Source: Dokdonella sp. (lineage in GTDB: Bacteria > Pseudomonadota > Gammaproteobacteria > Xanthomonadales > Rhodanobacteraceae). From it: 64,000 nucleotides of DNA. Numbering within the stretch: the stretch's first letter is position 1; every line of letters begins with the position of its first letter. Of this stretch, positions 1-64,000 are shown in pieces. The stretch lies in contig NZ_JAGIAG010000018.1 of assembly GCF_017744955.1 (NCBI RefSeq), positions 235,960 through 299,959 of the forward strand. Direction: 5' to 3'. The notes beneath the pieces were generated by a model, which was given only the letters and a program-made list of their open reading frames with translations, was not told the origin of the DNA and made no database searches. The translations under genes were made by a program, and so were the position numbers.

Positions 1-163
1 AACAGCTCTCTATGATACCGGATGCGTACCGGCAGCGCGGAGGAAACCCTGCTCCGGACGCGCGTGCGATCGCGCTCGACCGTCGCGATCCGAAGCCGTT
101 CCGCGTCTTGCACGACAACGGCTTCGGGCACGTTCGCCCTCCCCGGCCGGCCTCTCCCGAAAC

Positions 164-193
164 GACGACGCCCGGCACGGGCCGGGCGTCGTC
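164..193 (-). terminator. Putative terminator or stabilising hairpin downstream of dsbC
   Basis: Perfect 13-bp stem GACGACGCCCGGC (164-176) / GCCGGGCGTCGTC (181-193) with a 4-nt loop, 20 nt past the dsbC stop. On the minus strand only a weak GTTTCGG run follows. Confidence 0.45.
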
Positions 194-213
194 CGAAGCG
201 AGTGAGCGATCGC

Positions 214-975
214 TCAGTTGCCGGCCAGGTGCACCGTGCCGAGCGACTGCAGCTTGGACAGCATCTGGTCCGGCGGCAGATAGCCGCCGATCTTGGTGCC
301 GTCGGCGGCGAGGATCGTCGGCGTGCCTTCGACGCCGACCTGGGTGCCGAGCTTGAACTGGTCCGCGATCGGGTTGTCGCACTTCAGCGGCGCCGGATCC
401 TTGCCGGTCTTGGCCGCGGTGAACGCGGCGTTGCGGTCCTTCGCGCACCAGACCGAGACGGCCTTGTCGTACGAGGGCGTGTTCAGGCCGCTGCGCGGGA
501 AGAACAGGTAGTCGACCTCGATGCCGCGCTTGTTGTACTCGGCGATCTGCGTGTGCATCTTGCGGCAGTAGCCGCAGTCGATGTCGGTGAACACGGTCAC
601 CTTGTACTTCGGCTTTCCGCCGGCGGCCGGGAACACGATGCGCTGGTCGGCCGGCACCGCGTCGATCTTGACCTTGCTCTGCTCGGCGATGCGTGCGGCG
701 GTCAGGTCGCGCTTGTTCTGCGTGTCGTACAGCGTGCCCTGCATCAGGTACTGGCCGTCGTCGCTGACGTAGACCATCTGGCTGCCGACGATGACCTGCC
801 GATAGCCCGGGATCGGTGCCTGCTCGACCTTGTCGATCTTCGCCTGCGGCACGAGGTCCTGCAGCGCCTTGCGCGCAGCGGCGTCGGCCGGCGACTCGGC
901 GGCCTGCGCCAGCGGCGCCAGCGCGCACGCGGCGGCCAGAAGAGAGGTACGGAGAGCGAATCGGCGGAGGTTCAT
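214..975 (-). CDS. dsbC: Periplasmic thiol:disulfide interchange protein, DsbC family (active site CGYC)
   Basis: 253-aa frame from ATG 973-975. Signal peptide MNLRRFALRTSLLAAACALAPLAQA, thioredoxin block VTVFTDIDCGYCRKMH, and a GTPTIL motif. The track ORF 214..1875 is an over-extension through the next gene. Confidence 0.9.
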   Translation of the reverse strand: MNLRRFALRTSLLAAACALAPLAQAAESPADAAARKALQDLVPQAKIDKVEQAPIPGYRQVIVGSQMVYVSDDGQYLMQGTLYDTQNKRDLTAARIAEQSKVKIDAVPADQRIVFPAAGGKPKYKVTVFTDIDCGYCRKMHTQIAEYNKRGIEVDYLFFPRSGLNTPSYDKAVSVWCAKDRNAAFTAAKTGKDPAPLKCDNPIADQFKLGTQVGVEGTPTILAADGTKIGGYLPPDQMLSKLQSLGTVHLAGN

Positions 976-992
976 GGTGTTGGATTCCAAAG

Positions 993-1733
993 TCAGTTCT
1001 GCGCCACGGCGACCTGCGCCAGGCGATCGAGTTCGGCGGCGAGCTGGTCCGGCGACTGCGCGATCTGCGCCGGGATCTGCGAGCCGTCGGGAGCGAGAAT
1101 GGTCGGCGTGCCGCCGATGCCGAGCGCCAGGGCGAGCTGGCTGAGTTCCGCCACCGGATTCGGGCAGGTCGCCTTGCCCGGGTCCTGGCCGCTCATCGCG
1201 GCGGTGAATGCGCCCGGACGATCCTTCGAACACCATACTGCCTCGGCCTTCTTGTCCGCACCCGGATGGATCGACAGCGGATAGAACAGGTAGTCGACCG
1301 CGATGCCCTTCGCGTTGTAGGCCGCGATCTGCTGGTGGAAACGGCGGCAGAACGGGCAGTCGATGTCGGTGAACACGGTGATCGTGTGCTTGGCCTTGAT
1401 CGGCGCGAGCGGCGCGAACACGATGCGCTTCTCCGGACCGACCTTGTCGAGCGCGATCTTGCGCGCCTTGGCACGCGACTTCGCCGTCAGGTCGCGCTTG
1501 GCGGCGACGTCGTAGGCGCTGCCGTCGACGATGTAGCGGCCGTCCTTGCTGACGTAGAGGAACTGCCCGCCGGCCATCGCCTCGTAGAAGCCGGGAATGG
1601 TCGACTCCTGCACCGCGTCGACCTTGACGTTCGGCGCCAGCGCCGCGATCGCCTGCTTGGCGGTCTCCTCGGGCGTGGCGGCGACGGCCGTGAAGGCCGT
1701 GAGCAGGCCGAGAATGAACAGGGGAAGGCGCAT
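993..1733 (-). CDS. Second DsbC/DsbG-family disulfide isomerase paralogue (active site CPFC)
   Basis: 246-aa frame from ATG 1731-1733. Signal peptide MRLPLFILGLLTAFTAVAA, ITVFTDIDCPFCRRFH, and GTPTIL. Same architecture as the downstream paralogue. Confidence 0.88.
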   Translation of the reverse strand: MRLPLFILGLLTAFTAVAATPEETAKQAIAALAPNVKVDAVQESTIPGFYEAMAGGQFLYVSKDGRYIVDGSAYDVAAKRDLTAKSRAKARKIALDKVGPEKRIVFAPLAPIKAKHTITVFTDIDCPFCRRFHQQIAAYNAKGIAVDYLFYPLSIHPGADKKAEAVWCSKDRPGAFTAAMSGQDPGKATCPNPVAELSQLALALGIGGTPTILAPDGSQIPAQIAQSPDQLAAELDRLAQVAVAQN

Positions 1734-1922
1734 GACGACCTCGTATTTCGGATGGGGAGCGGGTTCCAGACCGGCTTCGAGCGATTCCGCTTGCATCGGC
1801 GCCGGCAGGCCTCGCGAACGCGGTACGACCGCCGACAGGGGGGCTTGGTTCCGCAAGGGCCGACGATTCTCGCACGCGCGGGGGAGCGGGGAAAGTGAAC
1901 CCTCTTGACGTTCCCGCGCGAA

Positions 1923-2894
1923 TCAGCCGCGCGGATGATGCTGCTCGTGCAGGCGCTTCAAGCCCTCCTTGGCCACCAGCGTGTAGATCTGCGTGGTCGA
2001 CAGCGAGCTGTGGCCGAGCATCAGCTGCAGCGCGCGCAGGTCGGCGCCGTGGTTCAGCAGATGCGTCGCGAACGAGTGCCTGAGCACGTGCGGCGAGATG
2101 CGCTGCGACGCGACGCCGGCGACCAGCGCGTGCTTCTTGACCAGGGTCCAGAACATCTGTCGCGTCATCGCCGCGCGGCGGTTGCTGACGAACAGGGCCT
2201 CGCTGCGCCCGCCCTTCAGCAGGACCGGGCGCGCTTCGCCGACGTAGCGCGTCAGCCAGTGCGCGGCCTCGTCGCCGAGCGGCACCAGGCGCTCCTTGCC
2301 GCCCTTGCCGAGCACGCGCAACACGCCCTGGCGGAGATTCACCTGCGCCGCGGCCAGGTCGACCAGTTCGCTGACGCGCAGCCCGGTCGCGTACATCAGC
2401 TCGAGCATGGCGCGGTCGCGCAGGCCGAGCGGCGTCTCCGGCGGCGCACGCAGCAAGCCTTCCACTTCGTTCTCGGACAGCGCCTTGGGCAGGTTGCGCG
2501 GCAGCTTCGGCGCTTCCACCAGCAGGGTCGGATCGGCGCCGACACGGCCCAGGCGCACCAGCAACCGATAGAAATGCCGCAGGCTCGACAGCAGCCGCGC
2601 GTTCGAGCGCGCCTTGTAGCCGTGCCCGCCGGTGCCGCCCTGGTGGGTGCGCTCGCCGAGATAGCGCTGCACGTCCTCGCGCGCTCCGCCGGCCAGCGAC
2701 AGGCCCTGCCGCGCGAGCCAGCGCGCATACCCTTCGAGGTCGCGCTGGTAGCTCGCCAGCGTGTTGTCGGCGAGGCCGAGTTCGGACCAGGCGCGCTCAC
2801 GGAATTCGCCGATCAGGGCGGCGTCGGCGGGCGCGATGTCGGCGCCGGCGCGGGCGGTCGCCCGCTTGCGCGCGGAGGCGGAGGTAGACGTCAT
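1923..2894 (-). CDS. xerD: Site-specific tyrosine recombinase XerD
   Basis: 323 aa. N-terminal core-binding region (LADNTLASYQRDLEGYARWL). C-terminal catalytic signature HVLRHSFATHLLNHGADLRALQLMLGHSSLSTTQIYT. xerD-dsbC synteny. Confidence 0.92.
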   Translation of the reverse strand: MTSTSASARKRATARAGADIAPADAALIGEFRERAWSELGLADNTLASYQRDLEGYARWLARQGLSLAGGAREDVQRYLGERTHQGGTGGHGYKARSNARLLSSLRHFYRLLVRLGRVGADPTLLVEAPKLPRNLPKALSENEVEGLLRAPPETPLGLRDRAMLELMYATGLRVSELVDLAAAQVNLRQGVLRVLGKGGKERLVPLGDEAAHWLTRYVGEARPVLLKGGRSEALFVSNRRAAMTRQMFWTLVKKHALVAGVASQRISPHVLRHSFATHLLNHGADLRALQLMLGHSSLSTTQIYTLVAKEGLKRLHEQHHPRG

Positions 2895-2982
2895 GGTTCG
2901 AGGCGTTCGTCGCGCGCCGGGCGCGCTTGCGCCGGCGAGCCTAAACCGTGAACCTAGCCTTCGTCACTGCCGAACGCCCTCG

Positions 2983-3420
2983 ATGACCGCGCCCCCGTCC
3001 GCCCCGCTCTGGCTGCGCTTCGCCGCCGCCGTCTACGACCTGTTCCCGCTGATCGCCTTGTGGATGCTGACCGCGGCGCTGTTCCTGTTCGCCGTGCACG
3101 GCGAGGTCGACGTCGCGCATCCACCGCCGGCCTACCATCTGCTGTTGCAGCTGGCCCTGCTCGCGGTCACGGCGGCCTACTTCGTGGTTTCCTGGTCCCG
3201 CGGCGGACAGACCATCGGCATGCGCGCGTGGCGCCTGCGCGTGGTCGGCGCCGACGGCGACGCGTTGCCGTGGTCGCGCGCGCTGCTGCGCTTCGCCGTC
3301 GCGCTGGTGTCGCTGTGCGCGTTCGCGCTCGGTTTTCTCTGGTGCCTGGTCGATCGCGACCGGCGCGGCTGGCACGACCTCGCCGCCGGCAGCCGGCTGG
3401 TACGCATGCCCTCGACTTGA
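2983..3420 (+). CDS. RDD-family membrane protein
   Basis: 145 aa from ATG 2983. Hydrophobic helices (LFPLIALWMLTAALFLF; LLLQLALLAVTAAYFVV; ALVSLCAFALGFLWCLV) and the terminal RRGWHDLAAGSRLV typical of RDD proteins. Confidence 0.75.
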   Translation: MTAPPSAPLWLRFAAAVYDLFPLIALWMLTAALFLFAVHGEVDVAHPPPAYHLLLQLALLAVTAAYFVVSWSRGGQTIGMRAWRLRVVGADGDALPWSRALLRFAVALVSLCAFALGFLWCLVDRDRRGWHDLAAGSRLVRMPST

Positions 3421-3490
3421 GCGGCGGATCGCGATCGGCCAGCGGACTCGACGCGGCGAATCGCCGCGATCCGGCGGTGCGGCGCCGGCG

Positions 3491-3955
3491 TTACGCCGCC
3501 AATGCCTGCGCGATCAGGCCTTCGATCGCGTCCAGATCCGGAATCACCGCGCGGTCGTCGCGCACCAGCACTTCCGAATGTACGCCGAACGCGTGCGGCG
3601 TCTCGTCGGCGGTCGGCAGCAGCAGCTCCGGCGTGATCGTGGTCAGGCGCGGGAAGCCTTGCGCGAGCAGGGCGATGAACGGCATGCCGGCGTTGCCGCC
3701 GAGCGCCTTCAGCACGGCGACGCGCGCGTTGCTGCGGCTTTCCTCCGCCAACGCGCCGGTCAGCATCGGGAACGAGAACAGCGGCAGGCGCCAGCCGCGC
3801 CAGGCCAGCCGCCCGAGCAGCCACGCCGGCGCGTTCGCGATGCGCTCGGGCAGCGTGTAGCTGATGACTTCGGCCACGGTCGCATTCGGCAGCAGCACGC
3901 GACTGCCGGTGACCGGCACCATGACGCCGCGGATTTCGCGCGGTAGATCGGCCAT
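3491..3955 (-). CDS. chpC: CheW-like coupling protein ChpC
   Basis: 154 aa with a CheW-like fold (LLPNATVAEVISY...PAWLLGRLAWRGWRLPLFSF). Starts 2 nt after the chpB stop and is the last gene of the Pil-Chp operon. Confidence 0.8.
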   Translation of the reverse strand: MADLPREIRGVMVPVTGSRVLLPNATVAEVISYTLPERIANAPAWLLGRLAWRGWRLPLFSFPMLTGALAEESRSNARVAVLKALGGNAGMPFIALLAQGFPRLTTITPELLLPTADETPHAFGVHSEVLVRDDRAVIPDLDAIEGLIAQALAA

Positions 3956-3957
3956 CG

Positions 3958-5613
3958 TCAGACTCCCTGCCGCAGTTGAGACTGTTTCGCTTCGGCCAGC
4001 AGTTGCTCGGCCAGCTCGCGCGGCGAGCCGACGAAGCCGACCACGCCGCTCTCGCGCACGCCGTCGACCATCGCGCTGGTCACGCAGGTGTCCGGGTCCT
4101 GCACGTAGACGCGGCCGCCCTTCGCGGCCAGGTACTGGCAGCCCTCGATCGCGTCGTCGGACATGCCGGAGAAGATGATCGCGCCGGCGGCGTCGCCGAA
4201 GCGGTCGGCCACGTCGCGCAGTACGCGGTCGATCGACGGGCTGTATTCGCCGCGCTCGGCGTCGCGCTCGAGCACGATCACGCCTTCCGCGTCGACCAGC
4301 AACCGGTGCGTCGCGGGGACCACGGCGACCTCGCCGTGGCCGATGCGCTCGCCGTGCGTCGGCAGGCGCACCGTCATCGGCGTCGCCTTGGCCAACTGGC
4401 GCGCCATCAGGTCGACGAACTCGCCGCCCAGATGCTGCGCCAGCAGGAACAGCGCCGGATAGTCGCGCGGCAGTTCGCCGAGGAACTCGCGCACCGACTC
4501 GGGGCCGCCGATGGAAGCGCCGAGCACCCAGACGCGGCGCACCTTCGCCGGTGCGGTGACCGCGTCCGGGTCCAGCCAGGATTCGCGCGGCTCCAATTCG
4601 ACCGACGCGGGCGCGACCGCTTCCTCGAGCGGAATCAACTCCAGCGCGAACGCGGATTCCGGCGCCGCGTCACGCGGCGCGGCCGTCGACGCTTCCTCCA
4701 CCGCCGGTGCCAGGAATTCTTCGGCGCTCAGCTTCTCGATGCCGAACGCCGCAGCGGGACGCGGCGCGGGCTCGGCTTCCTCGAGCATGTCTTCGAGCGA
4801 CCAGGCCGGCGAAGCGGCAGACGCCGTCTCTTCTTTGGCAGCGGCGGCTTCTTCGTCGAACGCGGCGAGCAGGGCCGGATCGATCGCGAACTCCTGCACG
4901 TCGAACTCGCCGATCGCCGCGGCGTCGACCTCGCCGAGGCCGCCGGATGTGCTTTCCAGGGCCGGCACGATCACCGGCGAATGGTTCGCCTCTTCGGCGG
5001 CGGCGCGATCGAAATCGACGAGGTCGAACGGCTCCAGCAGCAGCTTCTCCACTTCGTCGTCGGCGACTGGGGCGACTTGCTCGACCAGTGCATCGGCGGT
5101 GTTCGGCGCCAATCCCGCGGAAAGCTGGTCGACGAAATCCATCTCTTCTTCGACCGGCGCAATGTCCTCCAGCGGCGGCAGCTCGATTGCCTGCGCCGCA
5201 CGCGGCGCTTCGGCGAACAGCATGGCCTCGCGCGAGGGCACCGCCTCGGCATCGGCCGGGCGCGGCGGATCGGTGTCGGCCTCGCCGAGCACCTTGGCCG
5301 CCAGATGGCGCGCCCAGCGCGCCTGGTCCCAGCCGGACAGGCCGCTCGACACCTCGGCCTCGTTGAACACCACGCGATAGCGCGCATCGGCGAGCAGGCC
5401 GTCGAGATCGTCGAGCTGCGGACCGCCCTGCGCGTCGAGATTGATCACCACCACGTTCGCGTGCGAGCGCTCCAGCGCGGCGCGGTCGAGCGCCTGCATG
5501 GAGGTCTCGTAGACGACCGGCGCGCCGAGCGCGAGCAAGGCCTCGCGCAGATGTGCGCCGTGTTCGGGCGTGTCGCTCAGCAGAGCGACGGCGACGTCGT
5601 GGGTGCTAGACAT
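3958..5613 (-). CDS. chpB: CheB-type methylesterase ChpB with a divergent receiver-like N-terminus and a long acidic linker
   Basis: 551 aa. C-terminal CheB esterase domain (VWVLGASIGGPESVREFLGELP...LLAQHLGGEFVDLMARQL...IIFSGMSDD). Its start overlaps the chpA stop by 8 nt. Confidence 0.85.
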   Translation of the reverse strand: MSSTHDVAVALLSDTPEHGAHLREALLALGAPVVYETSMQALDRAALERSHANVVVINLDAQGGPQLDDLDGLLADARYRVVFNEAEVSSGLSGWDQARWARHLAAKVLGEADTDPPRPADAEAVPSREAMLFAEAPRAAQAIELPPLEDIAPVEEEMDFVDQLSAGLAPNTADALVEQVAPVADDEVEKLLLEPFDLVDFDRAAAEEANHSPVIVPALESTSGGLGEVDAAAIGEFDVQEFAIDPALLAAFDEEAAAAKEETASAASPAWSLEDMLEEAEPAPRPAAAFGIEKLSAEEFLAPAVEEASTAAPRDAAPESAFALELIPLEEAVAPASVELEPRESWLDPDAVTAPAKVRRVWVLGASIGGPESVREFLGELPRDYPALFLLAQHLGGEFVDLMARQLAKATPMTVRLPTHGERIGHGEVAVVPATHRLLVDAEGVIVLERDAERGEYSPSIDRVLRDVADRFGDAAGAIIFSGMSDDAIEGCQYLAAKGGRVYVQDPDTCVTSAMVDGVRESGVVGFVGSPRELAEQLLAEAKQSQLRQGV

Positions 5614-8600
5614 GATCGCGCCTCAGGATTTCCTGCACGTGACGCAACAGCTCGTCTTCCTGGTACGGCTTGCCGAGGTAGCGCTCGACGCCGATTTCGA
5701 GCGCGCGCTGGCGATGCTTCTCGCCGGTGCGCGAGGTGATCATGATGATCGGCACGCGCTGCGTGCGCGGGTCGTTGCGCATGTAGGTGGCCAGCTCGTA
5801 ACCGTCCATGCGCGGCATTTCGATGTCGAGCAGCATCAGGTCGGGGACGTTGTCCTGCAGCTTCTCGAGCGCGTCCAGGCCGTCCTTCGCGGTCACCACG
5901 TCGAGGTCGGCGCGCTCCAGCACGCGCGTGGTGACCTTGCGCATCGTGATCGAATCGTCGACCACCATGACCAGCGGTTTCTGTCGCGTTTCCGGCGCCT
6001 GTCCGATCTCGGCGTCGAGCCAGGCAGGCGCCTCTTCCAGCGCGCCGGCTTCCAGGCGCGCACGCAGCGAGCTCAGGCGGCGCACCAGCGGCGCCAGGTC
6101 GAGAATGATCACGACCGCGCCGTCGCCCATGATGGTCGCGCCGAAGATGCCCGGCACCGAACTCAGCTGCGGGCCGACCGACTTGACCACGATTTCGCGC
6201 GAGCCGACCACGCCGTCGATGCGCACCGCGGCGCGCTGGTCGCCGCTGCGCGTCATCAGCAGCGGCACCTGCGTGTCGTCGCCGGCGCGCTGGCGCGGCA
6301 GGCCGAGCAGCTGGGCGAGATCGTGGATGACGTATTCCTCGCCGGCGTAGACGTGCTTCGGATCGCCGGCGGCAATACGGCGCTCGAGATCCTCGCGCGC
6401 GATGCGCGCGACACCCTGCACCGACGACATCGGGATCGCGTAGCTGGCTTCGCCGAGCTTGACCAGGATCGCCTGCGTGACCGCCAGCGTGAACGGCAGG
6501 CGGATCGTGAACGCGGTGCCCTGCCCGGGCGTCGAGTCGATCGCCAGCGAGCCGCCGAGCTGCTTGATCTCGTTGTGCACCACGTCCATGCCGACGCCGC
6601 GGCCGGCGAGCTGGGTCACCTGCGACGCGGTCGAGAAGCCGCTTTCGAGCACGAATGCGTAGAGGTCGCGGTCCGACAGCGACGCGCCGGAGTTCAGCAG
6701 GCCGCGCTCGACCGCCTTGCGGCGGATCGCCTCGCGATCCATGCCGCGGCCGTCGTCGGCGACGCGCAGCACGACTTCGGTCGACTCGCGGCTGAGCGCG
6801 ATGTTGACCGTGCCCTCGGCCGGCTTGCCGCGCGCGACGCGCTCTTCCGGCGCCTCGATGCCGTGCGCGAGCGCGTTGCGCAGCATGTGCTCGAACGGCG
6901 CCTTCATGCGCTCGAGCAGGTTGCGATCCATTTCGCCGTGCGCGCCGTCGACTTTCAGCTGCACGCGGCGGTTGGTTTCCTGCGCCGCCTGGCGCAGCGT
7001 GCGCCGCAGGTTCGGCACCAGCGAATCGAACGGCACCATGCGCGTGCGCATGAGGCCTTCCTGCAGATCCGAGTTCACCCGCGACTGCTGCAGCAGCAGC
7101 GTTTCGGACTGGCGCGTCTGCTCGTCGAGCAGCCCCTGGATCGAGGTCAAGTCCGACACCGACTCGCTCAGCGCGCGCGACAGCTGCTGCAGCTGCGAGA
7201 AGCGGTCGAGTTCGAGCGGATCGAAGGCGCCGACGCCCTGGTCGTGTTCGCGCTGGTAGCGCGCGATGATCTGCGCTTCGGTTTCGATCTCCAGCTTCCG
7301 CAGCTGGTCGCGCAGACGCGTGACGGTCTGGTCGAACTCGACCAGGTTGAAGCGGAACGTCGAGATCTGCTGTTCCAGTCGCGAACGGTAGATCGAGACT
7401 TCGCCGGCGTAGTTGACCAGCGAATCGAGCAGGTCCGAGCGCACGCGGATCATTTCCTGCGGCGCGTGCGCGGCATCGTCGTCGACCGTCGCGCTCAGGT
7501 GCCGCGGCGCCGGACGCTGGACGGCCGGAATCTCTTCCGCCGGCCCGGCCGCAGCGGCGCGGTCAAGCGCGGACAGGCGTTCGGCGACGACGCCTTCGCC
7601 GGCGACGAGGGTTTCGAAATGCGCGATCGCGTGCGTCGGCATCGCGATCGCGCGCCGATGCGCGACGCGCTGCACGAGACCGTGCATGCGGTCGAAGCCG
7701 CGTTCGAGCGACTCGACCGCGGCGCGGTCGACCTCGCGGCGCCCTTCGCTGAGCGCGTCGACCAGCGACTCCATCGCGTGGCTGAGATCGCCGATCGGCG
7801 CGAGCCCGGCCATGCGCGCGCCGCCCTTGAGCGTGTGCAGCTCGCGCTGCAGTCCGGCGATCGGCGCGCGCTCGCGCGGCGATTCGCGCAGCTGCGCGAC
7901 CATCGCGTCGGCCTCGTCGAGGATGTCGGCGGCTTCCTGCGCGAAGATGTCGAGCAGGTCGGAGTCGATGTCGGAAATTTCCAGCGCACCGTCCGGCTGC
8001 GCGTCCTCGGCGATCGCCGCTGCCGGCGCGCCGCTCAGTTCGACGCGCACCGGCGCCGCGGGTGCCGGAGCCGCCGCTTCGGCAGGCGCTTCGTCGGCGA
8101 ACGACGGCGCGGCGGGTGGCACGAGTTCTTCGGTGAGCGGCTCCGCCGACGCCGCGAGATCGTCCTCGATCGCGTGCGCTTCGACGTATTCGTCCTCCGG
8201 CGTGCTGGCGAGAACGATGTCCTCGCTCTCGCCGCTCTCGTGCTCGATCGGCGGCGCCGCTTCCGTGGCGACGACCGCCTCGTCCGACGCGGTCGCGTCG
8301 GCATCGTCGCGTTCGATGTCGAAGTCCTCGTCGGCCGCAACCTCGTCGAAGCGGATCGACTCGCCCGGCTCGTCCGCGCGGCGCGCGTCGATCTCGTCCA
8401 GCGCCCCGGACACGTCGAGGTCGGTCAGCGGCGGCAGCTCGGCCAGCGCGGCCTCGAGCGAAAGCTCGTCCGCGACGGCCGGCGTCGACTCCGCGTGCAT
8501 CTTGCCCGGATCGAAATCCGCCAGCGAATCGATCAGCTCGCGCGGAATCGGCACCGCGTGCAGCAGGGGCTCCGCCTCGGTCGCGCGCAGCGCGCGCTCC

Positions 8601-11600
8601 AGGTCGGCGACGGATTCGTCGTCCGGCGCGATCGGCGCCGGCGGTTCGTACGGGAAGGCGGACGTCGGCTCGACGACGTCGCCGCGGTCGATCGGCTCGA
8701 TCTCCGCAGGCGCGGTCCGCTCCTCGCCGTCGGACGCTTCGCCGACGCCGTACAACGCGAGCACGGTCTCCGGTTCCGGCAACGCGTCGCGCAAGGCGGC
8801 GACGCGCACGGCCAGCGCGTGCGAATCGGGCAGATCGGAACGGCCCGCCTCGAGGCGCTGCATGACCTCGCGCGTCAGCGCGATGGTCTCCTGCAACGCG
8901 GCGATTCCGTCCGCGTCCGGCGCCGCAGCGGCCCCGCGCAAGCGCTTGACGTAGCTTTCCAGCGGGGCCAGCACGGCACCGATCGGCGGAATGTCGACCA
9001 TCGCGATCGCGCCGTTCAGCGTATGCACCGCGCGCAGCAGCGGCTCGCTCGCGCGCACGGGCTCGGGCACGCAGCGCGCGAGGTAGTCCTCGATCGTGCC
9101 CAGGTGCGCGGCGACCTCGCTTTGCAGAATGTCGAACAGCACCGGATCGACGTTCGGCAGCGGGCCCGCGACCAGTTCTTCGACCGGTGCGCCGAACGCG
9201 GCGGAGAGGTGTTCGTCGCCGTGCACGTCCACCGAGAAACTCGGCAGCTCGGACGTCGCCAGCGGCACGCGCCGACGCACGACGCGGCGCACCTTGCGCG
9301 TGGTCGCGCTCGCTTCCGGCAGCGCGACGTCCTCGCCGGCGGAAAGCCGTTCGGCGACCTCGGCGAGCGCGTTCACGCGCGCCGAACCGAAGCGCTCGCC
9401 GCGCAGCGCGCCGAGCAGGGACGGCACCGCGGCGATCGCCTCGTCCACCAGCGCGACGACGTGATGGCTCGGCTTGACCGTGCCGTCGAGCACGCGATTG
9501 AGCAGGTTCTCGATCTTCCAGCTGAACTCGCCAAGCGCGCGCGCGCCGACCAGGCGACCGGAACCTTTCAAGGTGTGGAACGAGCGGCGCACCGACTTCA
9601 GCTCGTCGAGGTTGTCGACGTCGCGCTTCCACAGCGGCAGCTGCTGACGCAGGTTGGCGATTTCCTCGTCGACCTCCTCGACGAAGATCTCGCGGATGCT
9701 CTCGTCGATGTCCTCGCCCGCCGCGGCCTGGAAGCCGGGCAGCGGGTCGTCCTCGACCGGCACTTCCTCTTCGATCTCTTCTTCGATCTCGGTCCAGCCG
9801 GCCTCGACCGCGGCATCGCCTTCGGCGAAGCGCAGGCCGCTCAGATCGTGCTCGGCCGGTTCCAGCGCCGTGCTCTCGCCGATCACCAGATCGTGCAGGT
9901 CGCGACCGGGCGCGAGTTCGACGCTCGGCAGCGGCGAGTCGCCCGCCGCGAGGCTTTCCGCCGGCACGACGGCATCGCCGTAGGCCAGCGTCGCCGCGGC
10001 GCGCAGTTCGGCCGGGACCGCCGGCTCGGGCGGAATGGCGAGCGTGTCCTGCGCGTCCATCGGCGGGCGCGCCGGCGCGTTCTCCAACGGCCAGTAGCCC
10101 AGCGCTTCGAGACTTTCGCGCGCGACGTCGAGAATCTTCTCGCGGTTGCGACGCTGCTCGCGCGTCGCTTCGAGGTAGTACTCGATCGACGCCAGCGCAT
10201 CGGCGAGTTTGTCCATCTGTTCGGCGGTGGGCACGCGCCGGTGCGCGATCAGCTCCACCTCGACGAAACGCACCACCGCGGCCATCAGCTCGGCCGCGTC
10301 GGGCAGTCCGAGCATGCGCAGCGCGCCGGAGATTTCCTCCAGCAGGCGCGGGATCTGGCCGACGCGCGCGTGATCCCACGGCGATTCGATGAAGGCGATG
10401 ATGTCGTGCTTGGCCTGCACGATGTTGACCGCCGCCTCGCGCATCAGCGCGTCGAGGATGCGGCGCACCTCGGCCTTCGGCAGCTCCAGTCCCTCGACCT
10501 CGACCGTGCTGCCGTCGACGGCGTCGCCGAGGCGCTCGATGTGGTCGTCGAGCGAGGCTTCGACGTACAGCAGCGCGCCGGCGACGTCGAGCAGCGCGCC
10601 CTCGTCGACCGCGCGCTGGCGGGCCGCCATTTCCTCGACGATGCCGCGCTGCTCGTCGACGACGCGGCGCGGCACGCCGAGACCGAGCATGCCGAGCGTG
10701 TCGCCGACGCGATGCAGCACCTCGACCTGGCCCTGCAGTTCGCCCGGATCGGCGCCGCGGGTGCGCAGGAAGATGTCGAGCGCTTCCTTCACGCGCAGCA
10801 GATCTTCCTTGATCGCGGCGGAGACCGTGCCGAGCAGATTCTTGTTGCGCCCGGTCATCGACCCTTGCGCGTGCTGCAGCTCGACCTCGGTCGGCAACAG
10901 CGTGTCGAGCCGGTAGGTGCGGCTGATCTCGGCGCCGCGCGGACCGCGCGGCGACGCGCCGTCGGCGCCGGAATGCGCGACGTAGTACAGGAGATTCTTG
11001 GTCAGCTCACGCGGCGGCGCGGCCTCGAAGCCGCCGTCGCCGTCGGTGGCGTAACGGTGGATCTCGCGGTCGACGCGACCGAACAGCAGTTTCACCGCGA
11101 CACTGGCGTCGAGGCCGCCGTCGCGCACCGCCTCGACGGCACCGGCGGCGATCCACCACAGGCGTCGCGCCGGCTCGGCGCTGGAGATCGCGCGCAGGCG
11201 GTCGAGCACGTCGATCAGGCGGTTCAGATGCTCGGCGGAACCTTCGTCGCGGAACCACTTCAGCAGCGCGGCCTGGAAACCCAGGCGCAGACGCAGCGCC
11301 TGCGTGCGGCGCTCGGCCGCCGCCAGCGGCTGCGCGGCGCCGCCGGCGGAGAACGGCAGCGCGGAGGAAAGATCGGGCGAGAACAGCGCCGATTCGCTCA
11401 GCAGGTTCTCGCCGCGGCAGGCGCGCAGGTCGTTCAGCAGCGGCAGCAGGACGATCGGAATGTCCTTGTGGCCGCTCTGCAGGCGCTCCAGGTAGTCCGG
11501 CAGCTGCACCATGCCGCGCATCAGCACGGAATAGGCTTCGTCGCGCTGGCGGACCGTATCGGCGACCAGCGCCTCGGCGAGCCGCTCCATGTTCTCGACC

Positions 11601-11803
11601 ACCATCGCCGCGCCGTACAGCTCGACCATGCGCAGCGTGCCCTGCACCTGGTGCAGGTGCGTCACGCACTCGCGCATCGGCGTCAGATCGGCCGGCGCCT
11701 CGACGTAGCGTTCGAGCGCGTCGCGCGCCTGCGCCAGCGTCGCGTCGAGCGCCGGCTTGATCCAGTTCAACGCGGTGAAGTCGCCGTCGTCGTGCAGTTT
11801 CAT
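5606..11803 (-). CDS. chpA: Hybrid histidine kinase ChpA/PilL (multi-Hpt CheA homologue with C-terminal receiver)
   Basis: 2065 aa. N-terminus LNWIKPALDATLAQAR. Several Hpt-like blocks (SFHTLKGSGRLVGA, ELHTLKGGARMAGL and degenerate ones). HATPase blocks (HMLRNALAHGIE, DDGRGMD, GRGVGMDVV). CheW-like domain. C-terminal receiver (LVMVVDDSITMRK...LMLLDIEMPRMDG...GKP). Confidence 0.93.
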   Translation of the reverse strand: MKLHDDGDFTALNWIKPALDATLAQARDALERYVEAPADLTPMRECVTHLHQVQGTLRMVELYGAAMVVENMERLAEALVADTVRQRDEAYSVLMRGMVQLPDYLERLQSGHKDIPIVLLPLLNDLRACRGENLLSESALFSPDLSSALPFSAGGAAQPLAAAERRTQALRLRLGFQAALLKWFRDEGSAEHLNRLIDVLDRLRAISSAEPARRLWWIAAGAVEAVRDGGLDASVAVKLLFGRVDREIHRYATDGDGGFEAAPPRELTKNLLYYVAHSGADGASPRGPRGAEISRTYRLDTLLPTEVELQHAQGSMTGRNKNLLGTVSAAIKEDLLRVKEALDIFLRTRGADPGELQGQVEVLHRVGDTLGMLGLGVPRRVVDEQRGIVEEMAARQRAVDEGALLDVAGALLYVEASLDDHIERLGDAVDGSTVEVEGLELPKAEVRRILDALMREAAVNIVQAKHDIIAFIESPWDHARVGQIPRLLEEISGALRMLGLPDAAELMAAVVRFVEVELIAHRRVPTAEQMDKLADALASIEYYLEATREQRRNREKILDVARESLEALGYWPLENAPARPPMDAQDTLAIPPEPAVPAELRAAATLAYGDAVVPAESLAAGDSPLPSVELAPGRDLHDLVIGESTALEPAEHDLSGLRFAEGDAAVEAGWTEIEEEIEEEVPVEDDPLPGFQAAAGEDIDESIREIFVEEVDEEIANLRQQLPLWKRDVDNLDELKSVRRSFHTLKGSGRLVGARALGEFSWKIENLLNRVLDGTVKPSHHVVALVDEAIAAVPSLLGALRGERFGSARVNALAEVAERLSAGEDVALPEASATTRKVRRVVRRRVPLATSELPSFSVDVHGDEHLSAAFGAPVEELVAGPLPNVDPVLFDILQSEVAAHLGTIEDYLARCVPEPVRASEPLLRAVHTLNGAIAMVDIPPIGAVLAPLESYVKRLRGAAAAPDADGIAALQETIALTREVMQRLEAGRSDLPDSHALAVRVAALRDALPEPETVLALYGVGEASDGEERTAPAEIEPIDRGDVVEPTSAFPYEPPAPIAPDDESVADLERALRATEAEPLLHAVPIPRELIDSLADFDPGKMHAESTPAVADELSLEAALAELPPLTDLDVSGALDEIDARRADEPGESIRFDEVAADEDFDIERDDADATASDEAVVATEAAPPIEHESGESEDIVLASTPEDEYVEAHAIEDDLAASAEPLTEELVPPAAPSFADEAPAEAAAPAPAAPVRVELSGAPAAAIAEDAQPDGALEISDIDSDLLDIFAQEAADILDEADAMVAQLRESPRERAPIAGLQRELHTLKGGARMAGLAPIGDLSHAMESLVDALSEGRREVDRAAVESLERGFDRMHGLVQRVAHRRAIAMPTHAIAHFETLVAGEGVVAERLSALDRAAAAGPAEEIPAVQRPAPRHLSATVDDDAAHAPQEMIRVRSDLLDSLVNYAGEVSIYRSRLEQQISTFRFNLVEFDQTVTRLRDQLRKLEIETEAQIIARYQREHDQGVGAFDPLELDRFSQLQQLSRALSESVSDLTSIQGLLDEQTRQSETLLLQQSRVNSDLQEGLMRTRMVPFDSLVPNLRRTLRQAAQETNRRVQLKVDGAHGEMDRNLLERMKAPFEHMLRNALAHGIEAPEERVARGKPAEGTVNIALSRESTEVVLRVADDGRGMDREAIRRKAVERGLLNSGASLSDRDLYAFVLESGFSTASQVTQLAGRGVGMDVVHNEIKQLGGSLAIDSTPGQGTAFTIRLPFTLAVTQAILVKLGEASYAIPMSSVQGVARIAREDLERRIAAGDPKHVYAGEEYVIHDLAQLLGLPRQRAGDDTQVPLLMTRSGDQRAAVRIDGVVGSREIVVKSVGPQLSSVPGIFGATIMGDGAVVIILDLAPLVRRLSSLRARLEAGALEEAPAWLDAEIGQAPETRQKPLVMVVDDSITMRKVTTRVLERADLDVVTAKDGLDALEKLQDNVPDLMLLDIEMPRMDGYELATYMRNDPRTQRVPIIMITSRTGEKHRQRALEIGVERYLGKPYQEDELLRHVQEILRRDHV

Positions 11804-11899
11804 GTCGCTTCCCCAGCGGGCGACAACCGCCGCGCGCGTCCGATGCGCGCACCGCGGATGGATTCAAGATGTGCGGAAAACCGCGGCATGCGCATCGAC

Positions 11900-13933
11900 C
11901 TAACCAGGCAGCTTGAAGTCCGCGACCGAACGGCGCAGGTCCGCCGCCAGCTGAGCGAGGTTGCCGATCGATTCGGCGGTCTGACTGGCGCCGACCGAGG
12001 TCTGCGAGGTGATCTCGCGGATCACGTTCATGGTCGAGGAAATGTTGGTCGCGGCCGACGACTGCTGGCGCGCGGAGCCGGAGATGTTCTGAATCAGCTC
12101 GGCGAGGTCGCTCGACACCGTTTCGATCTCGCCCAGCGCGTGGCCGGCGTCCTCGGCCAGGCGCGCGCCGGAGACCACTTCCGCGGTGGTCTGCTCCATC
12201 GAGCTGACCGCCTCGTTGGTGTCGGACTGAATCGTCTGCACCAGCGTCTCGATTCGCTTGGTCGCGCCGGAGGCGCGTTCGGCCAGTCGCTGCACTTCGT
12301 CGGCGACCACCGCGAAGCCGCGCCCCGCCTCGCCGGCGGAGGCGGCCTGGATCGCCGCGTTCAAGGCGAGGATGTTGGTCTGCTCGGCGATGTCGTTGAT
12401 CAGTTCGACGATCGAGCCGATCTCCTGCGAGGACTCGCCCAGGCGCTTGATGCGCTTGGAGGTCTCCTGGATCTGGTCGCGGATCGAGTCCATGCCCTGG
12501 ATCGTCTGGCGCACCACGGCGGCGCCGTTGGTCGCGATCTGCACCGAGCGCTGCGCCACCTCGGCGCTCTCGCCGGAGTTCTGCGACACGGTGTCGATCG
12601 AGTTCGCCATCTCGCTGATCGCGCCCGAGGCGGTGCTGATCTGGCGCGCCTGATGCTCGGCCGCGTCGGCCAGGTGCATCGCGGTGCCTTGCGTTTCCTG
12701 CGCCGCCGCCGACACCTGCACGGCGGTCTCGTTGATCGTCGTCACCAGGCTGCGCAGCGCCTCGACGGCGAAGTTGACCGAGTCCGCGATCGCGCCGGTG
12801 ATGTCCTCGGTGACCGTGGCCTTGACCGTGAGGTCGCCTTCGGCGAGCGATCCCATCTCGTCGAGCAGGCGCAGGATCGCGTCCTGGTTGCGCTGGTTCA
12901 GCTCGACCGTCTGCTGGTAGCGGCGCTGCTGGTCGCGGACCATGTTGTAGCCGAGCACGAGCAGCAGGAGCAGCGCGCCGGCGGCGGCGATCACGCCCCA
13001 GATCGGGTTCGGGAACAGGCGCTTGCGCGGCAGCTCGTCGACGCGCTGGGCGACGTTGCCGGCGTACAGCAGCACGCTCTGGCTGTCGTTGAAGCTGGCG
13101 TCGGCGGCGTCCTTGACTTCCTGCAGGTTGGTCGCCGCGTTGAGGATCGTCTTGATCGAGGTGTCGACCGCGGTCCACTGCTGCGCGACGTCGCCGACGA
13201 TCTGCTTGGCGTTGGCGTTGTCGAGCGGCTTGATGTTGAGCTCGGACGCGCCTTCGAGCAGGCCGGTGACGACGGTCTGGTACAGGCGCGCGTCGCGCTC
13301 GAGGCCCGCAGCGGAACTCTGCGTGTCCGCGCCGCCGGCCAGGATGCGGCCGACGCGGCCGCCCATGCGGTCGGCCAGCTGCATCTGGCGCGAGGTGATG
13401 TAGACCTGCGAGGCGCTCGCGTTGCGGTCGGTCAGGATGTTGACGACCTCGCTCATGCGCGCGTTGAGGCCGGACAGCTTGTCGGTGAAGTCCTTGGCGC
13501 CGGCCACCGCGCCGAGCACGAGGTCCTTGTTGTCGAGGATCTTCTTCGCGTTCGCCTGCAGCTGGGCCCAGGCCTTGTTCAGCAGCTGCAGCTCGGTGCT
13601 CACGCCGGGCTTGTCGATGTAGGCCGGCATGCCGGTCTTGTCGCCGGAATTGAGCGCCTTGACGTAGGTGTCGATGTTCGCGCGCGTGCTTTCCAGTTCC
13701 TGGAGCGCGAGTTCGTTGCCGCTGGCCGCTTCGGCGGCGTACTTGGCGAGCTGCTGCGACGAGACCTGGATCTGCGTCGTGTAGGAAGTCGCCTTGCGGT
13801 CGTCGGAACCGGCCAGATACAGAAACACGAAGTCGACGATCGCGAACACGAACAGGAATCCGAGCAGCACGAACAGCACCGTGTTCGCACCGCCGCTGCG
13901 TTCGCGACCGAGTGCACCCGCCGTAGTACTCAC
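11900..13933 (-). CDS. pilJ: Methyl-accepting chemotaxis protein PilJ
   Basis: MCP signalling hairpin [39 protein letters not shown]-terminal TM helix, periplasmic domain and HAMP. I prefer GTG 13931-13933, which is preceded by AGGGGGTGGGG. The track ORF starts at TTG 13951. Confidence 0.9.
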
Positions 13934-14087
13934 GCCCCACCCCCTAAGCAAACTTCGAAGAAGTCGTCATTTCCGCGAGCACGGAAATCCAACTCGCCGT
14001 TTCCGATGGATGCCCGCTCGCGCGGGCGCGAAGTCGCCGAACCCATTCGGCATTTACTCGACCTGCGCCGATGTCCCTGCGCGCCGA

Positions 14088-14639
14088 TCACGCCGCCGCC
14101 TGCTGGAATTCCGGCGTGCGCACCAGTTCGCCCATGCTGAACAGGCCCCACAGGATCTCGCCCGACTGCACGTTCTCGCCGACGTAGCGCGCGTAGCGCT
14201 CGTCGATCTCGCCGACCGCCGCCGCGATCTGCTCCTGCGAAAAGCTGCGCTGGCCGAACAGTTCGTCGACCAGCAGGCCGACGCTGCCGCCGGGCTGGCG
14301 CACGATCAGCACGCGCGTGGTCTCGCCGACCGCGCTGCGGTGGCCGGCGACGAATTCGTACAGGTCGACCACCGGCACCAGGTTGCCGCGCACATTGGCG
14401 ATGCCGAGCAGCCAGCCGCGCGCGCCGGGCACGGCGGTCAGCGCCGGCAGGGTCAGGATCTCGTTGACGTCGGCGATGTTGCTGACGAAATGGCGATCAC
14501 GCAGGCGGAAGCCGATGCCGCGCCACAGGCCGGGCGCCTCGATCTGCTCCGGCGCGCCCGCGGCATGCGCGAGGCTGCGCTGCTCGTAGGCGGCGAGCGC
14601 TTCGAACGGGCTCAGCGCGGAAAGGCCGCTGGGGCTCAT
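14088..14639 (-). CDS. pilI: CheW-like protein PilI
   Basis: 183 aa with a CheW domain (GWLLGIANVRGNLVPVVDLYEF...RVLIVRQPGGSVGLLVDELFG). Lies between pilG and pilJ. Confidence 0.88.
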   Translation of the reverse strand: MSPSGLSALSPFEALAAYEQRSLAHAAGAPEQIEAPGLWRGIGFRLRDRHFVSNIADVNEILTLPALTAVPGARGWLLGIANVRGNLVPVVDLYEFVAGHRSAVGETTRVLIVRQPGGSVGLLVDELFGQRSFSQEQIAAAVGEIDERYARYVGENVQSGEILWGLFSMGELVRTPEFQQAAA

Positions 14640-14729
14640 CCGACGCTCCTGCGGGCGCCGGACACCAGCGCTGCTTCGTGATGGTTGACTGCCATATCCA
14701 CCCCCTGTCGATCGATTGGCAAGCTGGCT

Positions 14730-15128
14730 CTACTTGACGTCTACGTGCCGGCGAATCGCACCGAGCAGCTCCTCGCGGGTGAACGGCTTGGTCAGATACT
14801 GCTCGGAACCGACGATGCGGCCGCGCGCCTTGTCGAACAGGCCGTCCTTCGACGACAGCATGATCACCGGCGTCGACTTGAACATCTGGTTGTTCTTGAT
14901 CAACGCGCAGGTCTGATAGCCGTCCAGCCGCGGCATCATGATGTCGACGAAGATGATCTGCGGCTGCTGGTCGGAAATCTTCGCCAGCGCCTCGAAACCG
15001 TCCGTCGCCGTGACGACGTCGCAGCCTTCCTTGCGCAGCAGCGTCTCGGCCGTGCGGCGGATGGTCTTCGAATCGTCGATGACCATCACCTTGATGCCGG
15101 CCAGGCCACCCTCGTTGCTGTCGTCCAC
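14730..15128 (-). CDS. pilG: Single-domain response regulator PilG
   Basis: CheY-like receiver (KVMVIDDSKTIRR...IIFVDIMMPRLDGY...VIMLSSK...YLTKPF). The likely start is GTG 15126-15128, preceded by GGGGGA, giving 132 aa. The track ORF extends to 15188. Confidence 0.9.
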   Translation of the reverse strand: MDDSNEGGLAGIKVMVIDDSKTIRRTAETLLRKEGCDVVTATDGFEALAKISDQQPQIIFVDIMMPRLDGYQTCALIKNNQMFKSTPVIMLSSKDGLFDKARGRIVGSEQYLTKPFTREELLGAIRRHVDVK

Positions 15129-15479
15129 TCTTCCCCCTGCATCAAACCGACGGCCCACGGCCGCCGGCCGATCTGCCGCAACAGGCATGCAAGACTCGTA
15201 CCCGGCATCAGCCGGATGCGGCCTCGAAGCAACCTAAGAACCCGCCTTATCCAACACGTCAGCGAAGCTGTCAAGTTGTTGCGGTAAGCCCGCGAATTGG
15301 CGAAAGATCGAGCCTGCCGCCCGCCCCGCCGATGAACGCCCCGAGTGTAGTATGCGCCGCCCCGCTCCGATGCGACCTGCGTCGCGGCGCGGACGCCGCG
15401 AGCGTTCGCCGGCGCGGCAGGGTTCGCAGCTCCCGATCGCCTTTCGCGCCTATGCTTGCGCGTTTCCGGAACGCCGCCC

Positions 15480-16424
15480 ATGACCCGAACTCTCGCCGTG
15501 CTGATGGATCCGATCGAGCGGATCTCCCCGAAGAAGGACACCACCTTGGCGATGCTGCTCGAGGCGCAGCGCCGCGGCTACACGCTCCTGTACATGACCC
15601 AGGGCGACCTGGCGGTACTCGACGGCAAGGCCTGGGGCCGCATGGCTCCGGTGGTCGTGCGCGACGACCCGCACGACTGGTTCAGCCTCGGCGAGGCGAC
15701 CTGGCGCGAGTTCGCCGGCATCGATTTCGTGTTGGCGCGCAAGGACCCGCCGGTCGACGCGCAGTTCATCTACGACACTCTCGTGCTCGAATTGGCAGAA
15801 CGTGACGGTGTGTGCGTGGTCAACCGGCCGCAGAGCCTGCGCGACTGCAACGAGAAGCTGTTCGCGCTGCACTTCCCGCAATGCTGCGCACCGACCGCGG
15901 TGGCGCGCCGCGCCGCCGACCTCAAGAATTTCGTCGCGCTGCACGGCGAAGTCGTGCTGAAGCCGCTCGACGGCATGGGCGGGCGCAGCATCTTCCGCTC
16001 GCACCACGGCGACCCGAACCTCAACGTGATCCTCGAAACGCTGACCGAGAACGGACGCCATTTCGCGATCGCGCAGAAGTTCATCCCGGAGATCAAGAGC
16101 GGCGACAAGCGCGTGCTGCTGGTCGACGGCGAACCGGTGCCGTACGCGCTGGCGCGCATTCCGCAGGGCGACGAGTTCCGCGGCAACCTCGCCGCCGGCG
16201 GACGCGGCGAAGGCGTGCCGCTGTCCGAGCGCGACCGCTGGATCGCCGCCCAGGTCGGCCCCGAGCTGGTGCGCCGCGGCCTGCGTTTCGTCGGCCTGGA
16301 CGTGATCGGCGACTGGCTGACCGAAGTCAACGTGACCTCGCCGACCTGCGTGCGCGAACTCGACGCGCAGTACGGCCTGAACATCGCCGGCACGCTGTTC
16401 GACCGTCTCGAAGCGACCCGATGA
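15480..16424 (+). CDS. gshB: Glutathione synthetase (ATP-grasp)
   Basis: 314 aa from ATG 15480: LAVLMDPIERISPKKDTTLAMLLEAQRRGY, VLKPLDGMGGRSIF, FVGLDVIGDWLTEVNVTSPT. Divergent from pilG, as in pseudomonads. Confidence 0.93.
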   Translation: MTRTLAVLMDPIERISPKKDTTLAMLLEAQRRGYTLLYMTQGDLAVLDGKAWGRMAPVVVRDDPHDWFSLGEATWREFAGIDFVLARKDPPVDAQFIYDTLVLELAERDGVCVVNRPQSLRDCNEKLFALHFPQCCAPTAVARRAADLKNFVALHGEVVLKPLDGMGGRSIFRSHHGDPNLNVILETLTENGRHFAIAQKFIPEIKSGDKRVLLVDGEPVPYALARIPQGDEFRGNLAAGGRGEGVPLSERDRWIAAQVGPELVRRGLRFVGLDVIGDWLTEVNVTSPTCVRELDAQYGLNIAGTLFDRLEATR

Positions 16425-17296
16425 GCGATCCGGTTCCGGCCGATGCCGCGCCCGCCAGCGCGGACCGCCTCGGCGTCACCCTGCTGTTCTCGGTCGTCGC
16501 GCACGCCGTGCTCGCGCTCGGGCTGACGTTCGAGTTCGAGAAGCCGGCACCGCGCCTGCCCTCGCTCGACGTGATCCTCGTGCAATCGGCCAACAGCGAG
16601 AAACCCGACAAGGCCGACTTCGTCGCGCAGGCCAGCAACAGCGGCGGCGGCGAAGCCGACAAGGCGCACCGTCCCGCGCAGCCGCTGTCGGGGCCGGTGC
16701 CGAAGCTGCAGGCCGGCGTCGCGCCGGTGCCGCTCGAAGACGGCGCGCCGCGGCCGACGCCGCCGAGCCCGGTCGAACGGCTCACGCAGCGCAAATCCGA
16801 CTTCACCGTCGAAACGGACCGGCAGGCTCCTGAAGCCCCCGAGCGCCCCGCCGCGACGGAACAGGAAAGCGAGCAACGCCGCCTCGAGATGGCCCAGCTC
16901 GCGCAGGAGATCCAGAAGGAAGCCGAGCAGTACGCCAAGCGCCCGAAGCGCAAGTACATCTCGGCCAACACGCAGGAATACGAATTCGCCGCCTACATGC
17001 GCGCCTGGGTCGCGCGCATCGAGCGCGTCGGCAACCTGAACTATCCGGACGAGGCGCGCCGCAAGCAGCTGCACGGCCAGCTCGTGCTGACCGTCGGCCT
17101 CGACCGCGCCGGCAAGATCAAGAGCATCGACGTGATCCAATCCAGCGGCCACAAGGTGCTCGACGACGCCGCCGTGCGCATCACGCGCCTGGCCGAGCCG
17201 TTTCCGCCGTTGCCGGAGAGCAAGGAGAAGGTCGACGAGTTGTACATTTCGCGGACTTGGCAGTTCTTGCCTGGGGATATCTTGCGGAATCGGTGA
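16421..17296 (+). CDS. TonB-family energy-transducer-like protein (TonB C-terminal domain)
   Basis: 291 aa. ATG 16421 overlaps the gshB stop (ATGA). N-terminal TM helix, Pro-rich spacer, charged coiled segment, and a TonB_C-like end (YPDEARRKQLHGQLVLTVGLDRAGKIKSIDVIQSSGHKVLDDAAVRI). Sits in the position of tonB3 next to gshB-pilG in P. aeruginosa. Confidence 0.75.
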   Translation: MSDPVPADAAPASADRLGVTLLFSVVAHAVLALGLTFEFEKPAPRLPSLDVILVQSANSEKPDKADFVAQASNSGGGEADKAHRPAQPLSGPVPKLQAGVAPVPLEDGAPRPTPPSPVERLTQRKSDFTVETDRQAPEAPERPAATEQESEQRRLEMAQLAQEIQKEAEQYAKRPKRKYISANTQEYEFAAYMRAWVARIERVGNLNYPDEARRKQLHGQLVLTVGLDRAGKIKSIDVIQSSGHKVLDDAAVRITRLAEPFPPLPESKEKVDELYISRTWQFLPGDILRNR

Positions 17297-17382
17297 CGGG
17301 CTCGGGCTTGCAAGAGCGAGTCGGGCACGAATTTGGAAACGATTGACCGGTGCGTCGCGCAACGGCCGTGCGAGGGGGAAGG

Positions 17383-19605
17383 ATGGGGCAGGATCGGATT
17401 ATTCGCCGCGCGGCTCGCATCGCGCTCCAACGCCTCGTCTTCCTCGGTGCAGCAGCGGCGCCGAATGGATACGCGGCACCGGTCGACATCGCAGGGCCAC
17501 CGGGAAGCGTCGCCTTCGGCATCAACGTCGTCGTGTTGCCGAACGGCAATTTCGTCGTCACCGACCATAAAGCGAACCTGACCGCGCAGAACGCGGGCGC
17601 AGTTCACCTCTATACGCCTGCCGGCGTGCTGATCAGCACGCTCCGTGGCGACAAGCCCGACGACTTCGTCGGCGGCGGCGGAATCGTCGTACTGAAGAAC
17701 GGCAACTTCGTCGTCCTGAGTCCCGGCTGGAACAACGCAACCTCCCTCCGAGCCGGAGCGGCGACGTGGGTCGACGGCGTTCGCGGACTTTCCGGCACGG
17801 TGTCCTCCGACAACTCGCTGGTCGGAACGCAGACCGACGACAACGTCGGTTCTCACGGGGCAACCCCGCTCACCAACGGCAACTACGTCGTCATCAGCTC
17901 CCGATGGAAAAACGGCGATGCCGAATCCGCCGGCGCCGTGACGTGGGCGGATGGTCGGTCCGGAGCCTCCGGCGCCGTCTCCGGCAGCAATTCGTTGATC
18001 GGAACGGCACCCTACGACTCGGTCGGCGATGGCGACTGGCCGCAGTCCGATCATGTCGTCGCGTTGTCCAACGGCAACTACGTCGTCGTCAGCTCGCGCT
18101 GGAGCAACGGCTCGGCGAACGCCGTCGGGGCCGTGACGTGGGGCGACGGCAACGTCGGCGTTCACGGCGAAGTCTCGACGAGCAATTCCCTGGTCGGAAC
18201 CAGAGAGAACGACAAAATAGGCTCCCACGGCATTGCGGTTCTCACCAACGGCAACTACGTCGTCACCAGCGCCTTCTGGCACAACGGCGAGATGGGCGAC
18301 GCCGGCGCGGCGACCTGGGTCGACGGCAGAAGAGGACTCTCGGGTGCGGTTTCCCCGCTCAATTCGCTCGTCGGAACGACCGGGGGCGACGCCGTCGGGT
18401 ACGCCCAATACGCGCGGACTACGGCGCTCGACAACGGCAACTACGTCGTTCCGAGCACCGGCTGGAGCAACGGCGCAGTCCGCTACGTCGGGGCCGTCAC
18501 GTGGGGTGACGGAACCCATGGCGTATCCGGGCCGATCTCCGCGCGGAACTCCCTGGTAGGAACCACGGATCACGATGGTGTCGGCGAGAGGCTCGTCGCG
18601 CTCGCCAACGGCAACTACGTCACGAGCAGCAGCACGTGGACCAACGGCAATGTTCAGCTCGCAGGCGCTGCGACATGGGCGGACGGAAGAACCGGCCTCA
18701 CCGGGCCCGTCACCACCGAGAACTCCCTCGTCGGCGTAAGGGGGGCGGATTTCGTCGGCACGGAGATCGTCGCTCTCGGCAACGGCAACTACGTCGTCTC
18801 GAGTCCGAACTGGAGCGAGGACGACGCCTCTGCTCGGGGCGCGGTCACCTGGGGCGACGGAAAAATCGGAACCACCGGTCCGGTCTCCACCCGAAACTCC
18901 GTCGTGAAAACCGTACAAAGCGACCGCGGCGGAATCGTTGCGCTGACCAACGGCAACTACGTCGTCGTCAGTCCACGTTGGTCAGACGATTACGACTCCA
19001 GACCCGACGCCGGCGCGGTGATGTGGGTCGACGGTAGCGCGCCGACGACGGGCGAGCTGTCGGCCGACAAGGCTCTGGTCGGCGTTCATTCTTTGGAACA
19101 GCTCGGCAGCGAGCCGGTCATCGCATTGAGGAACGGCAACTATCTCGTCTCGTCCCCTGCCTGGGGCATGCCTTCGCCGATCGGGGCCGTGACGTGGGCC
19201 AATGGCCGCAGCGGCCTCTCCGGAGTCGTGTCGTCCACGAACTCGATGACCGGGCCAATGGCGGAAAGCCCGCTGGGCAACAACGGCCTCGTTCCACTCG
19301 GTGACGGCAACTATCTGGTTCTGACGGCGCCCTCCATTGCCAGCCCGACACAGATCGCCACGGTCACGCTGGTCGACGGCGCTCGTCCGACGATCGGCAG
19401 CGCGCCGGTCGAGACCAGCATTCGTGGAATCGTCCCTTTCAATGGGCCAAAGCCAACCTACGCCTACGACCCTTCACGCCGTACGTTGCTGGTCGGCAGA
19501 CCGAGCGAAAACATCGTCAGCAAGACGACCCTGAAGTCCTCAGCGCATCCTCGTCATTCCGAGCGGCCCATTCCGACAATTCTTCTGCATTCGCGGCCGC
19601 GCTAG
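17383..19605 (+). CDS. Secreted tandem-repeat protein (about 11 copies of a 52-65 aa NGN[YF]VV / GAVTWxDG / NSLVG repeat), predicted beta-propeller-like, function unknown
   Basis: ATG 17383 preceded by GAGGGGGAAGG. Signal-like N-terminus RIALQRLVFLGAAAAPNGYA. The AACGGCAAC(T/A)(A/T)C motif recurs at 17542, 17698, 17875, 18070, 18247, 18433, 18607, 18781, 18949 and 19132. GC3-rich codon usage supports the plus frame. Confidence 0.75.
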   Translation: MGQDRIIRRAARIALQRLVFLGAAAAPNGYAAPVDIAGPPGSVAFGINVVVLPNGNFVVTDHKANLTAQNAGAVHLYTPAGVLISTLRGDKPDDFVGGGGIVVLKNGNFVVLSPGWNNATSLRAGAATWVDGVRGLSGTVSSDNSLVGTQTDDNVGSHGATPLTNGNYVVISSRWKNGDAESAGAVTWADGRSGASGAVSGSNSLIGTAPYDSVGDGDWPQSDHVVALSNGNYVVVSSRWSNGSANAVGAVTWGDGNVGVHGEVSTSNSLVGTRENDKIGSHGIAVLTNGNYVVTSAFWHNGEMGDAGAATWVDGRRGLSGAVSPLNSLVGTTGGDAVGYAQYARTTALDNGNYVVPSTGWSNGAVRYVGAVTWGDGTHGVSGPISARNSLVGTTDHDGVGERLVALANGNYVTSSSTWTNGNVQLAGAATWADGRTGLTGPVTTENSLVGVRGADFVGTEIVALGNGNYVVSSPNWSEDDASARGAVTWGDGKIGTTGPVSTRNSVVKTVQSDRGGIVALTNGNYVVVSPRWSDDYDSRPDAGAVMWVDGSAPTTGELSADKALVGVHSLEQLGSEPVIALRNGNYLVSSPAWGMPSPIGAVTWANGRSGLSGVVSSTNSMTGPMAESPLGNNGLVPLGDGNYLVLTAPSIASPTQIATVTLVDGARPTIGSAPVETSIRGIVPFNGPKPTYAYDPSRRTLLVGRPSENIVSKTTLKSSAHPRHSERPIPTILLHSRPR

Positions 19606-19646
19606 CGTCCGCCGTCGAGCGCTCATGGAGATGGCACGCACTTCAG

Positions 19647-21923
19647 TCAGCGATGCGATCGAAGCCTCAGCGCATCCGACCTCAGCCGCGGCGGCACGGA
19701 CGTGAACGGAGAGCCCACGACTTTCTGCGGAACCAGAGCATAGCCGACGTCCCCGTTGCCGACCTGCCCGAAAACCGTGCTGCCCCAGCACCTCACGACT
19801 CCGGCCACGATGGCGCACGTATTCCTGTCGCCGGCAGCGACACGACTCACGCCGCTGGACGCTTCCCTTACCCCGACCGCATTGGGCCGATAGTCCCGCG
19901 TTCCGTCGCCGAGCTGACCGTAGTGGTTGGCGCCCCAACACTTCAGGCTTCCGCCGCCCATCAACGCGCAGCCATGCGCGGCTCCCGCGGCGATCATGAT
20001 GATCTCGCCGTCGAGGCCGGCGACGTCCACGATCGCTGGCGCGCCATTTCCCCAGCATCTCACAGCACGGGATCGGGTGAGTGCGCAGGTCTGCTGCGCA
20101 TGGGCGCTGATTGCGACGACGTCCGTGCCCAGTCCTTGCACGTCGACCGGCTTGTTCCTGTTGGTCGTCGTGCCGTCGCCAAGTTCGCCGCTGGCGTTCT
20201 GTCCCCAGCATTTCACCCCGCCCGCGGCAGTGATTGCGCAGGAATGGTAAGCCCCCGCGGCAATCGCCTTGACGCCGGGCCCCAGCTCGATCACCGGGAG
20301 AGGAGACGAACGCCCCTCGATATCGTTTCCTACACCCAGCTGTCCGACCTCGTTGTTGCCCCAGCAGCGCACTTCGCCGTCCAAGGTCAGGGCGCAACTG
20401 TGGACGTAACCCAGAGCGAGTTCGGCGGCGTTTCCGTCCAGTCTCATCGTCGCGACCGGCGCGGCGCGGTTTTCCCTGTAGCCGTCACCGAGCTGTCCGA
20501 ATGCGCCGAAGCCCCAACACCAAACAGCGTTTCCCTGCGTAATCGCACACGAATGCGCCACGCCCGTGGCGACGGCGGTCAGAGGGGAGCCGATCCCGGT
20601 CACTGCCGATGCGGTCGAACGAGGACTCGTCGTTCCGTCGCCGAGCTCACCGAAGGAATTCCACCCCCAGCAACTCGCGGCTCCATCTGCGGAAAGTGCG
20701 CAGGCATGATGTTCCGCCGTCGCCACCTCGACTTCGCTCGCACCCAACCCGACGACATCCGTCGGGACTTCGCGTGTGATGGGAATGCCGTTTCCGAGCT
20801 GATTCATGCTGCCGCTCCCCCAGCAGCGCAACTCGCCCGTCCTCAATCTTGCGCACGTGTGCGAATAGCCGGCCGCCAACGCGACGACACCGGATCCCAG
20901 GCCCTCGACCTCGACTGCGCCTGAGCGGTCATTCGTCGTTCCGTCACCGAGCTGCCCGTCGAAGTTGGAGCCCCAGCATTTCACGGCGCCGCGGCCGGTC
21001 AACGCGCAGGTATGCCAATAGGCGGTGACAATGGCGATGGCGGCGTCCTCCAGCGCTGTTGCATCCACGGGCACGGGGGAGCTGCTCGACGGGGTTCCGT
21101 TCCCGAGTTCACCCGAACCATTGCCGCCCCAACACTTGACTCGTCCCACGACGGTCAAAGCGCAGCTGTGCCCCACGGCGAGAGAGACGGCTGCAACCCC
21201 GGAGTCCAGACCGACGACATTCACCGGCGTCGAGCGCTTCGCGAACGTGCCGTCGCCGAGCTGGCCGGATTCGTTCCGCCCCCAGCATTTCACTCCCCGC
21301 GCAGCCGTCAGCGCACACGAATGATCGGCTCCGGCAGCAATCGCCAACGTTCCGGGCCCGAGTCCCGACACAGGCACAGGCACCACGGAGTTCGCTTCGG
21401 TGCCATCTCCGAGTTGGCCGAATTCATTGTTGCCCCAGCACAGGACGTCACCCGCGTCGGTGAGCGCGCAGGCGTGCGTCGGCCCTGCCGTGATCGCACG
21501 CATCCCGGCCCCCAGTCCGGAAACGAGAGCGGGTCTTTCCGCAACCGTTTCGAGGCCGATGCCGACCTGGCCGTTGAGGCCATAACCCCAGCACTTGACG
21601 GCGCCCCGCGCGGTCAGCGCGCAGCTGTAGAACGCGCCGACGGCTATGTCCGTCACTCTGTCTTGCAGACCGAGCACGTCGACAGGCAACGAAGTGGGGT
21701 TGCGTGTGCCGTCGCCAAGGCCGAAATACGTGTTGTCGCCCCAGCATTTCACTCCACCGAGGGGAGTGATCGCGCAGGTATGTGCGAAGCCTGAGCTGAG
21801 CGATTCCGCCAGGGCATCGCGCGAAGAAGACAGCATCGCCAGAAAACCGAGGATCGCGATCGAGAAGACTCGTGCGATTCCGCCAGCACGCCGAGCTCCC
21901 GCGCGCAGTACGATCGTGTGCAT
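19647..21923 (-). CDS. Secreted RCC1-repeat (BLIP-II-like) protein, 14 repeats, consistent with two 7-bladed propellers
   Basis: 758 aa. N-terminal signal/TM (VFSIAILGFLAMLSSSRDALA). Fourteen repeats of the HxCA(L/I)TxxGxVKCWGxNxxGQLGDGT type (CWGDN, CWGYG, CWGNN, CWGRN, CWGGN, CWGSN, CWGSG, CWGWN, CWGFG, CWGNN, CWGQN, CWGNG, CWGAN, CWGST). Confidence 0.85.
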   Translation of the reverse strand: MHTIVLRAGARRAGGIARVFSIAILGFLAMLSSSRDALAESLSSGFAHTCAITPLGGVKCWGDNTYFGLGDGTRNPTSLPVDVLGLQDRVTDIAVGAFYSCALTARGAVKCWGYGLNGQVGIGLETVAERPALVSGLGAGMRAITAGPTHACALTDAGDVLCWGNNEFGQLGDGTEANSVVPVPVSGLGPGTLAIAAGADHSCALTAARGVKCWGRNESGQLGDGTFAKRSTPVNVVGLDSGVAAVSLAVGHSCALTVVGRVKCWGGNGSGELGNGTPSSSSPVPVDATALEDAAIAIVTAYWHTCALTGRGAVKCWGSNFDGQLGDGTTNDRSGAVEVEGLGSGVVALAAGYSHTCARLRTGELRCWGSGSMNQLGNGIPITREVPTDVVGLGASEVEVATAEHHACALSADGAASCWGWNSFGELGDGTTSPRSTASAVTGIGSPLTAVATGVAHSCAITQGNAVWCWGFGAFGQLGDGYRENRAAPVATMRLDGNAAELALGYVHSCALTLDGEVRCWGNNEVGQLGVGNDIEGRSSPLPVIELGPGVKAIAAGAYHSCAITAAGGVKCWGQNASGELGDGTTTNRNKPVDVQGLGTDVVAISAHAQQTCALTRSRAVRCWGNGAPAIVDVAGLDGEIIMIAAGAAHGCALMGGGSLKCWGANHYGQLGDGTRDYRPNAVGVREASSGVSRVAAGDRNTCAIVAGVVRCWGSTVFGQVGNGDVGYALVPQKVVGSPFTSVPPRLRSDALRLRSHR

Positions 21924-22279
21924 TTCCTATTCCCCGTCCCTGCATCGGTATGGAATCGCTGCCGCAGGAGGAGAGAAAGCCAGCGGCCTCACCTCCAGAA
22001 AGCGCGTGGCAGTATATCGTGGTCATTTCAATCCAAGTCCTCGAGACATCCCGTCGCGCTCCGGGATTTTTCGGTCGAACAGACCTCCGTATGAGCGTTC
22101 TCCAATGCCACATCGAGGTGCTGTTCGTCGCACATCCACAGGAGGCCGTCCCGAAGAGCGCCTCATTGCGTGACGAAGCACGGACATGCCGATGAAATCT
22201 GAGCGACACGTAACCAGCCGCCGCTCGCCGCACCGCGGCTGCCATACGCCCGCTCCGTCTCCTGGGTACAATTCGCGCC

Positions 22280-22843
22280 ATGCCCGAATCCACCCCGCTC
22301 ACGAACCAGCTGCTGATCGCGATGCCCGCGCTGCGCGATCCGAACTTCGCGCGCGGCGTCACCTTTCTGTGCCAGCACGGCGAGGACGGCGCGATGGGTC
22401 TGATGATCAATCGCCTGTCCGAATACCGCCTCGGCGACGTGCTCGCGCAGATGAACATGCACTCGGAGATTCCGGACGTCGTCGATGCGCCCGTGCTGAT
22501 CGGCGGACCAGTGCAGCCCGAGCGCGGCTTCGTGCTGCACACGCCGAACGGCGACTGGGAGTCCTCGTTCCGCATCTCCGAACGCGTGAGCGTGACGACC
22601 TCGCGCGACATTCTGGTCGCGATCGCCGCCGGCAACGGGCCGCGCCACGCGGTCGTCGCGCTCGGCTATTCCGGCTGGAGCCCGGGCCAGCTCGAGCAGG
22701 AACTGGTCGAGAACCACTGGCTGACCGCGCCGGCCTCCGAGCGGCTGCTGTTCGAGACGCCGCTGGACCAGCGCTGGGAAGCGGCGGCGAACCTGGTCGG
22801 CGTTAACCTGTTCCAGATGGCCAGCTATGCCGGCCACGCCTGA
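22280..22843 (+). CDS. yqgE: YqgE/AlgH-family protein
   Basis: 187 aa: LTNQLLIAMPALRDPNFARGVTFLCQHGEDGAMGLMINR, GGPVQPERGFVLH, LGYSGWSPGQLEQEL. Confidence 0.9.
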   Translation: MPESTPLTNQLLIAMPALRDPNFARGVTFLCQHGEDGAMGLMINRLSEYRLGDVLAQMNMHSEIPDVVDAPVLIGGPVQPERGFVLHTPNGDWESSFRISERVSVTTSRDILVAIAAGNGPRHAVVALGYSGWSPGQLEQELVENHWLTAPASERLLFETPLDQRWEAAANLVGVNLFQMASYAGHA

Positions 22844-23315
22844 GAATCCCGACGCCGCTTCAAACGCAGGTTTCGCGACCGGCAACATCCTCGCTTTCGA
22901 CGTCGGCTCCCGTCTGATCGGCGTGGCGCTCGGCAACCGCCTCACCGCCGGCGCTCGCGCGCTGGCCGCAGTCGCGAACGGCGACTGGCCGCGCCTCGAC
23001 GCGCTGGTCGCCGAATGGCGGCCGGATCGCTTCGTGGTCGGCCTGCCGCTCGCCCTCGACGGCGGCGAACAGCCGATGACGCGCGTCGCGCGCGAGTTCG
23101 CGCGCGCGCTCGAGCGCCGTCACGCGCGGCCGGTCGAACTGGTCGACGAACGCCACAGCTCGCGCGAAGCGGCGCACCGCTTCGCCGAACGCCGTGCCAG
23201 CGGCGCCGCCAAGCGCAAGCACGCCGCCGACATCGACTCCTTGGCCGCCGCGATCATCCTGGAACGCTGGCTGGCCGACGGCGCATCGAGCATCACGACT
23301 CCCGCCACCTCCTGA
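22827..23315 (+). CDS. ruvX: Putative pre-16S rRNA nuclease / Holliday junction resolvase-like RuvX (YqgF)
   Basis: 162 aa: ILAFDVGSRLIGVALG, FVVGLPLALDGGEQPMT, ELVDERHSSREA. Overlaps yqgE by 17 nt. Confidence 0.88.
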   Translation: MPATPENPDAASNAGFATGNILAFDVGSRLIGVALGNRLTAGARALAAVANGDWPRLDALVAEWRPDRFVVGLPLALDGGEQPMTRVAREFARALERRHARPVELVDERHSSREAAHRFAERRASGAAKRKHAADIDSLAAAIILERWLADGASSITTPATS

Positions 23316-23358
23316 CTCCGAACCCGCCTGACTTCGAACCCGCTTGACTTCGAACCAT
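23311..23358. repeat. Three tandem 16-bp units ending immediately before the pyrB ATG
   Basis: CCTGACTCCGAACCCG (23311-23326), CCTGACTTCGAACCCG (23327-23342), CTTGACTTCGAACCAT (23343-23358). The first unit overlaps the ruvX stop codon. Confidence 0.8.
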
Positions 23359-24282
23359 ATGCCCACGTCCGATCGCCTGCGCCACCTGCTGACCCTCGAA
23401 GACCTCGGCCGCGAACGCATCCTCGCCTTGCTCGATCGCGCGGCCGAGCTGCGCGCGCAGTTCCGCGCCGGCACGCTGCCGCCGCTGCTGGCCGGGCGGA
23501 CGGTGGTGAACCTGTTCTTCGAACCGTCGACGCGCACGCGCACGAGCTTCGAACTCGCCGCGCGCCGGCTCGGCGCGCTGGTGGTGAATTTCGACATCGC
23601 CAGTTCCTCCACCAGCAAGGGCGAGACGCTGGAAGACACGCTGGCCACGCTGGAAGCGATGGACGCCGACGCCTTCGTCGTGCGCCACAAGGAAAACGGC
23701 ACGCCGGCGCGCCTCGCCGCGCACGCGCGCCGCGCGGCGGTGCTGAACGCCGGCGACGGCAACCACGCGCATCCGACGCAGGGCCTGCTCGATCTGCTGA
23801 CCATGCGCGATCGCAAGGGGCGCATCGAAGGATTGACGGTGACGATCTGCGGCGACATCCGCCATTCGCGCGTCGCGCGTTCGGACGTGCACGGCCTCGC
23901 CGCGCTCGGCGCCGGCGAGATCCGCCTGTGCGGGCCGGCCGCGCTGCTGCCGGATGCGGGCGAATTCCCGCAGTGCCGTTCGTTGGAGGATTTCGACGCG
24001 GCCATCGAAGGCGCCGACGTCGTCGTCATGCTGCGGCTGCAGAAGGAACGCATGGAACGCCTCGCGTTCGACGAAACCACGTACTTCGCCCGCTACGGCC
24101 TGGACGCCAAGCGCCTCGCGCGCGCGCGGCCCGACGCCGTCGTCATGCACCCCGGACCGATGAACCGCGGCGTCGAGATCGCCTCCGACGTCGCCGACGG
24201 CGCGCAGTCGGCAGTGCTCGAGCAGGTCGGCAACGGCGTGTTCGCGCGCATGGCGGCATTGGAGACATTGCTGCGCGGCTGA
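23359..24282 (+). CDS. pyrB: Aspartate carbamoyltransferase catalytic subunit
   Basis: 307 aa from ATG 23359 (the track ORF begins at TTG 23344): NLFFEPSTRTRTSFELAARRLG, HPTQGLLDL, MHPGPMNRGVEI. Confidence 0.93.
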   Translation: MPTSDRLRHLLTLEDLGRERILALLDRAAELRAQFRAGTLPPLLAGRTVVNLFFEPSTRTRTSFELAARRLGALVVNFDIASSSTSKGETLEDTLATLEAMDADAFVVRHKENGTPARLAAHARRAAVLNAGDGNHAHPTQGLLDLLTMRDRKGRIEGLTVTICGDIRHSRVARSDVHGLAALGAGEIRLCGPAALLPDAGEFPQCRSLEDFDAAIEGADVVVMLRLQKERMERLAFDETTYFARYGLDAKRLARARPDAVVMHPGPMNRGVEIASDVADGAQSAVLEQVGNGVFARMAALETLLRG

Positions 24283-24403
24283 GCGTCGCTCGCGATCCGA
24301 TCCACCTGGAATGACGCATCCGCGCGCCGTTCCGTGATCCGTTTTCATCGACGGCCACACCGACGGCCGCCAGAATGTCGGTTCCACCACCGGAAGACGC
24401 CGC

Positions 24404-26128
24404 ATGCGCAGACACGCCAGGATTGGATTCATCGCCCTCACCGCCGCACTGGCCGCCGCCTGCGGCAAGAAGGCGGACAACGACGCCCCGCTCGCCTTCG
24501 TGCCGGCGGATACGCCGTACGTGATCGCCGCACTCGAACCGATACCGGAAGCGACGGCCAAGCATCTCACCGCGCAGGCGCAAAGCGTCTGGTCGGCGAT
24601 CTTTCCGATGTTCGATCAGCTCCTCGCCGATACCGGGCAGCTCAAGGACGAGGATGCGACCCCGGAACAGGTCGCGGAACACGCGAAGGTCCGGCGCGTG
24701 CTGAAGGCGGTCCTCGACGAGATCCGCGGCCGCGACACGCCGGAGAAATGGCGTGAAGTCGGACTCGGCACGCAGGTGCGCTCGGCGCTCTACGGCGTCG
24801 GTCTGCTGCCGGTGCTGCGCGCGGAGATTCTCGACGCCGACGCGCTGCGCGCGATGATCGCGCGCGTCGAGCAGAATGCAGGCGAGAAGCTGGCGACCGC
24901 ACGCGTCGGCGAACAGGACGTGTGGACGATCGGCAGCGCTCCGCTGCTCGGCCTGGTGGCGATCGAGGGCAAGCATCTGGTCGTCACCGTCGTCCCGTCC
25001 GGCGCCGACGACGCGACGAAGCGCCGCGTGCTCGGCCTCGACCGCCCGGCGCAAAGCCTGGCCGACACCGACGCGCTGGCCGCCTTCAACAAGGCGCGCG
25101 GCTACCTGCCTTACGGCAGCGGCTGGATCGACACGCGCCGCCTGCTCGCCCTGCTCAACGACGACCCGGCCGTCGAGGCCATCGCCAAGGCCGCCGACGA
25201 GCCGAAACCGGTGCTCGACGCGACCTGCCGCGGCGAGTTCGACGCGATTGCCGCGAAGGCGCCGCGTCTCGCGCTCGGCTATACGAAGTTCGACGCCGAG
25301 CGCATGACGATGCACATGCGCCTCGACCTCGATCCGACCCTGGCGAAGGCGCTCGCCGCGTTGCCGGGCGCGCTGCCCGGCAGCAACTCCGGCGATGCGC
25401 TGTTCGAGATCGCGTTCGCGCTGCCGGTACTGCGCGGACGCGACTTCCTCGTCGCGCAGGCCGATGCGATCGCCGCCGCGCCGTTCAAATGCGAGGCGCT
25501 GCAGCCGCTGAACGCGGAGTTCGCGGACATGAAGACGAAGATCGAGCAGATGATTCCGCCGCCGCTGGCCGATCTGGTCGGCGTGCGCCTCACGCTCGAC
25601 AGCCTCGTGCTGCCGGATGCGAACGACAGCGAGAAGTTCGACGTCTCCGGCCGCGTGCTGATCGGCAGCAACAATCCGACCTTCCTCACCGGCCTGGCGC
25701 AGATGTCGGTGCCGGCACTGCAGAAGATCACGCTGACGCCGGACGGCAAGGCCGTCGCGATTCCGTCCGACGTGGTGCCCGGCGGCTACGCGGAAGGCCG
25801 CGAGATCCACGCCGCGATGGGCGCGAAGGCGCTCGGGCTCGCGATCGGCAAGGACCAGACCGCCAAGCTCGAGACGGCCGTGACGGCGTCCGCGGCGACG
25901 TCCGGCACGATCATCGACTCGAACGTCAGCGGCAGCGTGTACAAGCTGCTCGGCGACGCGTTCGCGCTGTTCGGCGACAAGCTGCCGGACAAGGATCGCG
26001 CCGGCATCGACATGCAGCGCAAGCTCTATGCGATGTACGCGCAATGGTTCAAGCGCGTCGGCGGCGGCATGAGCTTCGGCCCCGAGGGCATCGACATCAC
26101 GCAGGACGTCGAGTACGCCAAGCAGTAA
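24404..26128 (+). CDS. Lipoprotein of unknown function (574 aa)
   Basis: Lipobox in MRRHARIGFIALTAALAAAC|GKK. GC3-rich frame with no motif I can assign. The 671-aa antisense ORF is an artefact. Confidence 0.75.
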   Translation: MRRHARIGFIALTAALAAACGKKADNDAPLAFVPADTPYVIAALEPIPEATAKHLTAQAQSVWSAIFPMFDQLLADTGQLKDEDATPEQVAEHAKVRRVLKAVLDEIRGRDTPEKWREVGLGTQVRSALYGVGLLPVLRAEILDADALRAMIARVEQNAGEKLATARVGEQDVWTIGSAPLLGLVAIEGKHLVVTVVPSGADDATKRRVLGLDRPAQSLADTDALAAFNKARGYLPYGSGWIDTRRLLALLNDDPAVEAIAKAADEPKPVLDATCRGEFDAIAAKAPRLALGYTKFDAERMTMHMRLDLDPTLAKALAALPGALPGSNSGDALFEIAFALPVLRGRDFLVAQADAIAAAPFKCEALQPLNAEFADMKTKIEQMIPPPLADLVGVRLTLDSLVLPDANDSEKFDVSGRVLIGSNNPTFLTGLAQMSVPALQKITLTPDGKAVAIPSDVVPGGYAEGREIHAAMGAKALGLAIGKDQTAKLETAVTASAATSGTIIDSNVSGSVYKLLGDAFALFGDKLPDKDRAGIDMQRKLYAMYAQWFKRVGGGMSFGPEGIDITQDVEYAKQ

Positions 26129-26138
26129 CAGGGATTGG

Positions 26139-26216
26139 CTCGCAGAGACGCAGAGCACGCCGAGAAAGCTGGTGCACCAACCAGTGCATTCTCTGCGCCC
26201 TCCGCGTCTCTGCGAG
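26139..26216. repeat. REP-like palindromic element, copy 1 (convergent terminator position)
   Basis: Arms CTCGCAGAGACGCAGAGCACGCCGAGAA (26139-26166) and TTCTCTGCGCCCTCCGCGTCTCTGCGAG (26189-26216). The outer 13 bp are perfectly complementary and the inner part has diverged. Shares the core CTCGCAGAG(A/G)CGCAGAG with copy 2. Confidence 0.75.
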
Positions 26217-26323
26217 AGCAGGCACTAGATGGAGAACGGAGAGAGGGGGTCGCAAGCAGGCGCCTCCGACGGCGCACCTGGGCGTTCTGGATCACCGGCA
26301 CGCCGTAGCGATCGAGGACGATC

Positions 26324-27865
26324 TCAGGTATCCGTCGCCAGCAGCAGATCCAGATGCAGACGGCCGTCGAGCTGCGCGGCCTCGTTCTCGGCGCGCCAGA
26401 TCGCCATCACCTCGTCGGGCTCGACGCAGCGCTGGCGACGACCGTCGCGATGCAGCACCACGAAGGCCGGATAGAAGCGGCGCAGCCAGCGCAGGTAGTC
26501 GATCGGGGCGCTCGCCGTGGCGCGTTCGATCGCCCAGGGATGGAACTCGGTCACCAGCACGGGACGGAACTTCTCCAGCGTGCGTTCCAGGCCGCGCATC
26601 GCCAGCGGCTCCATGCCTTCGACGTCGATCTTGATCAGATCGAGCCGGTCGCACTCGCGCAGCACCTCGTCGAGCACGACCACCGGCACGCGTTCGCCGC
26701 TGCCCTTGGCGTCGCGCAGACGTTCGCCGGCCGCCGCCGGGCGCGCGCTGTTGGAGGTGGTCGGATGCGTGCGCAATTCGATCGCACCGGTCCGGTTCGA
26801 CGCCGCCGCGGCGATCAGCTCGAGCTGACGGAAGCCGTTCGCCTGCGCCGAGCGCGCGATCAGCCGGCGGTTGCGCGCGATCGGCTCGACCGCGATCACG
26901 CGCCCGCGCGGCCCGACCAGCGAAGCGGCGAGCAGGCTCATCAGGCCGATGTTCGCGCCGACGTCGAGGGCGACGTCGCCTTCGTGCAGGCGCTCGCGCA
27001 GCGCGTTCGCGACGTGCGGCTCGTGTGCCTGGCCGGCCAGGACCGGCGCGCCCATGTGCGCGTCGCTGGCGTAGGCGTAGACGTGGTAGCCGTTCTGCTC
27101 CACCGTCTGCGGCATCTCGGCGTCGTTGACGACGTACCAGCGCCGCCCGCGCCAGCCGGGCCCGGCCGAGGCGTCGTCGAGCGCGCTCAACAGGCGCAGG
27201 TGAGGATGACGGGCGAGACGCGCGTGCAGCTCGCGTTCCGGCAATTCGTGCATCTCGAATACGTCGCGGCGGCGCCAGAGCACACGGCGCAGCGGGTTCA
27301 GCCAGCGATTGGGCAGCCATCCGAACACGCGTCCGCGCAGGCTGGTGTCGGTCTCCTCGACGAAATGGAACACCGCCACGCCGCCGGGCGCGAGCACGCG
27401 GAAGAACTCGTCGACGTAGCCGGCCGCCAATGCGGTCGGGATGTGCTGCAGGGTGATGTGCGAGAACACCAGATCGACGCTGGCGTCGGCGATGCCGTCC
27501 AGGCGCGGCGAGGCGTTCTCGCGGAATTCGAGGCGATCCGCATCGGCGTTCAACTCGCGCGCGGCCGCGATCATGCTGGCCGACACGTCGACGCCGATCA
27601 CGTGCTCGAAGTGCGCGCCGAGCGCCCGCGACAGCCGGCCGACGCCGCATCCGAAGTCGAGCGCGAGTCCGCGCTCGCGCGGCCAGCCCTCGGCGGCGAG
27701 CAGGGCGAGCTGCGCATCGACCTCGAGCTTGCCGGTGGCGAAGAATTCGTCGAGCTGCCAGCGCCCCTCGCGCTTGTCCGGCTGCGACAGGACCGCCCAG
27801 AGCGGATCGTCGCGACCGAGTATCTGCCAGACGCGACGGAGGCGTTCGAGTTCAGTACGGGACAT
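26324..27865 (-). CDS. Fusion of a class I SAM-dependent methyltransferase (N-terminal) and an FkbM-family methyltransferase (C-terminal)
   Basis: 513 aa. N-terminal half LALDFGCGVGRLSRALGAHFEHVIGVDVS...LVFSHITLQHI...LAPGGVAVF. C-terminal half ALDVGANIGLMSLLAA...RVIAVEPIARN...LDLIKIDVEGMEPLAMRGL...PVLVTEFHP. Confidence 0.85.
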   Translation of the reverse strand: MSRTELERLRRVWQILGRDDPLWAVLSQPDKREGRWQLDEFFATGKLEVDAQLALLAAEGWPRERGLALDFGCGVGRLSRALGAHFEHVIGVDVSASMIAAARELNADADRLEFRENASPRLDGIADASVDLVFSHITLQHIPTALAAGYVDEFFRVLAPGGVAVFHFVEETDTSLRGRVFGWLPNRWLNPLRRVLWRRRDVFEMHELPERELHARLARHPHLRLLSALDDASAGPGWRGRRWYVVNDAEMPQTVEQNGYHVYAYASDAHMGAPVLAGQAHEPHVANALRERLHEGDVALDVGANIGLMSLLAASLVGPRGRVIAVEPIARNRRLIARSAQANGFRQLELIAAAASNRTGAIELRTHPTTSNSARPAAAGERLRDAKGSGERVPVVVLDEVLRECDRLDLIKIDVEGMEPLAMRGLERTLEKFRPVLVTEFHPWAIERATASAPIDYLRWLRRFYPAFVVLHRDGRRQRCVEPDEVMAIWRAENEAAQLDGRLHLDLLLATDT

Positions 27866-27958
27866 CGACGGCGATCAAGAGCGGCAGCGTGGAACGAAAG
27901 AGCGCGATGATCGCACGAGTCGCCCCTGGATCGCGCCTTTGCTTCTGAAGAAGCTTCT

Positions 27959-28029
27959 CTCGCAGAGGCGCAGAGATCGCGGAGAAAATCTGAAGAATCT
28001 CTTCTCTGCGATCTCTGCGCCTCTGCGAG
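27959..28029. repeat. REP-like palindromic element, copy 2 (between the pilU stop and the methyltransferase start)
   Basis: 28-bp arms CTCGCAGAGGCGCAGAGATCGCGGAGAA (27959-27986) and TTCTCTGCGATCTCTGCGCCTCTGCGAG (28002-28029), complementary at 27 of 28 positions, with a 15-nt loop. Probably also acts as the pilU terminator hairpin. Confidence 0.8.
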
Positions 28030-28051
28030 AAAACGCTCCTCCGGAAGCTCC

Positions 28052-29179
28052 TCAGGTCTCCACCAGCTCCACGCCGTCGAGTCCCTGGCTCAGCGTGTGC
28101 GCGTCGCCGCCCTGCGCCAGCTTGATCTTCAGGCGCACCTCGTTGGCCGAATCGGCGTGGCGCAGCGCGTCCTCGTAGCTGATCTCGCCGGCCTGGTACA
28201 GCTCGAACAGGCTCTGGTCGAAGGTGCGCATGCCGAGGTTGGTCGATTCCTTCATCACGTCCTTGAGCTTGTGGATCTCGCCCTGGCGGATGTAGTCGGC
28301 GACCAGCGGCGTGCCGAGCATGACCTCCATCGCGACGCGGCGCGCCTTGCCGTCCGGCGTCGGAATCAGCTGCTGCGCGACGACGCCCTTGAGGTTCAGC
28401 GACAGGTCCATGAACAGCTGCTGGCGGCGGTCCTCGGCGAAGAAATGGATGATGCGGTCCATCGCCTGGTTGGCGTTGTTCGCATGCAGCGTGCACAGGC
28501 ACAGGTGACCGGTCTCGGAGAAGTTGATCGCGTGCTCCATCGTCTCGCGCGTGCGCACCTCGCCGATCATGATGACGTCGGGCGCCTGGCGCAGCGTGTT
28601 CTTCAGCGCGTTGTCCCAGGAATCGGTGTCGATGCCGAGTTCGCGCTGGGTGACGATGCAGCCGGCGTGCTCGTGCACGTACTCGATCGGGTCCTCGATC
28701 GTGATGATGTGGCCGGTGGAGTTCTGATTGCGGTAGCCGATCATCGCCGCCAGCGAGGTCGACTTACCGGTACCGGTGGCGCCGACGAAGATGATGATGC
28801 CGCGCTTGGTCATCGCCAGCGACTTGATGATCGACGGCAGGCTGAGCTCTTCGATGGTCGGAATGCGCGTCTCGATCCGGCGCAACACCATGCCGACGCA
28901 GTTGCGCTGGTAGAAGCACGAGACGCGGAAGCGGCCGACGCCGGTCACCGAGATCGCGAACTGGCACTCGTGCGTCTTCTCGAACTCCTCGCGCTGCGAG
29001 GGCGTCATCACGTTCAGCACCATGTCGCGCGACTGCTGCGGCGTCAGCGCGTTCTGCGTGATCGGCGCGATGCGGCCGTTGACCTTCATCGACGGCGCCA
29101 CGCCGGCCGTGATGAACAGGTCCGACGCCTTCTTGTGCGACATCAGCTTCAGATACGAGGTGAAGTCGACGCTGCTCAT
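28052..29179 (-). CDS. pilU: Type IV pilus retraction-type ATPase PilU
   Basis: 375 aa. PilU-type N-terminus (FTSYLKLMSHKKASDLFITAGVAPSMKVNG), Walker A GATGTGKST, ITIEDPIE, LRQAPDVIMIGEVR, His box CLCTLHANNANQ. Confidence 0.9.
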   Translation of the reverse strand: MSSVDFTSYLKLMSHKKASDLFITAGVAPSMKVNGRIAPITQNALTPQQSRDMVLNVMTPSQREEFEKTHECQFAISVTGVGRFRVSCFYQRNCVGMVLRRIETRIPTIEELSLPSIIKSLAMTKRGIIIFVGATGTGKSTSLAAMIGYRNQNSTGHIITIEDPIEYVHEHAGCIVTQRELGIDTDSWDNALKNTLRQAPDVIMIGEVRTRETMEHAINFSETGHLCLCTLHANNANQAMDRIIHFFAEDRRQQLFMDLSLNLKGVVAQQLIPTPDGKARRVAMEVMLGTPLVADYIRQGEIHKLKDVMKESTNLGMRTFDQSLFELYQAGEISYEDALRHADSANEVRLKIKLAQGGDAHTLSQGLDGVELVET

Positions 29180-29233
29180 GGTTCTGGCTCCCCCGAGATT
29201 TCGGCCGGCATCTTACACCCCGCCCAGCCCGAT

Positions 29234-29255
29234 CCTGTGCGACCTGTCGCACAGG
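29234..29255. promoter_or_regulatory. Perfect 10-2-10 palindrome upstream of pilU (candidate operator)
   Basis: CCTGTGCGAC-CT-GTCGCACAGG, 55-76 nt upstream of the pilU ATG and 47 nt past the lptG stop. A 2-nt spacer is too short for an RNA loop, which favours a dimeric protein binding site. Confidence 0.35.
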
Positions 29256-29301
29256 GCGGCGGCCGGTGCACGGTCGCCGGCGGCCCTGCGTCCGCGCGGC
29301 C

Positions 29302-30450
29302 TCAGGCGTGCTTGCGGAAGTACACCCATGCCGCGGCGGCGAGGATCAGCGGCGGAACCATGTTCGCCAGCGCGGGATGCAGGCTGTAGACCGCGCCGAG
29401 GCTGACGATCGCGCGCTGCAGGAAGTAGAAGCCGAGCGCGAGCACGATGCCGAGGAACAGGCGCTTGGACAGGCCGCCGCTGCGCAGCGCGCCGAACGCG
29501 AACGGCACCGCGCAGAACGCCAGCGCGAGCACGTTGACCGGATAGAACACGCGTGCCCAGTACGCGCTGCGGAAGCTCGATGCGTCCTGGCGGTTGCGGT
29601 CGAGGTAGTAGATGTTGCGGTCGAGGTCGCGCAGCGGCATGTACTGCGGCTGGACGATGCTCAGCGACAGCAGGCCCGGGTCGAGTCCGGACTTCCAGCT
29701 CAGCTCCGGCTGCACGGTGCTGGTCGCGCTCTCGGTGCTGAACTGGGTGCGGCGGACCCCGCGCAGGGTCCAGTCGTTCTCCACGTGCGCGGCGCCGTCG
29801 GCGACCGACAGCGACAACAGACGTCCCTCGGCGTCGAACTCGAACACGCGCACGCCGTCCAGATCGACTTCGCCGGTCGCGGTCTGGGTCCGGCCGCGGC
29901 GCGCGCTGACCACGGTCTCGCCGTCGCGCGCCCACAAGGTGCCGCCCTTCGCCAGCGCGACGTCCTTGGTCTTGGACGCCATCGAGAATGCCTTGCCCTG
30001 GCGGTCGCCCCAGGGGCCGAGCGTCTCGCCGAGCACCGCGGTGAAGGCGGTCAGCAGCGCGAGACTGAGCGCGACCGAGGCGCAGATGCGCAGCTTCGAC
30101 AGGCCCGCGGCGCGCAACGCGGTCAGCTCGCCGCTGTTGGCGAGGCCGCCGAGTCCGATCAGGCCGCCGATCAGCGCGGCATAGCCGAACATCTCGTAGA
30201 AGCGTCGCGGCACCGTCAGCAGCGTGTAGGTGGCGGCGTTGAGCAGCGTGTACTGCCCCTTGCCGACATCGTCCAGCTCGCCGATGAAGGCACGGAACGC
30301 GTCCAGCGAGACGATCGTGCACCAGGTGATGACGACCGCGGTCAGCACGGCCATCGCGACCAGCCGGTCGACGCGCTTGACCGTGAAGAAATCGGCCAGC
30401 GCCGCCGCCGGCCTCTTCCGCGCCGCCGGCCTGGAAGCCCACTGCATCAT
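29302..30450 (-). CDS. lptG: LPS export ABC permease LptG
   Basis: 382 aa from ATG 30448-30450, overlapping the lptF stop (ATGA). YjgP/YjgQ-type permease with a periplasmic beta-jellyroll segment between TM3 and TM4. The track ORF 29302..31725 is an over-extension. Confidence 0.88.
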   Translation of the reverse strand: MMQWASRPAARKRPAAALADFFTVKRVDRLVAMAVLTAVVITWCTIVSLDAFRAFIGELDDVGKGQYTLLNAATYTLLTVPRRFYEMFGYAALIGGLIGLGGLANSGELTALRAAGLSKLRICASVALSLALLTAFTAVLGETLGPWGDRQGKAFSMASKTKDVALAKGGTLWARDGETVVSARRGRTQTATGEVDLDGVRVFEFDAEGRLLSLSVADGAAHVENDWTLRGVRRTQFSTESATSTVQPELSWKSGLDPGLLSLSIVQPQYMPLRDLDRNIYYLDRNRQDASSFRSAYWARVFYPVNVLALAFCAVPFAFGALRSGGLSKRLFLGIVLALGFYFLQRAIVSLGAVYSLHPALANMVPPLILAAAAWVYFRKHA

Positions 30451-31637
30451 GCCGCCCTCCTCGCCGTACGCGGCGCGCGCAGGCGCTGGCCGTTCCAGAT
30501 CAGCCAGCCGGCCAGCGCCAGCGTCGGCAGATACACCCACCACAACCCGAAACCGGGCGCCAGCTTGCCGACGCTGATCCACGAACGCCCGAGCAGGAGG
30601 CCGTTGTAGTAGACCAGCCAGAGCAGCAGCGCGAGCAGCAGGCGCGCGTAGCGCGGCTCGCGCGGGCTCGACTTGGACAACGGCAGCGCGAGCAGGGCCA
30701 GCACCAGCACCGACAGCGGCGCGGCGAGGCGCCAATGCAGTTCGGCGAGCATGACCGGATCGGCGTCGCCGCCGAGCAGCGCCCCGGTCGGCGCGGAGCG
30801 CTTGGCGGTGAGTTCGTTGGTGTCGTTGTCGCCGTCGGGCAGCTTGATGTCGTTGCGCGCGAAGCGCATCAGGCGGAAATCGTCCTCGCCGAGCTTGCCT
30901 TCGACGCGGAAACCGTCCTGCAGCGCGATGTAGCGGCCGACGCCGTCGGCGTCGTGGTAGAGATAGCCGTGCGTGGCGGTGATCACGTCGATGCGCGTCT
31001 TGCCGCCGTCCTTGTCCGGCCGCTCGTTCTCGATGAACATGCGCTTGAACCGGGTGCCGTCGGCGGACATCTCGCCGACGTAGATGACGCCGTCGCGTCC
31101 GGGCAGGTCGACGAAGCGCCCGGGTTCGAGGCCGGCGACGATCAGCGAGCGGTTGGCTTCCTGCATCAGGCTCTGGGACAGGCGGTCGGCGGCCGGAGCG
31201 AGCCAGAACGAAACCGTGCCGAGCGCGACCATCGCCGGCAGCGCGAACAGCGCGAGAGGCCGCATCAGCCCGCCGACGTCGAGTCCGGACGACTGCAGCA
31301 CGGCCATCTCGCTGTCGCGCCACAGGCGGCCGTAGGCGAGCAGCACGCCGAGCAGGATCGCGAGCGGCAGCAGGATGGTCAGCGCGCCGACGCTGCGCAG
31401 GCCGATCAGGGTGAACAGGAGATCCGCCGGGATGCGCCCGCGCGCGATCTTCGCCAGCAGGTCGGCGACCGCGCCGCCGACCGTCACCAGCAGCAGCACG
31501 ACGGTCGCCGCGAGCACGCTGGTGGCGAGCTCGCGCAGCAGGTAGCGGTCGATGATGCGCAGGCGCAGCCACCTCGATCCGCGCAGGGCGGCGAGGCTTT
31601 GCCTTAGAATGGACGGCTTCGCGTGCGTATCGGTCAT
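30447..31637 (-). CDS. lptF: LPS export ABC permease LptF
   Basis: 396 aa: IIDRYLLRELATSVLAATVVLLLV and LWRDSEMAVLQSSG. Divergent from pepA, as in E. coli. The true start may be internal, nearer to IIDRYLL. Confidence 0.85.
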   Translation of the reverse strand: MTDTHAKPSILRQSLAALRGSRWLRLRIIDRYLLRELATSVLAATVVLLLVTVGGAVADLLAKIARGRIPADLLFTLIGLRSVGALTILLPLAILLGVLLAYGRLWRDSEMAVLQSSGLDVGGLMRPLALFALPAMVALGTVSFWLAPAADRLSQSLMQEANRSLIVAGLEPGRFVDLPGRDGVIYVGEMSADGTRFKRMFIENERPDKDGGKTRIDVITATHGYLYHDADGVGRYIALQDGFRVEGKLGEDDFRLMRFARNDIKLPDGDNDTNELTAKRSAPTGALLGGDADPVMLAELHWRLAAPLSVLVLALLALPLSKSSPREPRYARLLLALLLWLVYYNGLLLGRSWISVGKLAPGFGLWWVYLPTLALAGWLIWNGQRLRAPRTARRAA

Positions 31638-31852
31638 GCAGCGGGTTCGCTCTCCGCGGGTCGAGCCGGACGGGCACTCCGTCGCGGCCAGCCGGCAAGT
31701 GTACCCCGCGCGGCGCGCCCATCATGCAGATGCATCGTTAACGGCGCATGGATGTGCCGCCGCGGCCGGCGCGGCTGATTCGACGGCCGCTCGCTCGCGA
31801 ACCGCGGCAGGACGCCCGCTTTCGCCATCGATTCGGAACGGATAGACACCCC

Positions 31853-33337
31853 ATGACCCTGAAGTTCAGCACCACCGCCGACGCCCCCGAGACCGCCGCC
31901 GCGCCCTGCCTCGTCGTCGGCCTGTACGAGGACCGCACCCTGTCGAGCGCCGCCGCGCGCGTCGACGAGCGTTCCGGCGGCGCGATCAAGCGCCTGATCG
32001 ACAGCGGCGACGCGACCGGCAAGCTCGGCAGCACGACTCTGCTGTTCGGTCTCGCCGGCATCGCCGCGCCGCGCGTGCTGGTGGTCGGCCTCGGCGAGCA
32101 GAAGAAGTTCGACGCCGCCGCGTTCCATCGCGCCGCGAACGACGCCGGCCGCGCGCTGAAGAACCTGCCGGTCGACGCCGCCGCGTCGTACCTGACCGAA
32201 CTCGACGTGCCCGGCCGCGACCTCGCCTGGAAACTCCGCACCGCCGCGCTCGCCGCCGACGCGCAGGCCTATCGCTACACCGCGACGTTCAAGCCGAAGG
32301 AAGCCTCGAAGGCGCCGCAGCTCGGTGCGATCGCATTCGCCGCCGCGGCCGGCACCGCCGATCGCGCGCTGAACGAAGCCGCCGCGATCGCCAGCGGCGT
32401 GCGCTTCGCGCGCGAGCTGGGCAACCTGCCGCCGAACATCTGCAATCCGGCCTACCTCGCGGCGCAGGCGCAGCAGCTCGCCGACGCGCACGCCGGCGTC
32501 AGCCTCAGCGTGCTCGAGCGCGAGGACATGGCCAAGCTCGGCATGGGCTCCCTGCTCGGCGTCGCGCAAGGCTCGGCCAATCCGCCGAAGCTGATCGTGC
32601 TGCAATGGAAGGGCGGCGGCGACGCCAGGCCCTACGCGCTGGTCGGCAAGGGCATCACCTTCGACACCGGCGGCATCTCGATCAAGCCCGGCGCCGGAAT
32701 GGAGGAGATGAAGTTCGACATGTGCGGCGCCGCCGGCGTGCTCGGCACCTTCCTCGCCGCGGTGGAGCTGAAGCTGCCGATCAACCTCCTGTGCATCGTG
32801 CCGGCGGTCGAGAACATGCCCGACGGCAACGCCTATCGCCCGAGCGACATCCTGACCAGCCTGTCGGGCCTGACCATCGAGGTGCTCAACACCGACGCCG
32901 AAGGCCGCCTGATCCTGTGCGACGCGCTGACCTACGCGCAAAGTTTCGACCCGCAGGTCATCATCGACGCGGCGACGCTGACCGGCGCCTGCGTGGTCGC
33001 GCTCGGCAAGCACGCCTCCGGCCTGATGAGCAAGGACGACGAGCTCGCCGAGCAGCTGCTCGCCGCCGGCAGCGTGACGCACGATCGCGCCTGGCGCCTG
33101 CCGCTGTGGGACGACTACCAGAGCCAGCTCGACTCCGGCTTCGCCGACGTCGCCAACATCGGCGGCAAGTACGCCGGCGCGATCACCGCCGGCTGCTTCC
33201 TGTCGCGCTTCGTCAACGGCCGCCGCTGGGCGCACCTGGACATCGCCGGCACCGCCTGGGAGGAAGGCCGCAAGGGCCTCGCCACCGGCCGCCCGGTGCC
33301 GCTGCTGACGCAATACCTGATCGACCGCAGCGCGTGA
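31853..33337 (+). CDS. pepA: Leucyl aminopeptidase PepA (M17)
   Basis: 494 aa from ATG 31853: [41 protein letters not shown]. Confidence 0.93.
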
Positions 33338-33783
33338 GCACCGACGACGCCCTCCAACGCTGGAAGGTGCAGGCGATCGCCGCGGTCTTCGGCATCAACC
33401 TGATCTTCGGCGCGCTGCTGGTCGTGCTCTATCCCGGCCTGACCGACGCCGCCACCGCGCAGGCGACGGTCGAGGCCCTGCGCGGCAGCTCGCTGAACGT
33501 CCTCTACCAGCTGGCGACCCTGGTCGCCTGCTTCGCCTGGCTGCACTTCGACTCGCGCCAGCTCGACATCCGGCGGCCGTGGTGGCTGAACGTCGGCATC
33601 GTGCTGATCACCTCGATCTTCGTGCCGTACTACCTGTACAAGACGCGCCCGGCCGGACATCGCGGCCAGGCGATCCTGAGCTTCCTCGGCGTGGTGTTCG
33701 GCAGCGTGATCGCGATGATGATCGGCATGTTCCTCGCGCTGGCGCTGCAGCCGGGCACGGCGCAACCCGGAACGACTCTGTGA
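33334..33783 (+). CDS. Small integral membrane protein, unknown function
   Basis: 149 aa from GTG 33334, overlapping the pepA stop (GTGA). Four hydrophobic helices and GC3-rich codon usage. Lies between pepA and holC. Confidence 0.6.
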
Positions 33784-33793
33784 GGGCTGGCCG

Positions 33794-34216
33794 ATGCCGC
33801 GCGCCGACTTCTACCTGATCGACAAGCCGCGTTTCCGCGACGATCCGCTGCTGCTGGTCTGCGAGCTGGCGAAGAAGGCCTACGCCAGCGAGCAGCCGAC
33901 GCTGATCCTGGCGCGCTCGCAGGACCAGGCCGAAGCGATCGACGAGAAATTGTGGGAATTCGACGAGCACGCGTTCATCCCGCACCAGCTCGCCGGCGAC
34001 GAGGACGACGCGATCACCGCCGTGCTGATCGCGCCGCCGGGCGTCGCCACCGCCGACCGTCCGCTGGTGATCAACCTGCGCGACGACTGCGCGCCCGGCC
34101 TGTTCGAGCGCGTGCTCGAAGTCGTGCCGGCCGACGAGGCGCAGCGTGCCGGCTCGCGCGAGCGCTGGAAGACCTACCGGCAGGCCGGATTCGAAGTCGC
34201 CAAGTTCGACATGTAG
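33794..34216 (+). CDS. holC: DNA polymerase III chi subunit
   Basis: 140 aa: RADFYLIDKP...LLLVCELAKKAY...ILARSQDQAEAIDEKLWEF...FIPH. pepA-holC synteny. Confidence 0.88.
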   Translation: MPRADFYLIDKPRFRDDPLLLVCELAKKAYASEQPTLILARSQDQAEAIDEKLWEFDEHAFIPHQLAGDEDDAITAVLIAPPGVATADRPLVINLRDDCAPGLFERVLEVVPADEAQRAGSRERWKTYRQAGFEVAKFDM

Positions 34217-34320
34217 CGCCGCCTCGCAGCCCGTGACGGCGACGGCGCGTTCCGGCGACCGACCGCCACGCCGATCGGATAGGCTCGGTCATCCGCTGTT
34301 TTCGCCCTCGACGCCAGGCC

Positions 34321-35904
34321 ATGTCCGGATCCACGCCCACGCCAGCCCCCGGCCGCGCACTCCTCCTGCGACTCACGCTCTACGGCGGCGTGCCGCTGCT
34401 GGCGATGCTCGCCTGCGCGCCGCTGCTCGATGCGGGCTTCCAGGCCGAGGATTTCTACTGGCTCGCGCTCGTGCGCCACCTCGACGCGCCGTTGATTCCG
34501 TTCTACGAGAACGTCGCCCTGGCCTACTTCTACCGGCCGATCGGACTGATGTTCTGGGAATTGTGCACCTGGCTCGGCGGCACCGATCCCTGGGTGCACA
34601 ACCTGCTCGACCTGCTGCTGCACGGCGTCAACGCGCTGCTGATCGGATCGGTGGCGACGCGCCTCGCACGCGATCGCCGCATCGGCATCCTCGCCGGCGT
34701 GCTGTTCGCCTGCCTGCCGGCGACCTCCGGCACCGCCTTGTGGACCTCGGATCGCTTCGATCCGGTCTGCCTGTTCTTCGGCCTGCTCGCCCTGCACGCA
34801 TTCGAACGCGCGCTGGCCGGCCGCCGCGCGTTCGGCTTTCTGGCCGCGGCGAGCCTGGCCCTGTGCCTGAGCTCGAAGGAAGTCGGCCTGGCCGTCGCCG
34901 CGGCGATGCTCGCGCTGCTCGGCTGGCAATGGCTGCGCACGCGCGAGCGACGCTGGGATCTGCTCGCCATGGTGCTGGCGCCGATGGCCGTCGTGTTCGT
35001 CCTGCACACGGCGACGGTGCCGTCCTTCGGTTTTTCCCTCGACGGCGCGCAATCGCTGTCGGCGCTGCTCGGCGGCGTCGGCTACTGGTGGTTGCGCCTG
35101 CCCGCCGCCGTGTTCGGCTTTCGCCCGGTCGGCGCAGGCTGGTGGCCGCTGCTCGCCACCGCGGCGCTGCTCGCGCTGGTCGGCCTCGCGCGGGCGATCC
35201 GGCAGGGTCAGGAGGGTGCCGTGCGGCTCGCCTGCGTCGGCGCGGTCATGTTCGTCGTCCCGGCGCTGCTGCAATGGCCGGTCACGCGGCTGGCGCTCAG
35301 CGACGCGGCCGGACTCGGGCTCACCATCAATCTCCGTTTCTACTACCTCGCCTTCGCCGGCTGCGCGCTGCTCTGGGCGGCGGCCATCGCCGGTCTGCGC
35401 GGACTGCGTTCGCAGTGGCTGCTGCTCGCCGCATCGCTGGCGCTGGCGCTGCAGGGATTCGCCGTCGCCCACCGCGTCGCGCGCGACTGGGCGAACGAGA
35501 CGCGCGCGCCGACGGCGGCGTATCTGGCGATGGGCGAGGCCCTCGGCAGCCGCTCGTTCGAACCGGGGTGCCGCATCGTCCTGCAGACCTCCGGCTTCCC
35601 GCCGGAATTCGTCTACTACGCCGACGTCATCGTCAAGGCGGTCGCGCCACGCGACTCCCGCGTGCTCGACTGCGCCGTGTTCGGCGACGTGGCGCCGTAC
35701 GCGTCGATCGTCGACGCGCGCTGGTGCAGCGAGGACGCATGGCCGGGACTCGCCGTGCGCCGGCAGCACGGCGTCCGCGGGCTGGCGCAACTGGGCAACC
35801 TGTGCATTCTCGGCTTCGCCGAGCCGCCGGTGCCGACCGAGAGTGCTGAGCTGGCCAGATTCTCGGTCGCCGCGGACGGGCGGATCACTCCGCTGCCGCC
35901 GTAG
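34321..35904 (+). CDS. Polytopic membrane protein resembling GT-C fold glycosyltransferases (ArnT/PMT/GT39-like)
   Basis: 527 aa with at least 10 hydrophobic helices. N-terminal loop FYWLALVRHL...YFYRPIGLMFWEL...NLLDLLLHGVNALLIG is typical of this superfamily. Assignment is by resemblance only. Confidence 0.6.
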   Translation: MSGSTPTPAPGRALLLRLTLYGGVPLLAMLACAPLLDAGFQAEDFYWLALVRHLDAPLIPFYENVALAYFYRPIGLMFWELCTWLGGTDPWVHNLLDLLLHGVNALLIGSVATRLARDRRIGILAGVLFACLPATSGTALWTSDRFDPVCLFFGLLALHAFERALAGRRAFGFLAAASLALCLSSKEVGLAVAAAMLALLGWQWLRTRERRWDLLAMVLAPMAVVFVLHTATVPSFGFSLDGAQSLSALLGGVGYWWLRLPAAVFGFRPVGAGWWPLLATAALLALVGLARAIRQGQEGAVRLACVGAVMFVVPALLQWPVTRLALSDAAGLGLTINLRFYYLAFAGCALLWAAAIAGLRGLRSQWLLLAASLALALQGFAVAHRVARDWANETRAPTAAYLAMGEALGSRSFEPGCRIVLQTSGFPPEFVYYADVIVKAVAPRDSRVLDCAVFGDVAPYASIVDARWCSEDAWPGLAVRRQHGVRGLAQLGNLCILGFAEPPVPTESAELARFSVAADGRITPLPP

Positions 35905-35913
35905 CGAATCGCC

Positions 35914-36546
35914 TCACTTCGTGCCGAAGAACCGGTCGCCGGCGTCGCCGAGTCCCGGCACGATGTAGCCGTGATCGTTCAAGCCCTCGTCGATCGCGGC
36001 GGTGTAGATCGGCACTTCGGGATGATGCTGGTGCAGGTGCGCGATGCCTTCCGGCGCGCTGACCAGGCAGACGTAGCGGATCGAGCGCGGCTGGGTTTCC
36101 TTCAGCCGGTCCAGCGCGGCGACCGCGGAATGGCCGGTGGCGAGCATCGGGTCGACCACGATCGCGTCGCGTTCGCGCATGCCGCGCGGCATCTTGAAGT
36201 AGTACTCGACCGCACGCAGGGTGTGCGGATCGCGATACAGGCCGACGTGACCGACGCGCGCGCCCGGCACCACGTCGAGCATGCCGTCGAGGATGCCGAT
36301 GCCGGCGCGCAGGATCGCCACGAAGACAGTCTTCTTGCCGTCGATCAGCCGCCCGACGGTCGGCGCCACCGGCGTCTCGATCGCGACCTCGCACAGCGGC
36401 AGGTCGCGCGTGACCTCGTAGGCCATCAGCGCCGACAGCTCGCCGAGCAGGCGGCGGAAGTCGGCCGTGCTGGTGGTCTTGCGGCGCAGCAGGGTCAGCT
36501 TGTGCTGCACCAGCGGATGGTCGATGACTTGGACGGCGGCGGGCAT
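35914..36546 (-). CDS. upp: Uracil phosphoribosyltransferase
   Basis: 210 aa: [30 protein letters not shown] site [33 protein letters not shown]. Confidence 0.93.
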
Positions 36547-36666
36547 GCGACCTCCTCGGATGCGGAAGCCGGAACGATAGCGCGGGTGCCCGCAAGATCG
36601 TCAATGGTCGAGGCGTCGCGGTACGCAGATGGGCGTCCGCATCGCCCGCGTACCGCTCGGGCGTGG

Positions 36667-36870
36667 TCAGCGACCATCGATGCGCGCTCGCGCCTTCGGC
36701 TCGCCGAAGGTGAGCCAGAAGCGGTTGCAGTCGCGGATGATGAACTCGCGCACGCCGTAGGCGGTGTCGTGCAGCGCCTCGACGACCTCGACGCGACCGG
36801 CCAGCCGCGCGAACAGCGCGTCGACGTCTCGCACAGGCAAGTAGAAGATGTCGCCACGCTGGCCGCGCGG
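36667..36870 (-). pseudogene. Start-less remnant encoding the C-terminal half of a VOC/bleomycin-resistance-type protein
   Basis: Own translation of the minus strand: PRGQRGDIFYLPVRDVDALFARLAGRVEVVEALHDTAYGVREFIIRDCNRFWLTFGEPKARARIDGR*. The frame is +1 relative to the VOC gene stop at 36872-36874. No start codon yields an ORF of 60 aa or more in this frame. Confidence 0.45.
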
Positions 36871-36871
36871 T

Positions 36872-37276
36872 TCAGGGCTTCGATGACCCCTGGAAGCACA
36901 GCACGTAGCCGTCCGGATCGGAGAGGTACAGCTGCTTCATGCCGTAGCCGGTCGTCGTCGGCGGGTCGAGCGCGAGCCCCTTGGCGAGGAAATAGGCATG
37001 GGCGGCGTCGACGTCGGGGCAGGCGAAGAACAGTCCCGTGTCGCGATGCGCGGCGACCCGTCCCGCTGCGGGAGCGGGCGGCCGGTGATCGGCTTCGTAG
37101 GCGGTGTTGAGCATCAGATCGACCGCGCCGCGGCGCAGCCAGATCCAGTCGCAGCGCTCGCCGCCGCCGGAATCCTGCACGCGCTCGAAGCCGAGCAGGT
37201 CGCGGTAGAACGCCAGCGACACCGGCATGTCGAACACCTGCAGCAGCGGAACCATGCCTTCGACGCGCAGAGTCAT
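36872..37276 (-). CDS. VOC-family (glyoxalase/bleomycin resistance/dioxygenase fold) protein
   Basis: 134 aa from ATG 37274-37276: [23 protein letters not shown]...[13 protein letters not shown]...[18 protein letters not shown]. Confidence 0.8.
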
Positions 37277-37455
37277 CGCAGCCTCCCCTCGCGTCACGCG
37301 AGGCAGCCGATCGAGCCGGCACGATTGTAGGGACATTCGGCCGACCTGCCGAGGCCGCCCCTGCCGCCAGGTTGGGCTGTGCGGCGCCCGCCCGTACAAT
37401 CGGCGTCCCGCCTCAACTTCGCGGCCCGCTCGCGCGGGACGCCGCCCCGACGCCG

Positions 37456-40299
37456 ATGGAAAAAAGTTTCGAACCCAGCCAGATCGAATCGAAGTGGTAC
37501 GCGCAGTGGGAAGCGCAGGGCGATTTCCAGCCGCGCGGCGACGGCGCGCCTTACTGCATCCTGCTGCCGCCGCCGAACGTCACCGGCACGCTGCACATGG
37601 GCCACGCGTTCCAGCAGACGGTCATGGACGCGCTGACGCGCTATCACCGCATGCGCGGCTTCCGCACGCTGTGGCAAGGCGGCACCGACCACGCCGGCAT
37701 CGCCACCCAGAAGATCGTCGAGAACCAGCTCGCGGCGGAAGGCAAGTCGCGCCACGATCTCGGCCGCGCGACGTTCGTCGAGCGCGTCTGGAAGTGGAAG
37801 GAGGAATCCGGCTCGACGATCACCCACCAGATGCGCCGCCTCGGCGCGTCGGTCGACTGGTCGCGCGAGCGCTTCACGATGGACGCTGGCCTGTCGGCGG
37901 CGGTCAAGCGCGTGTTCGTGCAGTGGTATCGCGACGGCCTGATCTACCGCGGCCGGCGTCTGGTCAACTGGGACCCGGTGCTGATGACGGCCGTGTCCGA
38001 CCTGGAGGTCGACAACCAGGAGAAGGAAGGCTCGCTGTGGTCGATCCGCTATCCGGCGAGCGACGGCGGCGAAGGCCTCGTCGTCGCCACGACGCGACCG
38101 GAAACGATGCTCGGCGACGTCGCGGTGGCGGTGCACCCGGAAGACGAGCGCTACCAGGCGCTGATCGGCAAGACGCTGACCTTGCCGCTGACCGGCCGCG
38201 AGATCCCGGTGATTGCCGACGACTACGTCGACCGCGAGTTCGGCACCGGTTGCGTCAAGATCACGCCGGCGCACGACTTCAACGACTGGCAGATCGGCGC
38301 GCGGCACCAGCTGACGCCGATCACGATCCTGACCCTCGACGCGAAGATCAACGACGAAGCGCCTGCGAAGTATCGCGGCCTCGACCGCTTCGCCGCGCGC
38401 AAGGCCGTGCTCGCCGACCTGGAAGCCGAAGGCCTGCTGGTCGAGACCAGGAAGCACAAGCTGCAGGTGCCGGTCAGCCAGCGCACCGACGCGGTGATCG
38501 AGCCGATGCTGACCGACCAGTGGTTCCTCGATCTGACCAGCGAGGCGCGCGTCGACGGCAAGCCCGGTCCGGGCGGACGCAAGGCGATCACCGAGCCCGC
38601 GCTCGCCGCCGTGCGTGACGGCGAGATCCGATTCGTGCCGGAGAACTGGGCGACGACCTACAACCAGTGGCTGGAGAACATCCAGGACTGGTGCGTCAGC
38701 CGCCAGCTTTGGTGGGGCCACCAGATTCCCGCCTGGTACGACGAGGCCGGCAACATCTTCGTCGGCGAGGACGAGGCCGACGCGCTCGCCCACGCCGGCG
38801 TGACGCCGGTCGGCGCGCTGAAGCAGGACGACGACGTGCTCGACACCTGGTTCTCCTCCGCGCTGTGGCCGTTCTCGACGATGGGCTGGCCGTCCGATGC
38901 GCCGGTGCGCGACGCAAACGGCAACGTCATCGCGAACTGGCCGCAGGACCAGGCGTTCCTGCCGAGCGCGGTGCTCGTCACCGGCTTCGACATCATCTTC
39001 TTCTGGGTCGCGCGCATGGTGATGGCGACGCAGTACTTCACCGGCAAGGTGCCCTTCCGCGAGGTCTACATCAACGCCATCGTGCGCGACGCCGAAGGCC
39101 AGAAGATGTCCAAGTCGAAGGGCAACACGCTCGACCCGCTCGACCTGATCGACGGCATCGACCTCGAATCGCTGGTGAAGAAATCGACCGCCTCGCTGCT
39201 GATCCCGCAGGTGCGCGAGAAAGTCGAGAAGCGCGTGCGCAAGGACTATCCCGACGGCATCGCCGCGGTCGGCACCGACGCGCTGCGCTTCACGTTCGCC
39301 GCGCTCGCCACCTACGGCCGCACGATCAACTTCGACCTCAAGCGCGCCGAGGGCTACAAGGCGTTCTGCAACAAGCTGTGGAACGCGGCGCGCTTCGTGC
39401 TGATGAACACCGAGGCCGCCCCGACCGCGGCGGGACCGGGCGCTCTCGCGCCGAGGACCGCGGCGGAGAAGTGGATCGTCGCGCGCCTGCGCGCCACGCT
39501 CGTCGAGGTCGAGGCGCAGATGAAGCTCTACCGCTTCGACCTCGTCGCGCAGGCGCTGTACGAATTCGTCTGGAACGAATACTGCGACTGGTTCGTCGAG
39601 CTGGCCAAGCCGGCGCTCGGCGGCGAGGACAAGGCCGCGGCGGAATCGACGCGGCACACCCTGCTCGCGGTGCTCGAAGCCGCGCTGCGCGCGCTGCACC
39701 CGATCACGCCGTTCATCACCGAGGAAATCTATCAATCGGTCGCGCCGCTGCTCGGCTTGAAGGAAACCAGCATCACGCAGCGCAGCTACCCGCGCACCGA
39801 GGAGCTGCCGGCCGACGACGCCGCGGCCAGCGCCGACGTCGAATGGCTGCGCGCCGTGCTGACGCAGATCCGCCGCATCCGCAGCGAGATGAACATCGCG
39901 CCGGGCAAGGCGATTCCGTTGCTGTACGCGAACGGCGGCGCGACCGATCGCGCGCGCACCGACGAGTTCGCCGCGCAGATCGCTTTCCTCGCCAAAGCCG
40001 AATCGCAGCGCTGGCTCGACGCCGGCGAAGCGGAGCCGGCCGCCGCGGCCGCGGTCGTCGGCGAGATGAAGCTGCTGATCCCGCTCGCCGGCCTGATCGA
40101 CCTCGCCGCGGAAAGGGCGCGCCTGGAGAAGGAAATCAAGCGCCTCGACGGCGAGATCGCCAAATCCAGCGCCAAGCTTGCCAACTTCGGCCCGAAGACG
40201 CCGCCCAACGTCGTCGAGCAGGAAAAACAGCGCGTCGCCGAATTCGGCGCGACGCTGGCCGCCCTGCAAGAGCAGTCCGCCAAGCTCGGCGCATTGTAG
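37456..40299 (+). CDS. valS: Valyl-tRNA synthetase
   Basis: 947 aa from ATG 37456. HIGH motif [18 protein letters not shown] motif KMSKSKGN, and a C-terminal coiled coil. Confidence 0.95.
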
Positions 40300-40351
40300 A
40301 GTCCGCTCCGGTGCGCCGGCCGGGCAGCCGGCGCCATTCGAGGAGGTCGCC

Positions 40352-40954
40352 GTGACGCTCGCCACCCTGGTCAACATCGGCAGCCTGATCAGCAGCGTCG
40401 CGGTGCTGATCTCCCTGGTCTACCTGAACCGGCAGATCCGCCAGGGCGCGCTGAACCAGCGGTCGAAGATGGACCGCGGCCGCTCGCAGCAGGTCGGCGA
40501 GTGGCTGCAATACATTTCGCAGCCCGAAGTCGCCGCGCTGGTGCTGCGCGGCCACGCCGGCGATCCGACGCTGACCATGCTCGAATGCCATCGCTACCTG
40601 TGGACGATGTATCCGCTGATCCTGCATTTCGAGGACAGCTACTACCAGCATCGCGACGGCATGATCAGCGAGGCGCAGTACGCCTCGATCATCGGCCATC
40701 TCAGATCGCGCTGTCCCTCGCCCGGCTTCCGCGCGCTGTGGCAGCACGTGCGCGCGCGTTTTCCGTCCGACTTCGCCGCCTTCGTCGACGGCATCCTGCG
40801 CGAGACGCCGGTGTCGGTCGATGCGGATACGGAATGGACGGCGAGGTGGCGCGAGGATGCCGCCGCGGATGCGAACCGGGAGAAGCCGCGTCATCCCGAC
40901 GACGGCGGGGCTGCGAAGGCAGCGATGTCGCAGCGTTCCGCTTCTACGGAATGA
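40352..40954 (+). CDS. Hypothetical membrane-anchored protein
   Basis: 200 aa from GTG 40352, preceded by GAGGAGG. N-terminal TM helix LVNIGSLISSVAVLISLVYL. GC3-rich frame with no recognisable motif. Confidence 0.6.
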   Translation: MTLATLVNIGSLISSVAVLISLVYLNRQIRQGALNQRSKMDRGRSQQVGEWLQYISQPEVAALVLRGHAGDPTLTMLECHRYLWTMYPLILHFEDSYYQHRDGMISEAQYASIIGHLRSRCPSPGFRALWQHVRARFPSDFAAFVDGILRETPVSVDADTEWTARWREDAAADANREKPRHPDDGGAAKAAMSQRSASTE

Positions 40955-41006
40955 CGGCCTTCGAGGCTGTTCGAGGCGCCCGAGCCGCCGCCGAACGCGC
41001 CTGCAC

Positions 41007-41489
41007 TCACTCGCCCGCGCCGAGAAGCTCCATCGCCATCACCAGCGCGTCCTCGCGCCCTTTCTTGGCCGGGTAGTAGTTCGGGCGGCGACCGAACTCG
41101 TTGAAGCCGATCGACTCGTACAAGGCGATCGCGCGCGGATTCGACGGCCGCACTTCGAGGAAGACGCGCTCGCTGCGATGCCAGCGCGCGAGATCGAGCA
41201 GGCGGCCGACGATGCGACGCCCGTAGCCGCGGCCCTGCTGCGACGGTGCCACGCAGACGTTCAGGATGTGCGCCTCGTTGGCGCCGGTCGACAGCACGCC
41301 GTAGCCGGCGATCGTGCTCTCCTGCACCAGCACGACGCATTCGTAGCCGGCGCGCAGACAGTCGGCGAAGATCGCGCGGCTCCACGGGAACGCGTAGGCG
41401 GCAGCCTCGAGCGCGGCGACGCGATCGAGATCCTCCGCACGCATGCGGCGGAATTCGGCCGGGGATTGATGGGGAATCGCTACCACCAC
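41007..41489 (-). CDS. rimI: Ribosomal-protein-alanine N-acetyltransferase RimI (GNAT)
   Basis: GNAT core HILNVCVAPSQQGRGYGRRIV...VFLEVRPSNPRAIALYESIGFNEFGRRPNYYP. The start is uncertain: GTG 41487-41489 gives 160 aa, ATG 41442-41444 gives 145 aa. Confidence 0.85.
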   Translation of the reverse strand: MVVAIPHQSPAEFRRMRAEDLDRVAALEAAAYAFPWSRAIFADCLRAGYECVVLVQESTIAGYGVLSTGANEAHILNVCVAPSQQGRGYGRRIVGRLLDLARWHRSERVFLEVRPSNPRAIALYESIGFNEFGRRPNYYPAKKGREDALVMAMELLGAGE

Positions 41490-41702
41490 TAGCTCACTTT
41501 CCCGTCGAGGACCTTCGCGTCGATTCGCCGCGCGCTCGAGTCCGGCACGGCGTTGGTCTTTCCGCTGACGAAAGGGAACGCGCTGCGGATGGAGTCCGGC
41601 GTCGACGCGCAGTCGTGAAGAACATCGCAAACCGCAGCACGTGCCTCCCCTTACGCGCCTTCCACCGCCGGAGAGCGATCGTCGCCCCGGCACGAGGCGG
41701 CG

Positions 41703-42200
41703 TCATCCTCGCCGCTCGCCTTCGCTCAGCGTCCGCACCACGCGCCGCAGCTCGCTCCACAGTGCGCGCTTGGCCCGCGCGTCGCCGACCAGCGCCGCGA
41801 CGTCGCCGCTGACGATCCAGCCGATTTCGCGCTGGCGTTGCGCCGGCAGCAAGGCGCCGACCGCGCGCACCGGCGCTTCGCCGAACAGCACCAGCGCACG
41901 CGCCGCCTGCAGCATCGTTTCGTCGGGCGTTTCGCAAGCCGCGCAGTCGATGCGCGCGAAGCGCAGTGCGCGCGCGACGTCGGCGAGCAGCATCGCCGGC
42001 TTCGCCGTCGCCTGCCCGACCAGCAGCACACCGGCCGACGCCGCCGTGGCGACCGCCGGCTGCGCGACCACCGGCGCGCCCGGCGCCGCCGGTTCGCGCG
42101 ACGGCTCGGCGCGCATCCGCAGCGCCTCGCCGCGCGATCGCGGCACGTAGACGTCGATGCCCATTTCGGCGAGCCGGGCGAGGCTCGATTCATCCAGCAT
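41703..42200 (-). CDS. holD: DNA polymerase III psi subunit-like protein
   Basis: 165 aa from ATG 42198-42200. Directly upstream of rimI, as holD is in E. coli and pseudomonads. Blocks resemble E. coli psi as I recall it: LARLAEMGIDVYVPR vs LQQLGITQWSLR, LLADVARAL vs LVSDVLRAL, AKRALWSEL vs ARAALWQQI. Confidence 0.6.
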   Translation of the reverse strand: MLDESSLARLAEMGIDVYVPRSRGEALRMRAEPSREPAAPGAPVVAQPAVATAASAGVLLVGQATAKPAMLLADVARALRFARIDCAACETPDETMLQAARALVLFGEAPVRAVGALLPAQRQREIGWIVSGDVAALVGDARAKRALWSELRRVVRTLSEGERRG

Positions 42201-42798
42201 GGGGACTCTTCCGGCGCAGGTCCTGATGGAATTTCGCAAAGATCTCGTCGAGCGCGGCGCCGTAGGCGTCGACCGTCGTTTTCAGGTCGTCGCCGGCGGC
42301 CGGCTGCTCGGACCGATAATACTCGTCGAGCAGGGACGCGCCATCCGCCGCGTCCACGCGCATGTGCAGGCCGACCACCGCCTGGTAGCCGCCGCCCGCC
42401 GTCGGCACGCGATCGAAGCGCAGAATGGCCCCGCGAACCCGCGCCGCCTTCGCACTGACCGGCAACTCGTCGGTCACCAGCGCGGCGACGCCGGCGTCGC
42501 GCAGCAGTTCGATCAGGCGCCGCTGCAGCACGCGCGGCGGCGAGTCGGTCCACAATTGATAGTGGTACTGGCGCACTTCCTGCGCGGCCGGATCGAGCGC
42601 GTAGATCAGTGCCTGGTCGCCGTAGATGCCGCCCGCGCCGAACAGCTCGACCACCAGGGCGCCTTGCAGCAGCGGCGCCGCGTCGACCGGCAGCGGCTGC
42701 GGGCGCGGCAGGCGGTAGTAGGTGAAGTCCGGCACCGGCGGCACGTGGCAGGCGCTCAGTACGGCCGCTCCCAACAGCGCGATCCACAGGCGTTTCAT
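42190..42798 (-). CDS. ABC-type transport auxiliary lipoprotein (DUF330/PqiC-like)
   Basis: 202 aa. Lipobox MKRLWIALLGAAVLSAC. Its ATG overlaps the MCE gene stop (ATGA). Typical partner of MCE transporters. Confidence 0.75.
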   Translation of the reverse strand: MKRLWIALLGAAVLSACHVPPVPDFTYYRLPRPQPLPVDAAPLLQGALVVELFGAGGIYGDQALIYALDPAAQEVRQYHYQLWTDSPPRVLQRRLIELLRDAGVAALVTDELPVSAKAARVRGAILRFDRVPTAGGGYQAVVGLHMRVDAADGASLLDEYYRSEQPAAGDDLKTTVDAYGAALDEIFAKFHQDLRRKSPHAG

Positions 42799-43721
42799 CG
42801 CGACCCCTCGTCGAGCTTGTCCGCTTTCGGCGCGACGATCAGCCGATTCGGATGCTGGCGGATCTCGCGGCTGAATTCGTTCACGTAGCGGCTGGCGGAT
42901 TCGAGGTTGTGCATGATCACGTCCATGCGGCTGGACAAGGCCTGCAGCGTACCGGTGAGATCTTCGACCGAGCGGCGCAGGTCGGCGCGATTGTCCCTGG
43001 CGATGCCGGCGACGTCACCGAGCGCGCCGTCGAGCGTCTCGCGCGTCTTGCGCAATTCGCCGCTCAGCTTGCTGATCTCCGTCAGCGCGTGCGCGACGGC
43101 GCTGCGGTTCTCCGGCCGCAGCACGTCGTTCAGCGCGTCCGAGGCGCGGTTGACGCGTTCGAGCAGGCCGCGCGTTTCCTCCAGGATGCGCGGCGTGCTC
43201 TGGTCGAGCGCGCCGGTGATCGAATCCACGCGCTGCGACAGCGTCTGGATCAGCGGGGAAATCTGCGTGCGCGTCAGCGTGCCGACCTCGGTCGCCAGTT
43301 CGTTCATCGCGGCGAACACGTTGGCGCCTTCCTCGCCCTTCAGTTCCGCGCCGGGCGCGAGCAGGTCGCGGCTGCTGCCTTCGCGGATGCCGACCGCGAC
43401 GTCGGCGAGCAGGCCGCTCGACTGCAGCCGCGCGACGCTGTCCTTCGGGATCGGCCAGTCGCGACGGACTTCCAGCTCGACCTTGTAGCGCGTCCCGTCG
43501 GCGCCGTGCTGCGGCGTCACGGTTCCGACCTGGCCGACGCGATAGCCCTGATAGAACACCGGCGCGCCGTCGCGCAGGCCGGTCACGTCACGATAGACGA
43601 CGAGGTAGCGCTGCGTGGCGAAACCGTGGCCGCCGATCAGGGCGAGTCCGACCAGCAGCAAGGCCAGCGCGGCCAGCACGACGGTGCCGACGAGGACGTA
43701 GTTGACCGTGTCGCGTCTCAC
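42795..43721 (-). CDS. MCE/MlaD-family substrate-binding protein
   Basis: 308 aa from GTG. N-terminal TM anchor, MCE domain (YLVVYRDVTGLRDGAPVFYQGYRVGQVGTV...VARLQSSGLLADVAVGI), and a long helical C-terminus. Confidence 0.85.
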   Translation of the reverse strand: MRRDTVNYVLVGTVVLAALALLLVGLALIGGHGFATQRYLVVYRDVTGLRDGAPVFYQGYRVGQVGTVTPQHGADGTRYKVELEVRRDWPIPKDSVARLQSSGLLADVAVGIREGSSRDLLAPGAELKGEEGANVFAAMNELATEVGTLTRTQISPLIQTLSQRVDSITGALDQSTPRILEETRGLLERVNRASDALNDVLRPENRSAVAHALTEISKLSGELRKTRETLDGALGDVAGIARDNRADLRRSVEDLTGTLQALSSRMDVIMHNLESASRYVNEFSREIRQHPNRLIVAPKADKLDEGSR

Positions 43722-43782
43722 ATTCGCTCCGCATCCCCATGCGCCGTGCCGAACGATCTCGCCGCGACGCGTCGAAACTCTA

Positions 43783-44583
43783 TCAGGCTTCCTCTTCGGT
43801 GAGCCGTCGCAGATACGCGTCCGCGTCGACCTGCACCTCGCGCGGACGCCGGTTCAACAGGTCCTGGATGCGCTCGTTCGGCGCGGCGCGCACCGCCGCG
43901 GCCGGACCGGTCATCAGGACCTCGCCGGCGTCGAGCACGGTGATCGTGTCGGCGATCTTGAACGCGCTTTCCAGCTCGTGCGTGACGACGACGATGGTCA
44001 TGCGCAGCGCGTCGCGCAGGCGCAGGATCAGTTCATCGAGTTCGGCCGAAACGACCGGATCGAGTCCGGCCGACGGCTCGTCGAAGAAGAGCAGCCGCGG
44101 ATCCATCGCGATGGCCCGGGCGAGCGCCGCGCGCTTGACCATGCCGCCGGACAACTGGCTCGGCATCAGATCCTGGAAGCCGCCGAGATCGACCACCTCG
44201 AGCTTGAGGCGGCTCATGATGCGGATCGTCGACTCGTCCAGCCGCGTGTGCTCGCGCAGCGGCAGCGCGACGTTCTCGCCGACCGTCAGCGAGGTCAGCA
44301 GCGCACCGCCCTGGAACGACACCCCGATGCGCTTGCGCACCTCCTGCAGCTCGCGCTCGCCGGCGCGCGCGAGATCGACGCCGAACAGCTTCACCGTTCC
44401 CGCACCCGGCCGCTGCAGGCCGAGCAGATGCCGCAGCAACGTGCTCTTGCCGGAACCGGAGCCGCCCATGATCACGCGGATCTCGCCAGCGCCGACGCTG
44501 AAGTCGACGCCGTGCAGCACGCGGCGGCGGCCGTACCAGGCGTCGAGCCGCTCGACTTCGATCAGGGGGGTGGGAGCGTTCAT
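43783..44583 (-). CDS. MlaF-like ABC transporter ATP-binding protein
   Basis: 266 aa from ATG 44581-44583. Walker A GGSGSGKST, signature LSGGMVKR, Walker B LLFFDEPSAGLD. The track ORF start at 44727 reads through the heptamer tract and is rejected. Confidence 0.9.
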   Translation of the reverse strand: MNAPTPLIEVERLDAWYGRRRVLHGVDFSVGAGEIRVIMGGSGSGKSTLLRHLLGLQRPGAGTVKLFGVDLARAGERELQEVRKRIGVSFQGGALLTSLTVGENVALPLREHTRLDESTIRIMSRLKLEVVDLGGFQDLMPSQLSGGMVKRAALARAIAMDPRLLFFDEPSAGLDPVVSAELDELILRLRDALRMTIVVVTHELESAFKIADTITVLDAGEVLMTGPAAAVRAAPNERIQDLLNRRPREVQVDADAYLRRLTEEEA

Positions 44584-44610
44584 GGGTACGTTCTTGGATC
44601 GGTGCCGAAT

Positions 44611-44727
44611 GGTGAGCGGTGAGCGGTGAGCGGTGAGCGGTGAGCGGTGAGCGGTGAGCGGTGAGCGGGAAGAGCGTGACAGGCTTTTTTTCTTTTTCCG
44701 CTCACCGCTCACCGCTCGGCCGCTCAC
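44611..44727. repeat. (GGTGAGC)x8 perfect heptanucleotide tandem repeat plus inverted GCTCACC copies, in the mlaE-like / mlaF-like intergenic spacer
   Basis: Eight perfect GGTGAGC units at 44611-44666. An A/T-rich spacer with T7CT5 follows. Inverted units lie at 44700-44706 and 44707-44713 (perfect), with degenerate GCTCGGC and GCTCAC to 44727. Confidence 0.9.
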
Positions 44728-44731
44728 TCTT

Positions 44732-45529
44732 TCACCGATTGAGAAAGAAACTGAACACCATGTCCACCACGATGATCCAGCAAATCGACAGCACCACTGC
44801 CCGCGTGGTCGCGCGGCCGACGCCTTCGGCGCCGCCGGTGACCGAGAATCCCGTGCTGACGCCGATCAGGGTGATCAGCACCGCGAACACCAGACTCTTG
44901 GAAAGACCCTGCCAGACGTCGCCCGCATCCAGCAGCGACATCGTGTGCAGCAGGTAGGCGCCCGGCGTCACGTCCAGCGCCGGTGCGCTGTACAGGGCGG
45001 CGCCGAGGATCGCGGCGGCGTCGGCGACGATCGTCAGCACCGGCAGCATGACCAGCATCGCGAGCAGCGCCGGCGCGACCAGGTAGCGCACCGGATCGAT
45101 GCCGATCACCGAGAGCGCGTCGACTTCCTGCGACACCGACATCGAGCCGATGCGCGCGGCCAGCGCCGAGCCGGAACGGCCGGCGACCAGGATCGCGGTG
45201 ATCAGCGCACCGAATTCGCGCGTGACCGACTTGGCCACCGCGAGCACGACCTGCGACTGCGCACCGAACTCGCTCAGCGAGGCGATGAACTGGATGCCGA
45301 GCATCAAGCCGACGGTGAGGCCGAGCAGGGCGACGATCGGCAGGGCGTCGACACCGATCTCGCGCATCTGCCGCACCACCGGCGCGAGGCGCAGACGCTG
45401 GCCGACGCGCCAGCCGAACAACGCGTAGTAGAGCGCCTCGAGCAGCAGCATCGCGGCGTAGCCGACGCCGCCCAGCGCCTCCAGCGTGACGCGCCCCAGG
45501 CCCGCCAGCGGGCGCGTCAGCGCATTCAC
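44732..45529 (-). CDS. MlaE-family ABC transporter permease
   Basis: 265 aa from GTG 45527-45529, overlapping the STAS stop (GTGA). MlaE-type blocks REFGALITAILVAGRSGSALAA and GGAEGVGRATTRAVV. Confidence 0.88.
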   Translation of the reverse strand: MNALTRPLAGLGRVTLEALGGVGYAAMLLLEALYYALFGWRVGQRLRLAPVVRQMREIGVDALPIVALLGLTVGLMLGIQFIASLSEFGAQSQVVLAVAKSVTREFGALITAILVAGRSGSALAARIGSMSVSQEVDALSVIGIDPVRYLVAPALLAMLVMLPVLTIVADAAAILGAALYSAPALDVTPGAYLLHTMSLLDAGDVWQGLSKSLVFAVLITLIGVSTGFSVTGGAEGVGRATTRAVVLSICWIIVVDMVFSFFLNR

Positions 45530-45864
45530 GCGACGACCGCGTCGGCGCTCGCCACCAGCACGAACACGCGGTCGAGGCGCGCCAGTTCGAGCACCGCGCG
45601 CACGGCGTCGCTGACCGCCACCAGCACGAAGCGGCCGCTGTGCGTGCGCGCGTTCTGGAAACCCTCGACCAGGGCCGCGATGCCGGAGGAATCGATGTAG
45701 CTGACCGCCGACAGGTCGACGCCGACCGGCCGGCCGATCGCCAGCGCGTCGAGCACGGCGCGGCGCACCTCGGCCGACCAGGACAGATCGACCTCGCCGC
45801 TGAGGCGCACCAGCACGTACCCTTCGCGGTCTTCCTTGGCCACGGTGTTGAGCGGAAAGTTCAT
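45526..45864 (-). CDS. STAS-domain protein (anti-sigma-factor antagonist / MlaB-like) retaining the phosphorylatable DSSG motif
   Basis: 112 aa from ATG 45862-45864, overlapping the upstream stop (ATGA). VLVRLSGEVDLSWSAEVRRAV...VDLSAVSYIDSSGIAALVEGF, with Ser59 at the SpoIIAA Ser58-equivalent position. Confidence 0.85.
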   Translation of the reverse strand: MNFPLNTVAKEDREGYVLVRLSGEVDLSWSAEVRRAVLDALAIGRPVGVDLSAVSYIDSSGIAALVEGFQNARTHSGRFVLVAVSDAVRAVLELARLDRVFVLVASADAVVA

Positions 45865-47618
45865 GGTTCGTTGGTCTCGTCGATCGTCTCGATGCGCTTG
45901 CGCAGGATCAGCCGGTTGCCGCGCCCTTCGCGCATCGGCTCGATGCGCCATTCGTCGACGACCTGGTCGATCAGGGCGACACCGAGGCCGCCGCTGCGGC
46001 AGTCGCCGAGCGGCTGCGGCTTGATCCGCGACGGGTCGACGCAGGGTGCCGCGTCGGTCAGCTCGAAACTCAGCAGCGCGCCGTCGCGCAGCACGCGCAA
46101 GCCGATGTCGCCGCTGCAGCTCGCGCCGTAGGCGTGGCGAATGATGTTGGTGCAGGCCTCGTCGACCGCAAGGACCAGGCGATCGCGCAAGCCGGCTTCG
46201 AGGCCGAGCGCGTCGAGCGTGCCGCGCAGTGCGGCGCGGATCTCGCGCAGTTCCTCGGGCGCGGCGCGCAGCCGGCGTTCCAGCAGCACTTCCGGGGCGT
46301 CCGCGCGCGGCGCCTCGATCGTCAGCACGGTGGTGTCGTCGACCAGGCGCAGATGGCGCAGTTCGGAGAACAGCTTGCGCAGACGCGCCTCGGCCGAACC
46401 GGTCGCGTGCCGCGCGATCAGCGCGCGCACACCGGCCGAACCGATCGGCTTGCCGCTTCCGTCGCGCACGTCGGTGGCGCCGTCGGAGAACGCGTACAGC
46501 GTGCCTCCGTCGAGCTCGACATCGTGTTCGCCGAACGCGACGCCGCGCAGGATGCCGAGCGGCGGCCCTTCCGACGGATAGTCGGCGAAGACGCCGGCGC
46601 GATGCAGCAGCACCGGCGGGAAGCCGGCGCCGGCGAAACGCACGCGCCGCGCGGCGCGGTCGCAGTAGCCGACCACGGCGCAGACGAAGCGGCCGTCCTG
46701 CGTCGTTTCGCACAGCTCGTCGTTCGCCCGCGCGAGCCAGGCCGCCGGCGCGATGCCGTCCTTGCCGGCCCAGCGCAGCAGGCTGGCCGCACGCACCATC
46801 AACAGGGCGGCGTCGAGGCCCTTGCCGGAAATGTCGCCGATGACGAAGCCGATGCGTCCGTCGGCGAGTTCGAAGTAGTCGTAGAAGTCGCCGGAGATCT
46901 CGTGCGCCGGACGGTTCAGGCCGACGATCGGGAATGCGTCGCGGCGGCGTCTGGGCAGCAGGGATTTCTGCAGGCGCCGCGCGAGATCGAACTCGCGCCG
47001 CATGCGCTGCTGCTCGAGCAGGGCCTGCGCCTGGCGCGCGTTGCTGATCGCCAGCGCGATCGGCACGGAAATCGCGTCGAGCAGCTCGGCGTCGAGCGCC
47101 GACAGCGGCACGCCGTCGCGCCGATTGACGATCTCCAGTGCGCCGATCGGGCCGGCGGCGGTGCGCAGCGGCGCGCAGATCAGACTGCGCGCGACGAAGC
47201 CGTCGGCCGCGTGCCAGATCGAGGTTTCCTCTGCCGCGGTGGCGATGAGATGCGTCGCGTCGCCGGCGACCGCGCGGCCGGCCGCGCCGTGGCCGATCGC
47301 GAGCCGGGTTCCGGTCAGGTCGATCGGACCGATGCACAGCTTGCACTCGAGCAGGCGCGCCGCCGGGACGGCGTCCGCGTCGAGTCGATCGGCGTCGCCT
47401 CGATCGTCGAGCAGGAAAAACGCCGCCGCTTCGACCTGCATGAAGTCGACCACGCGATGCAGGGATTCGGTGACGGTGCGGCGCAGGTCGAGCGAGACCG
47501 CCAGTGCCTGCGACAGCTCGGCCAGAAACGCCAGCGCTTCGGAGGCGGAGGCACGCGCCGGCGCGCCATCCGCCCGCACGGACGCGGGCGGCGGCGGTAG
47601 CGCGTGCGCCAGGTTCAT
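45861..47618 (-). CDS. GAF - PP2C (SpoIIE/RsbU-type) phosphatase - RsbW-type HATPase kinase fusion protein
   Basis: 585 aa from ATG 47616-47618, overlapping the pssA stop (ATGA). GAF-like N-terminus. PP2C blocks ISGDFYDYF, GDISGKGLDAALLM, LYAFSDGATD. C-terminal kinase N-box AVDEACTNIIRHAY and G-box GGLGVALID. Confidence 0.85.
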   Translation of the reverse strand: MNLAHALPPPPASVRADGAPARASASEALAFLAELSQALAVSLDLRRTVTESLHRVVDFMQVEAAAFFLLDDRGDADRLDADAVPAARLLECKLCIGPIDLTGTRLAIGHGAAGRAVAGDATHLIATAAEETSIWHAADGFVARSLICAPLRTAAGPIGALEIVNRRDGVPLSALDAELLDAISVPIALAISNARQAQALLEQQRMRREFDLARRLQKSLLPRRRRDAFPIVGLNRPAHEISGDFYDYFELADGRIGFVIGDISGKGLDAALLMVRAASLLRWAGKDGIAPAAWLARANDELCETTQDGRFVCAVVGYCDRAARRVRFAGAGFPPVLLHRAGVFADYPSEGPPLGILRGVAFGEHDVELDGGTLYAFSDGATDVRDGSGKPIGSAGVRALIARHATGSAEARLRKLFSELRHLRLVDDTTVLTIEAPRADAPEVLLERRLRAAPEELREIRAALRGTLDALGLEAGLRDRLVLAVDEACTNIIRHAYGASCSGDIGLRVLRDGALLSFELTDAAPCVDPSRIKPQPLGDCRSGGLGVALIDQVVDEWRIEPMREGRGNRLILRKRIETIDETNEP

Positions 47619-48433
47619 TCGTCCGTCCGACCGGCTTCGCGCAGCGCGCGGCGGCTGCTGCGCTTCTGGCGCAGGCCCCACAGGGTCATGACCGGTCCCG
47701 ACAGGACGTACAGCACGGCGATCGCGAACATCACGCGCGGCGTGTCGACGGCCAGCGCGACCAGGATCAGCATCGCGATCGGAATCCAGATGAACGGCAC
47801 GCGGTCGGATTTCGGTCCGGCCTTGAAGCTGAAATAGCGGAAGCGACTCACCATCAGCAGGCCGGCGACGATCGCGATCACCGGCGTGACGAAATCGACG
47901 TCGTTCGAATCGAGGCCGAACAGGCCCTTGTCCTCGATCGCCCAGACGAAGGACATGCACAACCCGGCCGCGGCCGGGCTGGCCAGGCCCTGGAAGTAGC
48001 GCTTGTCGGCGACGCCGACCTGGGTGTTGAAGCGCGCCAGCCGCAGCGCCGCGCAGGCCGCGTAGATGAAGGCCGCGGCCCAGCCGAGCTTGCCCCAGCC
48101 CGAGCCGTACGCCTTCAGCGCCGACAGCGACCAGGTGTAGAGCACCAGCGACGGCGCCAGGCCGAAGCTGACCAGATCCGACAGCGAGTCGTACTGCACG
48201 CCAAATTCGCTCTGCGTGCCGGTCAGGCGCGCGACGCGCCCGTCGAGCCCGTCGAGCACGCCGGCGACGAAGACCGCGATCGCGGCCTCGGTGTAGCGCC
48301 CGCCGATCGCCGCGACGATCGCGTAGAAGCCGGCGAACATCGCCGCGGTGGTGAACAGGTTCGGCAGCAGATAGATGCCGCGCGGCGGCTTGCGCGTACC
48401 GGTCGAAGAATCGGCGAGGTCGGTCGGCGGCAT
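47615..48433 (-). CDS. pssA: CDP-diacylglycerol--serine O-phosphatidyltransferase
   Basis: 272 aa from ATG 48431-48433. CDP-alcohol phosphatidyltransferase motif DGLDGRVARLTGTQSEFGVQYDSLSD. Polytopic. Confidence 0.88.
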   Translation of the reverse strand: MPPTDLADSSTGTRKPPRGIYLLPNLFTTAAMFAGFYAIVAAIGGRYTEAAIAVFVAGVLDGLDGRVARLTGTQSEFGVQYDSLSDLVSFGLAPSLVLYTWSLSALKAYGSGWGKLGWAAAFIYAACAALRLARFNTQVGVADKRYFQGLASPAAAGLCMSFVWAIEDKGLFGLDSNDVDFVTPVIAIVAGLLMVSRFRYFSFKAGPKSDRVPFIWIPIAMLILVALAVDTPRVMFAIAVLYVLSGPVMTLWGLRQKRSSRRALREAGRTDE

Positions 48434-48737
48434 TGCCCGGCATCGAAAGGTGGGACGGCGGAAGTGTACCGTGATCCTGGTGGCGCAGCGCTGCGGCACC
48501 GCCGCGCACGATCGCCGCCGCAGGCGGGATCAGGCCTCACCGGCGCGATCGTTCGCCCGTGGCCGCGGAGTGACCGTCCCGCGTGACACAGCCGAAGGAC
48601 GCCGTTCCGCACGGCGCGACGAGCAAACCGCGGCAGAATGCCCGGTTTTGTAAACTCCCTGCTTGTACCGTCGCGCTGGTGATGCTATCCAGTCGCCCGC
48701 AAGGCGCCGCCCTGGGCGCCCCGCCAAGGGGGAACCG

Positions 48738-49160
48738 ATGAAACGCTTCCAGCTGGTGCTCGCGCTGCTGGTATTCGCCGCGCCGGTCGCGGCGACCGAG
48801 ATGTATTCCTGGACCGACGCCAACGGCGTCAAGCATTTTTCCGACTCGCCGCCGCCGGCGAATGTGGCCAAGGCGAAGAAGCTGAAGGTCAAGGGCGGCG
48901 TCACCAGTACGGCGAGCGACGAGGAAGAGAAGCCCGCCGACAAGAACGCCGGCCCCGCCCTCGCGGCAGCCGCCGGCTACGCGCCGGAAGACATCAAGCG
49001 CAATTGCGAAATCGCGCGCAAGAACCTCGCCAATCTCGACGCGCAGAAGCTGCCGCTCGATGCGAACGGCCAGCCGGTCGACGCCGAAGCGGCGAAGAGC
49101 CATCAAGCGCAAGTCGAGAAGACCAACCAGCAGATCAAGCTGTTCTGCGCGGCGCACTGA
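48738..49160 (+). CDS. DUF4124-type periplasmic protein
   Basis: 140 aa from ATG 48738, preceded by AAGGGGGA. Signal peptide MKRFQLVLALLVFAAPVAA followed by MYSWTDANGVKHFSDSPP. Confidence 0.75.
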   Translation: MKRFQLVLALLVFAAPVAATEMYSWTDANGVKHFSDSPPPANVAKAKKLKVKGGVTSTASDEEEKPADKNAGPALAAAAGYAPEDIKRNCEIARKNLANLDAQKLPLDANGQPVDAEAAKSHQAQVEKTNQQIKLFCAAH

Positions 49161-49379
49161 GTCGCGACGAGTCGATTTCCCCCGCACCCGATCGACGTCG
49201 AAAACGAACCGTCCTCTCCCGCTCCGGGGAGGATCGGCGCTTCGTGCCGCCTCGACGACCTGCGGAAGGGCGTAAATGGCAATCCCACCCGCCATTGGCC
49301 GGGAGGAAACCTCGACGGCAGCACGGAAAATGCCCTCCCACTGCTAGAATCGCGGGTTTGATAACCCGATCGGAACCCC

Positions 49380-51077
49380 ATGCGCCTCTCCCGCTTCCAT
49401 CTCGCGACCGTCAAGGAAGTTCCGGCCGACGCTGAAATCGCGAGTCATCGACTGATGCTGCGCACCGGCATGATCCGCAAGCTCGCGGCCGGCATCTACA
49501 CCTGGGCGCCGCTCGGCCTGCGCGTGTTGCGCAGGGTCGAACAGATCGTGCGCGAGGAAATGAATCGCGCGGGCGCGGTCGAATTGCTGATGCCGTCGAT
49601 CCAGCCGAAGGAACTGTGGGAGGAGACCGGCCGCTGGGAGAAATTCGGCGGCCAGTTGCTGAAGATCAAGGACCGCAAGGAAGCCGGTTATTGCTACGGC
49701 CCGACTCACGAGGAAGTGATTACCGATTTCGCGCGCAACGAGCTGAAGAGCTACAAGCAGCTGCCGGTCAACTTCTATCAGATCCAGACCAAATTCCGCG
49801 ACGAGATCCGGCCGCGTTTCGGCGTCATGCGCGCACGCGAATTCCTGATGAAGGACGCGTATTCGTTCCATCTGAGCGCGGAATGCCTGGCGGACGAATA
49901 CCGCAACATGTACGACACCTACGGCCGCATCTTCACGCGCCTGGGACTTCAATTCCGCGCCGTGCAGGCCGATACCGGCGCGATCGGCGGAAACGCCAGC
50001 CACGAATTCCAGGTACTCGCCGACTCGGGCGAAGACGCCATCGCGTTCTCGACCGAATCGGACTACGCCGCCAATATCGAGATGGCCGAAGCGCTGGCGC
50101 CGAGCGGATCGCGCGCCGCGCCCGCGCAGGCGCTCGAACGCGTCGCCACGCCGACGCAGAAAACCATCGACGAGGTCAGCGCGTTTCTCGGCGTGAAGCC
50201 CGAGCAATGCGTCAAGACGATCCTGGTGCGCGGCGTCGACGGCCTGGTCGCGCTGTGCGTGCGCGGCGACCACGAGGTCAACGAGGTCAAGGCGGGCAAG
50301 CTGGCCGAACTCCCGGGTGCCTCGGTGCTCGCCGACGAGGCCGAGATCGTGCGCGTGACGGGTACCCGGCCCGGCTTCATCGGCCCGGTCGGCCTGCCCG
50401 AGTCGATCCCGGTCGTCGTCGACCGCAGCGCTGCCGCCGTCGCCGATTTCGTCTGCGGCGGCAACCAGGACGGCAGCCACTACCGCGGCGCGAACTGGGA
50501 GCGCGACGCGCGCGTCACGCGCGTCGCCGACATCCGCAAGGTCGTCGAAGGCGACGCCTCGCCGGACGGCCGCGGCAGCCTGAAGATCGCGCGCGGCATC
50601 GAGGTCGGTCACGTGTTCCAGCTCGGCTCGAAGTACGCCGAGGCGATGGGTGCAACCGTGCTCGACGACGGCGGCAAGGCCAGCGTGATGCAGATGGGCT
50701 GCTACGGCATCGGCGTCAGCCGCATCGTCGCCGCGGCGATCGAGCAGAACCACGACGACAACGGCATCCTCTGGCCCGAACCGATGGCGCCGTGGCGCGT
50801 CGCGATCTGCCCGATCGGCGCGCAGCAGAACGCGCAGGTGCGCGAGGAAGCCGAGCGGCTGTATGCCGAGCTGAACGAGCGCGGCATCGAGGCCCTGCTC
50901 GACGACCGCGGGCTGCGGCCGGGGCCGATGTTCGCCGACATCGAGCTGATCGGGATTCCGCACCGCATCGTCGTCAGCGAGCGCGGACTCGCCGCCGGCA
51001 CGTTCGAATATCGCCGCCGCGGCGAAAGCGAAAACCATGCGCTCGACCGCGAGGAACTGCTGCGCCGATTGGGCTGA
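49380..51077 (+). CDS. proS: Prolyl-tRNA synthetase
   Basis: 565 aa: class II motifs, [45 protein letters not shown], and an INS editing domain. Confidence 0.95.
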
Positions 51078-51111
51078 CGGCAATTCGATCCGCCGATTGA
51101 AAAACTCATTT

Positions 51112-51136
51112 AGCCCGGCTAAATGCCGGGCTTTAT
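51112..51136 (+). terminator. Putative intrinsic terminator of proS
   Basis: Stem AGCCCGGC (51112-51119) / GCCGGGCT (51125-51132), loop TAAAT, followed by TTAT. Confidence 0.55.
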
Positions 51137-51356
51137 GTCACCGTGAAATCGATGCGAATGCGCAGTGCCTTCGCAATGTGGATTTTCGGGTCTCGTCGCG
51201 GCTAAACTAGCGCCCGTCCGGCGCATGTGCCTTTCGGCATACGGCAAGCCGAAGCATGGAATGCGAAAATCCGCCGAGCCATTCGGTCGAGCGAAAGCGC
51301 CGGACCGAATGGATTCCATGGTTTCTTCCCCGAATAATCGACGAGGTAAACAAAGC

Positions 51357-51689
51357 ATGGCGATCGATCTCAAGTCCCTCAACCACAATCAGCTCTCCGA
51401 CCTGATTGCGCGCGCGAAAGCGCGCCAGGAAGAACTGGTCAAGGAAAAGGCCACCAAGCTGCGCGAGAAAATCAACGCGCTGGTCAAGGCCGAAGGATTC
51501 GGGCTCGACGAAGTACTCGGCCGCAACAGCGGTGGCGGCGCTCGCGGCAAGGCGCGCGGCAAGGTCAAGCCGAAGTACCGCAATCCGGCCGATCCGAGCC
51601 AGACCTGGAGTGGCCGCGGCAAGCGCCCGCGTTGGTTCCATGCCGCGCTTTCCGCCGGCAAGAAGGAAAAGGATCTGCTGATCGGCTGA
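51357..51689 (+). CDS. H-NS-family nucleoid-associated protein
   Basis: 110 aa from ATG 51357. N-terminal coiled coil (LSDLIARAKARQEELVKEKATKLREKINALV). C-terminal DNA-binding motif YRNPADPSQTWSGRGKRPRWF. The upstream extension of the track ORF is rejected. Confidence 0.85.
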   Translation: MAIDLKSLNHNQLSDLIARAKARQEELVKEKATKLREKINALVKAEGFGLDEVLGRNSGGGARGKARGKVKPKYRNPADPSQTWSGRGKRPRWFHAALSAGKKEKDLLIG

Positions 51690-51713
51690 TCCGCTGCGCG
51701 ATCGACGAATACG

Positions 51714-51746
51714 AAACGCCGGCTCCGAGCCGGCGTTTTTGTTTTC
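51714..51746 (+). terminator. Intrinsic terminator of the H-NS-like gene
   Basis: Stem AACGCCGGCTC / GAGCCGGCGTT with a 2-4 nt loop region, followed by TTTTTGTTTT. Confidence 0.75.
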
Positions 51747-52054
51747 GTACGATGCCTCGCCATTCCGCGGATCGCCGCACGATCGGCCCATGAGGAGCCG
51801 GACCGCGATCGCCGACGATCGCGTTCCCCATTATTTCCGCGCAGTGGCCCGTAATCGCCCTCCAGCCAGCCGCGGGAGCGGTGCGCCGCCTGTCCCGCAG
51901 CCCCCAAGTGCAGCCATCTGCCGGCCGCACTTCTCAGTTTTCGCATCGGCGGCGGCCTCAAACTGGCGAGCGTCCGGCGCTTCCCCGATAATTCACCGTT
52001 GCCGTGCGGCCACTCGCCGCCGCCCTCGCCCCGAAACCGACGCATCGACCTGAC

Positions 52055-54010
<1,956 letters not shown>

Positions 54011-54050
54011 CCATGGCGCAGGCCAGGGTGCCTGGACAACGGGTTCGGAC

Positions 54051-54758
54051 GTGCTGAAGTCGGCCTATGTCCACTTCATGCGCACGGTGGCGGTACCGCT
54101 GCGCGCCAGCGGACTGCTCGATTGCCTGCAGCGCGCCCCGACCGGCTCCTTTCGCTTCTGGCTCGGCAGCCAGTTCGCCATCTACGATGCGGCGCAACTG
54201 GCGCGCATGGACGTTCCGTGGTGGACGTTCTCCGCGATTGCACAGGTCGAGCGCTGGATCGCCGGACGTGGCGGCGACGTGCGCGCATTCGAATACGGCA
54301 CCGGAGCCAGCACGGCTTGGCTGGCGCGACGTTGCCGGCAGGTGGTTTCGGCCGAGCACGATGCCGGCTTCCTGCGCGCGATGGCGCCGCTGCTGGCGCT
54401 GGACAACGTCGAACTGCGCCTGGCCGAACCACGCCGCGGCGTGGCTTCGACGCAGGTGCGTTCCGGCCGGCGCGGCTACGCCGACTGCGATTTTTCCGAC
54501 TACGTCGACGCGATCGGCGCGGATCGCTACGACCTGATCGTCATCGACGGCCGCGCGCGCGTCGCCTGCTTCGAACGCGCACGGCGGCAGCTCGCCCGCG
54601 GTGGCCTGATCGTCTTCGACAACTCCGAACGATCGCGCTACGCCTCCGCGTTGAACTGGGCCGGCGACACTGTCGCACGCTGCCGCGGCTGGGCGCCGGC
54701 GCTGCCGTACCCATCCGAGACTTCCCTGATCACCCTGTCCGAGGAGGCCCGCGGATGA
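54051..54758 (+). CDS. Class I SAM-dependent methyltransferase-like protein
   Basis: 235 aa from GTG 54051: VRAFEYGTGASTAWLARRC, YDLIVIDGRARVACFERARRQLARGGLIVFDNS. Its stop overlaps the next ATG (ATGA). Confidence 0.65.
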   Translation: MLKSAYVHFMRTVAVPLRASGLLDCLQRAPTGSFRFWLGSQFAIYDAAQLARMDVPWWTFSAIAQVERWIAGRGGDVRAFEYGTGASTAWLARRCRQVVSAEHDAGFLRAMAPLLALDNVELRLAEPRRGVASTQVRSGRRGYADCDFSDYVDAIGADRYDLIVIDGRARVACFERARRQLARGGLIVFDNSERSRYASALNWAGDTVARCRGWAPALPYPSETSLITLSEEARG

Positions 54759-55759
54759 CGTCATCTTCCCTGCCCAGCGTTTCGATCGTCGTGCCGGTGA
54801 TGAACGAGGAGCAGACGATCACGCGCCTGGCCGAAGAGGTCGTCGCCGTGGCCGATGCGCAAGACGGTTTTCGGCTGGTCGATCTGCACTTCATCGACGA
54901 CGGCAGCAACGACGCCACCTGGGAACGGATTTGCGAAGCCGCGGGCGCCGACCTGCGAGTCCGCGGCATACGGCTGCGCCGCAACTTCGGCAAGGCTACC
55001 GCCCTGCAGATCGGCGCCGAGGCCGCCGCCGGCGACATCATCGTGACGATGGACGGCGACCTGCAAGACGATCCGCGCGAGCTGCCGCGTTTCGTCGCCG
55101 CCGTGCTCGCCGGCGACGACGTCGTGTCGGGCTGGAAGCGGACTCGCCACGATCCGCTCGGCAAGACCTTGCCGTCGAAGGTCTTCAACGCGATCACCGC
55201 CTGGGCCTCCAGCATCCCGCTGCACGACTTCAACTGCGGCTACAAGGCCTATCGACGCGAAGTGTTCGAGGCCGTGCATCTGTACGGCGAACTGCACCGC
55301 TTCGTGCCGGTGCTCGCGCACGCCTGCGGCTTTCGCATAGGCGAGATCGAGGTGACCCACCACCCGCGCCGCTTCGGCCATTCCAAGTACGGCGCGCGGC
55401 GTTTCCTGCGCGGCCTGCTGGATCTATTCACGGTCATGACGGTGACGCGTTACGCGCGCAAGCCGGGGCACCTGTTCGGCGCCGGCGGCCTCGTGCTCGG
55501 CGCCCTGGGAACGCTCGTGCTGGCATGGCTCAGCGTGCAGTGGCTGCTCGGACATGCGATCGGCGAGCGACCGCTGCTGCAGCTGGGCGTGCTGCTGGTG
55601 CTGGTCGGCATGCAGCTCCTGATGTTCGGCCTGCTCGCCGAGTTGATGATCAGCCGCGATCGCGACTCGCCCAGTGCGGCGCTGGTGCGCGAGCGCTGCG
55701 GCGAACGCCTTTCCTCGACGACGCGCAACGACGCACCCGAGCGGGCATTGCGGCAATGA
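54755..55759 (+). CDS. GT2 polyprenyl-phosphate glycosyltransferase (GtrB / Dpm1 / ArnC-like)
   Basis: 334 aa: VSIVVPVMNEE, DDGSNDAT, DXD block TMDGDLQDDP, and two C-terminal TM helices typical of GtrB-type enzymes. Confidence 0.85.
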   Translation: MTSSSLPSVSIVVPVMNEEQTITRLAEEVVAVADAQDGFRLVDLHFIDDGSNDATWERICEAAGADLRVRGIRLRRNFGKATALQIGAEAAAGDIIVTMDGDLQDDPRELPRFVAAVLAGDDVVSGWKRTRHDPLGKTLPSKVFNAITAWASSIPLHDFNCGYKAYRREVFEAVHLYGELHRFVPVLAHACGFRIGEIEVTHHPRRFGHSKYGARRFLRGLLDLFTVMTVTRYARKPGHLFGAGGLVLGALGTLVLAWLSVQWLLGHAIGERPLLQLGVLLVLVGMQLLMFGLLAELMISRDRDSPSAALVRERCGERLSSTTRNDAPERALRQ

Positions 55760-58017
55760 ACGGCGTCGCTCACGAGCGCCGACGCGGCTGGCTGGCCGCG
55801 CTCGCTCTCGTCGTGTTGACCAGCGTGTTGATCGTCGGCGCACTGAAGCTGCCCCTGTCGCGACTGGACGTTCCGTACACGTTCGAGGGCGACGCGGTCG
55901 ACAAGTTGACGCAGATCCAGAACGTGGCCGAGACCGGCTGGTTGTTCCACAACCCGCGTTTGGGCTACCCGTTCGGCTACGACCGGCTCGATTTCCCGCG
56001 CTTCGACTCGCTCAACTACGCGATCATGGGACCGGTCGCCGCACTGACCGGAAAGCCCGGCCTGGCGATGAATCTGTACTTCATCGCCAGCTTCTACCTG
56101 ATCGGCCTGATTGCGCTGTTCGCGCTGCGCCGGCTGGGCCTGGCGACCGCACCGGCGCTGCTGTGCGCGCTGGTCTACGCGTTCCTTCCCTATCACCTGT
56201 TTCGCGGCGTCGGGCACCTCACCAACGGCACCTACTACCTCGTGCCGCTGGCAATACTGGCCGTGATGTGGCTCGCGCGGGGCGAGCTCGATCCCGCCTC
56301 GCCCGGCGCGCGCCGGCGCTGGTGGATGGCGCTCGCGACGGCGCTGCTGCTGCCGCTGCAGATGCCCTACAACGGCGTGTTCTTCGCCCTGTTGTGCGTC
56401 GCTGCAGCCCTGCTGGCGCTGGCGCGACAACCGCGTTGGCGCAGCACGTGGCCGGCATTGGTTCTGCTCGCCGCCACCTCATGTTCCTTCGTCGCCGAGC
56501 AAGCGCCGGCTCTGCTGCATAAGGCGGAAGTCGGAGCCAACCTCAATGTGGCCACCCGCTCTTCGCAGGAAGCGGAGCTGTATTCGATGCGTCTGAATCA
56601 GGTGCTGCTGCCGTTCGACGGCCATCGCCTGACGACGCTCTCGGCGGCCAAACAGGATTTCGACGACGCGCTGGACGTGCCCGACGCCGAGTTCCGCAAC
56701 CAGTACATCGGCGTGATCGGCGTACTCGGCCTGCTGGCGCTGCTTTGGTCCCTGGCGCGCGCGGCGACCGAGCGCGCGCCGTCACCGTCGGATCAGGAAC
56801 GCTACGTGCGCATCGCCGCCCTGCTGGCCATCGCGATCCTGCTGATGGCGCTGTCGAGCGGACTGTTCACGCTGCTGGCGCACTGGGTCACCTCGAAGAT
56901 CCGCGCCGGCAATCGCATCCTTCCGTTCTTCGCCTTCCTCTGCCTGTTCGGCAGCGGCTGGCTGCTGCAGGGGGCGCTGGCGCGCATCCGCAGCACCGTG
57001 GGGCGCTGCGCGACGCTGGCCGGCGTCGGCGCGCTGGCTCTGCTCGACGTGACGATGCCGATCATGTCCTTCGGGCGCGACGTGATGATCGTCAACTTCG
57101 ACGATTCCCAGGCGTATTTCACGCAGGTCGAACAGCGGCTCGGCCGCGATGCCGCCGTGTTCCAGCTGCCGGTGGTGTGGTATCCGGAACATGTTCCGAT
57201 CGGCGACATGGGCGACTACGAGGAATTCAAGCCGTACCTCTTCACCGATTCGCTGAAGTTCTCCTACGGCGCCGCTCACGGTCGGCCAGGTTACGCCTGG
57301 GGCAGCACGATCGAAAACCTGCCGGCGGCCGACATGATCGCGCAGGCGCACGGCGTCGGCTTCTCGGCGATCCTCGTCGACACCAACGCCTATGCGGGCG
57401 AACAGCGGAAGGCGTTGATCGACGCGCTCGGCGCGGCGCTGCCGGAGCCGCCGTCGATCTCCGCGAGCCGCCGCTGGTGGTTGTTTCCGCTGCAGGGGTG
57501 CTGCGCATCGGCGGACAACGCGACAGCGCACGCCACGGCGGAATCCGCCTTCGCCTACGATCCCGACGGTTCGCCGATCTCGTTCGGAAAGGGCGGCCGT
57601 GGCGGCATCTATCGCGCCGGCGGCTGGGACGCGCTCGAAGACTGGGGCGTATGGTCGCTCGGTGATCAAGCCCAGCTGCGCATGTATCTGCAGCCGCGAC
57701 CGGCCGGACCGCTGGAACTGACGCTGGACGCGCGCGTGCTGCTCGGACCGAAGGTCCCCGTGCGCCGGGTGGTGATGAAGGCGAATGGTCATCTGCTCGG
57801 CGTGCGGACGTTCACGCTCGGCGCACCGTCGCCTTCGCTGCGTTTTTCGATCCCGCAGGATTGGATCGGCGACGACGGCCTGTTCGAATTGCACTTCGAC
57901 GTCGACCCGGTGGCCTCGCCGCGTACGGCGGGTGTGAACATCGACGGACGGCCGCTCGGCGTCGGTATCGTATCGCTCACTCTCGGGACGGCGAAGCCTG
58001 CGCCGGCATCACCGTGA
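55756..58017 (+). CDS. Large polytopic membrane protein with a soluble C-terminal domain (GT-C/GtrC-like acceptor glycosyltransferase candidate)
   Basis: 753 aa. ATG 55756 overlaps the GT2 stop (ATGA). The N-terminal roughly 430 aa are multi-TM, with the first loop PYTFEGDAVDKLTQIQNVAETGWLFHNPRLGYPFGYDRLDFPRFD. The C-terminal roughly 320 aa are hydrophilic. Confidence 0.6.
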   Translation: MNGVAHERRRGWLAALALVVLTSVLIVGALKLPLSRLDVPYTFEGDAVDKLTQIQNVAETGWLFHNPRLGYPFGYDRLDFPRFDSLNYAIMGPVAALTGKPGLAMNLYFIASFYLIGLIALFALRRLGLATAPALLCALVYAFLPYHLFRGVGHLTNGTYYLVPLAILAVMWLARGELDPASPGARRRWWMALATALLLPLQMPYNGVFFALLCVAAALLALARQPRWRSTWPALVLLAATSCSFVAEQAPALLHKAEVGANLNVATRSSQEAELYSMRLNQVLLPFDGHRLTTLSAAKQDFDDALDVPDAEFRNQYIGVIGVLGLLALLWSLARAATERAPSPSDQERYVRIAALLAIAILLMALSSGLFTLLAHWVTSKIRAGNRILPFFAFLCLFGSGWLLQGALARIRSTVGRCATLAGVGALALLDVTMPIMSFGRDVMIVNFDDSQAYFTQVEQRLGRDAAVFQLPVVWYPEHVPIGDMGDYEEFKPYLFTDSLKFSYGAAHGRPGYAWGSTIENLPAADMIAQAHGVGFSAILVDTNAYAGEQRKALIDALGAALPEPPSISASRRWWLFPLQGCCASADNATAHATAESAFAYDPDGSPISFGKGGRGGIYRAGGWDALEDWGVWSLGDQAQLRMYLQPRPAGPLELTLDARVLLGPKVPVRRVVMKANGHLLGVRTFTLGAPSPSLRFSIPQDWIGDDGLFELHFDVDPVASPRTAGVNIDGRPLGVGIVSLTLGTAKPAPASP

Positions 58018-58051
58018 CGAACCACTCGACGCGACCGGCCGAGGGCATCGC

Positions 58052-58987
58052 GTGAACATGCGCCGGCTGCTGCGCGGACTCGGCCTGCTGGTCTCGCTCG
58101 CGGCGCTGGTCTGGATCGGCTTGCGCTTCGCGCACAGCGATGCGTTCTCCGTATTCGAGCGCGTCGAGGTCGGCACGTGGCGGCTCGGCGCTGCGCTTGC
58201 CGCATCCGCCGTCGCCTATGCCCTGGCCCTGGCTACGTTGGCGTTCGCCTGGTGGCGCCTCTTGGTCGGACTCTCGCCGGAACCACCGCCGAAATGGGCG
58301 ACGCTGGCGACCTGGTGCGTCAGTCAATACGGCAAGTATCTGCCCGGCAACGTCGCGCACTACGCCTTGCGCCACGCCTGGAGCCGACACCATGCGACGT
58401 CGCATACCGTGCTCGGCCTGGCCGCGCTGATCGAAGCCGCCCTGCTCCTGCTGACCGCGCTCGCCCTCGCGCTGTGCTTCGGCACCAGCAGCCTGCCGCT
58501 GCCCGGCGTGGATCTGCGCATCGCGCTGGTGCTGGTGCTGGCGGGCTCCGTCGTCGGCATCCTGGTATTGCACTGGCTGCGCCGGCACGGCCACTTCGCG
58601 CGGCTGTCGCTGCCGCGGTTGCCGCCGACGATGCTCGCGAGCGTATTTGCCTGCGACCTCGCCTTCTTCGCCGCGACGGCGACGATTCTCTACGGCCTCG
58701 GCCATCTCCTGGGCGCGAACGCCGACTGGCCGTTGATGCTCGCCGCCGGCGCCGCCAGCTGGGCCGCCGGCTTCATCGTGATCGGCGCTCCGGCCGGACT
58801 GGGCGTACGGGAGGTCGCGTTCGTCGCACTCGCCGGCAGCACACTCGGCGAAGATCGCGCGCTGCTGTTGATCGCGCTGTATCGGCTCGTCACGTTCTTC
58901 GGCGACACGCTCGCGTTCGCCATCGGCGCGCTGCTGATGCGGCGCGCACGCGCAGCCGATCCCGATGGGGATTCGGCGACGCTGTGA
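58052..58987 (+). CDS. UPF0104 / LPG-synthase-TM family flippase-like membrane protein
   Basis: 311 aa. Multi-TM, with QYGKYLPGNVAHYALRH and GFIVIGAPAGLGVREVAFV, characteristic of the lysylphosphatidylglycerol-synthase TM (flippase-like) family. Confidence 0.7.
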   Translation: MNMRRLLRGLGLLVSLAALVWIGLRFAHSDAFSVFERVEVGTWRLGAALAASAVAYALALATLAFAWWRLLVGLSPEPPPKWATLATWCVSQYGKYLPGNVAHYALRHAWSRHHATSHTVLGLAALIEAALLLLTALALALCFGTSSLPLPGVDLRIALVLVLAGSVVGILVLHWLRRHGHFARLSLPRLPPTMLASVFACDLAFFAATATILYGLGHLLGANADWPLMLAAGAASWAAGFIVIGAPAGLGVREVAFVALAGSTLGEDRALLLIALYRLVTFFGDTLAFAIGALLMRRARAADPDGDSATL

Positions 58988-59090
58988 GGTCGGCAGCGGA
59001 TTCCGCGGACACACTGTCGAAGGAAGTCCGCGGAATCGTCATCGTCCCGGACCGGCGTCGCTTCGCCGCCGGTCCTGCGTCGGAACATCG

Positions 59091-60260
59091 TCACGCCAAG
59101 GCTTTCGCCAATTCCTCGCGCAAGTCGGCGACGTCCTCGACGCCCACCGAAAGCCGAATCAGCCCGTCGCTGATGCCGAGCCGCTTGCGGTTCGCCGGCG
59201 GGATCGAGGCATGCGTCATGATCGCCGGATGCTCGATCAGGCTCTCGACGCCACCGAGCGATTCGGCGAGCGCGAACAGATGGCACCGTTCGAGCATCTT
59301 GCGCGCCTTGCGCAAGCCGCCCTTGACCTCGACCGAGACGATGCCGCCGAAGCCGTCCATCTGCTTCTTCGCCAGCGCGTGCTGCGGATGCGATTTCAGC
59401 CCCGGATAGATCACCCGCTCGATCGCCGGATGCTTCTCCAGCCATTGCGCGAGTTCGAGCGCCGCGGCGCAGTGCTCGCGCATGCGCAAATGCAGGGTCT
59501 TCAATCCGCGCATGGCGAGGAACGAGTCGAACGGACCTGCGACCGAGCCGACCGAGTTGTGCAGAAAGGCCATCTGCTCGGCCAGGTGCGCGCTGCCGCC
59601 GACGACGGCGACACCGCCGACGATGTCCGAATGTCCGTTGAGGTACTTCGTCGCCGAATGCACGACGATGTCGGCTCCGTGCTCGATCGGCCGCTGCAGC
59701 ATCGGCGAGCAGAACGTGTTGTCGACGACGAAGATCAGGCCGTGCTTGCGCGCGAACGCGCCGACCTTGGCCAGGTCGACCAGCTTCAGCATCGGGTTGG
59801 TCGGCGTCTCCGCCCAGATCATGCGCGTGTTCGGCTTCAGCGCGGCCTTCAGCGCGGCCGCGTCGTTGAGGTCGACGAAGCTGAAGTCGAGGCCCGCGCT
59901 GCGCCGGCGCACGCGCTCGAACAAGCGGTAGGTGCCGCCGTAGAGGTCGTCCATCGCGATCACGTGACTGCCCGAGTCGAGCAGTTCGAGCACCGTGCCC
60001 GCCGCCGCGAGCCCGGAGGCGAACGCATAGCCCTGCCGCCCGCCTTCGAGATCCGCCACGCAGCGCTCGTAGGCCATGCGCGTCGGATTCTGCGTGCGCG
60101 AGTACTCGTAGCCCTGGTGCACGCCGGGGCTCGACTGCACGTAGGTCGACGTCGCGTAGATCGGCGTCATGATCGCGCCGGTGGAGGGATCGGGACTCTG
60201 GCCGGCGTGGATGGCGCGGGTGCCGAGGCCGTGTTGCATGCGTGCGGATGGCTTTTTCAT
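59091..60260 (-). CDS. Cys/Met-metabolism PLP enzyme (cystathionine gamma-lyase/gamma-synthase family)
   Basis: 389 aa from ATG 60258-60260: TRAIHAGQ, IWAETPTNPMLK, PLP-lysine block VVHSATKYLNGHSD, LAESLGGVESLIEHPA. Confidence 0.9.
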   Translation of the reverse strand: MKKPSARMQHGLGTRAIHAGQSPDPSTGAIMTPIYATSTYVQSSPGVHQGYEYSRTQNPTRMAYERCVADLEGGRQGYAFASGLAAAGTVLELLDSGSHVIAMDDLYGGTYRLFERVRRRSAGLDFSFVDLNDAAALKAALKPNTRMIWAETPTNPMLKLVDLAKVGAFARKHGLIFVVDNTFCSPMLQRPIEHGADIVVHSATKYLNGHSDIVGGVAVVGGSAHLAEQMAFLHNSVGSVAGPFDSFLAMRGLKTLHLRMREHCAAALELAQWLEKHPAIERVIYPGLKSHPQHALAKKQMDGFGGIVSVEVKGGLRKARKMLERCHLFALAESLGGVESLIEHPAIMTHASIPPANRKRLGISDGLIRLSVGVEDVADLREELAKALA

Positions 60261-60276
60261 GAGTGTCGTCGAAGGT

Positions 60277-61233
60277 TCAAGAACGAGGTTGTACGAGCAG
60301 ATCGAGATGGGCCGCTCCGTCGGTACGCAAGGCGGCATCCTCGCGCGCCCACAATTGCATCAGCGCCTCGGCATTCGCGCACGTCGAACGCTCGCCGTCG
60401 AAATGCAGCGCGGTGACCGTGCCGTAGTCGAGCAGTACGGCAGCATAGTGTTCCGGCGGAACGTGCGCATTGTTGCGCAGACATGCGGGATGAAATTCCG
60501 TCAGCACGACGGGCCGATGGCGCTCGAGTCCGCGCGAAAAGCCGCGCCAGGCGTGCAATTCGTGGCCTTCGATGTCGAACTTCACGACGTCGAAGCGCTC
60601 CTCGTCCGCGAGCAGATCGTCCAGACGGCGCGTCTGCGCGTACAGCGGGCGGTCGCCTCGGCTCCATTCGCGGATGATCTCGCCATTCGACGAACCGCCG
60701 TGCGTGCCCATGCAGACGACACCCGATTCATCCGAGGCGGCGAAGGGCTCGACCCGGACGTGCGCGAAGCGATTGCGCGCGAGTGTCGCGTAGATGAGCT
60801 GCAGGTTCTTGTCCATCGGCTCGACGGCCACCACGCGGCCGCTGCTTCCGACGCGATGCGCGGCCCAGGCGGCGAAGTAGCCGATGTTGGCGCCGACGTC
60901 GAGGAAGCGACCGCCGGGCCCCAGGTGTTCGCTCAATGCCGAAACGACGTTCGGCTCCCACTGCCGCGTCTGCTCGACGGTCCGACCGACGTCGCCGTCG
61001 TCCGCGCGTATCGAGATCACGTAGCCGTCGAGTTCGACCTCGCGGACTTCGCTGTTGTAGCGACTGCGGAACTCGCTGGAACCCAGGAAGTACTCGGCCA
61101 GCTCGCGCGGCCTCAGCGATCGATCCTGGACGAGCCGGGCGAAGGTGTGCAGCCCCTGCTCGTCCGGCGCCCTGCCCAGCAGCAGGCGATAGGCGTAACG
61201 AACGTCCTCGAGATCGGCGTGATCGGCGGTCAC
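60277..61233 (-). CDS. FkbM-family methyltransferase with an N-terminal DUF4214-like motif
   Basis: 318 aa if GTG 61231-61233 is the start, 5 nt after the upstream stop. VRYAYRLLLGRAPDEQGLHTF...FLGSSEFRS, then FLDVGANIGYFAAWAA...VVAVEPMDKN...FDVVKFDIEGHELHAW...PVVLTEFHP. Confidence 0.8.
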   Translation of the reverse strand: MTADHADLEDVRYAYRLLLGRAPDEQGLHTFARLVQDRSLRPRELAEYFLGSSEFRSRYNSEVREVELDGYVISIRADDGDVGRTVEQTRQWEPNVVSALSEHLGPGGRFLDVGANIGYFAAWAAHRVGSSGRVVAVEPMDKNLQLIYATLARNRFAHVRVEPFAASDESGVVCMGTHGGSSNGEIIREWSRGDRPLYAQTRRLDDLLADEERFDVVKFDIEGHELHAWRGFSRGLERHRPVVLTEFHPACLRNNAHVPPEHYAAVLLDYGTVTALHFDGERSTCANAEALMQLWAREDAALRTDGAAHLDLLVQPRS

Positions 61234-61238
61234 GGCCG

Positions 61239-62261
61239 TCAGTTCGCGTTCGACTGCTTGGTCACGATCAGGCCGAACGACGTCGACGCGTACGGACCGA
61301 TGCGCAGTTTCAGGTGCATCGGTCCGCGATACGGGTATTCGTCGACGTAGCGGTCCGCTTCGGTGTAGCCGAGATCGAAATCGAACGGCGCGACCATGTG
61401 TCCCTGCGCTTGCAGCCGCTCCGCCAGCTCGCGCAGATCCCTCTGGCGATAGACCACCGAATCGCCCGTTTCGACGGTCTCGACATCCGAATCGCAATTC
61501 AGCTCGGTCGTGTGGACCGCGACGCCGCCCGGACGCAGGCAGTCCATCGCGTTCATCACGAAGTCGAGGCCGTGCTGGAGGCTTCCCAGATGTTCGAGCG
61601 CACACGAGGACCACAGAAAATCGAATCCACGCAGGTCGTCGTCGATCGCACGCATGTCCACGGCGCGGAAACGCACGCGCTCGGCGAAGAGATCCGGCGC
61701 GCAGAGCCCGCGTGCGTTCAGCTGGGCAAGTCCGGAAGCGTGCTGGTTGGATTCGACCCAACCGGTCTTTCCGGCGCTTTCCGAGTCCAGGTCGGACGCC
61801 AGGATCTCGCAGCCGAGCTGAGCGAACAGCGAGGTCATGGGCTCGTTGCCGACCGCAAACCCAAGGCCGCGCTTTCCACTCGTCAGCATGCCGCGCTCGT
61901 ACAGCGCCTGGCTGATGAAGCACCATTCCCAGAGCTTCCGGTGCAGTCCGCCGGGGCGCTCGTGCATGCGATTCGCCCAGTAGCGAAAGACCGGAGTTTC
62001 GATCTGCCTCTGCGTGCACGCCTGCGACACGAGCGTGACGACCCCTTTCTCGGGCGCCGTGCCTTTGTCGAGCTTGTTCAATTCCCCGTGGACGAAGACG
62101 AATTCTCTCGACGCCATGAACAGCCTTGCGAGCTCGGCGACCGTCGGCGAGGACTCGTCGACGATGGTGCAGAAATGACGATAGCCGGCTTCGTCGGGTT
62201 CACGGCCGAGCAGCAGTCGGTAGGCATAACGCACGTCGTCCGGGGTTGCTCTGGTGCTCAT
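61239..62261 (-). CDS. SAM-dependent methyltransferase-like protein with an N-terminal DUF4214-like motif
   Basis: 340 aa from ATG 62259-62261. VRYAYRLLLGREPDEAGYRHF...FMASREF, then RGLGFAVGNEPMTSLFAQLGCEILASD...FDFLWSSCALEHL...LRPGGVAVHT. Confidence 0.75.
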   Translation of the reverse strand: MSTRATPDDVRYAYRLLLGREPDEAGYRHFCTIVDESSPTVAELARLFMASREFVFVHGELNKLDKGTAPEKGVVTLVSQACTQRQIETPVFRYWANRMHERPGGLHRKLWEWCFISQALYERGMLTSGKRGLGFAVGNEPMTSLFAQLGCEILASDLDSESAGKTGWVESNQHASGLAQLNARGLCAPDLFAERVRFRAVDMRAIDDDLRGFDFLWSSCALEHLGSLQHGLDFVMNAMDCLRPGGVAVHTTELNCDSDVETVETGDSVVYRQRDLRELAERLQAQGHMVAPFDFDLGYTEADRYVDEYPYRGPMHLKLRIGPYASTSFGLIVTKQSNAN

Positions 62262-62380
62262 GAACTTACGCCTCAGGGTTTCTGATCGACAGCGATCGGA
62301 TCGGAAGGTCTGAACGCTCGCAGTGGAAATTCGGTTCGCCCCCCCAGGCGCGCGGACTTGCAAAGCTCTCGCAGAAAAAC

Positions 62381-63358
62381 TCAGTGCTCCCGGAGTCTGC
62401 GAAATGCGAACGTGTTCGACCGCTCCCCGCGCCGATTGCCGGTCGCACCGTCCTCGACGACGCTGATCGGCATCGCGCCGGCTTCGGCGAAGATCTCGAA
62501 CACCCGCTCCTGCGGAAACGCGTGCATCTCCATCTCCTTGCGGCCGAGCTGCTCGCGTACGTAGTCGGCGAGCCGGAATTCGTAGTCCGCACGATAGGTC
62601 GGCACCTGGAAATACGCGATTCCGCCGGGCTTGAGGATTCGTGCGAACGTCGAAAGGATGCGCTCGATCACCGGTGGCGGATTGTGCTGCAACACGATCA
62701 CGCTGTAGATGAAGTCGACTTCCGGCAAGTCGTCCAGCGTGTCCAGCGTGCCCAGATGGATCCAGTCGATGCCGCGTACGCCGTCGGAGGCGGCGAGCTC
62801 GCGGGCGAGATCCAGATGCGGCGCCGAAATGTCCACGCCGATCGTCCGCTGGAAATGCGGTGCGAGATGCCGCGTCACGCGACCGAGACCGCAGCCGTAC
62901 TCCAGACAGGTTCCGCGCCCGTCGAGCGTCACGCCGCTGCGCGCGAGGGCCTTCTGCAGCCGTTCGATTTCGGCCGCGCCGCTGGCGAAGAAGCGCGCGA
63001 TGTGTTCGGCCGACGGCTTGCCGCGATATTCCGGCGCGGTCAGCACCGACCAGTACGGATCGGTCTCGCCGAGGTGCTGCCAGGAATGGTTCACGTGCTC
63101 GAACAGTCGCTGCAGCAGGACCGGATCGCCGTTGGTCTCCACGGTGCGCGGAGGCTCGTCGCCCTGCAGCATCGGCTTGACGCCGGCCGGAGCGAGCGCG
63201 CGGAACTCCGCGCTGCCGACGAACACGTCGCGCAGGGCGGCGAGTTCGGGCGAATTGGTCATGTGCTCGGCGACGATCTCCCGGCTTTCGGGCTCGCGCG
63301 CGAGAAACAGCCGATACGCCCAGGTCACCGCTTCGGGAGTGGTCTTGTCGTGGGTCAC
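62381..63358 (-). CDS. Class I SAM-dependent methyltransferase with an N-terminal DUF4214-like motif
   Basis: 325 aa. VTWAYRLFLAREPESREIV...FVGSAEFRA, then CLEYGCGLGRVTRHLAPHFQRTIGVDIS...IYSVIVLQHN...LKPGGIAYFQV. Paralogous to the N-terminal half of the fusion at 26324-27865. Confidence 0.82.
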   Translation of the reverse strand: MTHDKTTPEAVTWAYRLFLAREPESREIVAEHMTNSPELAALRDVFVGSAEFRALAPAGVKPMLQGDEPPRTVETNGDPVLLQRLFEHVNHSWQHLGETDPYWSVLTAPEYRGKPSAEHIARFFASGAAEIERLQKALARSGVTLDGRGTCLEYGCGLGRVTRHLAPHFQRTIGVDISAPHLDLARELAASDGVRGIDWIHLGTLDTLDDLPEVDFIYSVIVLQHNPPPVIERILSTFARILKPGGIAYFQVPTYRADYEFRLADYVREQLGRKEMEMHAFPQERVFEIFAEAGAMPISVVEDGATGNRRGERSNTFAFRRLREH

Positions 63359-63380
63359 GTCTCGTCCTTGGGAAGGAATT

Positions 63381-64000
63381 CTAGCCAGCGCGACGGCGCA
63401 GATAGTTCAGCAGGTCGATCCGCGTGATCAAGCCGACGAACTTGGCGCCGTCCATCACGATCGCCACGTGGCCGGCGTCGAACACCGGCATCAGCGACTC
63501 GATCGGCGACTTCACGTCGAGCACCTGCAGCTTCTCGACCATCGCCGTCGAGACCTTGTCCTTGAACTTCGACTCGTCGGCGTGGACGTGCAGCAGCAGG
63601 TCGGATTCGTCGAGGATGCCGACGATCTCGTCGCCGTCCATCACCGGCAGCTGCGAGACGTCGTAGAGTTTCATGCGGTTGTAGGCGGTGATCAGCAGCT
63701 CGTTCGGGCCGACCACGACGGTGTCGCGGCGCGCGTACGGGCGCAGGATCAGGTCGCGCAGATCACCGGTCGGCTGGCGGTCGAGGAAGCCGTTGTCGAG
63801 CATCCAGTAGTCGTTGTACATCTTCGACAGGTACTTGTTGCCGGTGTCGCAGACCAGGGTGACGACGCGCTTCGGCGTGGTCTGCTCGCGGCAGTACTTC
63901 AGCGCCGCGGCGAGCAAGGTGCCGGTCGACGAGCCGCCGAGCACGCCTTCCTTGCCGAGCAGTTCGCGCGCGGTCAAGAAACTCTCCTTGTCGCTGATCG
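63381..64000 (-). CDS. Cystathionine beta-synthase (C-terminal part; the gene runs off the window end)
   Basis: Contains the end of the PLP fold (GGSSTGTLLAAALKY...VTLVCDTGNKYLSK) followed by a tandem CBS-domain pair (QLPVMDGDEIVGILDESDLL; HVAIVMDGAKFVGLITRIDLL). The frame is open to position 64000. Confidence 0.88.
   Translation of the reverse strand, partial: ISDKESFLTARELLGKEGVLGGSSTGTLLAAALKYCREQTTPKRVVTLVCDTGNKYLSKMYNDYWMLDNGFLDRQPTGDLRDLILRPYARRDTVVVGPNELLITAYNRMKLYDVSQLPVMDGDEIVGILDESDLLLHVHADESKFKDKVSTAMVEKLQVLDVKSPIESLMPVFDAGHVAIVMDGAKFVGLITRIDLLNYLRRRAG

Follow-up and report, generated by a model that had tools for sequence, protein, structure and literature searches.

What does a partner-switching module control when its genes run directly into those of a lipid transporter? 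The question is raised by a co-directional run of genes in a 64,000-nucleotide stretch of Dokdonella sp. DNA (the window), in which a phosphatase-kinase sensor and a STAS protein are encoded between a pssA-like gene and the components of an ABC transporter (Table 1). Genes were called from a listing of open reading frames and by direct reading of the minus strand. A sequence-only reading of this DNA had described eight consecutive minus-strand genes packed with start/stop overlaps. The genes were found, as were, base by base, the five junctions it had quoted: ATGA at pssA/sensor (47618-47615), sensor/STAS (45864-45861) and MCE/lipoprotein (42798-42795), GTGA at STAS/mlaE (45529-45526), and an 11-nt overlap at lipoprotein/holD-like (42200-42190). 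The STAS gene therefore overlaps the sensor stop with its start and the mlaE start with its stop. The packing is not continuous, however, as gaps of 148 nt and 61 nt separate mlaE from mlaF and mlaF from the MCE gene, and because of these gaps the switch module is strictly coupled in translation to mlaE and no further.

Table 1. Genes, domains and the intergenic hairpin region of the locus, in window coordinates.
Feature	Coordinates	Strand	Remarks
pssA-like CDP-diacylglycerol-serine O-phosphatidyltransferase	47615..48433	-	272 aa; opens the co-directional run
Sensor fusion: GAF + PP2C (SpoIIE-type) phosphatase + RsbW-type GHKL kinase	45861..47618	-	585 aa
GAF-like sensory domain of sensor	47040..47489	-	residues ~44-193
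PP2C phosphatase domain of sensor	46314..46862	-	residues 253-435
HATPase_c_2 (RsbW/SpoIIAB-type) kinase domain of sensor	45897..46268	-	residues 451-574
Stand-alone STAS protein, SpoIIAA/RsbV type	45526..45864	-	112 aa; DSSG motif
MlaE-family ABC permease	44732..45529	-	265 aa; GTG start
mlaE-mlaF intergenic region with hairpin	44584..44731	-	inverted heptamer arrays
MlaF-type ABC ATPase	43783..44583	-	266 aa
Long single-MCE protein, MpcD-like	42795..43721	-	308 aa; GTG start
PqiC/MpcA-like lipoprotein	42190..42798	-	202 aa; lipobox LSAC
holD-like gene	41703..42200	-	165 aa
rimI, ribosomal protein S18 alanine N-acetyltransferase	41007..41450	-	final gene of the run; start approximate

The pssA product matched CDP-OH_P_transf (Pfam, 2e-18) and scored slightly below the cut-off of TIGR00473 (104.8 bits, cut-off 107; NCBIfam). 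At the other end of the run, rimI was identified by TIGR01575 (124 bits, cut-off 86; NCBIfam) and is a neighbour outside the system. The holD-like product remained under the Pfam cut-off for DNA_III_psi (17.6 bits, cut-off 22.2). Only Xanthomonadales-type loci conserve this gene beside rimI; the alphaproteobacterial and Planctomycota clusters lack it, and it is probably a functionally unrelated neighbour.

The sensor had been described as carrying a GAF-like domain, a PP2C phosphatase and an RsbW-type kinase on one 585-aa protein, and that description was borne out. All of its quoted motifs (ISGDFYDYF, GDISGKG, FSDGATD, EACTNIIRHAY and GGLGVALID) were found by direct reading, and profile searches matched every domain named for the locus, with high significance beyond chance. 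Pfam recognized the PP2C domain as SpoIIE (3.5e-38) and the kinase domain as HATPase_c_2 (2.3e-23), and the GAF domain by GAF_3 (9.5e-7, 29.7 bits) and GAF (1.7e-5, 25.8 bits), both barely over cut-off. The GAF domains of orthologues score higher; alignment with them revealed a lineage-specific insertion at residues ~74-92, and residues 74-145 have low pLDDT in the AF2 model. The PP2C domain, by comparison, was modelled with pLDDT 80-95, and its four metal-binding aspartate motifs (SGDFYD, GDISGKG, SDGATD, VDDTT) are all present.

The kinase domain retains the N-box (E..N..H.Y) and the G2 box (GGLG). Two alignments showed that the catalytic motifs of the sensor are invariant across its gamma- and alphaproteobacterial orthologues. 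A caveat to the earlier reading concerns the G1 box, which, when aligned with RsbW and the stand-alone kinases of related clusters, is D-A-A-P and not D-x-G. The D-x-A-P form was present in all fused proteins, in contrast to the near-universal D-x-G, and could weaken kinase activity. The best match of the sensor in the PDB by sequence was Rv1364c (3KE6, 1.7e-11). Foldseek searches with the AF2 model also ranked 3KE6 first (5e-19), followed by SiaA, RssB, SpoIIAB and RsbW, and the kinase domain gave TM values of 0.73-0.85 to SpoIIAB and RsbW.

The STAS protein matched Pfam STAS (3.2e-19) and the anti-sigma factor antagonist superfamily TIGR00377 (71.2 bits, cut-off 53; NCBIfam), whereas its score with the NCBIfam model for MlaB was 26 bits (cut-off 90). 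Its PDB matches were TM1442 (1.9e-11) and SpoIIAA (3.6e-9), with MlaB merely at E = 0.09. On these grounds orthology to MlaB was rejected in favor of a SpoIIAA/RsbV-type protein. The DSSG motif with Ser59, noted previously, was found (codon 45690-45688), and D58-S59-S60-G61 is invariant in 14/14 STAS sequences, with every sampled architecture represented. STAS residues 42-97 align with MlaB residues 35-90 without gaps, placing Ser59 opposite MlaB Thr52. As a counter-point, the sequence of this protein is that of a classical anti-sigma antagonist.

The transporter had been read as an MCE/Mla-type lipid ABC system. Its MlaE, MlaF, MCE and lipoprotein parts were all found, but canonical Mla identity was rejected: it is an Mpc-type Mla-Pqi chimera, an envelope-spanning lipid ABC transporter in which the long MCE protein is the “needle” and the PqiC-like lipoprotein belongs to the outer membrane. 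The Mpc (Mla-Pqi chimeric) type, described in Brucella in 2025, has these four genes, and its permease MpcE starts with a STAS domain (PMC12436622). The permease matched Pfam MlaE (1.9e-70) and TIGR00056 (211.9 bits, cut-off 212.2). The MCE protein, comparable to the 331-aa MpcD, has an N-terminal TM helix followed by the MCE domain and ~190 aa of helical C-terminal sequence; it matched MlaD (1.4e-13) and, weakly, Mce4_CUP1 in Pfam, and the MCE family TIGR00996 with 81 bits, against 55 bits for the MlaD equivalog model (cut-off 135). The lipoprotein (ABC_trans_aux, 7e-10; Pfam) occupies the position of MpcA and of the “ABC-type transport auxiliary lipoprotein” of Ruegeria and Azospirillum.

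For the ATPase (ABC_tran, 6.6e-30, Pfam; NF008809 MlaF as top NCBIfam match), the best PDB match was MlaF of A. baumannii (1.7e-55), in an alignment reaching “AYL”. The ATPases of these clusters share the MlaF-type LSGGM signature and extend at the C-terminus. Here the extension is 22 residues long and ends ...DAYLRRL..., and the Planctomycota version aligns with E. coli MlaF through Y261/L265/L266. The extension is not diagnostic of STAS binding, because it is also present in Veillonella, which is without MlaB (PMC10665443).

The Mpc-type operons differ from this locus in their STAS domain, which forms the N-terminal part of MlaE itself; the present locus encodes STAS in a gene of its own, of SpoIIAA type, that overlaps the mlaE start. 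The closest plasmid-borne relatives of the permease are such fusions. Those of the Mpc-type operons in Ruegeria and Azospirillum join STAS to MlaE and read D-T-G/V-G at the DSSG position; gene order is shared with the present locus (E, F, D, lipoprotein), but kinase and PP2C genes are absent.

The gap between mlaE and mlaF, 148 nt here as opposed to -4 to +12 nt in most orthologues, contains a perfect heptamer repeat, GGTGAGC (8.3 copies, 44611-44668), and an inverted array of four copies (44698-44727). The two arrays pair into a long, very stable transcript hairpin (-70.9 kcal/mol, z = -8.3). The TRF score of 116 is the window maximum, no second instance of the hairpin was found in the window, and no Rfam family matched the intergenic region at threshold.

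We infer, with a probability of roughly 0.6, that STAS is a separate, phosphorylatable cytoplasmic subunit of the transporter with a dedicated bifunctional regulator encoded upstream, and that phosphorylation of Ser59 gates the ABC engine. Unphosphorylated STAS would dock on the cytoplasmic face of MlaF/MlaE, in the way that E. coli MlaB does and that the fused STAS domain of MpcE must, and so allow a stable, ATPase-competent complex. The RsbW-type domain of the sensor would phosphorylate Ser59, the equivalent of MlaB Thr52 at the center of the MlaB-MlaF interface, so that STAS may be released or inactivated; the PP2C domain would undo this. The GAF domain may tune the kinase/phosphatase balance to a ligand, the putative signal, and whether phosphorylation turns the transporter on or off is likewise a matter of prediction. 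In E. coli, MlaF and MlaE do not assemble without MlaB, ATPase activity is lost in the T52A mutant, and MlaF is bound less well by T52E; the two groups each suggested that MlaB is regulated by phosphorylation, for which no kinase is known (PMC5016091, PMC7367683).

The linkage on which this proposal draws is present across lineages and architectures. A lack of conserved synteny between sensor and transporter genes would have refuted the earlier interpretation, but the synteny is conserved and supports it. STAS directly follows the sensor in 45/50 informative orthologous loci, and MlaE directly follows STAS in 41/43, the spacing being -16 to +12 nt as a rule. The sensor-STAS-MlaE arrangement is kept in alphaproteobacterial loci without pssA, and in Dongiaceae and other pssA-less loci sensor-STAS-MlaE-MlaF-MCE-lipoprotein forms a self-contained unit. 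Three further architectures keep PP2C, an RsbW-like kinase, DSSG-STAS and MlaEF-MCE together: GAF-PP2C with the kinase in a separate gene (L098), HDOD-PP2C with a separate kinase gene (L115), and clusters in Planctomycetota (L159, L161-L164) encoding HEAT, kinase, STAS, MlaE, MlaF, MCE-like and FHA-PP2C proteins. In the latter, STAS and MlaE overlap by 4 nt, and in L163 the phosphatase gene has shifted to the other side of the cluster and is still present. A varied input domain with a constant STAS-MlaEF is the usual signature of a signalling-module output. There are exceptions to the synteny, a second counter-point: Marinicella-type loci and L087 have pssA-sensor but neither STAS nor Mla, sensor-STAS stands without Mla in L108 and L085, and L089 and L111 have truncated transporter clusters.

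The lineages among these that keep the sensor, with or without STAS, but no adjacent transporter speak for a rival reading, namely classical partner switching whose output, transcriptional or other, lies elsewhere. In this case the RsbW-like domain would sequester a sigma factor encoded at another locus, or STAS would bind a remote partner, in the manner of CrsR/HsbR with RpoS or HsbA with FlgM/HsbD, and the transporter and pssA would adjoin through a common envelope-stress regulon. The likeness of STAS to SpoIIAA/RsbV, and of the kinase to SpoIIAB/RsbW/Rv1364c in sequence and fold, favors such an output, as do the targets of characterized PP2C-kinase fusions (RpoS, FlgM or HsbD; PMC6482189, PMC5085249). 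We consider it unlikely, since no conserved sigma-factor gene was found in any cluster examined and none within 10 kb of the locus in the complete genome of one relative. Moreover, the MlaEF-MCE linkage outlasts domain fission, sensor-domain exchange and gene rearrangement across phyla, and STAS sits where Mpc-type transporters have their own fused STAS domain.

That linkage would serve equally well a variant in which the kinase-like domain contacts and inhibits MlaF or MlaE, as an anti-sigma factor does sigma, with STAS as the antagonist that pulls it off. This is the canonical SpoIIAB/RsbW logic, and the D-x-A box could mean that the fused forms mainly bind rather than catalyze. It is nevertheless distinctly improbable, as STAS, not a GHKL domain, is known on MlaF (PMC7367683), natural STAS-MlaE fusions exist, and the strict conservation of the PP2C motifs and the DSSG serine leads one to expect a real STAS phosphorylation cycle.

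The primary target might instead be phospholipid synthesis, through PssA or another lipid-synthesis enzyme, with the transporter link secondary. Every gammaproteobacterial orthologous locus has pssA ahead of the sensor, and the pssA stop overlaps the sensor start in every gammaproteobacterial lineage, even in Marinicella and L087; in L087 a PlsC-type acyltransferase gene follows the sensor. The tie of pssA to the module that was claimed earlier is confined to gammaproteobacterial lineages, and in Marinicella and L087 it persists without STAS/Mla. A lipid-synthesis target is very doubtful, as the alphaproteobacterial, unclassified and Planctomycota clusters lack pssA and keep both switch and transporter, and we know of no STAS-PssA interaction. 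Least probable of all is mere hitch-hiking of genes inherited or transferred en bloc, as holD-like and rimI probably are. High-GC operons often have overlapping junctions, and these two unlikely partners are packed as tightly; yet they are lost outside Xanthomonadales-type loci, while the link of kinase, PP2C and STAS to MlaEF-MCE has survived gene fission, rearrangement and exchange of the sensor domain in different phyla.

Overall, the recurrence of switch and transporter in distant phyla suggests that the transporter is switched by phosphorylation. The idea of such a switch dates to 2016, for the E. coli Mla system. The sequence-only reading was aware of no phosphorylation-controlled MCE/Mla transporter of this architecture, and we likewise found none described in the searchable literature. 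A further counter-point is that the characterized PP2C-kinase fusions HsbR, CrsR and Rv1364c have sigma factors or others as targets. In Xanthomonadales-type genomes the module would be co-transcribed with pssA, which would place the synthesis of phospholipids and their transport between membranes under joint expression and tuning.

Nine co-directional genes on the minus strand, running from about position 48433 to 41007, were identified by ORF listing and direct reading of the sequence (table below). The sequence-only reading had described five of their junctions, and all were found to be correct base by base: ATGA overlaps at 47618-47615, 45864-45861 and 42798-42795, a GTGA overlap at 45529-45526, and an 11-nt overlap at 42200-42190. 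Its description of the whole run as packed with start/stop overlaps holds at those five junctions but not at mlaE/mlaF or mlaF/MCE, where the genes are 148 and 61 nt apart, respectively. The domain assignments made in that reading were all borne out by profile searches, with holD reached only by a sub-threshold match and its position, and every motif that was quoted is present, Ser59 of the DSSG motif being encoded by codon 45690-45688.

Genes of the operon, with window positions and the matches on which each assignment is based
Gene or product	Position	Strand	Basis of assignment
pssA	48433-47615	-	CDP-OH_P_transf/pssA profile match
Sensor, 585 aa	47618-45861	-	GAF (just above cut-off), SpoIIE-type PP2C 3.5e-38, HATPase_c_2 2.3e-23
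STAS protein, 112 aa	45864-45526	-	STAS 3.2e-19; anti-sigma-antagonist superfamily TIGR00377
MlaE-like permease, GTG start	45529-44732	-	MlaE 1.9e-70
MlaF-like ATPase	44583-43783	-	ABC_tran; best NCBIfam model is MlaF
MCE protein, 308 aa, GTG start	43721-42795	-	MlaD/MCE 1.4e-13
PqiC-type lipoprotein, lipobox LSAC	42798-42190	-	ABC_trans_aux 7e-10
holD-like	42200-41703	-	Sub-threshold profile match and position beside rimI
rimI	ending 41007	-	Profile match

A scan of this 70% GC DNA did not reveal a sigma-70-like promoter site, and terminator-like sites were no commoner than in shuffled sequence. A gene encoding a DUF4124 protein (48663-49160, plus strand) lies upstream of pssA in divergent orientation, and the same arrangement is kept in Marinicella (locus L016) and in L165, a homologous locus in a complete 3.5-Mb genome. 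Based on that retention, the intergenic region between the two genes (48434-48662) is probably a conserved promoter region for the operon.

The spacer between mlaE and mlaF (44584-44731) contains a perfect heptamer, GGTGAGC, repeated 8.3 times and facing an inverted array of four copies. Its transcript folds to a hairpin (-70.9 kcal/mol, z = -8.3) that occurs once in the 64-kb window. No Rfam family matched the hairpin at threshold, the only hits being sub-threshold microRNA-precursor lookalikes, that is, generic hairpins. It could act in mRNA processing or stability or as an attenuator, or it could be what remains of an insertion. The mlaE/mlaF junction is a variable slot among close relatives, while in most lineages the gap is -4 to +12 nt. 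At this slot, locus L102 has a 169-aa ORF (8636-9145) with a ClpX-type zinc-finger-like C-terminus (23 bits, below the cut-off), L165 has a 205-aa Peptidase_M50-like ORF (12893-13510), and L001, L003 and L012 have an insert of ~450-510 nt (about 11840-12350 in L001). The ~500-nt insert of L001 and L102 was rejected as a form of the heptamer repeat; that of L102 is the 169-aa ORF.

Gene order was compared by tblastn in 160 loci from a one-genome-per-species scan and a metagenome scan, using the proteins of the window and those of a Dongiaceae locus as queries; linkage was counted where a full-length sensor orthologue had enough flanking DNA. The STAS gene was directly downstream of the sensor gene in 45 of 50 loci, and the MlaE gene directly followed the STAS gene in 41 of 43, with estimated gaps of mostly -16 to +12 nt. 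Genes for MlaF, the MCE protein and the lipoprotein come next wherever the contig goes on, with two exceptions. The sequence-only reading had proposed synteny between the sensor and transporter genes as a test of its model, and this synteny is conserved, also beyond the Xanthomonadales, in the Dongiaceae.

In the Rhodanobacteraceae, Tahibacter, Rudaea and related MAGs, the entire pssA-sensor-STAS-MlaE-MlaF-MCE-lipoprotein-holD-rimI string is retained, and independent gene calls for L165 give the same string from pssA to rimI. In the Dongiaceae (Alphaproteobacteria) and several unclassified lineages, the cluster is a self-contained sensor-STAS-MlaE-MlaF-MCE-lipoprotein set without pssA, holD or rimI. 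The tie of pssA to the module that had been proposed is a property of gammaproteobacterial lineages and does not extend to these other lineages.

The exceptions to the linkage took several forms. Marinicella-type loci (L016 at 8139-10668, L018, L096 and L105) have a pssA-sensor pair with no STAS or Mla gene at the locus, and the STAS substrate in these bacteria must be encoded away from the sensor. At these loci the end of pssA and the beginning of the sensor gene share 11 nt, and a peptidase S9 gene and metG come next. Locus L087 (7207-11470) encodes PssA, the sensor, a PlsC-type acyltransferase (PF01553, 6e-24) and an alpha/beta hydrolase, without STAS or Mla genes; the sensor gene there sits between two phospholipid-synthesis genes. 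Two other loci (L108 and L085) have sensor-STAS without Mla genes, and L089 and L111 have truncated transporter clusters.

Clusters with other architectures were also found. In L098 and L107, the GAF-SpoIIE phosphatase and the HATPase_c_2 kinase (136 aa) are encoded by separate, overlapping genes, and in L115 and L116 an HDOD domain replaces GAF on the phosphatase, with the kinase likewise separate. Both types of cluster continue with STAS-MlaE-MlaF-MCE-lipoprotein. In Planctomycota, where one locus (L159) was met by chance via a PP2C motif and four more were found via its MlaE, the order is HEAT-repeat protein, separate kinase (150-152 aa), STAS, MlaE, MlaF, a divergent MCE-like protein, and an FHA-SpoIIE phosphatase. 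The STAS and MlaE genes overlap by 4 nt in four of these five loci and are 97 nt apart in the fifth, L163, where the phosphatase gene has shifted to the upstream side and is still present. The Planctomycota ATPase aligns over its full length with E. coli MlaF, including the "handshake" residues Y261/L265/L266. That the input domains vary (GAF, HDOD, FHA) and STAS-MlaEF-MCE stays constant is the pattern expected of a switch whose output is the transporter. The HEAT-repeat protein (104-146 aa; 3088-3528 in L159, also in L161-L164) always precedes and overlaps the Planctomycota kinase gene; the proteobacterial clusters lack an equivalent.

The best NCBIfam match of the MlaF-like ATPase was NF008809, with 195 bits (equivalog cut-off 441). 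The protein has an invariant LSGGM, a signature typical of MCE-system ATPases, and a 22-residue C-terminal extension that aligns with Acinetobacter baumannii MlaF up to "AYL". We considered this extension as proof of STAS binding and rejected it, because the MlaF of Veillonella has a shorter version of the extension and no MlaB (PMC10665443), which makes the feature unusable as evidence. The MCE protein has a long helical C-terminal part and scored 55 against the MlaD model TIGR04430 (cut-off 135); from its length and weak Mce4_CUP1/helical matches only, we infer that it may form a needle. No MlaC-like gene was found in the operon, the ABC_trans_aux lipoprotein gene being next after the MCE gene. 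This is not a canonical Mla system, as it has no MlaC, short MlaD or MlaB orthologue.

Judged by its predicted parts, the transporter matches the Mpc (Mla-Pqi chimeric) type, which was described in 2025 in Brucella abortus as a four-gene operon encoding MpcE, MpcF, MpcD and MpcA (Lannoy et al., PMC12436622). MpcE resembles MlaE but has an additional STAS domain, an MlaB homologue, at its N-terminus (the fusion is mentioned in passing), MpcD (331 aa) is a long, needle-bearing MCE protein, and MpcA is a PqiC-like lipoprotein; the system is required for envelope-stress resistance, survival in macrophages and a normal lipid composition of OMVs (PMC12436622). The operon in the window has the same four parts in the same order (MlaE-like, MlaF-like, long MCE, PqiC-like lipoprotein), has neither MlaC nor MlaA, and encodes a single-MCE protein in the same range of about 310-330 aa, with a helical needle that is here putative. 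The STAS lies just N-terminal to or upstream of the permease in both. In Brucella, however, this STAS is MlaB-like (D-T-G-G), forms part of MpcE and adjoins no kinase or phosphatase, whereas the window has, at the same position, a separate STAS gene with a stop overlapping the start of the permease gene. The free STAS is SpoIIAA-type (D-S-S-G, full-length C-terminus) and lies behind the GAF-PP2C-kinase gene and, in this lineage, pssA.

The closest plasmid-borne relatives of the permease are also STAS-MlaE fusions, of 374 aa in Ruegeria and 387 aa in Azospirillum (both Alphaproteobacteria). Downstream of them lie genes for an ATPase, an MlaD-family member and a lipoprotein of the ABC_trans_aux type. 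No kinase or PP2C was found near these fusion operons, and their STAS has D-T-G/V-G where that of the window has D-S-S-G. The order of STAS, MlaE, MlaF, MCE and lipoprotein follows that of the domains and genes in Mpc-type operons. Collinearity with operons in which STAS and MlaE are fused argues, in Rosetta-stone fashion, for the free STAS being a transporter subunit. STAS-MlaE fusions were already seen as a sign of a functional link in 2007 and 2016 (PMC1810536; PMC5016091).

The STAS protein itself is of the SpoIIAA/RsbV type over its full length, as indicated by a search of PDB sequences (TM1442, 1.9e-11; SpoIIAA, 3.6e-9) and by a score of 71.2 bits against TIGR00377 (cut-off 53.45). Its D58-S59-S60-G61 aligns with the DSSG of SpoIIAA, with the same phospho-site as SpoIIAA Ser58, and D-S-S-G was unvarying in all 14 STAS sequences compared across architectures. 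Similarity to MlaB is weak, and the protein was rejected as an MlaB orthologue based on E = 0.09 in the PDB search and 26.3 bits against NF033618 (mlaB_1, cut-off 90). Residues 42-97 nevertheless pair without gaps with MlaB 35-90, which places Ser59 on Thr52.

A 100% identical STAS is on record for a Dokdonella sp., and in a representative library nearly all matches to the STAS were singleton proteins of ~110 aa. One library protein, P0404 (281 aa, STAS plus partial MlaE), was not accepted as a natural fusion within this STAS subfamily, since its Arg-rich linker and its tail resemble a frameshifted translation and point to an assembly artefact as its probable origin. P0404 is 58% identical to the STAS in the window and still shows STAS-mlaE adjacency in one more lineage. 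Another, P0481 (250 aa), is a natural HATPase_c_2-STAS fusion whose kinase part resembles the sensor family (RDYAGKVNP, KPGGLG) and whose STAS part has YIDSSG.

The best solved relative of the sensor is Rv1364c of Mycobacterium tuberculosis, both by sequence (1.7e-11) and by the fold of an AlphaFold model (Foldseek, 5e-19). After it, the phosphatase domain matched SiaA (TM 0.79 between the PP2C domains), RssB and SpoIIE in fold, and the kinase domain matched SpoIIAB and RsbW. Mean pLDDT of the model is 69; its PP2C and kinase regions are well predicted and its GAF region poorly. The PP2C domain precedes HATPase_c_2 in the chain, the STAS gene adjoins, and the N-terminus is GAF, with no Response_reg (REC) match in the Pfam search. 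Four PP2C metal-binding Asp motifs and the N-box and G2 box of the kinase are invariant from Dokdonella to Marinicella and the Dongiaceae. In a kinase-domain alignment, the G1 box is D-x-A(-P/D) in all fused proteins (D-A-A-P here) and D-x-G in RsbW and in the split and Planctomycota kinases. The substitution tracks the fusion state and may alter the behavior of the ATP lid. With a D-x-A box, the sensor is likely to be an active kinase, but this is not assured. That the phosphatase site and the STAS serine are both strictly conserved speaks for a phosphorylation cycle.

The GAF domain in the window contains an Asp/Ala-rich insertion of ~19 residues (DDRGDADRLDADAVPAARL; residues about 74-92, window 47340-47400) that is absent from all aligned orthologues and has low pLDDT. 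Among the matches listed, the sequences closest to the proteins of the window were from Dokdonella and other Rhodanobacteraceae. The best 120 matches each for the sensor and the STAS were close Dokdonella-type orthologues only, and the diversity described here was contributed by the scans of genomes and metagenomes.

In E. coli, MlaB is needed for stable association of MlaF with MlaE, and T52A abolishes ATPase activity; Thr52 lies centrally where MlaB meets MlaF, and MlaF binding is weaker with the phosphomimetic T52E (PMC5016091; PMC7367683). Two E. coli studies (2016, 2020) proposed phosphoregulation of MlaB, for which no kinase is known (PMC5016091; PMC7367683). We propose that phosphorylation of STAS Ser59 by the sensor switches the MlaF/MlaE engine, a reading drawn from sequence comparison to which we assign a probability of about 0.6. 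Unphosphorylated STAS would bind the cytoplasmic face of MlaF/MlaE and so license the engine, phosphorylation of Ser59 by the kinase domain would take STAS off it, and the PP2C domain would restore STAS, with the GAF domain biasing the balance between kinase and phosphatase. The phospho-switched lipid transporter envisaged in the sequence-only reading retains the support of conserved linkage and motifs, with a mechanism that is putative; the STAS is not an MlaB orthologue, and the transporter is not canonical Mla.

The foremost alternative is that the output is a remote sigma factor or other remote target, as has precedent in HsbR/CrsR. We consider this unlikely: no conserved sigma-factor gene was found in the clusters, and there is none within 10 kb in L165. 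Lower still is the chance that the kinase domain, and not STAS, is the element that binds the transporter. We rate it as more doubtful again that PssA or lipid synthesis is the main target, for which the existence of pssA-sensor pairs without Mla genes can be cited. Mere hitch-hiking of the sensor and STAS genes with the transporter is very improbable. The wider proposal is of a widespread, undescribed class of MCE transporters in Gamma- and Alphaproteobacteria and Planctomycota, in which serine phosphorylation of STAS would switch the ABC engine, each transporter having its own RsbW-type kinase and its own PP2C phosphatase, with input domains (GAF/HDOD/FHA) that can be exchanged; we regard this as an even bet.

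Each part of the module has likenesses in known systems. E. coli MlaFEDB shares the MlaE/MlaF engine with LSGGM and a C-terminal extension, an MCE ring protein, and a STAS protein with a conserved hydroxyl residue, Thr52 at the MlaF interface corresponding to Ser59 here. It differs in its gene order (mlaFEDCB), in having a short MlaD, soluble MlaC and outer-membrane MlaA rather than a needle and PqiC-like lipoprotein, and in its minimal 97-aa MlaB, with no kinase or phosphatase in the operon. HsbR/HsbA of Pseudomonas, CrsR/CrsA of Shewanella and Rv1364c likewise have PP2C followed by HATPase_c_2 in one protein and a phosphorylatable STAS partner, which is fused in Rv1364c and separate in the window. 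Their input is a receiver domain (HsbR, CrsR) or PAS (Rv1364c) and not GAF, and their outputs are RpoS, FlgM, HsbD or SigF and not a transporter; the sensor in the window is further set apart by its D-x-A G1 box.

In SiaABCD of Pseudomonas aeruginosa and HenR/All4160 of Anabaena, an enzyme, and not transcription, is controlled directly by a small protein or domain whose phosphorylation state depends on a PP2C and a kinase, but the targets are a diguanylate cyclase and an exopolysaccharide enzyme, and an ABC/MCE transporter has not been reported as a target. The SpoIIE-SpoIIAA-SpoIIAB and RsbU-RsbV-RsbW systems comprise the same three protein families with the DSSG phospho-site; in the window, unlike in those systems, kinase and phosphatase are fused and embedded in a transporter operon, with no sigma factor in or near the clusters.

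Full-text literature searches returned no paper joining MlaB with partner switching, MlaE with SpoIIE and STAS, or RsbW with MlaF, and a phylogenomic survey of Mla systems from 2023 leaves kinases and phosphatases unmentioned. Mpc and Mla transporters with a STAS subunit, PP2C-kinase fusions, and modules resembling partner switches with outputs other than sigma factors are already known. A cross-phylum kinase/phosphatase pair dedicated to the STAS subunit of an MCE lipid transporter appears to be undescribed.

Little is known about how bacteria control the movement of phospholipids between the two membranes. If the wider proposal is true, an MlaB-type subunit would for the first time have a natural kinase/phosphatase pair, which would provide direct post-translational on/off control of inter-membrane phospholipid transport, tied in Xanthomonadales-type genomes to expression of phosphatidylserine synthase. 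As kinase, phosphatase, phosphorylatable STAS and transporter are encoded together, the decade-old question of STAS phosphoregulation becomes testable with a few proteins. With an ABC transporter as output, the finding would take partner switching beyond c-di-GMP enzymes and sigma factors, and would add a regulated branch to the Mpc family, which is important in envelope stress resistance and in the intracellular survival of Brucella.
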